A stretch of 32,658 nt of DNA from Spirochaetaceae bacterium (GTDB taxonomy: Bacteria > Spirochaetota > Spirochaetia > B11-G9): NCBI GenBank assembly GCA_030600745.1, contig JAUVLL010000003.1:1-32658 (forward strand), given 5' to 3'. The notes beneath the pieces are model-generated. The model saw nothing but the letters and a program-made list of their open reading frames with translations. It made no database searches and was not told the DNA's origin. Positions 1 through 32,658 of the stretch are shown piece after piece (the stretch's first letter is position 1; each line of letters starts with the position of its first letter). Made by a program: the position numbers and the translations under genes.

Positions 1-952
1 GCAGAAGATGAATTGCAAACCCGGATATCTCCTTATCCAGATAGACTGCTATCATTTTACCATTTTTTTCTTTCGCTGTTTCGGGGAGGGTATTTACACC
101 ATTTCTTTTGAAATATGCAATGGCTCTTTCTATACTGTTTGTTCCAATGGCAATGTGACCATGTTCTCCCAAAAACTCTGTTTTCATTATTTCAAACTCT
201 GTTCCTGCAAAAATCGAACTGCTTCCCTCTTTGACAGGAAAGGAGAGTAAAGATGCAAAATCATCTGCAGCAGATTTAGCACTGCTTTCATTTTCTTCAT
301 TTATTCCAAGATGCATCAGTTCAAAACCAAGCATATTCATAACTGCTTCTTTAGTTATCTTTGTTATCTCTTCGAAATTACCGGAACTTATCATATCCGG
401 TTTAACCATCCATGTCCCACCGCAGGCCAGTACTCTTTCCGATGCAAGATAAGTGTTTAGATTCCCTGTATTAATGCCCCCTGTAGGCATGAATTTTAAA
501 TTTCCATAGGGAGAAGCCATTGAGTTTAACATAGAAAGCCCTCCGGAAGCTTCGGCAGGAAAAAACTTCAGAACTTTCAGATCCATTTTTAATGCCATCT
601 CTATTTGTGTTGGATTATTAACACCAGGAATTACTGGTATGTTATTGCTAATGCAGTAATCAACAACATCAGGATTAAAACCCGGAGCTACAATAAACTC
701 TGCCCCTGCACTAATAGCTTTTTCTACCTGATCTATCGTTAGAACAGTCCCTGCTCCCAGAAGCATATCAGGAAGCTCATTATGAATTCTCTTTATGGCC
801 TTCTCTGCTGCATCTGTACGAAAAGTAATTTCTGCAACAGGTAAACCACCCATAACCAGAGCTCTCCCCAGATTTACCGCATCATCTGCATCCATAATTT
901 TTACTACCGGGACAATCCCCAGCTCACCAATTCTTTCTTCCATTGTGTCCAT
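1..952 (-). CDS. eda: KDPG/KHG aldolase with ~110-aa C-terminal extension; 3' end runs off the window
   Basis: Not in the ORF track; translated by hand from ATG at 952 (AGGAG RBS upstream): MDTMEERIGELGIVPVV...AEITFRT...GAGTVL...LKFFPAEASGG...FMPTGGI...ACGGTWMV. Frame stays open to the window edge. Confidence 0.93.
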   Translation of the reverse strand, partial: MDTMEERIGELGIVPVVKIMDADDAVNLGRALVMGGLPVAEITFRTDAAEKAIKRIHNELPDMLLGAGTVLTIDQVEKAISAGAEFIVAPGFNPDVVDYCISNNIPVIPGVNNPTQIEMALKMDLKVLKFFPAEASGGLSMLNSMASPYGNLKFMPTGGINTGNLNTYLASERVLACGGTWMVKPDMISSGNFEEITKITKEAVMNMLGFELMHLGINEENESSAKSAADDFASLLSFPVKEGSSSIFAGTEFEIMKTEFLGEHGHIAIGTNSIERAIAYFKRNGVNTLPETAKEKNGKMIAVYLDKEISGFAIHLL

Positions 953-973
953 GTTTAATCCTTCTCCTAAAAA

Positions 974-2005
974 TTATCTTATTCTCTTCAAAGATTCTCG
1001 TTCAATAATTACTGAACGAAGATATATATGTTTTTCCTGTAGTTTTTCTCCATCAAGTAGTGTTTTAAGCATTCTAAATGCTAAAATACCTCTTCTATGT
1101 CCTTCCACTTTCTCTGTTGTAAGGGGTGGATGTATATACTTTGAAATAGGAATATTATCTACACCTACAACACTTATATCATCCGGAACTTTCATTCCTG
1201 CAGCGGTGACAGCTGCTATGAATGAGATGGCAATATCATCGGCAGAAGCTATTACTACAGACGGCTTTGTTTTAAGCTGAAGAAAATTGTCCGCACCTTT
1301 ACGCCCTGCATTTCCTGCATCAAGATCTTCAAAAACAAAATGCCAGTCACTGTTATATTCTATACCAGATTCATCCAGAGCAGTTTTTACACCATTCATT
1401 CTGTTTTTTACTGAAAGAATATCTGAAGAATTATCAATGGTTCCAATATTACTATGTCCCATAGAAATTACGTACATCGTAAAATCATATGCATTACTCT
1501 CATTACTGAATGAAACAGAAGGAAACCTCTCAAAAACTTCAGAGTAGTTCAGGAGCACAACAGGAATTTCAATATCACCGGGATTATCAATACTTTCCAA
1601 AGCTCTTTCAGTTTTCTTAAGCCCCATTACAATAAGCCCATCTACACTCTGGTCCTTCAATATTCGTGGCAGAGCATCGGTGCATTTCTCAACAATTACA
1701 GATACTTTTAATCCCATTTTATTCGCTTCAGAACTGATTCCCCGGAGTGTCTCCATGGAGATATAGTCAGTGAAATGATAATTGGGATTCAGATTTAAGA
1801 TTACGCCAATTGTTCCGGTGCTTCTGCCTCTTAGACTTCGGGCAGCAAGATTGGGAACGTAGCCTGTATCTTCAATAACTTTAAGAATTTTAAGGCGTTT
1901 GGATTCCTCCACAAAAGAGTTGCCTGTCAATACTCTCGATACAGTACTCTTTGAGACCCCTGCAATCCTGGCAATATCAGAAATAATAATATTTTTCTTT
2001 TCCAT
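974..2005 (-). CDS. LacI-family transcriptional regulator
   Basis: N-terminal HTH ISDIARIAGVSKSTVSRVL, hinge YVPNLAARSL, C-terminal VPDDISVVGVDN...PPLTT. Confidence 0.95.
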   Translation of the reverse strand: MEKKNIIISDIARIAGVSKSTVSRVLTGNSFVEESKRLKILKVIEDTGYVPNLAARSLRGRSTGTIGVILNLNPNYHFTDYISMETLRGISSEANKMGLKVSVIVEKCTDALPRILKDQSVDGLIVMGLKKTERALESIDNPGDIEIPVVLLNYSEVFERFPSVSFSNESNAYDFTMYVISMGHSNIGTIDNSSDILSVKNRMNGVKTALDESGIEYNSDWHFVFEDLDAGNAGRKGADNFLQLKTKPSVVIASADDIAISFIAAVTAAGMKVPDDISVVGVDNIPISKYIHPPLTTEKVEGHRRGILAFRMLKTLLDGEKLQEKHIYLRSVIIERESLKRIR

Positions 2006-2020
2006 CTGTTTTATTGTTGA

Positions 2021-3067
2021 TTATAAATCAACAGCCTTTTTTTCTTTATTTGACTGATAAAGAGTATGAATTATTTTCAAGGCATTTAATCCTGTTTCTG
2101 CCGTTGTCCCTGGCTGTTGTGCAGAACTGCCTTCAACACAGTCCAGAAAATGTTTCATCTCATCCTTATACCCCAGTGATTCATGTTCATTTACTGCAGG
2201 TTTTGTCCACCCTTTTGTTGTATCTGCTTTTTCCACTGCATATTTAAACCCGTTCCTCGAATAAACAGTTAGAGGATTCCCAAAGGTCATATCCACTTTA
2301 AGTACCCCTTCTGTTCCATAGAACTCCACAATATCATCCATTCCGCCAGTAGTAATATAATTAGCTTCTATAAGAACACGTGGTCCATTTGTGTAGGTTA
2401 AAATACCTATTCCCCAGTCTTCTCCTTCCATTTTTTTATGAACAAAATTTCCATCAAGACCATCTGTACATACACCAACAATAGAGTCGGGCATTCCAAA
2501 AAGATCGTAAAAGAAAGTGGCTGCATGAATACCAAGATGAACAACAGCACCCCCTCCGCAAAACTTAATTGTCTGGGCAAAGGGAGAATGGGAGCCGTTA
2601 TGGGTTTCCTTCCCCTTGCAGTAAAGAAGGGTGCCAATTCCACCTTCATCTATTATCTCTTTAGCCCTGACAAGAGCAGGGGCAAAAATCCAATCCTCAG
2701 CATAAAAATAGATGCGCCCTGTTTTTTTCTGAACTGTTGCAACCTTCTCTGCATCTTCTATGGTTGTGGCCATGGGTTTTTCACAGATAACATGTTTTCC
2801 CGCTTCCATAGCTGCTATAGCCACTTCTGCATGAAGAAAGTTAGGCAGACATATATCGATAACATCTATATCCGGATCAGAAAGCATCTTCTGGTAAGTA
2901 TCATAATCTTTTCCGACGCTATATTTTCCCTTGTAGGCAGTCCTTGTTTTCTCATCCAGATCTGCAATCGCGTATATATCGGCATTATGCATGGTTTTCC
3001 ACATATCCCCATGGAATTCTCCTGCAAATTTTGCGCCGACTATCCCTATTTTGATTCTGGTGCTCAT
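2021..3067 (-). CDS. Gfo/Idh/MocA-family NAD(P)-dependent oxidoreductase
   Basis: IGIVGA Rossmann start, DICLPNFLHAE, HVICEKPMA, GGGAVVHLGIH. Confidence 0.92.
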   Translation of the reverse strand: MSTRIKIGIVGAKFAGEFHGDMWKTMHNADIYAIADLDEKTRTAYKGKYSVGKDYDTYQKMLSDPDIDVIDICLPNFLHAEVAIAAMEAGKHVICEKPMATTIEDAEKVATVQKKTGRIYFYAEDWIFAPALVRAKEIIDEGGIGTLLYCKGKETHNGSHSPFAQTIKFCGGGAVVHLGIHAATFFYDLFGMPDSIVGVCTDGLDGNFVHKKMEGEDWGIGILTYTNGPRVLIEANYITTGGMDDIVEFYGTEGVLKVDMTFGNPLTVYSRNGFKYAVEKADTTKGWTKPAVNEHESLGYKDEMKHFLDCVEGSSAQQPGTTAETGLNALKIIHTLYQSNKEKKAVDL

Positions 3068-4281
3068 TCCGTATCTCCCTTTTTAACCATAGTAATTGCG
3101 CTTGTTGGACAAATATCTACACAGGTAGAACAGCCCATACAGGTTTTTGATTTTATTGTAGTCACCTTAACAGGGTGGGTTATTGCAGTGCAGTGTCCAA
3201 TTTTCCAGCAAAGACCGCAGGATGTACATCTATCAAGATCAACTACTGCATATCCCTCATCAATCTTTAAATCTTTTGCAGCCTTTATATTCTGAAGAAG
3301 TAGATCTCTAAAATCACTTATTTTATTATAACTCATATCAGACATATACTGTTTTAACTCATCAATCAATTTCGGCAGCCATGCAAATCCCCGAAGCATT
3401 GTTTCTGTACATATCCAGAGGGCATCTGCTCCAAGCATAATATGTTCAACAGCGGATTGAAGATCATGAATACCGCCGGAATTTAAAAGTGTTGGATTGG
3501 GACCAAGAAGGCTTCTCATTTCATAGATGTCACGTAATGCTAAGGGACGTATCCATGGACCGGAAAGACAACCTAGTGTAATATTGCTTTGAAGACGGAA
3601 TATTGTTCCCATAGGATTTCTAATATCAATATCGGGAATACCAAGCCTGCTGGCAGTCCCTCCTACAGCATCAGCACCTGCCTCAATGCAGGCCCGGGCA
3701 GATTTTGCAATTTCACCGCCTTCGGGAGTTATTTTTACAAGAACTGGAATAGAAACGCTATCTTTTACTATTTCAACTATCTCTTTTAATGCTTCCGGTT
3801 CTTTCCCTAAACTGGCTCCTGTCAGCTGGACAGAGCTGTCACCGGTTGTTTCGGTGTTAAAAGACATATTTGGACAGCACATATTAAGTTCAATTATGTC
3901 TGAACCTGCATCTTCAAATTGCTTTGCAAGTCTTCCCCACCCTTCAGGATCGGGTCCATCATAGGTCAGATTAGGAATAAGCGCTATATCCTTAACTATC
4001 TTTCTGGCCTCTTCCAATAATTTGAGACCTTCCCCTGTAGTAAGGCGTTTTTCTGCAGAAAAAATATTATATCCCTTTTTTTTAAGCCATCTGTATCTGG
4101 GGGGAAGGCTTATGTAGGGTTCAGGATCTATAACCAGTTTCATGGAAACACCTGCCCATCCACTATCCTCTGCAGCACGAATTTGATCAAGATTTTTTAC
4201 AGTTGGACCGGAGCCTACAATAAAGGGATTTTTTAATGTCACATCACCAATTTTTACGGATAGATCTACAGTTTTACTCAT
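3064..4281 (-). CDS. Dihydropyrimidine dehydrogenase PreA-like / dihydroorotate dehydrogenase-family FMN enzyme with C-terminal 4Fe-4S domain
   Basis: LKNPFIVGSGP, IELNMCCPN, PVLVKITP, LSGPWIRP, SGGI; ferredoxin motifs CTSCGLC...HC and CMGCSTCVDICP. Confidence 0.85.
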   Translation of the reverse strand: MSKTVDLSVKIGDVTLKNPFIVGSGPTVKNLDQIRAAEDSGWAGVSMKLVIDPEPYISLPPRYRWLKKKGYNIFSAEKRLTTGEGLKLLEEARKIVKDIALIPNLTYDGPDPEGWGRLAKQFEDAGSDIIELNMCCPNMSFNTETTGDSSVQLTGASLGKEPEALKEIVEIVKDSVSIPVLVKITPEGGEIAKSARACIEAGADAVGGTASRLGIPDIDIRNPMGTIFRLQSNITLGCLSGPWIRPLALRDIYEMRSLLGPNPTLLNSGGIHDLQSAVEHIMLGADALWICTETMLRGFAWLPKLIDELKQYMSDMSYNKISDFRDLLLQNIKAAKDLKIDEGYAVVDLDRCTSCGLCWKIGHCTAITHPVKVTTIKSKTCMGCSTCVDICPTSAITMVKKGDTE

Positions 4282-4295
4282 GAAGCTTTCTCCTG

Positions 4296-5957
4296 CTAAG
4301 CCTGGAAAACAACTTTTCCTCCAAGAACTGTTGTTTTGACTTTTATGTTTTTAATGGTATTTTCATTACAGAATAGATAATCAGTATCAAGAATAAGCAT
4401 ATCGGCAAGTTTGCCAGGTTCTATGGATCCTTTAATACTCTCTTCACCTGTGGAGTAAGCTCCGGCAATGGTATACAATCGGAGTGCTTCTTCTCTTGTA
4501 ATTGTTTCTTTTCTATTGATAATTCGTCCATCTTCCACTTCCCTTGTAATCATAGTCTGAATAGACAGAAATGGATTGTAGGGATTTATTGAGCGAATAG
4601 AATCAAACTTTACCATATGGTCCGATCCTCCGGCAAGTTTTACATTTGAATCAAGCATCGAACGTAGGGGCAGAAACTTATCCCGGTATTCTTTCCCCAG
4701 AATATATTCAATATAGGAAGCATCCTTATACAGCCAGGCAATTTGAAACTCTATAATAACTCCCAGTTTTGCTGCCCTCTTTATTGCAGCAGAATCAAAG
4801 AAGTTCCCATGAATTACAGACCAGCGCAATTTTTTTATCTTTTTAATTTTATCTGCTTTCTCATAAGCAGTAAGAAGCATCTCCAGAGCTTTGTCTCCAA
4901 TACAGTGTGCTGTAAACTTCCAGTTATACTTTACTGCAGCCATGGCAATCTCTGTTAGCTGCTCCTGTGTGTAATTGAGATGCCCATAATAGTCGCTTCC
5001 GTCAAATCCGAATATTCCCTGACATTTTTTACCCCAGGGTTTATTTATTGCTGCAGTGCCTGTTAAAATGCCTCCATCCAGAAATATTTTTAAAGGACCT
5101 GTTCGAACAAATTCATCTCCATATCCGGTTCTATTCTTCATTTCTGCAACAACACTCTCTGCTGATTGACCGGAGGTCTTGAAATCCGGGATATGACACA
5201 TATTCACCCGGACATTCAGGCGGCCTTCTTTTTTCAGGGTCAGGTACTGTCCGTAATCCGAATCCTTGACCATCCCGTCGGTGATGCTTGTAATTCCGAC
5301 ATGATTGTACCGGTTCAGCATGGTCTCAAGATTCTCTGTTGTTAATGCATTCCCGGCCTTCTTATTCCTGTTGCACCCCAGAATAGGAAAAAGTTCCGGG
5401 CGTATAATGCCCAGAGGATTCCCGGTTTCCGGATCGGTCAGGATTCCCGGATGCAGTTTCTCTGTCAGAAGCCCGGAGTCCCGGAGTGCCCTGGTATTCA
5501 CCATACCGCTATAGGTTCCATCCAGAAAAAGGGGATGATCAGGGGCAAGAGAATCCAGATCTGCCAAAAGAGGGTACTTCCTCTCACGGGTTCTGGTAAT
5601 AAAAAATTTCGGATGGATAATCCATTCACCCGGTTTTTTCAAGGAGACTTCCGTCTCTATCCAGGCCAGGAGTTCTTCCCTGGTATGGATATCCGGAATT
5701 TCTCCCGAAACTTCACTTACCGCAGCCATGGTGGGATGAAGATGGGAATCATTTAAACCAGGAATAATAGTAGAGCCTTCGAGGTCTATCAGTACAGTGT
5801 TATCTGAAGCTAAAGAGAGCACATCAGTATCAGATCCAACAGTCAGAAATCTATCTTTCGAGACAGCAAGTGCCTGTGCAATGCTAAAATTTGCATCTAC
5901 AGTAACTATTTTGCCATTATAATAGATTGTATCCGGATTAGAGACATTTGGAACCAT
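4296..5957 (-). CDS. Amidohydrolase (Amidohydro_3, YtcJ-like)
   Basis: IPGLNDSHLH, KIFLDG, AHCIGD, VIHGN, GGSD, GSIEPGKLADM. Confidence 0.9.
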   Translation of the reverse strand: MVPNVSNPDTIYYNGKIVTVDANFSIAQALAVSKDRFLTVGSDTDVLSLASDNTVLIDLEGSTIIPGLNDSHLHPTMAAVSEVSGEIPDIHTREELLAWIETEVSLKKPGEWIIHPKFFITRTRERKYPLLADLDSLAPDHPLFLDGTYSGMVNTRALRDSGLLTEKLHPGILTDPETGNPLGIIRPELFPILGCNRNKKAGNALTTENLETMLNRYNHVGITSITDGMVKDSDYGQYLTLKKEGRLNVRVNMCHIPDFKTSGQSAESVVAEMKNRTGYGDEFVRTGPLKIFLDGGILTGTAAINKPWGKKCQGIFGFDGSDYYGHLNYTQEQLTEIAMAAVKYNWKFTAHCIGDKALEMLLTAYEKADKIKKIKKLRWSVIHGNFFDSAAIKRAAKLGVIIEFQIAWLYKDASYIEYILGKEYRDKFLPLRSMLDSNVKLAGGSDHMVKFDSIRSINPYNPFLSIQTMITREVEDGRIINRKETITREEALRLYTIAGAYSTGEESIKGSIEPGKLADMLILDTDYLFCNENTIKNIKVKTTVLGGKVVFQA

Positions 5958-5959
5958 TC

Positions 5960-6667
5960 CTACTCTGTTCCTCCCAGGTAAGCTCTTTTAACTACAGGGT
6001 CATCCATAATTAGTCTACCTTCCCCTTCTGCAACTATCCTGCCTGTTTCCATTACATAGGCATAATCAGAAATCGAAAGGGCTTTCCGGGCATTCTGTTC
6101 TACAAGAAGTATTGTTAATCCTTCGTTATTTAATTTCTGAAGAAGCTCAAAGATCTCCAGTACAATAAGGGGTGCAAGACCAAGAGATGGCTCATCAAGG
6201 AGAAGAATTTTGGGCTCTGACATAAGAGCTCTGCCAATGGCCAGCATCTGCTGTTCTCCCCCTGAAAGAGTTCCGCCACCCTGATTTCCCCTTTCTTTAA
6301 GAATAGGGAACCAGCTATAAACTTTTTCAAGACTTTTTTCAGTTTGTTTTTTACTCTTAATCCTATAGGCACCAAGAATTAAATTCTCATAAACAGAAAT
6401 TGAGGGGAAAATTCGCCTCCCTTCAGGGACCTGCACAACTCCACGATTAACTATTTTTCTTGGTTTTGTAATAAGGCTCTCATTATCCAGAAGAATTTTA
6501 CCGGATTTAGGGGAGACCATTCCGCTTATTGAATTTATTGTGGTTGATTTACCAGCTCCATTAGCACCGACTATACTAACTATCTGGCCCTTTTGCAGCT
6601 TTAATGAAATACCATGCAAAGCTGTAATTCCACCATATGTAACTACTAAATCTTTAACTTCCAACAT
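5960..6667 (-). CDS. livF: Branched-chain amino acid-type (HAAT) ABC transporter ATPase, LivF-like
   Basis: GANGAGKST, VPEGRRIF, LSGGEQQMLAIGRALM, LLDEPSLGLAP, LLVEQN. Confidence 0.93.
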   Translation of the reverse strand: MLEVKDLVVTYGGITALHGISLKLQKGQIVSIVGANGAGKSTTINSISGMVSPKSGKILLDNESLITKPRKIVNRGVVQVPEGRRIFPSISVYENLILGAYRIKSKKQTEKSLEKVYSWFPILKERGNQGGGTLSGGEQQMLAIGRALMSEPKILLLDEPSLGLAPLIVLEIFELLQKLNNEGLTILLVEQNARKALSISDYAYVMETGRIVAEGEGRLIMDDPVVKRAYLGGTE

Positions 6668-6670
6668 CTA

Positions 6671-7435
6671 TTATACCTCATCTCCAAGATATGCCTGTAG
6701 TACTTTCTCATTTTTTCTAATCTCTTCAGGTTTCCCCTCTGCAATCTTCTGACCAAAGTCAAGAACATGAATCCTGGTACAAATTTTCATTACAAGCTCC
6801 ATGTGATGTTCCACAAGGATAATGGAAAGTTTCTGCTCTTCCTGTATTCTGGATATCAAATCAATTAGATCATGGATTTCCTGAGGGTTTAACCCGGCAG
6901 CCGGTTCATCGAGCAGGACAAGCTTAGGGTTCACTATCAATGCTCTGGCAAATTCCAGCCTTCGACGCAAACCATAGGCAAGACTGTCAGGTTTATAATT
7001 TTTGTACTTTTCAAGTCCAAAATCAGTCAGATAGCTCATTGCAAACTCATGAACCTCTTTTTCAACTCTTCTTACTTTTCCGCTATTGATCATCTGCTGC
7101 CAGAAGTTATACTCAGTTTTAAACCCATAAGCTACTTTGAGATTATCTATTACATTTAAATTGTTGAATAACCTAATATTCTGAAATGTTCTGGATATCC
7201 CCATCCTTGTACGTTCAAAAGAACTGTTTTTTGTAATATTATTTCCATTAAAAAAAACCTTACCGGAACTCAGCTGCTGGACTCCGGAAATAAGGTTGAA
7301 TATTGTAGTTTTCCCTGCTCCATTTGGTCCGATAATTCCTGTAATAATATTATCATTCTGGATCATGGAGTAATCTTTTACAGCCTGAACTCCGCCAAAA
7401 TTCTTTGATATTGAATCAACTTTTAAAACCTCCAT
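6671..7435 (-). CDS. livG: HAAT ABC transporter ATPase, LivG-like
   Basis: GPNGAGKTT, RTFQNIRLF, LAYG, LLDEPAAGLN, LVEHHM. Confidence 0.93.
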   Translation of the reverse strand: MEVLKVDSISKNFGGVQAVKDYSMIQNDNIITGIIGPNGAGKTTIFNLISGVQQLSSGKVFFNGNNITKNSSFERTRMGISRTFQNIRLFNNLNVIDNLKVAYGFKTEYNFWQQMINSGKVRRVEKEVHEFAMSYLTDFGLEKYKNYKPDSLAYGLRRRLEFARALIVNPKLVLLDEPAAGLNPQEIHDLIDLISRIQEEQKLSIILVEHHMELVMKICTRIHVLDFGQKIAEGKPEEIRKNEKVLQAYLGDEV

Positions 7436-8308
7436 CTATTTACCCTCCTTTGAAGTGGGTAGACGATGAATAAGAAAACGGAAAATCTTAGTAATTGAAA
7501 ATTCCCAGTTCCCAAATAATCCTTTTTCTCTGAACAATATTACAAGAATTACAATAAAACCAAGAATAACATCTCTCCACACATTGGCAAATCTGAATAC
7601 TTCCCCAAATGTGTAGTAAATAACAGATGTTAAAAAAGCACCCGTAAGGGAGTTTAATCCACCTACAAATACAATGATTATAAGTTTTGCAGATTCAATC
7701 CAGTTAAAAAGATTAGGTTCAATAAACATAATATTGAAGGCATACAAAGCACCGGCATAGGCACTTACAGCAGCAGAAAGCATAAAAACCTTCATTTTGT
7801 GGGAAAATACGTTTATACCTATTGCAGAAGCAGCTAACTCATCATCTTTAATGGCAATACAGTTTTTCCCAAAACGTGTTTTTTTTAAATTACTCATAAA
7901 CAACAGAATAACCAGTACGGATATACTTATTGTCGGTAGTCTTACATACTTTGGAATACCTGCAATACCCATTGCACCGCCTGTAAGCTGGGCAGTCCAC
8001 AACAATAATCCCCGCATCATTTCACTGAAACCAAATGTAATAAGGAGAAAATAATCTTTTCTTAATCTGAGTGTTGGTAATCCTATCAGAGCACCCACAG
8101 CAATACCCAGAAGAACTGCAAAAATAATAGCAATAACAGGATTAAAACCAAATTTTAAATAGCTGATAGCAGCCGTATAAGCTCCAAGAACAATAAAAGC
8201 GCCCTGTCCAAGTGAAAATAAACCGGTTAATCCGGTTAAAGGATAAATCCAAATAACAAAAATTGTATATAGAAGTGTTATTTCAAGAACTCTTGCATAA
8301 AACATCAT
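7436..8308 (-). CDS. livM: HAAT ABC transporter permease, LivM-like
   Basis: Hydrophobic; GLFSLGQGAF, LRLRKDYF, AIKDDELAASAIGIN. Confidence 0.9.
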   Translation of the reverse strand: MMFYARVLEITLLYTIFVIWIYPLTGLTGLFSLGQGAFIVLGAYTAAISYLKFGFNPVIAIIFAVLLGIAVGALIGLPTLRLRKDYFLLITFGFSEMMRGLLLWTAQLTGGAMGIAGIPKYVRLPTISISVLVILLFMSNLKKTRFGKNCIAIKDDELAASAIGINVFSHKMKVFMLSAAVSAYAGALYAFNIMFIEPNLFNWIESAKLIIIVFVGGLNSLTGAFLTSVIYYTFGEVFRFANVWRDVILGFIVILVILFREKGLFGNWEFSITKIFRFLIHRLPTSKEGK

Positions 8309-8317
8309 ATCTGACTC

Positions 8318-9202
8318 CTAAGCCTTAACCGCATAGAGTTTTCCGGAAATACCCTGGGGTCGGACAAGCAGTAAAACAAAAATACTAAGATAAATTAAGA
8401 TTGGGGTCACCGAAGCTCCCACTTTGGCAACAATGATGCTTTCTGTAATACCAAGGAGGATCCCGGCAATAACACCACCACCAAGACTTCCCATTCCTCC
8501 GATAATTGCAGCAATAATACCCTTAAGCATCAGTTCACCTATAAAAGGGGTGACTGTATAGGTCATTCCAAGAAAAAATCCGGTAATACCGGCAAGAATT
8601 CCAGCTATAAAAAAGGTTAGAGATATTATAAAATCCGTATCCACTCCCATTAGTGCAGGGGCCCATGAATCGGAAGAAGCTGCCCTTATGGCAATTCCCA
8701 TTTTTGTTTTTTTAAGAAAAATAGTAAGTCCAAGAAGAACAATTGCTGTTATTGCAAGCATCATTAGATAAATCTTGGAAACAACAAGTTCACCAAAGGA
8801 TGTTACAGCACTTTTCATCATTTCCGGATATGGAAAGTAATATCTTCCCCATAATGCGGAGAAAGTTTTTTGTACAATCATCATTACTGTTATTGAAGTT
8901 ACAAAAAAATAGGTCAGTGGTCTCTTTTTTATACGAATAGGTCTAAAAACAAGTTTTTCAAGTAGAACAGCAATAAAACCACCTAGAACAGCAGTAATAA
9001 CTAATGCAGGAATCATTTGTGATACTATATGTGTAGATATAAAAAAACCAATATAGGCACATATAGTCAAAACCGCACCATGAGAAAAATTCGAGAATTT
9101 AAGTATATTAAATATTATCCCGAATCCCACTGCTTCAAGGGCATATACACCACCCAGAGAAACACCATTAAGAATCTGCTGCAGAATAAAATCCATATTC
9201 AT
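8318..9202 (-). CDS. livH: HAAT ABC transporter permease, LivH-like
   Basis: QQILNGVSLGGVYAL, NFSHG, GIAIRA, AAIIGGMGS, RPQGI. Confidence 0.92.
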   Translation of the reverse strand: MNMDFILQQILNGVSLGGVYALEAVGFGIIFNILKFSNFSHGAVLTICAYIGFFISTHIVSQMIPALVITAVLGGFIAVLLEKLVFRPIRIKKRPLTYFFVTSITVMMIVQKTFSALWGRYYFPYPEMMKSAVTSFGELVVSKIYLMMLAITAIVLLGLTIFLKKTKMGIAIRAASSDSWAPALMGVDTDFIISLTFFIAGILAGITGFFLGMTYTVTPFIGELMLKGIIAAIIGGMGSLGGGVIAGILLGITESIIVAKVGASVTPILIYLSIFVLLLVRPQGISGKLYAVKA

Positions 9203-9231
9203 TTTATTACCACCAACTATAAAAATTTAAA

Positions 9232-9243
9232 GAAACCGATTTC
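9232..9243. promoter_or_regulatory. LacI-type operator O1 (GAAACCGATTTC)
   Basis: Fits the GAAAnCGnTTTC LacI-family pattern; lies directly downstream of the -10 of the leftward promoter; an inverted twin sits at 9416-9427. Confidence 0.75.
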
Positions 9244-9272
9244 ATGATATGAGATACTTTTCCAATTGTCAA
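9244..9272 (-). promoter_or_regulatory. Sigma70-type promoter of the leftward livH...eda operon
   Basis: TTGACA (9272-9267), 17-nt spacer, TATCAT (9249-9244). Confidence 0.75.
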
Positions 9273-9344
9273 TATAAATTACACTGATATTTCCTTCTAA
9301 ATTTCTATGTTACTGTGATTTCCATATATTTTTCTATCTTTTAC

Positions 9345-9373
9345 TTGCTTTATTAGATAAAATGAGCTAATAT
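9345..9373 (+). promoter_or_regulatory. Possible sigma70-type promoter of the binding-protein operon
   Basis: TTGCTT, 17-nt spacer, TAATAT; weaker match in AT-rich DNA. Confidence 0.45.
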
Positions 9374-9415
9374 CTTCTTAATATTGGTGGAATTGGTTGT
9401 TGTTAGTATTTGTAC

Positions 9416-9427
9416 GAAATCGGTTTC
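9416..9427. promoter_or_regulatory. LacI-type operator O2 (GAAATCGGTTTC)
   Basis: 9416-9429 is the exact reverse complement of 9230-9243 (14 bp). Confidence 0.75.
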
Positions 9428-9468
9428 TTCAAAAAATACAATAATTTAGTGAAGAAAGGAGAACGAAA

Positions 9469-10656
9469 ATGTTAAAAAAGATCTTAACTGTTTTTCTCTG
9501 CCTCGCATTTATTACCACTGCAGGTTTTGTAATGGCTAATGGAGAGAAGGATTCAGAAGCAGGATCAATCAGGATCGGAATGTATGGTGATCTAACTGGT
9601 CCCACAGCACTTTGGGGGACAAATGCAGAAAGGGGAGCTAAACTTCGTATAAAAGAGGTTAATGAAAATGGAGGAGTCCTTGGAAGGCAGATAGAGTTAA
9701 TTAGCTACGATTGTCAGCTAAGCCCTACAGAAGCTATAAAAGCATATACCCGACTGGTTCAGGAAGATAAAGTTGTTGCTGTAAATGGTTCACTTATTTC
9801 GAACACAGCTCTGGCTGTTTCTCCGGTTGCTATTGAAATGGAAGTTCCTGTTGTTGCAAGAGCTATGGATGAAAGGGTTACAACCCCTGGATTTGATCCT
9901 GATAACCCGGATAAGAGTATACCTCCAAACCCATACTTTTTCCTTCTTCAGCCATCAGCATTTCAGCAGGCAGCTGCAATTGCAGGATATGCTATTGATG
10001 AACTGGGAATGGATACCTTTTCCATGCTGTACACTCCAGGGAATGCCTATGCTCAGTATCTTGCAAAGGGATTTGAGTATTATGTAAAGAAAAGAGGAAA
10101 GACAATGCTTAAAGCATTTGAGTTCCAGATGGGTGATTCAGATTTTAAAACTCAAATTACTGCCATTAAGCAATTAAACCCGGATGGATTATTTATACCG
10201 AATTATACTGCCCAGAATGCAAATATTGCTAAACAATCTGTTGAGCTTGGACTGAAGTCAGTAATGATTGGAAATAATTCATGGGATGCCCCAATGGACA
10301 AAGTTGCGGGTACTGCTGCAGACGGAGCCTATTTTCCACTTAATATCAGCCATGACAATCCTGATCTTCAATGGTATCGGGATAAATATAGTGAAGAATA
10401 TGGAGAAGAACCACTCTTAAACTCATTTGCAGGATGGGATGATGTAGGTTTTATTATTCAGGCAATTGAAAAAGCAGGATCTACTGATCCTGTAGCAATT
10501 GCAAGAGCAATGGCAGACACAGTTAACTATGAAGGTATTATTGGTACAATTAATATGAACAGAAAAACCCATAGACCAGTGGATCTGGCAATGTCAATTC
10601 TTTACTATGAAGGCGACAAAGTAAAAACTGCCGAACAAAAATATCTTCCAAAATAA
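9469..10656 (+). CDS. HAAT ABC transporter substrate-binding protein (LivJ/K-like)
   Basis: Signal peptide, IRIGMYGDLTGP, GGVLGRQIELISYD, DFKTQITAIK, AIEKAGSTDP; AAGGAG RBS. Confidence 0.92.
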   Translation: MLKKILTVFLCLAFITTAGFVMANGEKDSEAGSIRIGMYGDLTGPTALWGTNAERGAKLRIKEVNENGGVLGRQIELISYDCQLSPTEAIKAYTRLVQEDKVVAVNGSLISNTALAVSPVAIEMEVPVVARAMDERVTTPGFDPDNPDKSIPPNPYFFLLQPSAFQQAAAIAGYAIDELGMDTFSMLYTPGNAYAQYLAKGFEYYVKKRGKTMLKAFEFQMGDSDFKTQITAIKQLNPDGLFIPNYTAQNANIAKQSVELGLKSVMIGNNSWDAPMDKVAGTAADGAYFPLNISHDNPDLQWYRDKYSEEYGEEPLLNSFAGWDDVGFIIQAIEKAGSTDPVAIARAMADTVNYEGIIGTINMNRKTHRPVDLAMSILYYEGDKVKTAEQKYLPK

Positions 10657-10667
10657 TTCTTTGATTT

Positions 10668-10704
10668 CATAACTCCCTGGGATTTCAGGGAGTTATGCTT
10701 TTCT
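10668..10704 (+). terminator. Stem-loop after the binding-protein gene (intrinsic terminator or mRNA stabiliser)
   Basis: Perfect 12-bp stem CATAACTCCCTG / CAGGGAGTTATG, 6-nt loop, then CTTTTCT. Confidence 0.75.
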
Positions 10705-10747
10705 ATGTATAAAAACAATATTTATTTACACTAAAAGGAGTGGTATT

Positions 10748-11509
10748 ATGATTTCTTTTAAAAAAAAGAAACTGAAAGTTTTTGTTTTTGATAAAACTGA
10801 ATCTATGGCAGATCAGGCAGCAGAAGATGTTACTGCTAAAATAAAAGAGTTACAAAACAATAAAACAGAGATAAATATTATTTTTTCAGGAGCTGAGTCC
10901 CAGGAGCTTTTTTTAAGAAATCTTGCTGCTGCAAAAGAGATTATGTGGGAGAAAATAAATGCATTTGCTGTTGATGAATTTATTTCTCCCGGTATGAACC
11001 CTGATTTTAGAGTCTCCAGTCAGCCCGAAAAACTCCTTTACTCCAATGTAAATTTAAAAAGTGTAAATATAATAAATTATGCTGCAGAGGATATTGAGAA
11101 AGAACGGGAGAGATATGAAGAAATTATAAAAAAGAATCCACCGGACATTGTATGTCTTGGAATTGGTAAATCGGGTCATATTGCCTTTAATGAACCCGGG
11201 CAGAGCAGTTTTAATGACTCTCAGTATGTAAGTATAATGGAGCCTGATGAAAATTCGGAAGATCAATTGATGCGGGATCCAAATTTCAAGTCTCTTGGTA
11301 TAATTCCAAAAAAAGCAATTACAGTAACTATTCCTCCTTTAATGAAATGTCCAAATGTCTTTGTAGTTACACCTTATAAAATTAAGGCGCCGATAATTAA
11401 AAGATTAATGGAGAGTGATGTTGATGAAAGCCTGCCTGCATCTATTCTTCAGACCAAAGAGGGTGCTAAACTATATCTTGACAGAGAGTCCTACAGTCTC
11501 TGTAAATAA
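10748..11509 (+). CDS. Glucosamine-6-phosphate deaminase/isomerase family protein (NagB-like)
   Basis: AFAVDEF, CLGIGKSGHIAFNEPG, LPASIL; phosphate loop reads SGAESQ rather than the canonical TGxTP. Confidence 0.82.
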   Translation: MISFKKKKLKVFVFDKTESMADQAAEDVTAKIKELQNNKTEINIIFSGAESQELFLRNLAAAKEIMWEKINAFAVDEFISPGMNPDFRVSSQPEKLLYSNVNLKSVNIINYAAEDIEKERERYEEIIKKNPPDIVCLGIGKSGHIAFNEPGQSSFNDSQYVSIMEPDENSEDQLMRDPNFKSLGIIPKKAITVTIPPLMKCPNVFVVTPYKIKAPIIKRLMESDVDESLPASILQTKEGAKLYLDRESYSLCK

Positions 11510-11542
11510 ATTACAGAAAACGAAACCATAGGAGTATAACTA

Positions 11543-12508
11543 ATGGGAAAATACAAAGTAGTCGTAACAGACGACAGATATGAAAGCTATAAAGAGGAGA
11601 ATGAAGTTTTAAAAGAACTTGAAATTGAGGTTGAAATTCACAATCTGACAGGACCGGATGACGCAAAAGAGGTTTTAAAAGATGCCGATGCAGTTTTAAA
11701 CAATCTGTTTCCCCTTACAAAAGAAATTATAAGTAAGATGGATAAGTGCAAAGTAATAAACCGTTATGGGGTTGGATATGACAATGTAGCTGTGGAGGCA
11801 GCAACAGAAAAAGGGATATGGGTGTCAAGAGTACCTGACTACTCACTGGAAGATGTATCTGATCATGCACTTGCACTGTTATTGGGCAGTGTAAGAAAAA
11901 TAGCCTATAAAGACAGAATGATCAGGACAGGAAAATGGAATCTTCATAAGGACTGGCCTTCCTTCAGAATTGCAGGGAAAACTCTTGGGCTTATAGGGTT
12001 TGGAGCTATTTCCAGAACATTGTTCAGAAAAATCTCCGGATTAGGCCTTGAAAAAGTTCTGATTTATGATCCGTTTGTAGATATTGATGAGATAAAAAAA
12101 GCAGGCGGTGTTCCTTCAACACTGGTTGAACTGCTTGAAGGTTCAGACTATATCTCCATTCATGCTCCATTGACAGGTAATACCAAAGGGATGATTGGGG
12201 AGAATGAATTTGCAAAAATGAAAGATAACTGTCTATTAATAAATACTTCCAGAGGACCTCTTATAGATGAAAATTCTCTTTATAATGCTTTAAAAGAGGA
12301 ACAAATAGCCGGGGCGGCAATTGATGTTTATACAGTAGAACCTCTGCCCAGGGAGAGCCCTTTACGATCTTTGGACAATATTATATTAACCGATCATGCA
12401 GGCTGGTATTCTGAAGAATCTATTATCGAATTAAAAACAAAGGCAGCCAGAAATATCCTTGAGGTGCTGAAGGGGGGGAAACCCATTTATTCGGTAAATA
12501 AGATATAG
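11543..12508 (+). CDS. D-isomer-specific 2-hydroxyacid dehydrogenase (CtBP/SerA-like), copy 1
   Basis: RYGVGYDNV, GLIGFGAI, INTSRG, DVYTVEP, DHAGWYS. Confidence 0.92.
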   Translation: MGKYKVVVTDDRYESYKEENEVLKELEIEVEIHNLTGPDDAKEVLKDADAVLNNLFPLTKEIISKMDKCKVINRYGVGYDNVAVEAATEKGIWVSRVPDYSLEDVSDHALALLLGSVRKIAYKDRMIRTGKWNLHKDWPSFRIAGKTLGLIGFGAISRTLFRKISGLGLEKVLIYDPFVDIDEIKKAGGVPSTLVELLEGSDYISIHAPLTGNTKGMIGENEFAKMKDNCLLINTSRGPLIDENSLYNALKEEQIAGAAIDVYTVEPLPRESPLRSLDNIILTDHAGWYSEESIIELKTKAARNILEVLKGGKPIYSVNKI

Positions 12509-12581
12509 TATAAGTGGAGAGTCACCCATCTGTTGAGGTTTTTCACAATTAATAATTTTAAAGAACCTTGATATATGTTTA

Positions 12582-13538
12582 CTACTTCTTAAATTCGTCT
12601 CTTATCTTAAAAATAAGATCCGGATCCGCGTTGTAGGGCAATATTCCAGAACCAGCCAGTGTAAAGGGATATCTTTTCATCAGACTCTTTATTCTTTCAA
12701 TCTCTTCTTTTATCTGCGGCCAGTTACCGTACATAAAATTTTCTACAGACATATTAATTCTTACTGGTATTTTCATGTTTTCAATATTTTTAAGAAACAA
12801 ATCCTGATCTGTCTCTGCGGGACATATTAAAAACCCGGCACCAATATTTCCCAGGGCTTCTGTTATTAAAGCGTTGTCACCACCTAAAATACATGCAGGA
12901 TGCTGCCCTGTTTTATTAAATAATCCTTTTGTAATAATCTGTAGAGAGGGGACAATGAGTTTTTCAACCAGAGCCGGGGACAGTAGTGGAGGTGTTGCAG
13001 CAGATTCAAATAGCGAAATACCAAACCCCTGGTCAATAATTTGCTCCGCAATTATCAGTTGATTTTCGGCCAGATAAGAAAGGGCATCTCCTACCCTTTT
13101 AACCTCTGTAAATGAGGCTATAAGGAGAGGCTCAAACCCTGTAAGATTTGCTGCAATGGAGTAGGCTCCGGAAAGAGGCAGTCGGATATCAGCTTCCGGC
13201 AGTTCCCTTTTTACAAGTCCGGCGGCTTCAATAACCAAAGGCCATCGCCCGCTTGTGTTTATATCCAGTTCAGGAAGCTTTAAAATTTCGTCTGTGCTTT
13301 TTAAAAAAGCTTCTTTAATAGCCGGAACTTCATTCCCATCAGGTTTATCAACTACTGCACCGTATGCTTCAGGTTCCAGATTATAGATATCAATTCCCAC
13401 TGTAATGGGGGAGTGATTATACTTGTGGTATGCTGCAATATGTGCTTTGGCCATTAAAATTGCATCTCTTGAAACATCCCAGGGAGACCTTGCTATAAAC
13501 CTGGCTGCATGTTCGTAAACTACCGGTGTAAAATTCAT
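12582..13538 (-). CDS. Uroporphyrinogen decarboxylase / MtaA-CmuA superfamily protein
   Basis: Start moved to ATG 13538 (AGGGAG RBS, removes overlap). DIYNLEPEAYGA, GRWPLVIEA, GAYSIAANLTG, FESAA..LLSP pattern. Confidence 0.72.
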   Translation of the reverse strand: MNFTPVVYEHAARFIARSPWDVSRDAILMAKAHIAAYHKYNHSPITVGIDIYNLEPEAYGAVVDKPDGNEVPAIKEAFLKSTDEILKLPELDINTSGRWPLVIEAAGLVKRELPEADIRLPLSGAYSIAANLTGFEPLLIASFTEVKRVGDALSYLAENQLIIAEQIIDQGFGISLFESAATPPLLSPALVEKLIVPSLQIITKGLFNKTGQHPACILGGDNALITEALGNIGAGFLICPAETDQDLFLKNIENMKIPVRINMSVENFMYGNWPQIKEEIERIKSLMKRYPFTLAGSGILPYNADPDLIFKIRDEFKK

Positions 13539-13554
13539 ATTAAACTCCCTGGTG

Positions 13555-15558
13555 TTAGTTGAAAATATCTTTATTTCTGTTTTGTTCCCAGACAAATTCA
13601 AACCAAAATTCTTTGTCTGGAATAGGACGTCGCTTAATATATTTATGGTTTATTTCACCATTTTCAGTAAAACAGCTTACAAGAATTCTGTTAAAATCCT
13701 TATTTTTCGTCTCTCTGTATATAATGTTCAGCCCCTCGGGATTTATTATTTCATTCCCTTCTACATCCATAATCATATACGATCCTCTACTTCTTCCTCC
13801 ACTACTAATATAATATTCTATTGCAGAGAGATATACCCAATGTGCAAGTACCAGATGCCTGTTTTTTAGAGCAAAGGGGAGAAGGTTTATATTGTTAATT
13901 GTACATTCATTAAAGCTTTTAAACTGCTTTTTTGCATCAATAACTCCCTGGTGGGTAATATCATCTTTTCTAATATATCCGCCAGCCAGTGACATTCTGA
14001 TCTGAAATTTATCTCTATAGTTTCTAAGGGAAGAACATTGAGCATCTTCATCATCAGAATGTTTTAGAATTTTAGATATTATTTCTGTAAGATCATTAAT
14101 GCTGCTCTTAATACCCTTTATGGTATCCTCAATAATAAGAGTAGATTCTCTGTATGTTTCAGAAATTTTTTGTGCGGCTCGAAGGGAACCTACCTGCCCG
14201 GAATTTAGAGCAGAACCTCCAGGGCGGTAAACACCATGGCTTCCGTTTACTTCACCAATAGGAAAGAAGTGTTTAAGGTTAGTGGATTCCCACCAGATGT
14301 CTCCTGAGAGGCCTCCATTATTATGCTGGGAGCAGACAGCTATCTCCAGGGGTTCTTTAGAAAGATCTATACTATGGCTTTTGTACATATTTACCGCATC
14401 AGGATTCATTTTTGTTAATCTGTCTATTGGTAAACCAAATAATGCATTTGATTTTGTAAGATACTTTTCTGCTTCAGGGGAGAGTTTATCGAGTTTAAAT
14501 TTACCAATTACTAAATTCCCTTCAGGATTCCTTCGGAAATCAAGAAATACCCTTCGCCTTTTTTCATGAATTTCCTTATAAACAAGAATATCAATAAGGG
14601 ATGATCCATAGTTTTCCACTTTTCGGGGATCAAAGGGCCATTGATAACCCTTAAGAAAGACAGCATTTGTCAGCAATTCAATATCTGGAAACCAATTACA
14701 AAGAAATTCTTCTTCATGCCTGCCATCCTGGTCAGTACTTATATAGCGGGGAATAACCTGTTGAAAGGCTCCGGAGACATTCCATCGGTGCTTTATGGAA
14801 GCAAGCCCAAACTGTGATTCAGAGAGATTAACAGCTTCGGCACCTATTTCCAGGGCAAGACCAATTGCACCGGTATGTCCATGAGGGTAGACTGATTCCT
14901 TGTAGAGTCCTCCTGGGCCGCCGACACCAAATACAGTATTTTCAGCAAGATAACAGATAAGCCCCAGGTTATCATTTTCTATTTTTCGTTTATCAAGGCA
15001 AAGGGCCCCAACAACTCTGCTGCCAATTTTTAAGATTTTTACAACATCGGTATTATCAGAGATCTCTATCTTTTTTCGCATGACCTCACTAAGAAGTAAT
15101 TCTACCATCTCTCTGGAAGTGTAGGGACCGGCAGATGTTCCCCTTTGCATTGTATCATGATCAGTTTTATACCCAACAAAGGATCCGTATTCGTTGTGGG
15201 GGAACTTTACTCCAATATTAACCAGATGATAAAACGCCTGAAGAGAGCAAGTGGCCTCTGTAAGAGCAATATCTCCATGCATAGAACCTCCGTCAAACAG
15301 AGATTTCGCCATAAGGAAGGAAGAGTCGGGAATTTTGATCATATCTGAAAGTTTGTAATAGGTCTGTTTATCTGATCCCGTATTTCTGGAAGTCCCCGAT
15401 TTTAACCCCTCTGTAACTATAAGGAGATCATCAACTCCAAATTGATGTAATCGATCTGCACAATTTAAAGAAGCTGCACCGCTGCCTATTACCAATGTAT
15501 GAATGTAGAAAATCGGTATATCAAATTGTGAGCTTAGAATAGAATCAAGTTGCTTCAT
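13555..15558 (-). CDS. FAD-binding oxidoreductase of the SdhA/FrdA/NadB superfamily, function unknown
   Basis: VIGSGAASL dinucleotide motif, GVGGPGGLY, QHNNGG, IGEVNGSHGVYRPGGSALNSGQVG, SRGS near the C-terminus. Confidence 0.8.
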   Translation of the reverse strand: MKQLDSILSSQFDIPIFYIHTLVIGSGAASLNCADRLHQFGVDDLLIVTEGLKSGTSRNTGSDKQTYYKLSDMIKIPDSSFLMAKSLFDGGSMHGDIALTEATCSLQAFYHLVNIGVKFPHNEYGSFVGYKTDHDTMQRGTSAGPYTSREMVELLLSEVMRKKIEISDNTDVVKILKIGSRVVGALCLDKRKIENDNLGLICYLAENTVFGVGGPGGLYKESVYPHGHTGAIGLALEIGAEAVNLSESQFGLASIKHRWNVSGAFQQVIPRYISTDQDGRHEEEFLCNWFPDIELLTNAVFLKGYQWPFDPRKVENYGSSLIDILVYKEIHEKRRRVFLDFRRNPEGNLVIGKFKLDKLSPEAEKYLTKSNALFGLPIDRLTKMNPDAVNMYKSHSIDLSKEPLEIAVCSQHNNGGLSGDIWWESTNLKHFFPIGEVNGSHGVYRPGGSALNSGQVGSLRAAQKISETYRESTLIIEDTIKGIKSSINDLTEIISKILKHSDDEDAQCSSLRNYRDKFQIRMSLAGGYIRKDDITHQGVIDAKKQFKSFNECTINNINLLPFALKNRHLVLAHWVYLSAIEYYISSGGRSRGSYMIMDVEGNEIINPEGLNIIYRETKNKDFNRILVSCFTENGEINHKYIKRRPIPDKEFWFEFVWEQNRNKDIFN

Positions 15559-16550
15559 TAAATTGTTGTCCCCTTTATATAACTCCCAATAATTTTCTGT
15601 CTAATCCCGTGAGTATCTCTTTGAACAATTTTCTTTTGCAGATATTTGCCAGCTTCATATCCCAGTTTATAAACAGATAGTTCAATTGTATCTATTCTAT
15701 CTGAAAGCAGATCCAGTATTGGAGAATTATCGAATCCTGTCAGTGAAAAGGATTCAGGAATTTTCAGTCCCCTGCGAATTGCTTCCTGATAGAAATAAAC
15801 AGCAAAAACATCGTTAAAACAGAGGACAGAATTATAGTTTCTGTTTATTATTTCCGCCATTATATAATTTGATATCTCATCAATTCCTGAAGCGATAAAT
15901 ATATCTTTTTCAGTGAAATCAACACCATATGCTCTGGATGCTTCAAGAATACCCTGCTCACGTTCTCTGGAAACTTCAATTTCAGAAAATCCAATATAAC
16001 AAGGCTGGGGCTTTGTATTTCCCCATTACAGCTCTCCAACTAGAGTATTGATTCCGGCTTTACTATCATTGGCAATATACTTTTCTTCCGGGACTGTTCT
16101 GTTTAAAAGGAGATATGGGATTCCTCTTTCTTTAAGAACTGAAGTCAGTTTTTTACCAGGAATTCCAAAGGCAAATATAGATCCATCTATGTCACCTAAT
16201 TTTTTATTTTGAAAAACTGAAATATCTCCATCATTTATCTTTGTAATAATATTAACTTTAACCTCTCCAAACCCATCCTGAATACCCATAATCAGTTCTG
16301 CAACATCATAAAACAGATGAATATATGAATACCTTGCAACTGGAAGAAAAAGCTTGATGTTAAGTATGGCCCTTCTGCTTTGCTTTTTTATTGGCCGCTT
16401 TATGTATCCCATATCTTCTGCGGTTTTAAAGACAATATCTCTTTTTTCTTTGCTGTAAAGTGTTGAGTTATTCAGTATTCTGGATACTGTGCTGGTTGAG
16501 ATATTTAACTTTGAAGCAATATCATATATTGTAATTTTTTTTTCTTTCAT
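15558..16550 (-). pseudogene. LacI-family regulator interrupted by a single in-frame TAA (16026-16028)
   Basis: HTH ITIYDIASKLNISTSTVSRIL. After ...VGEL-TAA the same frame continues WGNTKPQPCYIGF...SREREQG...CFNDVFA...IPESFSLTGFDN to 15558, 331 codons in total. Confidence 0.88.
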
Positions 16551-17698
16551 TTCTCTTTTAAAAGATCTCTGTAATACTTATTTGTAACTACACAGCCAAC
16601 ATATTTTTGGCTTGCCAATAGCTTTGAACATCCTGAGCATGCTGTGCAGTAATCTACCTTTTCTCCATCTGTAATCTTTTTGGGAAAAAGGGGATCTGAT
16701 AAAATTTGCCGTCCGTAACCAATAAAGTCTGTATTTAGATCCAGGATATTTTCTTCTGCAAGATCAAGCCCCTCCTCTTTAAGAATTGAATATGCCGATC
16801 CAATTACTTTCATTTTTGAAACAAGGGATTTTGCTCTTTTTGCATAACGAAACTGGTGGAGATAAAATAGTTTTGAAGGAGGAGTTGGACGTGTAATTTC
16901 TGATGTTACCCCTGGAATACCTGCAGAAATATTTACATAATCCATACCGATGGATTCCATTAAAAGAATAAGAAGATCCATCTGCTTCAAATCCTCAATA
17001 AGTTCGTCCTCATTAAGAGTCCCGCATCCACCTCTAATACCTTCATAGTATGAGATTCTGGATCCCAGGATAAATGATTTATCCTTTAGTTTTGTACGAA
17101 TCTCAGTAATGCTTTCGTTCAGCAGACGGGTTCTGTTTTCGAAAGAACCTCCCCATCTGTCACTTCGAATATTAGCAGGTCTTAATATTTCACAGCCAAA
17201 ATATCCATGGCACATTTTAAAATCAATTCCATCCGCACCAGCTTTTTCCGCCAGTAGTGCAGTTTCAATAAAGTTGTTTTTTATTTCCTCTATTTCCTCA
17301 GTTTCAAGGAGGTGTTCCCCTTCCTCTGCATTATACAAAGCTGTAGGCTGGGAAAATTTCTTACCGCTTCTTCTGCCTGAGTGGGTAATCTGAAACAGAA
17401 TAATTGTATCCGGAGCTTTCTTTTTCATCTCTGTAACAAGATTCTTAAAACTGTTAAAAGTATCTATATTTAGTATCAGCTGATTTTTTCTCGCCAAAGC
17501 AGCAGAGCTTACTGATATTGCTTCAATAATTATTACTCCCCAGTCTCCTTTTACTAACTGAATATATTTTTCTATCTCCATGTTTGAAACACTGCCGTTA
17601 TCGCTGTCGTTACCTTCCATAGGCTGGGCAACAAATCTGTTGGGAGCTGTTTTTTTTCCTATTCTACAAGGACTGAAGAGAGCAGGATATTCTTTCAT
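16547..17698 (-). CDS. NADH:flavin oxidoreductase (Old Yellow Enzyme family) with C-terminal Cys cluster
   Basis: NRFVAQPMEG, FQITHSGR, DFKMCHGY, RSDRWGGSFENRTR, GYGRQ, CTACSGC...C. Start 17698 preferred because the predicted promoter overlaps the 17725 ATG region. Confidence 0.88.
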   Translation of the reverse strand: MKEYPALFSPCRIGKKTAPNRFVAQPMEGNDSDNGSVSNMEIEKYIQLVKGDWGVIIIEAISVSSAALARKNQLILNIDTFNSFKNLVTEMKKKAPDTIILFQITHSGRRSGKKFSQPTALYNAEEGEHLLETEEIEEIKNNFIETALLAEKAGADGIDFKMCHGYFGCEILRPANIRSDRWGGSFENRTRLLNESITEIRTKLKDKSFILGSRISYYEGIRGGCGTLNEDELIEDLKQMDLLILLMESIGMDYVNISAGIPGVTSEITRPTPPSKLFYLHQFRYAKRAKSLVSKMKVIGSAYSILKEEGLDLAEENILDLNTDFIGYGRQILSDPLFPKKITDGEKVDYCTACSGCSKLLASQKYVGCVVTNKYYRDLLKEK

Positions 17699-17716
17699 TT
17701 GAAACCGCCCGGTTAT

Positions 17717-17757
17717 TTGTTGCATACAACAATAGAACTATGATAGAATTGTGTCAA
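17717..17757 (-). promoter_or_regulatory. Promoter of the OYE operon with an overlapping palindromic operator
   Basis: TTGACA (17757-17752), 17 nt, TATTGT (17734-17729); inverted repeat TTGTTG-cata-CAACAA at 17717-17732. Confidence 0.62.
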
Positions 17758-17787
17758 GGTTTGTAGTAAATATCAAAGGAAAAAAAG

Positions 17788-18573
17788 ATGAATAGAGTAG
17801 TGTTGGTTACAGGGGGCAGTCGGGGTATTGGAAGAGGTATCTCTACCACACTGGCTTCCAGAGGGTATTCTGTTGCAATAAATTACGCAGGGAATAAGGA
17901 AGCAGCAGAGCTTACAAAAAAGCAATGTACTGAAGCTGCCATGGAGCAAACTCAGAGATTTGAAATACTTCAGGCTGATATAAGCAGTCAAAATGACAGA
18001 TTGGAGCTTAGTGAAAATATTTACAATACATTTGGGCGCCTGGATGGGTTAATAAACAATGCAGGGATTGCCCCTTTGGAAAGAGCAGATCTTCTTGAAA
18101 TGGATGAAAAATCCTATAACAGAGTTATGGATGTTAATCTGAAGGCTCCTTTTTTTCTATCCCAGTTAATAGCAAAAAGATGGAAAAATGAAAAATCAAT
18201 CCCATCCAGCGAACAAAATAAAACTATTATTTTTATCTCTTCTGTATCATCAGAGATGGTTTCCATCAATAGAGGAGAGTACTGTATAAGTAAAGCAGGA
18301 ATATCAATGACATCCCTTCTTTTTGCTGCAAGACTTGCCGGGGAAGGAATAGATGTTTTTGAGATAAGACCCGGGATAATTGAAACAGATATGACTGCCG
18401 GTGTGAAAACTGCTTATACAAATAAAATAGAAGCGGGCCTTGTCCCGGCAGCCAGATGGGGATTACCTGAAGATATTGGGAAATCAGCAGCTGCATTGCT
18501 GTCAGGTGATTTTTCATTTTCCACAGGCAGTGTTATTTCGGTCGATGGGGGGATGCATATTTCGAGACTTTAA
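17788..18573 (+). CDS. Short-chain dehydrogenase/reductase (FabG-like SDR)
   Basis: TGGSRGIG, NNAG, ISSVS, YCISK (YxxxK), PGIIETDMT. Confidence 0.93.
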   Translation: MNRVVLVTGGSRGIGRGISTTLASRGYSVAINYAGNKEAAELTKKQCTEAAMEQTQRFEILQADISSQNDRLELSENIYNTFGRLDGLINNAGIAPLERADLLEMDEKSYNRVMDVNLKAPFFLSQLIAKRWKNEKSIPSSEQNKTIIFISSVSSEMVSINRGEYCISKAGISMTSLLFAARLAGEGIDVFEIRPGIIETDMTAGVKTAYTNKIEAGLVPAARWGLPEDIGKSAAALLSGDFSFSTGSVISVDGGMHISRL

Positions 18574-19769
18574 ACATTCGTTCTGGTCCTAAGCATCGGT
18601 CTCAAAGCATCCCTGAACAGGTGATAAACACTTCCTGAAACAGCTCCCCGGGATCCGGATACCACATCAAGTTCTACAGAAGAGTGAGCATATCCCGGAA
18701 TCCTCTCCATGAGTCCTTTTTTCAGATCCTGATAAATCAAATTGTCCTGTGCAAAAGGTCCCAATAGCAGAATCCTGTCAGGGTAAAAAACTTTATAAAG
18801 ATTAGCCAGACTCATGGTGACATATCCAAGGGCCTTCTTTATTACTTCCAGGTTTCCAATATCAATGTTTTGAATGAACCTGGTAAATTCCGGTTCATCC
18901 TCAGGTGCAGTAGGATAGACTTCCCTTATTTCAGGAAGTATGGCCCAAAGAGCAGCCTCTGTCTCCAGACATCCTATGGAACCGCAACTGCATCGTTTGG
19001 TTGAGTTATGATTAACCTGCCAGTGCCCCACTTCTCCAAACCTGCCAAGGCTCGATTTCAGGACTTTACCTTCCGAAGCAAAAGCAGAACCAATTCCATA
19101 CCCCCAGTGAAAAAGCAGAGTGCCGCCTTTTCTGAAGTTCTCATTATTAAAGAGTAAATATTCAAGTTCAGGGTCAAGGCTTCGGTTTAGAGATAATGGG
19201 ACATTGAATTCTGATATCAGTTCAGTAAAACTGATATTACTTAGCTTAGGCCAGCGGGCCGAAGAGGTCCATTTACCTTTTTCTCCATTTACTGTCCCGG
19301 GCAGGGATGTCCCAATTCCAATTAATTGTGATTTTTCAGGCAGTTTATTGACTAAAAATTTCAGTATTTCTTGTAATTCTTTAATTATTGCTATGTTATC
19401 TACTTCTTTTGGGATAAGAATTGATTGTGATTCAAGGATCTCTCCATTCAGATTTACAAGTGTACCTTTAATCTCCCTGGAAACCACATAAATTGATATT
19501 GCTGAAAAACGGCAGTAGTTAGGAGCAAGTTGTATTTCAGGCCGTCCTTTACTGTTTCGTTCTTTTGAATCTCCTTCAAGTACAAGCCTGTCCTCGATAA
19601 GTTCCTTAATAATTTTTGAAACTGTAATTGGTCTTAATCCAAGATTTTCAGCTATCATTTTCCGTGTATTGCTATTTGAAACACAGAGCTTGTGAAAGAC
19701 TAAGGCCTTCTCCTTATCTTTAATGCGATAATTACTATTTTCGTGAATTGTATCAATACTAAAGAGCAT
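18570..19769 (-). CDS. ROK-family transcriptional regulator
   Basis: N-terminal HTH and GRP motif, GYGIGSA, GEVGH, CSCGSIGCLE. Start at ATG 19769 with AAGGAG RBS. Confidence 0.92.
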   Translation of the reverse strand: MLFSIDTIHENSNYRIKDKEKALVFHKLCVSNSNTRKMIAENLGLRPITVSKIIKELIEDRLVLEGDSKERNSKGRPEIQLAPNYCRFSAISIYVVSREIKGTLVNLNGEILESQSILIPKEVDNIAIIKELQEILKFLVNKLPEKSQLIGIGTSLPGTVNGEKGKWTSSARWPKLSNISFTELISEFNVPLSLNRSLDPELEYLLFNNENFRKGGTLLFHWGYGIGSAFASEGKVLKSSLGRFGEVGHWQVNHNSTKRCSCGSIGCLETEAALWAILPEIREVYPTAPEDEPEFTRFIQNIDIGNLEVIKKALGYVTMSLANLYKVFYPDRILLLGPFAQDNLIYQDLKKGLMERIPGYAHSSVELDVVSGSRGAVSGSVYHLFRDALRPMLRTRTNV

Positions 19770-19784
19770 TTCTGTTTTTACTCC

Positions 19785-19826
19785 TTGACAAATAATCATC
19801 CACATAATAACATATTACGATAATAT
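19785..19826 (+). promoter_or_regulatory. Promoter of the oxidoreductase-aminotransferase operon with a possible ROK operator
   Basis: TTGACA (19785-19790), 17 nt, TAACAT (19808-19813); ATATTA-cga-TAATAT at 19812-19826. Confidence 0.55.
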
Positions 19827-19866
19827 ATGTAAAGAGATTAATTCACTATAATAGGAGGCATAGATT

Positions 19867-21111
19867 ATGGCTAAAAAAATCGATATAACCATAGTTGGTG
19901 GAGGTATGATCACTAACGATTTACTGCTCCCGTCAATCTATCACCTGCAGAGAACAAGGATTGTCGGGGAGATAAATATCTGTGCATTAAACAATCCTCC
20001 TCTTAAAGCACTAAAAGGAAATGCAGTAATAAAGGAAGCATTTCCGGAACAGGATTTTACACCTTATCCCTCTCTGGAGGAGAATCAGGACAAGAATTCC
20101 CCCGAACTTTATAAAGAAGTTCTATCGAAGATGAAACCAAGGCAGGCTGTAGTTGTGGCAATGCCCGACCAGCTCCATTATCAGGTTGTTATGGAAGCAT
20201 TAAATGCCAATCAGCATATTCTTTCAGTAAAACCTCTGGTTTTAAGCTATAATCAGGCCGAAGAGATAAAGGACTTTGCATTTTCCAAAGGCCTCTTTGT
20301 AGGAGTTGAGTACCATAAGCGATTTGACCGAAGATCTCTTGAAGCAAGAAAGCGCTACCAGGACGGGAATTTTGGTGAGTTTAAAATGGGGGAGGCAAAA
20401 TTAATAGAACCCTGGCTTTACAGACACTCCAATTTTCAAAACTGGTTTACCACAGATAAAACAGATCCTTTTACCTATATTGGCTGTCACTATGTGGATC
20501 TTGTATATTTTATAACAGGTCTTAAACCTGTGGAACTAACTGTTGCAGGAATTAAAGACAAATTTCCCAATGGGAAAACCGGCTATATGTGGGCACAGGG
20601 AAGAGTTCGTTTTGAAAACGATGCATTGTTAACTGTCACAACCGGCCTTGGATATCCGGATGACGGCGCTGGAAGCAACGATCAGGGGATAGTTATGTAC
20701 TGTGAAGGAGAAGATTGCGGCAGCATGATTAAACACAACGATCAATTTCGGGGTGTTTCCCACAGCTATGTGGATAACATTGGAGTTGCCGGCAGTAAGT
20801 TTAACTTTATAAACCCTGATTTTTTCAGGTTGATACCATGGGAAGGTGAAGGGGCCAAACCTGTGGGTTATGGATACGATTCTGTTGCTGCGAATATAAC
20901 ATCAATGGCGGCTATTGAGAATTCTGATAATGCTGAGGATATCCAAGTACGTCAGGAACAAATTAGGGAAATAGATGCTAAAGGAATTATCGCAACGCCT
21001 GCAAATAGTTTTATTAACGAACTGGTAGTTGAAGCTACAAGAGAATCTATAGAGAATGATGGCAAATCAGTAAAGATTATTTACGGAGATCATCCGCATA
21101 TAAAAAGATAA
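19867..21111 (+). CDS. Gfo/Idh/MocA-family oxidoreductase (long type)
   Basis: IVGGGMI, VAMPDQLH, HILSVKPL, EYHKRFD, YIGCHYVD; AGGAGG RBS. Confidence 0.85.
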   Translation: MAKKIDITIVGGGMITNDLLLPSIYHLQRTRIVGEINICALNNPPLKALKGNAVIKEAFPEQDFTPYPSLEENQDKNSPELYKEVLSKMKPRQAVVVAMPDQLHYQVVMEALNANQHILSVKPLVLSYNQAEEIKDFAFSKGLFVGVEYHKRFDRRSLEARKRYQDGNFGEFKMGEAKLIEPWLYRHSNFQNWFTTDKTDPFTYIGCHYVDLVYFITGLKPVELTVAGIKDKFPNGKTGYMWAQGRVRFENDALLTVTTGLGYPDDGAGSNDQGIVMYCEGEDCGSMIKHNDQFRGVSHSYVDNIGVAGSKFNFINPDFFRLIPWEGEGAKPVGYGYDSVAANITSMAAIENSDNAEDIQVRQEQIREIDAKGIIATPANSFINELVVEATRESIENDGKSVKIIYGDHPHIKR

Positions 21112-21144
21112 AATGGGCGACATATAATGTCGGGGACCCATTTT
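21110..21144 (+). other. Intergenic bulged stem-loop
   Basis: AAAATGGG-CGACAT-ata-ATGTCG-ggga-CCCATTTT between two co-oriented genes. Confidence 0.4.
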
Positions 21145-21198
21145 AGTCGCAAGAAAGATAATAGAAGTCCCATTAATTGAGTAAACAAGGAGCAGAAA

Positions 21199-22572
21199 AT
21201 GGCACAGTACAATCTTACACCGGTAGATGTTCAGGCAGTAGAAACAAAATACAGAATAATAAAAACAAAACTTCCGGTACCGGAATCTTTGGAAATATTT
21301 CGAAGTCTTGCAGAATCGGAACCAAGAAGCATGATGGGGCAGCCACCAATTATCTGGGACAGGGCAGAAGGGTTTCAGGTAGAGGATAGATGGGGAAACA
21401 GATGGATTGACTGGTCCGCAGGAGTGTTAATTGCAAACTCAGGACACGGAAGAGTCGAGGTTAGGGATGCCCTTAAAAAGATAATTGATAAACCCCTTCT
21501 GTCCTCCTATGTATTTGTTCATGAAAAAAGAGCAGAGCTAACAGAAATGCTTCAGGCTCTTACCCCAAAGCCGGAGGATTATTCTGTATTTCTTTTAAGC
21601 ACAGGAAGTGAAGCTGTTGAAAATGCAATTAAGCTTGCAAGAACATATGCCATTGAAAAACATGGTAAGGAGAAACGCTATATTATCTCATTTGAAAATG
21701 CCTTCCATGGAAGAACTCTTGGATCCCAGCTGGCAGGGGGAATGGATAAACTTAAAACATGGATTGTTGGAGAAGGGGAAACTTTTATCCAGGTTCCTTT
21801 TCCCGATGGTTATAAAAATGAAGACACAGGGTTTGAGTTGTTTTTAAAGAGTATTGAGGATCAGGGAGTAACAGGAGATCAAATAGCAGGCGTTATTACC
21901 GAATCCTATCAAGGTGTCGGTCCTGATTTTTTACCTGTAGAGTATGCACAGAAACTGCAGGATTTCTGTCTTAAGTACGATATCATCTCAATCTACGATG
22001 AGGTTCAGGCAGGATTCGGACGATCGGGAAAGATGTTTACATATGAACATTACGGTGTGGAGCCTGATTTAATTGTCTGTGGTAAAGGAATAACTTCATC
22101 GCTGCCTCTGTCTGCAGTGATTGGCAAAAAGAAAGTACTGGATCTCTATACACCAGGATCGATGACATCAACTCATTCAGGAAGTCCCTTACCTGTTACT
22201 GCAGCTGTTGAGAATTTAAAACTAATTAAGAAAGAAAATCTTGTAGAGAACAGCAGAATACTTGGTGAAGTTCTAATGGCGGGTTTGCAGGAGATAGTAA
22301 ATAAATATCCGGACAGACTTGGATGCCTCCATGGAAAAGGTCTGGTTGCAGGAATACAGGTTGTAGAATCAGGTACAAAGACTCCCGATCCGGAAACTGC
22401 AAAAAACATAAATGAAAAATGTTTTCATAAAGGTCTGTTGATGTTTGCACCTGTAGGAATTGCTGGAGAGTGTATAAAAATTTCACCTCCTTTAATGATA
22501 GCTGAAGATGCTCTTATAGAAGGGTTGGAAGTTCTTAATGAAGCCTGTGATGAAATATTGGGAGTAAACTAA
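21199..22572 (+). CDS. Class III PLP aminotransferase (GABA/ornithine aminotransferase-like)
   Basis: TGSEAVENAIK, FHGRT, DEVQAGFGRSG, CGKG (PLP lysine), STHSG. Confidence 0.93.
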   Translation: MAQYNLTPVDVQAVETKYRIIKTKLPVPESLEIFRSLAESEPRSMMGQPPIIWDRAEGFQVEDRWGNRWIDWSAGVLIANSGHGRVEVRDALKKIIDKPLLSSYVFVHEKRAELTEMLQALTPKPEDYSVFLLSTGSEAVENAIKLARTYAIEKHGKEKRYIISFENAFHGRTLGSQLAGGMDKLKTWIVGEGETFIQVPFPDGYKNEDTGFELFLKSIEDQGVTGDQIAGVITESYQGVGPDFLPVEYAQKLQDFCLKYDIISIYDEVQAGFGRSGKMFTYEHYGVEPDLIVCGKGITSSLPLSAVIGKKKVLDLYTPGSMTSTHSGSPLPVTAAVENLKLIKKENLVENSRILGEVLMAGLQEIVNKYPDRLGCLHGKGLVAGIQVVESGTKTPDPETAKNINEKCFHKGLLMFAPVGIAGECIKISPPLMIAEDALIEGLEVLNEACDEILGVN

Positions 22573-22579
22573 ATATGTC

Positions 22580-23395
22580 TTAGATTGGCATTTCTTTTAA
22601 AAATGCTGAAGTCTCTGAAAGAACCTGTTCCGGATTTTCCGGAACAGTAAAAATCTCGAGGGATATCCATCCATTATATTTAAGATCTTTCAATACTGAA
22701 AAAGATTTCCTGTATTCCTCTGCATCTTCCGGATTGGGATGTCCCCCGGAGGGAGTATTTAAGTGAACATGTTTGATTATATTTATATTCTTTTTTATAA
22801 GCTCAGGCCAGCTGTCTGTCTCGTCTCCACAGTTATGAAAATCAAACATACCGGAAATACTACTTCTGTTTACCCGGTTTATCAGCTCAGTAGATTCTTT
22901 CAATGTATTAATAACATTGGTATCTGTAGAAGCCAGGGCTTCGATGCATACAGTGGAATTACAGTCAGCGGCAGTATCAGCTATCCCTGCCAGACCCTCC
23001 TCCATATATTTCCGGGCTTCTGTCACACTTATTTCTGAGGCTATTCTCTGTTTTGGAGATCCTAAAGTAAGATATCCCCCTCCAAGCTCTCCTGAGAGGT
23101 GTAGCAGTCTTTTCAAATGGTCCCAGGACCATTCCCTTTTCTTTTTATCCGGGGAAGTTATATGCAAATTTTCCGGTTTAACAAACAGCCAGTGAAGACC
23201 TGCAAAAACAAGTCCGCTGTTACTCAGGGTGTTCTTAATCATAGTAATTGTATCTGCTGGAATTGAAGTCACATCCCCAAAGAGTGTGAAGGGGGCAATC
23301 TCTATTCCATTAAACCTATGAGCTACAAGTAAATCACAGCTTTTCTGGAATTCCATGTTTCCAAATAATTCATTACAGATAGCGGTTTTAATCAT
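22580..23395 (-). CDS. Sugar phosphate isomerase/epimerase (TIM barrel, ketose 3-epimerase-like)
   Basis: GIEIAP, LGSPKQR, IEAL, FDFHN, HVHLN, ISLEIF metal ligands; start ATG 23395 with GAGGTG RBS. Confidence 0.85.
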   Translation of the reverse strand: MIKTAICNELFGNMEFQKSCDLLVAHRFNGIEIAPFTLFGDVTSIPADTITMIKNTLSNSGLVFAGLHWLFVKPENLHITSPDKKKREWSWDHLKRLLHLSGELGGGYLTLGSPKQRIASEISVTEARKYMEEGLAGIADTAADCNSTVCIEALASTDTNVINTLKESTELINRVNRSSISGMFDFHNCGDETDSWPELIKKNINIIKHVHLNTPSGGHPNPEDAEEYRKSFSVLKDLKYNGWISLEIFTVPENPEQVLSETSAFLKEMPI

Positions 23396-23523
23396 ACTGG
23401 CAACACCTCTTAACTGCATTCTACCATGTTTATTACCCAACACCAATATTTGATTCTATAATTATATGAATAGATAATAGAAATAGCTTATAATGATTAT
23501 GACAGATATCAGGAGAGGTATTC

Positions 23524-24681
23524 ATGGAAGATATTAAAGGATGTTCAGTTTTTTCCGGAAAAAATATTAGAATCAGCTTTGATAGAGGTGTAATTACTGC
23601 AGTTACAAAGTTGGATAGTTCCAATCGTCTGCCCTACATATCACCTGGATTCATAGATACCCAGGTTAATGGTTACGCTGGTCTGGACTATAGCGCTCGA
23701 AACCTTGAACAGGATGATGTTGTAAAGATAGTACATATGTTAGCTGCCTTTGGGACCAGCAGTCATTTTCCTACTATTGTTACAAATTCACAGAAACTTA
23801 TTGTAAAAAATCTCAAAACAATAGACCAGGTAATTAGAAACAATCCGGAAATTTCTACTTCCATCCCTGGTATACATATTGAGGGTCCCTATATCTCTTC
23901 AGAAGACGGCCCCCGGGGGGCGCATAATATCCGGTTTATAAGAGATCCGGACTACCATGAGTTTTTAGAATGGCAGAAAGCTTCCGGGAACAGGATCAGG
24001 CAGGTTACTCTGGCCCCCGAATTACCAGGTGCTATGGATTTTATAAAAAGAGTCTCTCTTGATGGTGTCGTGGTTTCTATTGGCCACACAGCAGCCGAGC
24101 CGGAGGTAATAAAGGAGGCAGTAAAGGCAGGGGCTTCCATGTCTACCCATCTGGGAAATGGAAGCCATGGAATGATACCCCGGCTAAAGAACTACATATG
24201 GGAACAAATGGCCTCTGATAATCTATCTGCCAGCATTATTACTGATGGATTTCATCTTCCCCCTGCTGTTGTTAAGGTCATACTACGAGCCAAGATGCTG
24301 AAAAATTTGGTTCTGGTAAGTGACATAGCAGTGCTGGGAGGTATGAAACCCGGTATACGTAAATGGGGTGATATTGAAGTAGAGGTATTCAAAGATGGTC
24401 ATCTTGGTCTTGCCGGAACTGAATATCTGGCAGGCTCCGGGCATCTTCTAAATCATTCACTGTCATGGCTTATGAATGAACTTAAGCTAAGTCCGGCTGA
24501 TGCAGTAAGATTATGTACGGTTAACCCCCGGAGGAAGTTTTTTCCGGATGAATATATTCCGGAACTGAAGCATGGTGATCCGGCAGATCTTACTATGTTT
24601 GACTGGAAAAAAGGAGATCCTTTACTTACAATACTGGAAACCTGGCGCTGCGGCAAAAAGGTGTACTCTAAACCTCATTGA
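23524..24681 (+). CDS. nagA: N-acetylhexosamine-6-phosphate deacetylase (NagA family)
   Basis: PGFIDTQVNG, HIEGPY, GAH, LAPE, GHT, THLGNG, DGFH, LVSD, LAGS. Confidence 0.87.
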   Translation: MEDIKGCSVFSGKNIRISFDRGVITAVTKLDSSNRLPYISPGFIDTQVNGYAGLDYSARNLEQDDVVKIVHMLAAFGTSSHFPTIVTNSQKLIVKNLKTIDQVIRNNPEISTSIPGIHIEGPYISSEDGPRGAHNIRFIRDPDYHEFLEWQKASGNRIRQVTLAPELPGAMDFIKRVSLDGVVVSIGHTAAEPEVIKEAVKAGASMSTHLGNGSHGMIPRLKNYIWEQMASDNLSASIITDGFHLPPAVVKVILRAKMLKNLVLVSDIAVLGGMKPGIRKWGDIEVEVFKDGHLGLAGTEYLAGSGHLLNHSLSWLMNELKLSPADAVRLCTVNPRRKFFPDEYIPELKHGDPADLTMFDWKKGDPLLTILETWRCGKKVYSKPH

Positions 24682-25627
24682 CCGGATATACAGGTTTCCC
24701 GCCCTTCAGCACTGCCGCAATATTCAGCGCTGCTTTTGTCTTAAGTTCCTCTTTGGATTCTTCGCTGTACCAGCCTGTATGATCAGACAGAATTACATTA
24801 TCAAGTTTACGCAACGGACTCTCCATGGAGAGTGGTTCGTTTTCAAAAACGTCCAGCCCTGCACCATTGATTACTCCAATTTCCAGTGCCTCTGCTACAT
24901 CAGCCTCATTCAACACGGCCCCTCTGGAGGTGTTTATCAGGATTGCACCATTTTTCATTAATGCAAGCTGTTCTTTCCCTATCATTCCCCGGGTAGAATC
25001 AGCCAAAGGAACATGGACAGATATAAAATCAGAATCAGCCAGAACTGAGGAGAGATCTGCAGGAATACCGCCTTTTCCTTTAATATTTTTTTCATCAACA
25101 AAGGGATCGTAAACCAGTACTTTGGAGAATCCTAATCCCATAGTTTTCTCATGAAACCTTCTGGCTATAGCCCCGTAGCCTATAAGGCCTAAAACTCCAT
25201 CTTTTATCCTGTGACATGGCTGATCATCATGAAGGTTCCATTTCCCCTTGCGGATCATTCTGTCTTTATACGCAACCTTTCTTACACAACCCATCAGCAG
25301 GGCAAGGGCCTGATCAGATACATCTTCAATAGAATAATCCGGTACCCGTGCTACCCATATCCCTTTTTTTGTCGCAGCATCAACATCTACGTTGTCATAA
25401 CCAACTCCATACCTGGACATCACCTTGCATTTATCAAGTTCGGATATCAGATCCGCAGTCATTGGATGGAGATTAACTAAAAGGGCATCAGCTTCCCTGA
25501 TTATTCTGTCAAACTCTGTCTTGTTGTCCGGATTTAGTATAATAAGCTCTGCATCTATTTTTTCCAGAACATTTATTTCTTCTGTGTAATTTCCATATCT
25601 GTCATCGGTAACTGCAACTTTGAACAT
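24668..25627 (-). CDS. D-isomer-specific 2-hydroxyacid dehydrogenase (CtBP/SerA-like), copy 2
   Basis: RYGVGYDNV, GLIGYGAI, INTSRG, DVFENEP, DHTGWYS; AAGGAGG RBS. Confidence 0.92.
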   Translation of the reverse strand: MFKVAVTDDRYGNYTEEINVLEKIDAELIILNPDNKTEFDRIIREADALLVNLHPMTADLISELDKCKVMSRYGVGYDNVDVDAATKKGIWVARVPDYSIEDVSDQALALLMGCVRKVAYKDRMIRKGKWNLHDDQPCHRIKDGVLGLIGYGAIARRFHEKTMGLGFSKVLVYDPFVDEKNIKGKGGIPADLSSVLADSDFISVHVPLADSTRGMIGKEQLALMKNGAILINTSRGAVLNEADVAEALEIGVINGAGLDVFENEPLSMESPLRKLDNVILSDHTGWYSEESKEELKTKAALNIAAVLKGGKPVYPVNEV

Positions 25628-25680
25628 TGGTTTCCTCCTTTAAGAATTATACAGGATATTTCTATTATCTGCCAGAATAA

Positions 25681-25861
25681 TATTCTGATCATACTCCGGG
25701 CGTTACCCCTTTCATAAGGGGTCATGCTTTTCGGGGGTTCCGTATTTTATAGGGGCGAATATGGAATTCGCCCCTACAAAACACCGCCTGCGGCGCCCCT
25801 ACAATCATTAACGTATTGGCTAAGAAAGTTATTCAGCTGATCTATTAGTATTCTGATCATA
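25681..25861. repeat. 13-bp direct repeat TATTCTGATCATA (25681-25693 and 25849-25861) enclosing GC-rich hairpins
   Basis: Exact match read from the sequence; encloses ACCCCTT-tcat-AAGGGGT and the REP-like units. Confidence 0.7.
25750..25802 (-). repeat. Two tandem GTAG-type REP-like palindromic units
   Basis: Minus strand reads GTAGGGGCGCCGCAGGCGGTG then GTAGGGGCGAATTCCATATTCGCCCCTA; the latter has a perfect stem AGGGGCGAAT/ATTCGCCCCT. Confidence 0.7.
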
Positions 25862-25868
25862 ACACATT

Positions 25869-26585
25869 CTATACTATCCTCACTTCAATATTTTCATTCA
25901 GATAATCCCGCCACTTTTTCCAGTCAGGATATACTCTGGAAAGTAGAGCATAAAACCTTGAGCTATGATTATGCTCTTTTGTATGGCACAGTTCATGGAA
26001 GATAACATAATCAATGCATACTTTAGGTGCAGAAACAAGTTTTGGATTCAAAAAAATCTTTCCCTCCCTTGTACAACTTCCCCAGCGCTTCGCCATTATC
26101 TTTACCTGCCAGACAGGTTCCTTTTTAATGCCTATTACTGCAGAAACTTTTATACATTCCATAAATCGCTCTTTAAATATCTGCAGGCTCCTCTCTCGAA
26201 ACCAATTTAGAAGAAGCTTCTCCCTTTGTTCAATGGAATGAGATTCTGGTGCAGAAAGATGAAATCTTCCATTTTTCAGCTTAACATAAGGCTTTCCTGC
26301 AAGAACCTTAAGCCTGTACTGCTTACCCAGATATCGGAATGTCTCACCTGTTTGATATTTCGGCTTTGGCTGAGACGGCTGTAATCGTGAAAACTCCAGT
26401 CGTTTCTTATATATCCATGGAGCACGCTTCTTGACTTTCTGCAGAACTTCATTAAGATCCACATACTCCGGAGCTACAACTTCTATATGCTGATCCGGAT
26501 AAACATGGATTGCAAGTGTTTTTCTATTTCTTCTATCAAGACTGAATTCAATATCTGTTGTACCGTATTGTATTTTATAATTCAC
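25869..26585 (-). CDS. YgjP/DUF45-type M48-like metal-dependent hydrolase, typical downstream partner of hsdR
   Basis: RKTLAIHV, GETFRYLGKQY, RWGSC, IDYVIFHELCH, HNHS..FY. GTG start at 26585 overlaps the hsdR stop. Confidence 0.9.
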   Translation of the reverse strand: MNYKIQYGTTDIEFSLDRRNRKTLAIHVYPDQHIEVVAPEYVDLNEVLQKVKKRAPWIYKKRLEFSRLQPSQPKPKYQTGETFRYLGKQYRLKVLAGKPYVKLKNGRFHLSAPESHSIEQREKLLLNWFRERSLQIFKERFMECIKVSAVIGIKKEPVWQVKIMAKRWGSCTREGKIFLNPKLVSAPKVCIDYVIFHELCHTKEHNHSSRFYALLSRVYPDWKKWRDYLNENIEVRIV

Positions 26586-29500
26586 GGCTCTTTGCAATCT
26601 CCAGTGTTTGCTCAATGATTCTATCAATTACCTCATAACTCCACTTAAGATCAAAATTGCCTTTAATTTGAAGTAAATAATCTTCAATATCATTGAACAT
26701 TTGATTATGAACACCCGGATCATGAACCCAGTCTCTTTTTTCCAGGTTTTTAATTATTGTATCTATTTTTACTGCTGCATCAGCTCCAAGGTAAGCAGGA
26801 GCAGTCTCTTTAACCATACCATCAGGAAGTTCTTCCAATACTACGCGATAATATGGACGTGCCGATTCATGTTGCTTTAACTTATCCGGTATATCAGAAG
26901 AACCTTTTGTTCTCATTTCATCCATAGCCTCTCTAATACGGTTAAGATAATTTGCGTCTGATAGTCTTTTAGCTCTATGTTCAGCAATTGCTGCATTTAT
27001 TATTTCTGATAATTTTTTATAGAGTAATGGATCTTCCTGCATTTTATCATGAATAGTTTTTCTCATTCTTGCTGCTATTGTATCTGCTTTAGCTGCATCT
27101 CCTTCAACCCCTCCAATTTCCCGCTCAAAATCTTCTATATTAAACAAATCAACAGGTTCAACAATTTGTTTTACAATCTTTGCTCCAATGTATTTATTCA
27201 CCATGTTCCTGATTTGTACTTCATAGGATGAATAATCTACAGTCTCACCATATCGCTGTTTTACCGTATTTCTTAGTGAAAGAAACATTTTTAGATCATC
27301 TTTATATCGTTGGATAGACGCAAGTGAAGTGTCCTCGTGAAACCTGGCGTTTCCAAGAGCCAATCTCAATGTATTAGCAAATACCCGAAGTGAATCATAA
27401 AATTTCTGTCGTGTATCTTCAGGTTCCAGATGAAGCTGCATCGCCTCAGTGTCTGATTTATTTTTGACAGAATTAAATACTTCCCGGACATTAGTATGAT
27501 ATTGAGCCAGTTTTCCTATTTCTTCGAGAACATTTGTAATTATTCCATCAACATCTTCCCTGTCAAAACCTTCCTCTTCAAGAGCTTTGTAGAGTTCAAT
27601 GGCATCATTAAGCTGACCGAAAACACCTCGATAATCGATAATAAGCCCATATTCTTTACCGTCATACAGTCGATTCACCCTGGCGATAGCCTGCAGAATA
27701 TTGTGTTCTTTTAAGCGCTTATCTATGTAGAGTACTGCATTTCTAGGAGCATCAAATCCGGTGAGAAGCTTATCGATTACTATAATAATTCCCGGTTCAT
27801 CGGATTTTTTAAATCGTTCAATAAGCGTATCCTGATATACTTTCGCTGAGCCGAACTGATCCATCATGGATTTCCAGAATCTTTGGACTTCCGGAATATC
27901 GGCTTCATCAACCTCAGAATGATCTTCCCTTGTGTCAGGAGGGGACATGATGACTGCTGTTGAAAGCCCTCCAAAATCATCAAAATACTTTTTATATTTT
28001 ATAGCTTCCTGCCTGGATGATACTGCAAACTGACCCTTTAGCCCTGAGTTTTTATAATCAGTTGTAAAGTGCTGGATGATATCATATGCAATTTCCTGAA
28101 GACGTTCTTCTGATTTTGTTAACTCTTCTTCCCGGCGGAATTTCTTCTTCAAATCTATTTTTTGATCTTCTGTTAAATCTTTTGCAATACGTTCAAACCA
28201 CTTATCAATCTGCTTCTTATCTCCTCTAAGCTCACTCATTCTCCCTTCATATATAAGGCGTGTAACTGCACCATCGGTAACGGCCTGATTCATTGAATAA
28301 GAATGGATGAATCCACCAAATTTAGCTGCTGTACTTTTTTCTTTCTTTAATAATGGAGTTCCTGTAAAGCCAATATAACAGGCGTTTGGGAATACTCTCT
28401 TCATACTGGCATTGGCAACACCGTATTGTGACCGGTGGCTTTCATCTACCAGGACAAAGATATTCCTGCTTTCCGATTTAAGTTTGTTTTTACGCAAACC
28501 AGCTTCAAACTTATCTATAATTGTAGTTATGATATTAGCTTTATTCTGTTCAATAAGACGAAAAAGATTTTCGCCGCTGGTTGCTTTTTTAACTTCTTTA
28601 CCACAGTTTTTGAAAGTCTTATAAATCTGATCATCAAGGTCCACTCTGTCAGTTACAAGAATGACCTTTGGATCAATAATTGATGGATTAAGGCTGATTG
28701 CTTTTGCCAGTAATACCATGGTAATCGACTTGCCCGAACCTGTTGTATGCCAGATAACACCTCCTGGACGTAGAGAATCCCCTGCTACATTGGTAATCCT
28801 GATAATTGTATCCTTAATGGCAAAATACTGCTGATATCTTGGAACTTTCTTTATCTTATTATCATAAACAACATAACTATGTGTAATTTCAAGGAGCCTC
28901 TTGGGCTTAAGAAGGCTGAATATTGTCTTATCCTGTACTGATGGTATTCTTTTCCCTGCACTCATGATTTCAAGCATTTTATTCTTCTGCCAGTCATCCC
29001 GTTCATTGAATAGATATTGAATATTTTCGCCATCAAGCTTCTTATTAATTGAATGATTCAGCCTCTTTTTGTCCTCATTACTATAGTCCTCTTTCCAGAC
29101 AGACCAGAATTTTAGAGGAGTTCCGGCTGTCCCATACATCGCCTGATTTTGGCTTAGAGAAAAAAGAAGCTGAGAATAAACAAACAGATGAGGTATTTCA
29201 TCTGCAGATTGGTTTCGAATATGCTGGCTTATGCCTTCTTTAATGGAATTCTTTTTATCCGGTCTTTTGCATTCTATTACGGCCAGAGGTATTCCATTTA
29301 CAAAGACTATAATATCAGGACGACGAGTCTGGTTGCTATGACGTCTTTCAATAATAAATTCATCGCAAACGTGAAAAACATTTTCCTGGGGATTCTCCCA
29401 ATCGATGTACTTCAGGGAAAAACTTCTGGTGTACCCTGCAATAGTCTGCTCAAAGCTTTTGCCAAGAGTTATAAGATCATACACTTGTTCATTTGTGGTT

Positions 29501-29769
29501 ATAAGGCTGTCAAATGGAATATCCCTAAGCTCCTGAACAGCCTTTTCAATATTGGCATCGGAGAATGTATGTGTCTTACCTTTAAATGTGAAAGAGTTAA
29601 TTTTATGCAGCTGTTTCTTAAGTATTGTATCCAGAACCGGTTGACTGAATTTATCGCTGCGAAGCTTCCTGGCAACCGATGGCGGGATATATTCATAACC
29701 CAGATTTATGAGCTGATGGAGAGCTGGAATTAGTGAGATAAAGTCTTCCTGGTATTCTGATACAGACAT
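26575..29769 (-). CDS. hsdR: Type I restriction endonuclease subunit R
   Basis: RRPDIIVFVNGIPLAVIECK nuclease motif, WHTTGSGKS Walker A, VDESHRSQ, GFTGTP, LLTGFDAP, LQAIARVNR. Confidence 0.97.
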   Translation of the reverse strand: MSVSEYQEDFISLIPALHQLINLGYEYIPPSVARKLRSDKFSQPVLDTILKKQLHKINSFTFKGKTHTFSDANIEKAVQELRDIPFDSLITTNEQVYDLITLGKSFEQTIAGYTRSFSLKYIDWENPQENVFHVCDEFIIERRHSNQTRRPDIIVFVNGIPLAVIECKRPDKKNSIKEGISQHIRNQSADEIPHLFVYSQLLFSLSQNQAMYGTAGTPLKFWSVWKEDYSNEDKKRLNHSINKKLDGENIQYLFNERDDWQKNKMLEIMSAGKRIPSVQDKTIFSLLKPKRLLEITHSYVVYDNKIKKVPRYQQYFAIKDTIIRITNVAGDSLRPGGVIWHTTGSGKSITMVLLAKAISLNPSIIDPKVILVTDRVDLDDQIYKTFKNCGKEVKKATSGENLFRLIEQNKANIITTIIDKFEAGLRKNKLKSESRNIFVLVDESHRSQYGVANASMKRVFPNACYIGFTGTPLLKKEKSTAAKFGGFIHSYSMNQAVTDGAVTRLIYEGRMSELRGDKKQIDKWFERIAKDLTEDQKIDLKKKFRREEELTKSEERLQEIAYDIIQHFTTDYKNSGLKGQFAVSSRQEAIKYKKYFDDFGGLSTAVIMSPPDTREDHSEVDEADIPEVQRFWKSMMDQFGSAKVYQDTLIERFKKSDEPGIIIVIDKLLTGFDAPRNAVLYIDKRLKEHNILQAIARVNRLYDGKEYGLIIDYRGVFGQLNDAIELYKALEEEGFDREDVDGIITNVLEEIGKLAQYHTNVREVFNSVKNKSDTEAMQLHLEPEDTRQKFYDSLRVFANTLRLALGNARFHEDTSLASIQRYKDDLKMFLSLRNTVKQRYGETVDYSSYEVQIRNMVNKYIGAKIVKQIVEPVDLFNIEDFEREIGGVEGDAAKADTIAARMRKTIHDKMQEDPLLYKKLSEIINAAIAEHRAKRLSDANYLNRIREAMDEMRTKGSSDIPDKLKQHESARPYYRVVLEELPDGMVKETAPAYLGADAAVKIDTIIKNLEKRDWVHDPGVHNQMFNDIEDYLLQIKGNFDLKWSYEVIDRIIEQTLEIAKSREL

Positions 29770-29810
29770 TGATGCTCCCTTTATTAAATAGTTTGATTCT
29801 CTGTAAATTT

Positions 29811-29819
29811 AGTATAACA
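29811..29819 (-). promoter_or_regulatory. Possible extended -10 promoter of hsdR
   Basis: TGtTATACT about 40 nt upstream of the hsdR ATG; AAGGGAG RBS. Confidence 0.45.
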
Positions 29820-29844
29820 AAGAGGTATATTATTATCATTCATT

Positions 29845-30333
29845 TTATTCCGGAAGTAAATCATAAAAATCTTCCAGGATTTTTGAACTTATTTCTCTGT
29901 TTGTTTCTGATATCTTGTTTGCGATTGTTTTTGCTCTTCTTTTAGATATTAAACCGGTTTCAACCAATTCAGCTATTAACTTCAATCCTCTAACCACTTC
30001 AATCCCGTTATTCAAGCATTCTTTACGTAGTTTACTGTCATTTGTTGCACAAATCCAGTTATTTTTATGCGCTAGAATGAAACAAACTGTATCCTGCAGA
30101 GAACAACCCTGTAAGGTTTCTCCAGCTTTCGCCAACACTTCAATAGGGACAGGAATAACTGTTATTCCAAACTCAGACGCTTCCATCTCACTTAGTTGAT
30201 TGACCTCAGCTAAAATAATATCTGGTACAATAAATTTCGAATAAATACTTACTTTTTCCAGTACTTGTTTATCAGCATTACAATAATCTATCAAAATATT
30301 TGCATCACATATTATAATTTTCTCTTTCCTCAA
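29845..30333 (-). CDS. PIN-domain protein (putative RNase toxin)
   Basis: IICDANILID, LAEV, SLQD, ATNDSKLR acidic PIN residues; 4-bp overlap with the upstream gene. Confidence 0.82.
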   Translation of the reverse strand: MRKEKIIICDANILIDYCNADKQVLEKVSIYSKFIVPDIILAEVNQLSEMEASEFGITVIPVPIEVLAKAGETLQGCSLQDTVCFILAHKNNWICATNDSKLRKECLNNGIEVVRGLKLIAELVETGLISKRRAKTIANKISETNREISSKILEDFYDLLPE

Positions 30334-31454
30334 AGGCAGACCTTCCAGCTGTTATTAAGCTCACGTATTTCGTCTAATGACAGCTTTAAAATTTCAGCAG
30401 CTCTATTCAGAGAGATCTCTTCTTTTTCATAAGCTTCTCTTACCATCTTATACAGTCTGTCTTCCACGAAATCATATGAAGATAAAGGATCCGGTTCTTT
30501 TTCTTTGTCTTCTGCTAATGACAAAGGCTCATAATGGTTCTTCAGTGATATCTTATACTTTTTCTTAACAGCCTGAGTAAATTGTGGATATACTTGTCTC
30601 TGGTCTAAATCAAAGTGAGAAATAAATCTATAGAGTACAGTTTTATAACTTACACGGTATTTTCTTTTAATATGAAGAACAGCATCCACCCAATGTAATC
30701 CTTTGGATTCATCCCATTCACGCAGGAAACCTTCTTCTGGCATAAGAAAATAGCCGGCAAAGATGTTGGCTTCTTTTTCTTCGCTATCCATTTCATCTTT
30801 TTCTTTTTGATCATAGGAATCAGAATGTATTAGCAGGTGTCCCAACTCATGAACAACAGTAAATATTCGCCTTTCAATGCTAATTACTTCCGATATATTT
30901 ACTGCAATAGCAGGACCGCCATCCTGCTGTCCTATAGAGAAGCCAAAGAAATTTTTTAAACCAAAGGCAGATAAATGGAATTTAATACCCCACTTTTCCA
31001 GAAGACCAATAACATCAGTTACCGGTTCCATGGTCCCAAGACCGATCATTTTTCTTAATTTATTAGCAACCTTTACAGGATCTTTTTCAGCAATTTCAGG
31101 AAAATCCAGAGGTGCCATTTTTAATAATTCCTGTAAATAATTATAATCCTTCAGCCATTGATCCACATTATATATTATCTGTTCTCTGAGGTTATCCTCT
31201 TGTTTAGTAAGTCTCCGGTTAGTTCGAAAGCGAAGAGACTTAAATTCCGGTGGATCAGCAATAATATCCTTGATATCGACATCCAGAACTTTCGCAAACC
31301 GGATTAAATTTGCAGATTTCGGTTGCGATTTGCTGTTTTCTATGTTGCTGTAGGCAACACGGGATAAACCGCATTTATCAGCCATATCCTGCATATTAAG
31401 ATTATTGGCTTTTCGCAGGCGGTGCAGGTTGGCAGCTATATGTTCAATAGCCAT
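30330..31454 (-). CDS. XRE HTH fused to ImmA/IrrE (DUF955, COG2856) zinc metallopeptidase
   Basis: N-terminal HTH (LRKANNLNMQDMADKCGLSRVAYSNIEN), RRIFTVVHELGH (HExxH), EKEANIFAGYFLMP, YRVS, ISLNRAAEIL. Confidence 0.93.
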   Translation of the reverse strand: MAIEHIAANLHRLRKANNLNMQDMADKCGLSRVAYSNIENSKSQPKSANLIRFAKVLDVDIKDIIADPPEFKSLRFRTNRRLTKQEDNLREQIIYNVDQWLKDYNYLQELLKMAPLDFPEIAEKDPVKVANKLRKMIGLGTMEPVTDVIGLLEKWGIKFHLSAFGLKNFFGFSIGQQDGGPAIAVNISEVISIERRIFTVVHELGHLLIHSDSYDQKEKDEMDSEEKEANIFAGYFLMPEEGFLREWDESKGLHWVDAVLHIKRKYRVSYKTVLYRFISHFDLDQRQVYPQFTQAVKKKYKISLKNHYEPLSLAEDKEKEPDPLSSYDFVEDRLYKMVREAYEKEEISLNRAAEILKLSLDEIRELNNSWKVCL

Positions 31455-31482
31455 GTTTGTTCCCTTTTCTAGTATTATTTTT

Positions 31483-31538
31483 ACTTTACATATTTATACT
31501 ACTATCTATATTGTAAAGTGCTCTTAACGTTAAGTCAA
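31483..31538 (-). promoter_or_regulatory. Promoter of the ImmA/IrrE-PIN operon with overlapping inverted repeats
   Basis: TTGACT (31538-31533), 17 nt, TACAAT (31515-31510); palindrome CTTAACGTTAAG 31523-31534; ACTTTACA (31483-31490) / TGTAAAGT (31512-31519). Confidence 0.75.
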
Positions 31539-31543
31539 GAAAA

Positions 31544-32005
31544 TTATTTATAGATTTCACTCTCAATTTTTCTAATCTGGTGGAGAGTCAGCTTGTGTTT
31601 GTTCTTTTCGAATTGTACGAAAAAGTTTTCCGGTTTATCCATTGATTGGATTAGATTACTTACTGCCTTTGAAGTTAAAGTTCCTTGTTCATAACATTTA
31701 AATGCTAATTCCTCTAATTCAAGTATTTTAGCAAAGGTCTTTTGGTTCGTGCCATATTTTTGTCTGATGGAGATAATCTCCTCAGGAAAGATTATATTCT
31801 CAAGTTTACGATATTCGTTATAACCGTTTGTCAAAGTAAAGCCCATTTGATCCATAGTTGCAAAGTCTTTTCCACAAACAGTACAAAGAGAGAACTCTGC
31901 TTCGGATTCAATTTCTATTCCCCGAATGATATTTTTTTCCATTTTTTTTATAATTTCAATTTCTCGAAATTCTTCGCAATATGGACACATACCGTTCATG
32001 ATCAT
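31544..32005 (-). CDS. MqsA-like zinc-ribbon + HTH antitoxin-type protein, orphan, possibly truncated
   Basis: CPYC...CTVCG, then IIFPEEIISIRQKYGTNQKTFAKIL...YEQG; AGGAG RBS. Confidence 0.78.
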   Translation of the reverse strand: MIMNGMCPYCEEFREIEIIKKMEKNIIRGIEIESEAEFSLCTVCGKDFATMDQMGFTLTNGYNEYRKLENIIFPEEIISIRQKYGTNQKTFAKILELEELAFKCYEQGTLTSKAVSNLIQSMDKPENFFVQFEKNKHKLTLHQIRKIESEIYK

Positions 32006-32046
32006 CTCCTTATAATAACTTTGCTATTGTTATGGATTGAAGTAAG

Positions 32047-32364
32047 TTAAATCTCTTCGGGCTTGTTGCGTATCGAAACTGATAACTCACAATTCAACAC
32101 AGATGAGAATTGAGCCAGAGTTTCTATGGAAAAATTAACTTTTTCGTTCAGTACTCTGGATATATATTTACGGGACTTCCCCATCCTCTTTGCCAGTTCT
32201 ACCTGAGAAATATTCTCTTTTTCTAAAACCCACAAAATATCTTCTACTATCCTCCCTCTGGTATAACTTTCAATAAACTCAGGATCTTTCTCAAGCTCCA
32301 GATCCGGAAGGTGCTTAATCTCTTCAAGTGTTTCTGTTGTAGTTCTTTTAACTTTTTCTTTCAT
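32047..32364 (-). CDS. XRE-family HTH protein (HigA-like antitoxin type), orphan
   Basis: DPEF, ISQVELAKRMGKSRKYISRVLN, NFSIETL. Confidence 0.82.
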   Translation of the reverse strand: MKEKVKRTTTETLEEIKHLPDLELEKDPEFIESYTRGRIVEDILWVLEKENISQVELAKRMGKSRKYISRVLNEKVNFSIETLAQFSSVLNCELSVSIRNKPEEI

Positions 32365-32527
32365 GTGATTGCCTCAGATGGGGAAAAAAAATGGTGCCCC
32401 CAGTTTTGATCAGCGACAATTACTTTTCCCGGCCAGGTATTTTTAATTGTCGCTGATCACAGTTTATCGGTAGGTGAATAGTTGGGAAACGTGATATAAA
32501 ATTTTCTCTATATTCTGATACAGACAC
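32361..32527 (-). pseudogene. Degenerate copy of the first ~35 codons of hsdR
   Basis: 16-bp identity TATTCTGATACAGACA with 29753-29768. After removing the insertion at 32407-32465 it translates VSVSEYRENFISRFPTIHLPINWGHHFFSPSEA versus HsdR MSVSEYQEDFISLIPALHQLINLGYEYIPPSVA (17/33 identical, no gaps). Confidence 0.85.
32401..32465. mobile_element. 53-bp MITE-like insertion with 16-bp perfect terminal inverted repeats and a 6-bp target-site duplication
   Basis: CAGTTT (32401-32406), TGATCAGCGACAATTA (32407-32422), 21-nt core, TAATTGTCGCTGATCA (32444-32459), CAGTTT (32460-32465). Confidence 0.82.
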
Positions 32528-32538
32528 CTAGTTATTCC

Positions 32539-32658
32539 TTATTTATATTCTATGAATGATATTTTTACTTTGAAATCCATCCTATTTAGATTTGAAACAA
32601 ATCCCTTTAGGTTAATTTTTGAAAATAATGGAATTGTAAAATTTCCATATCTATCCTT
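32539..32658 (-). CDS. 3' end of an upstream gene entering from beyond the window; tail reminiscent of TIGR04141/DUF6119-type proteins (tentative)
   Basis: Open frame KDRYGNFTIPLFSKINLKGFVSNLNRMDFKVKISFIEYK-stop; only 39 residues visible, family resemblance is from memory. Confidence 0.45.
   Translation of the reverse strand, partial: KDRYGNFTIPLFSKINLKGFVSNLNRMDFKVKISFIEYK

Follow-up and report, generated by a model that had tools for sequence, protein, structure and literature searches.

A decayed hsdR start ahead of accessory genes at a Spirochaetaceae type I restriction-modification locus

Homology-facilitated illegitimate recombination couples a homologous anchor to an illegitimate junction and imports foreign DNA beside a conserved gene, no dedicated recombinase being needed. 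De Vries and Wackernagel reportedly described it in 2002, and it is said to have been shown experimentally in natural transformation in a few species. Insertion with long target duplication at restriction-modification (RM) loci was reportedly described by Nobusato et al. in 2000. Genome comparison around RM genes by Furuta, Abe and Kobayashi in 2010 found short inserts without a transposase or integrase, flanked by direct repeats that duplicate the target and measure from tens up to hundreds of bp, whose mechanism is given as unknown in the sections drawn on here (PMC2853133). Defence genes embedded in type I RM, BREX, DISARM and Hma systems were catalogued by Payne et al. in 2024, with PrrC in EcoprrI as the classic embedded gene; the route of embedding is treated there as a 'genomic sink', and its main text uses neither 'hsdR' nor 'recombination' (10.1101/2024.01.29.577857).

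The window is the whole stretch of DNA analyzed here, 32,658 nt from a Spirochaetaceae bacterium. Like the long-target-duplication inserts, its type I operon has a short insert between direct repeats in which no transposase or integrase was found; the class as published there concerns whole RM systems entering any locus, whereas here accessory genes lie inside the operon and the repeat is the hsdR 5′ end (PMC2853133). The arrangement also resembles the embedded genes catalogued by Payne et al. in that accessory toxin-antitoxin or defence genes sit between hsd genes and share their strand (10.1101/2024.01.29.577857).

Two hsdR starts in one operon

The intact hsdR (26575–29769, minus strand) encodes 1064 aa with Pfam HSDR_N, SWI2_SNF2, T1R_D3-like and T1RH-like_C domains, matches TIGR00348 with 499 bits, and is 79% and 75% identical to its counterparts in genomes G005 and G011. 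The RBS AAAGGGAG precedes its ATG. A YgjP-like metallopeptidase gene lies 3′ of hsdR (25869–26627, minus strand; Pfam YgjP-like 7.3e-57) and is kept in G005 (75%) and G011 (66%).

A dead hsdR 5′ end, the scar, lies upstream at 32399–32545 on the minus strand and consists of an RBS-like AAGGA motif, a GTG at 32527 and ~69–71 nt of coding sequence that has a 1-nt deletion and is broken by a palindromic element. The 35-aa minus-strand ORF starting with this GTG begins MSVSEYRENFISRFPTIHLPIN. The GTG is 11 nt downstream of the TAA of an ORF for the C-terminal end of a DUF6119/TIGR04141-family protein (32539–32658, minus strand), which runs off the contig end and whose remainder is absent from the assembly. 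Its matches to Pfam PF19614 (E 1e-5, profile positions 492–524 of 524) and TIGR04141 (22.1 bits) are below cut-off, and the DUF6119 match is the only one in the genome of the window (G000).

The second repeat copy is the first ~71 nt of the intact hsdR (29699–29769). The copies have a 16-bp exact repeat in common, TGTCTGTATCAGAATA, and the longest direct repeat within 29500–32658 pairs 29705–29768 with 32463–32526 (64 nt, 70% identical, ungapped). Local alignment of the scar to the intact start at 29769 scores 41.5 compared to 19.1 ± 3.1 (maximum 33) for 1000 mononucleotide shuffles, and 42 compared to 17.8 ± 2.6 (maximum 31) with the insertion removed. An HMM of the HsdR N-terminus matches the scar at profile positions 4–22 with 11.0 bits. 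The GTG, AAGGA, 11-nt spacing and 16-bp repeat recorded in the first-pass annotation are all present, and the alignment it rested on is significant. The 17/33 identical residues it counted overstate the length of the repeat. The likeness runs out at about +69 to +71 (ATAAA-CTGGG, at the 1-nt deletion), with 14 of the first 22 residues identical to HsdR; beyond ~+71 the alignment score of 13 is not significant (null 15.7, matched by 958/1000 shuffles). These results support the fragment as a genuine start of hsdR that still occupies its native place behind an upstream gene. Contigs from other runs contain the same DUF6119–scar–HTH adjacency (X2 record 15), so the scar is not an assembly artefact.

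The 'small insertion' of the first-pass annotation does interrupt the scar, and it is an unrelated, mobile, MITE-like palindromic element of 53 bp with 16-bp perfect arms (32407–32459, no strand assigned). It is bounded by the 6-bp direct repeat AAACTG at 32401–32406 and 32460–32465, a target duplication, and its hairpin has a folding energy of −16.6 kcal/mol (z −5.3). Further copies occur in the genome at C100:492–545 (96%) and C107:5235–5287 (95%), with part-copies on C36; there is no Rfam match. The empty site ('skips 59, both 6') is found in metagenome runs X2 and X3. Insertion of the element at the scar end would postdate the scar itself.

Composite gene content between the copies

Four minus-strand genes lie between the scar and the intact hsdR, and Pfam places them in the families first proposed. 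The gene nearest the scar (32047–32364) encodes a 105-aa Xre/controller-like HTH_3 protein (Pfam HTH_3 7.8e-12; PADLOC PDC-M64C 2e-9 and Control_protein 1.3e-6). Next is a 153-aa MqsA-family zinc-ribbon/HTH protein (31544–32005; TIGR03830 75.3 bits, cut-off 61.8; Pfam MqsA_antitoxin 30.2 bits), whose gene is directly 5′ of hsdR in the same-genus relatives G005 and L101 (DNA identity 86% and 84%). A promoter-like site on the minus strand, TTGACT-17-TACAAT (31510–31538; 10/12 matches), whose spacer contains the palindrome TTAACGTTAA, precedes the gene for a 374-aa RmrA-like HTH + Peptidase_M78 (ImmA/IrrE) protein (30330–31454; Pfam Peptidase_M78 7.4e-18, HTH_3 5.1e-13). This protein matches 15 PADLOC RmrA models (best E 6.7e-35) and the NCBIfam spr1629 repressor/antitoxin model (98.5 bits, below cut-off). 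The M78 gene overlaps by 4 nt the gene for a 162-aa PIN_9 protein (29845–30333; Pfam PIN_9 27.4 bits, cut-off 26.3) that has no match in PADLOC or NCBIfam and is probably the toxin partner of the M78 protein. The RmrT/RmrA models in PADLOC-DB presumably represent the RosmerTA defence system. Like RosmerTA, the RmrA-like protein is paired with a small, overlapping putative toxin gene; unlike RosmerTA, the partner is a PIN_9 protein that PADLOC does not match, and the putative toxin gene is downstream of the RmrA-like gene.

The first-pass annotation treated the four genes as one cargo. They are not one cassette, because the MqsA-like gene is common to the relatives whereas M78–PIN has no counterpart in G005 and L101 and is joined to other sequence in run X5. 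The RmrA-like M78–PIN pair forms a module apart from the others, preceded by a promoter-like site of its own. No integrase is visible, as first reported: Pfam detects no recombinase or integrase domain in the four genes, and none of the 14 genome-wide tyrosine recombinase (PF00589) matches is on the contig of the window (C291).

Recurrence of hsdR-start remnants

The hsdR 5′ end of each of 159 related loci (−20 to +90) was compared with up to 10 kb of its own upstream sequence at a threshold score of ≥36. Same-strand copies were found in 5/80 genome loci and 3/79 metagenome loci (8/159 in all) and reverse-strand copies in 0/159, the reverse maxima of 35 and 33 being 19–20-nt matches. The eight loci represent ~7 lineages and hold different genes between the copies, as the first-pass annotation anticipated. 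Kin loci were not counted as independent (L062/L154 are one lineage and L163/166/167/168 another), and L043 and L077 are each represented by one MAG contig. The best HsdR N-terminus HMM matches are all on the same strand, start at profile position 1–4 and end by 22. Among 27,895 fragments they score 24.0 (L043), 13.6 (L077), 11.1 (L062) and 11.0 bits (window), and among 17,704 fragments 12.3 (L118) and 11.1 bits (L154); the best reverse-strand match, at profile positions 36–58, scores 9.9 bits. All remnants are 5′-terminal, ≤71 nt long and directly adjoin the upstream gene, and 0/165 tblastn HSPs revealed a larger hsdR piece in the flanks outside the main gene. Similar duplicates of other ORF starts occur in the same loci (20/1725 compared to 6/152 for hsdR). 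The view of hsdR as a landing site holds to the extent that it is favoured ~3-fold, but other ORF starts are duplicated at about one third of its rate, so it is not a unique or special site.

Junctions and the origin of the scar

The remnants end at +16 (L161), ~+21–27 (G005/L101), +47 (L118), ~+50 (L062 group), +65 (L077), +67 (L043) and +69–71 (window). All seven are ≤71 nt (p = 1.5e-4 vs a uniform 1–250 range). In G005/L101 the hsdR remnant runs straight into what is left of an HsdS C-terminus (3′ tail; 15/19 residues, E 1e-8 in a small-scale search), a join of two hsd operons.

We lean, with modest confidence, towards reading the scar as the junction left where type I operons carrying different embedded genes recombined, illegitimately as well as homologously, without a dedicated integrase. 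The scar would be the start of an hsdR once placed directly after the DUF6119 gene, and two forms of the operon, each with its own set of embedded genes, would have been joined. One junction would be illegitimate, ~70 nt into the hsdR of one parent, and the conserved hsd genes would supply the homology for ordinary recombination to complete the exchange, with no dedicated integrase or attachment site taking part. Two observations at other loci also speak for this reading: the L043 remnant comes after a degraded earlier ATPase gene copy, and the DUF1016–hsdR pair downstream of the L077 scar is native and common elsewhere, in at least five other loci. The process would be homology-facilitated illegitimate recombination or, equivalently, a deletion-fusion of two adjacent operons. 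The former predicts a single junction with a gene remnant at the join, as here, although here it is deduced from the anatomy of the locus. The genes between scar and hsdR would have been gathered in several steps: the MqsA-family gene common to relatives, the HTH gene, and the RmrA-like M78–HTH plus PIN pair as a self-contained toxin-antitoxin or defence module. We infer that scars are short and 5′-terminal because the upstream gene must stay intact and longer hsdR overlaps are resolved by homologous recombination; selection against longer HsdR fragments could instead account for the short remnants. Either side may have been the newcomer: the cargo together with a fresh hsdR start, or the DUF6119 module and the hsdR start trailing it. 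Against the operon-splice reading, DUF6119 precedes hsdR in 0/162 other loci, none of the three DUF6119 genes in 401 phylum genomes is followed by this hsdR, and no parental alleles were found among the searched loci and phylum genomes.

The first-pass annotation proposed a cassette-exchange route. In a strong form of this model, a discrete, integrase-less cassette would dock site-specifically in the first ~22 hsdR codons, bringing its own 5′ end, RBS and promoter and leaving the old start as attL-like debris. The ends at +65, +67 and +69–71 are those of three independent remnants and fall within 7 nt, just before conserved LGY codons, as a site-specific process would predict, but the clustering is not significant (p 0.29–0.40 for a 1–80/100 range, 0.06 for 1–250) and other lineages end at +16, ~+24, +47 and +50. 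The right limit of the remnant is alike where the left is variable, but no shared motif is seen by eye after the junctions. Cargo and hsdR start move together in several loci, as in the DUF1016–hsdR pair; the cargo in the window is composite, and in G005/L101 an hsdS tail follows the remnant. The scar has a GTG and an Arg codon like G005/L101 and the intact start an ATG and a Gln codon like G011/L022, which hints at two alleles but rests on 2–3 characters (45, 47 and 48 of 66 identities). The sole 'go-back' joint in the contigs, which cannot reveal rare circles, probably comes from very short matched sides. A site-specific cassette is quite unlikely on these grounds; the junctions look like operon splicing, and the first-pass interpretation as a whole is partly supported.

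Long target duplication, in which foreign DNA entered a resident hsdR start, both copies go back to one resident sequence (through staggered breaks and fill-in, for instance) and the upstream copy decayed, is an unlikely source of the scar. The pattern is documented at RM loci of many bacteria, and direct repeats >30 bp surround a short insert without mobility genes in the window (64 nt, 70%), L043 (110 bp, 95%) and L077 (66 bp, 94%); the published class is defined, in the text relied on here, for inserts bearing R and M genes, and neither is present in this one (PMC2853133). An empty allele aligning to both hsdR-start copies, with the upstream gene followed directly by hsdR as the first-pass annotation envisaged, was not found in the loci compared, and the relatives show a piece of a second hsd operon after the remnant, which sets them apart from the published inserts (PMC2853133). 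The 'insert' of L043 is a second copy of a gene already upstream.

That upstream gene, the degraded ATPase gene copy before the L043 remnant, is internally deleted with three matching segments (81–91%). It fits a model in which cargo plus hsdR start was duplicated locally in tandem, or two hsd operons stood in tandem, and the upstream copy was then deleted or decayed; the remnant would be unrelated to the arrival of the cargo. L041 likewise has a tandem RhuM-like gene and three copies of an 84-bp intergenic element, L118 holds a pair of start copies spaced 113 bp apart and nothing in between, and in L034 a second DUF2442–hsdR-start remnant lies beyond the downstream end of the operon. For the window, for L077 and for the L062 group, however, the remnant adjoins a different upstream gene at native spacing and no cargo copy precedes it, and deletion of a tandem hsdR should give remnants of every size, whereas none >71 nt was seen. 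A tandem origin of the scar is unlikely. The partial resemblance of L043, L041 and L118 to tandem duplications counts against the operon-splice reading.

Short hsdR-start scars directly behind an upstream gene bear on the route by which defence genes become embedded in RM operons.

A decayed hsdR start upstream of the nested genes

The G000 genome bin consists of 375 contigs and is 87% complete, and the window is one of these contigs in its entirety (C291). Every gene from 32658 to 25869 lies on the minus strand. The order is the C-terminal end of a DUF6119/TIGR04141 gene that the end of the contig truncates, an hsdR-like fragment, genes for an HTH_3 protein of 105 aa, an MqsA-family protein of 153 aa, an HTH and Peptidase_M78 protein (M78-HTH) of 374 aa and a PIN_9 protein of 162 aa, then hsdR (1064 aa, start at 29769) and a YgjP-like gene. 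The four genes between the fragment and hsdR, the cargo, are thus on the same strand as hsdR and are nested between hsd genes of a type I R-M operon. The operon starts on contig C113 with half of hsdS and hsdM residues 1–207 (91% identical to G005, a genome of the same genus); C113 stops within hsdM, and the operon middle between this end and the window is absent from the assembly. The YgjP-like ORF as listed begins at TTG 26627 and overlaps the end of hsdR by 53 nt (26575–26627); since the alignment to relatives begins only at residue 15, translation probably starts some 14 codons later. G000 also carries a second R-M-like cluster (C62:1–3959) that is unrelated to the hsd locus and contains, besides a 417-aa gene, part of a helicase/R gene and an N6 methylase of 520 aa with 25% identity to G005 HsdM.

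The hsdR-like fragment starts at GTG 32527, 11 nt past the upstream TAA and with AAGGA in front. Its frame runs for 35 codons, and 14 of the first 22 residues are the same as in HsdR. The two DNA copies contain an exact 16-mer and are 70% identical across 64 ungapped nt, a pair that is the longest direct repeat in 29500–32658 with copies 2758 nt apart. Local alignment of the scar to the intact start gives a significant score of 41.5 versus 19.1 ± 3.1 (maximum 33) for 1000 shuffles. The repeat, the shared residues and the alignment score, the last obtained by the comparison with shuffled sequence that the first-pass annotation had proposed, confirm its claim of a decayed hsdR start at 32527. 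With an insertion in the scar excised, the similarity reaches ATAAA-CTGGG (+69 to +71) and then ends; a continuation past CTGGG was rejected, as the next 70 nt score under the shuffle mean and are not significant. The aligned similarity is real, and the remnant measures about 70 nt rather than the roughly 100 nt that had been implied. In the first 36 nt the scar has the GTG start and Arg codon of G005 and L101 (a metagenome contig), and the intact start has the ATG and Gln codon of G011 (a relative's genome) and the L022 locus; over 66 nt the identities in this allele comparison are 45, 47 and 48. The joins are not an assembly artefact, since Logan contigs of other sequencing runs reproduce them: record 15 of X2 (31796–32619) spans DUF6119, the scar and the HTH gene, and record 6 of X1 spans PIN to hsdR. 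The samples in which the locus occurs are from cold seeps and marine sediment. GC content fails to set the cargo (32.5–37.1%) apart from hsdR (37.4%) or the genome (38.0%).

The insertion in the scar is a 53-bp perfect-stem palindrome (32407–32459; hairpin z −5.3) with 16-bp perfect arms (TGATCAGCGACAATTA) and AAACTG on both flanks. Near-identical copies are located at C100:492–545 and C107:5235–5287, and part-copies at C36:2478 and 3865–3890. The 6-bp target duplication (AAACTG) is seen for the window copy; the other two full copies are without a clear target duplication. The X2 and X3 contigs, which come from different studies, have the scar without the palindrome, and their joint 32400>32460 skips 59 nt with 6 nt that fit either side. 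The palindrome has the features of a MITE, namely terminal inverted repeats, a target duplication, several copies and empty sites. The other copies and the empty sites identify it as a small mobile element that inserted at the end of a pre-existing scar, so the small insertion that the first-pass annotation had removed to align the two starts is a separate element. The palindrome does not represent IS ends; the C36 interval between two arm copies contains ordinary genes and no transposase. No parent transposase was found for the palindrome family. Rfam returned no match for the palindrome, and a scan of 29600–32658 gave a single chance-level match (E 0.94) and no known RNA.

Relatives of the locus and origins of the nested genes

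Window-type HsdR is encoded in 8/41 genomes at E ≤ 1e-50, G000 counted. The HsdR of G005 is 79% identical to that of the window, and L101 has 91% DNA identity to G005. Both loci are ordered hsdM-DUF6880-hsdS-DUF3800-163aa-remnant-MqsA-like-hsdR, and the HTH, M78 and PIN genes are missing. Their remnant consists of AGGAGCTATAAAGTG plus about 21 nt and matches the intact start at 30/36 positions. Immediately after it comes the dead C-terminus of an HsdS (KKGLM*RLLTGEVRVK...), which has 15/19 residues in common with a real HsdS end. The DNA identity of the MqsA-like gene to the window is 86% in G005 and 84% in L101, and that of the hsdR 5′ region is just 75%. G011 (75%) has DUF6880, 9 nt and then hsdR, and L022/L102 (66–73%) have hsdS, 20 nt and then hsdR, all of them with no remnant. 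As to the empty allele that the first-pass annotation proposed to look for in relatives, G011 and L022/L102 carry an upstream gene directly before hsdR, but it is not DUF6119. The DUF6119 C-terminal end matched before hsdR in 0/162 other loci, and the three of 401 genomes of the phylum that have a DUF6119 gene include none with window-type hsdR within 1.5 kb. A mosaic hsdR was rejected, as comparisons of sliding identity between the genes of the window, G005 and G011 reveal no switch. The G005 hsdR (locus L017, G005:C99, 8608–11799) contains an in-frame TGA that divides it into ORFs 8608–10947 and 11080–11799; the TGA could reflect inactivation of the gene or an error in sequencing.

The M78-HTH protein matches PADLOC RmrA (6.7e-35) and contains the Pfam domains Peptidase_M78 and HTH_3. 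The PIN_9 protein matches no PADLOC family at E ≤ 0.001, so the pair has no recognised RmrT partner. The window therefore shares the HTH and M78 RmrA component with RosmerTA (PADLOC RmrA/RmrT) and differs in lacking a recognised RmrT. By family assignment, M78-HTH and the overlapping PIN_9 look like a toxin-antitoxin-type defence pair. A promoter-like site of M78-PIN, TTGACT-17-TACAAT, surrounds the palindrome TTAACGTTAA.

The MqsA-family protein (zinc-ribbon and HTH) scores 75.3 bits against TIGR03830, above the cut-off of 61.8. It differs from the MqsRA pair in the absence of an MqsR-like partner: the gene directly upstream in the window is HTH_3, not an MqsR-type toxin gene, and in G005 and L101 the MqsA-like gene follows the remnant with no other gene in between. 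MqsA-like genes without an MqsR-like toxin are located at 31544–32005 in the window, 8105–8587 in L017 and 3819–4322 in L101. The gene stands directly before hsdR in G005/L017 and L101, and in L101 its stop codon is immediately adjacent to the start of hsdR. A resemblance to controller proteins was found for the HTH protein of 105 aa (PADLOC Control_protein, 1.3e-6). We speculate that neither the MqsA-like nor the HTH protein is an antitoxin and that both may instead be regulators of hsdR.

The cargo is composite because the MqsA-like gene is common to relatives that lack the HTH, M78 and PIN genes. By gene content, the MqsA-like gene is an old resident beside hsdR in the genus, and the remaining cargo genes arrived separately. 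One X5 contig joins 30042–31544 (40 differences) directly to about codon 42 of the HTH gene, with the MqsA-like gene missing, and X5 also has loose ends at 29772 and 29849, which hint at different neighbours for M78-PIN. A second scar after the MqsA stop, expected from M78-PIN insertion, is not among the direct repeats of 29500–32658. The proposal that the cargo entered as a single cassette does not hold, given the MqsA-like gene in G005/L101 and the promoter-like site and X5 context of M78-PIN.

Remnants of hsdR starts in other loci

The survey set contained 80 loci from species genomes, 80 from metagenomes and three from relatives. The HsdR proteins of the genome and metagenome loci are relatives of the window's HsdR (43–77% identity over the first 300 residues), and the start codon was defined per locus. 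The −20 to +90 sequence of each locus served as a probe against up to 10 kb of upstream sequence from that locus, with a threshold score of at least 36. The genome survey excluded L027 and L054, for which no start was found, and L060 and L087, with <400 nt upstream; the metagenome survey excluded one locus with <300 nt upstream. Same-strand matches at this threshold occurred in 5/80 genome-set loci (L043, 149; L077, 112; G005, 42; L062, 39; window, 38) and 3/79 metagenome loci (L118, 40; L154, 39; L161, 36), and reverse-strand matches in 0/159 loci. The best reverse-strand alignments of G005 and L101 (35 and 33) cover 19–20 nt inside the DUF3800 gene and were taken as chance. When a profile built from HsdR residues 1–60 was run on six-frame upstream fragments, the top matches were all same-strand and confined to profile positions 1–22; the profile also added a group of four metagenome loci (L163, L166, L167 and L168; 7.7–7.8 bits). 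The first DNA match of L062 was partly a tandem low-complexity repeat, and its true remnant came from the HMM. With kin collapsed, the remnants represent about seven lineages. Their records carry the labels Spirochaetes (the genus of the window), Thermodesulfobacteriota or Kiritimatiellia, or are unlabelled bacteria.

The content between the copies varies and may be a gene for an MqsA-like protein, an ATPase of 401 aa, a DUF1016-like protein or an HTH protein of 83 aa, short-repeat arrays or nothing; the two starts of L118 are 113 bp apart with no gene between them. The flanking repeats are 110 bp at 95% in L043 and 66 bp at 94% in L077. The remnant occupies the native hsdR-start position in all cases; it either overlaps the stop of the gene upstream or comes immediately behind it. 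The upstream gene of L077 has its TAA within hsdR codons 2–3, and the DUF1016-like gene ends identically at the intact copy. All remnants are 5′-terminal and end at +16, about +21–27, +47, about +50, +65, +67 and +69–71. Probes extended to +150 to +250 reached no further, and tblastn of the flanks with full-length HsdR found other hsdR pieces in 0/165 HSPs. If ends were uniform over 1–250, seven remnants all ≤71 nt would have p = 1.5e-4. A common site at codon 22 was rejected; three ends fall within 7 nt, but this cluster is not significant (p about 0.3–0.4 within 1–80/100).

Start duplication was also measured for control ORFs, leaving out seven repeat-rich loci. Same-strand upstream copies of the own start were found for 20/1725 ORFs of at least 150 aa, 9/668 ORFs of at least 300 aa and 6/152 hsdR starts. 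The odds ratio for hsdR is 3.0–3.5 (p 0.015–0.04), a comparison in which kin are non-independent and many control ORFs are not genes. The control duplicates are also short (−46..+73, −8..+42, −60..+19 and −1..+51). Start duplication is therefore general to these islands, with hsdR favoured but not unique.

Other repeats were present in the surveyed loci. Short-repeat arrays, CCGTGTATTC(A/C)GTG..., with TEHTEYTE-like frames occupy nearly every intergenic space of L062, L154, L163 and L166–L168, including the stretch that separates the hsdR remnant from the intact gene. A RhuM-like gene is tandemly duplicated just before hsdR in L041 (4372–6375), with the upstream copy split and three copies of an 84–90-bp intergenic element with a GC-rich hairpin alongside. 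L034 has a second, internally deleted DUF2442-like start fused to hsdR-upstream-like sequence (14256–14306 versus 9658–9709); this copy lies downstream of hsdR-YgjP in a 1.5-kb insert missing from L047 and L094.

Proposed recombination between type I operons

Each case has one sharp end of similarity. Where the right-hand side is readable, it consists of an hsdS tail in G005/L101 and, in L043, of the same ATPase-hsdR pair over again. On the right of the L077 junction stands DUF1016-hsdR, a pair that is native and common in other loci. Because the readable right-hand DNA belongs to another hsd operon, the remnants are read as splice marks between two versions of a type I operon. A single non-homologous junction would join the upstream gene and the first tens of nucleotides of hsdR to other genes and a complete hsdR. 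Incoming DNA could recombine homologously in the conserved hsd genes with an illegitimate other end, or two adjacent operons could be fused by deletion. A size limit on scars would follow if the upstream gene must stay whole and if recombination of the RecA type with the other hsdR resolves any sufficiently long overlap without a scar.

Homology-facilitated illegitimate recombination produces one non-homologous junction beside homology common to donor and recipient, and few-bp microhomology is expected at the illegitimate junction. The cases show a single sharp end each and, in G005/L101, an hsdR start joined to an hsdS tail, which this process may have produced; the search of 162 other loci and 401 genomes of the phylum returned no parental sequence. 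A site-specific integrative element would bring a recombinase and use the same crossover each time, whereas the remnant ends spread from +16 to +69–71. As the first-pass annotation noted, no integrase was seen: the Pfam domains of the four cargo genes include no recombinase or transposase, and the tyrosine recombinase domain PF00589 has 14 matches in G000 and 0 on C291. The sole "go-back" joint in contigs of four runs (X3, 32364>30266, 29 letters between) is not trusted as an excised circle; judged from loose ends at 32347 and 30286, it probably rests on matches some 20 nt long. It is improbable that the first ~22 hsdR codons, up to the LGY motif, are a recurrent docking point at which modules carrying an hsdR start are exchanged without an integrase, with a preferred position and host- or R-M-dependent break-and-repair. 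If this were true, type I operons would act like integron-style collectors of defence genes. The evidence favours ordinary operon recombination over such a dedicated cassette route; what stands of the initial interpretation is a cargo-turnover scar at the hsdR start without an integrase.

The scar is a variant of a known rearrangement type. Among described patterns, insertion with long target duplication at RM loci comes closest; Furuta et al. 2010 (PMC2853133) define it by direct repeats >30 bp, an insert <20 kb without other mobile-element genes, R and M homologues in the insert, and a related genome with an uninterrupted target matching both copies. By these published definitions, the window shares flanking repeats >30 bp (64 nt, 70%) and an insert of about 2.7 kb without mobility genes. 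It differs in that the insert lacks R/M genes and contains only HTH, MqsA-like, M78-HTH and PIN, and in that the target is the hsdR 5′ end inside an operon with second-operon evidence at the junction. Defence genes embedded in type I operons are established in the main text of Payne et al. 2024 (10.1101/2024.01.29.577857), where the words "hsdR" and "recombination" are absent, embedding is ascribed to a "genomic sink", and how anti-phage genes become embedded is left open. Full-text literature searches returned nothing relevant on hsdR remnants or duplicates here; the supplements of PMC2853133 and Payne et al. may list cases.

For the window, the outcome is modest and comprises an old scar, a set of toxin-antitoxin-like genes of composite origin and a small mobile palindrome. 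The splice idea predicts a ceiling on scar size that depends on the minimum homology for recombination, and phylogenetic discordance across every junction. Many anti-phage genes sit within type I R-M operons, and short dead hsdR starts immediately behind the upstream gene are physical junction marks of entry events that can be used to annotate the boundaries of embedded modules. Their occurrence in about seven lineages of several phyla, all ≤71 nt, points to recombination of differently loaded operons, anchored in conserved hsd genes, over dedicated mobile elements.
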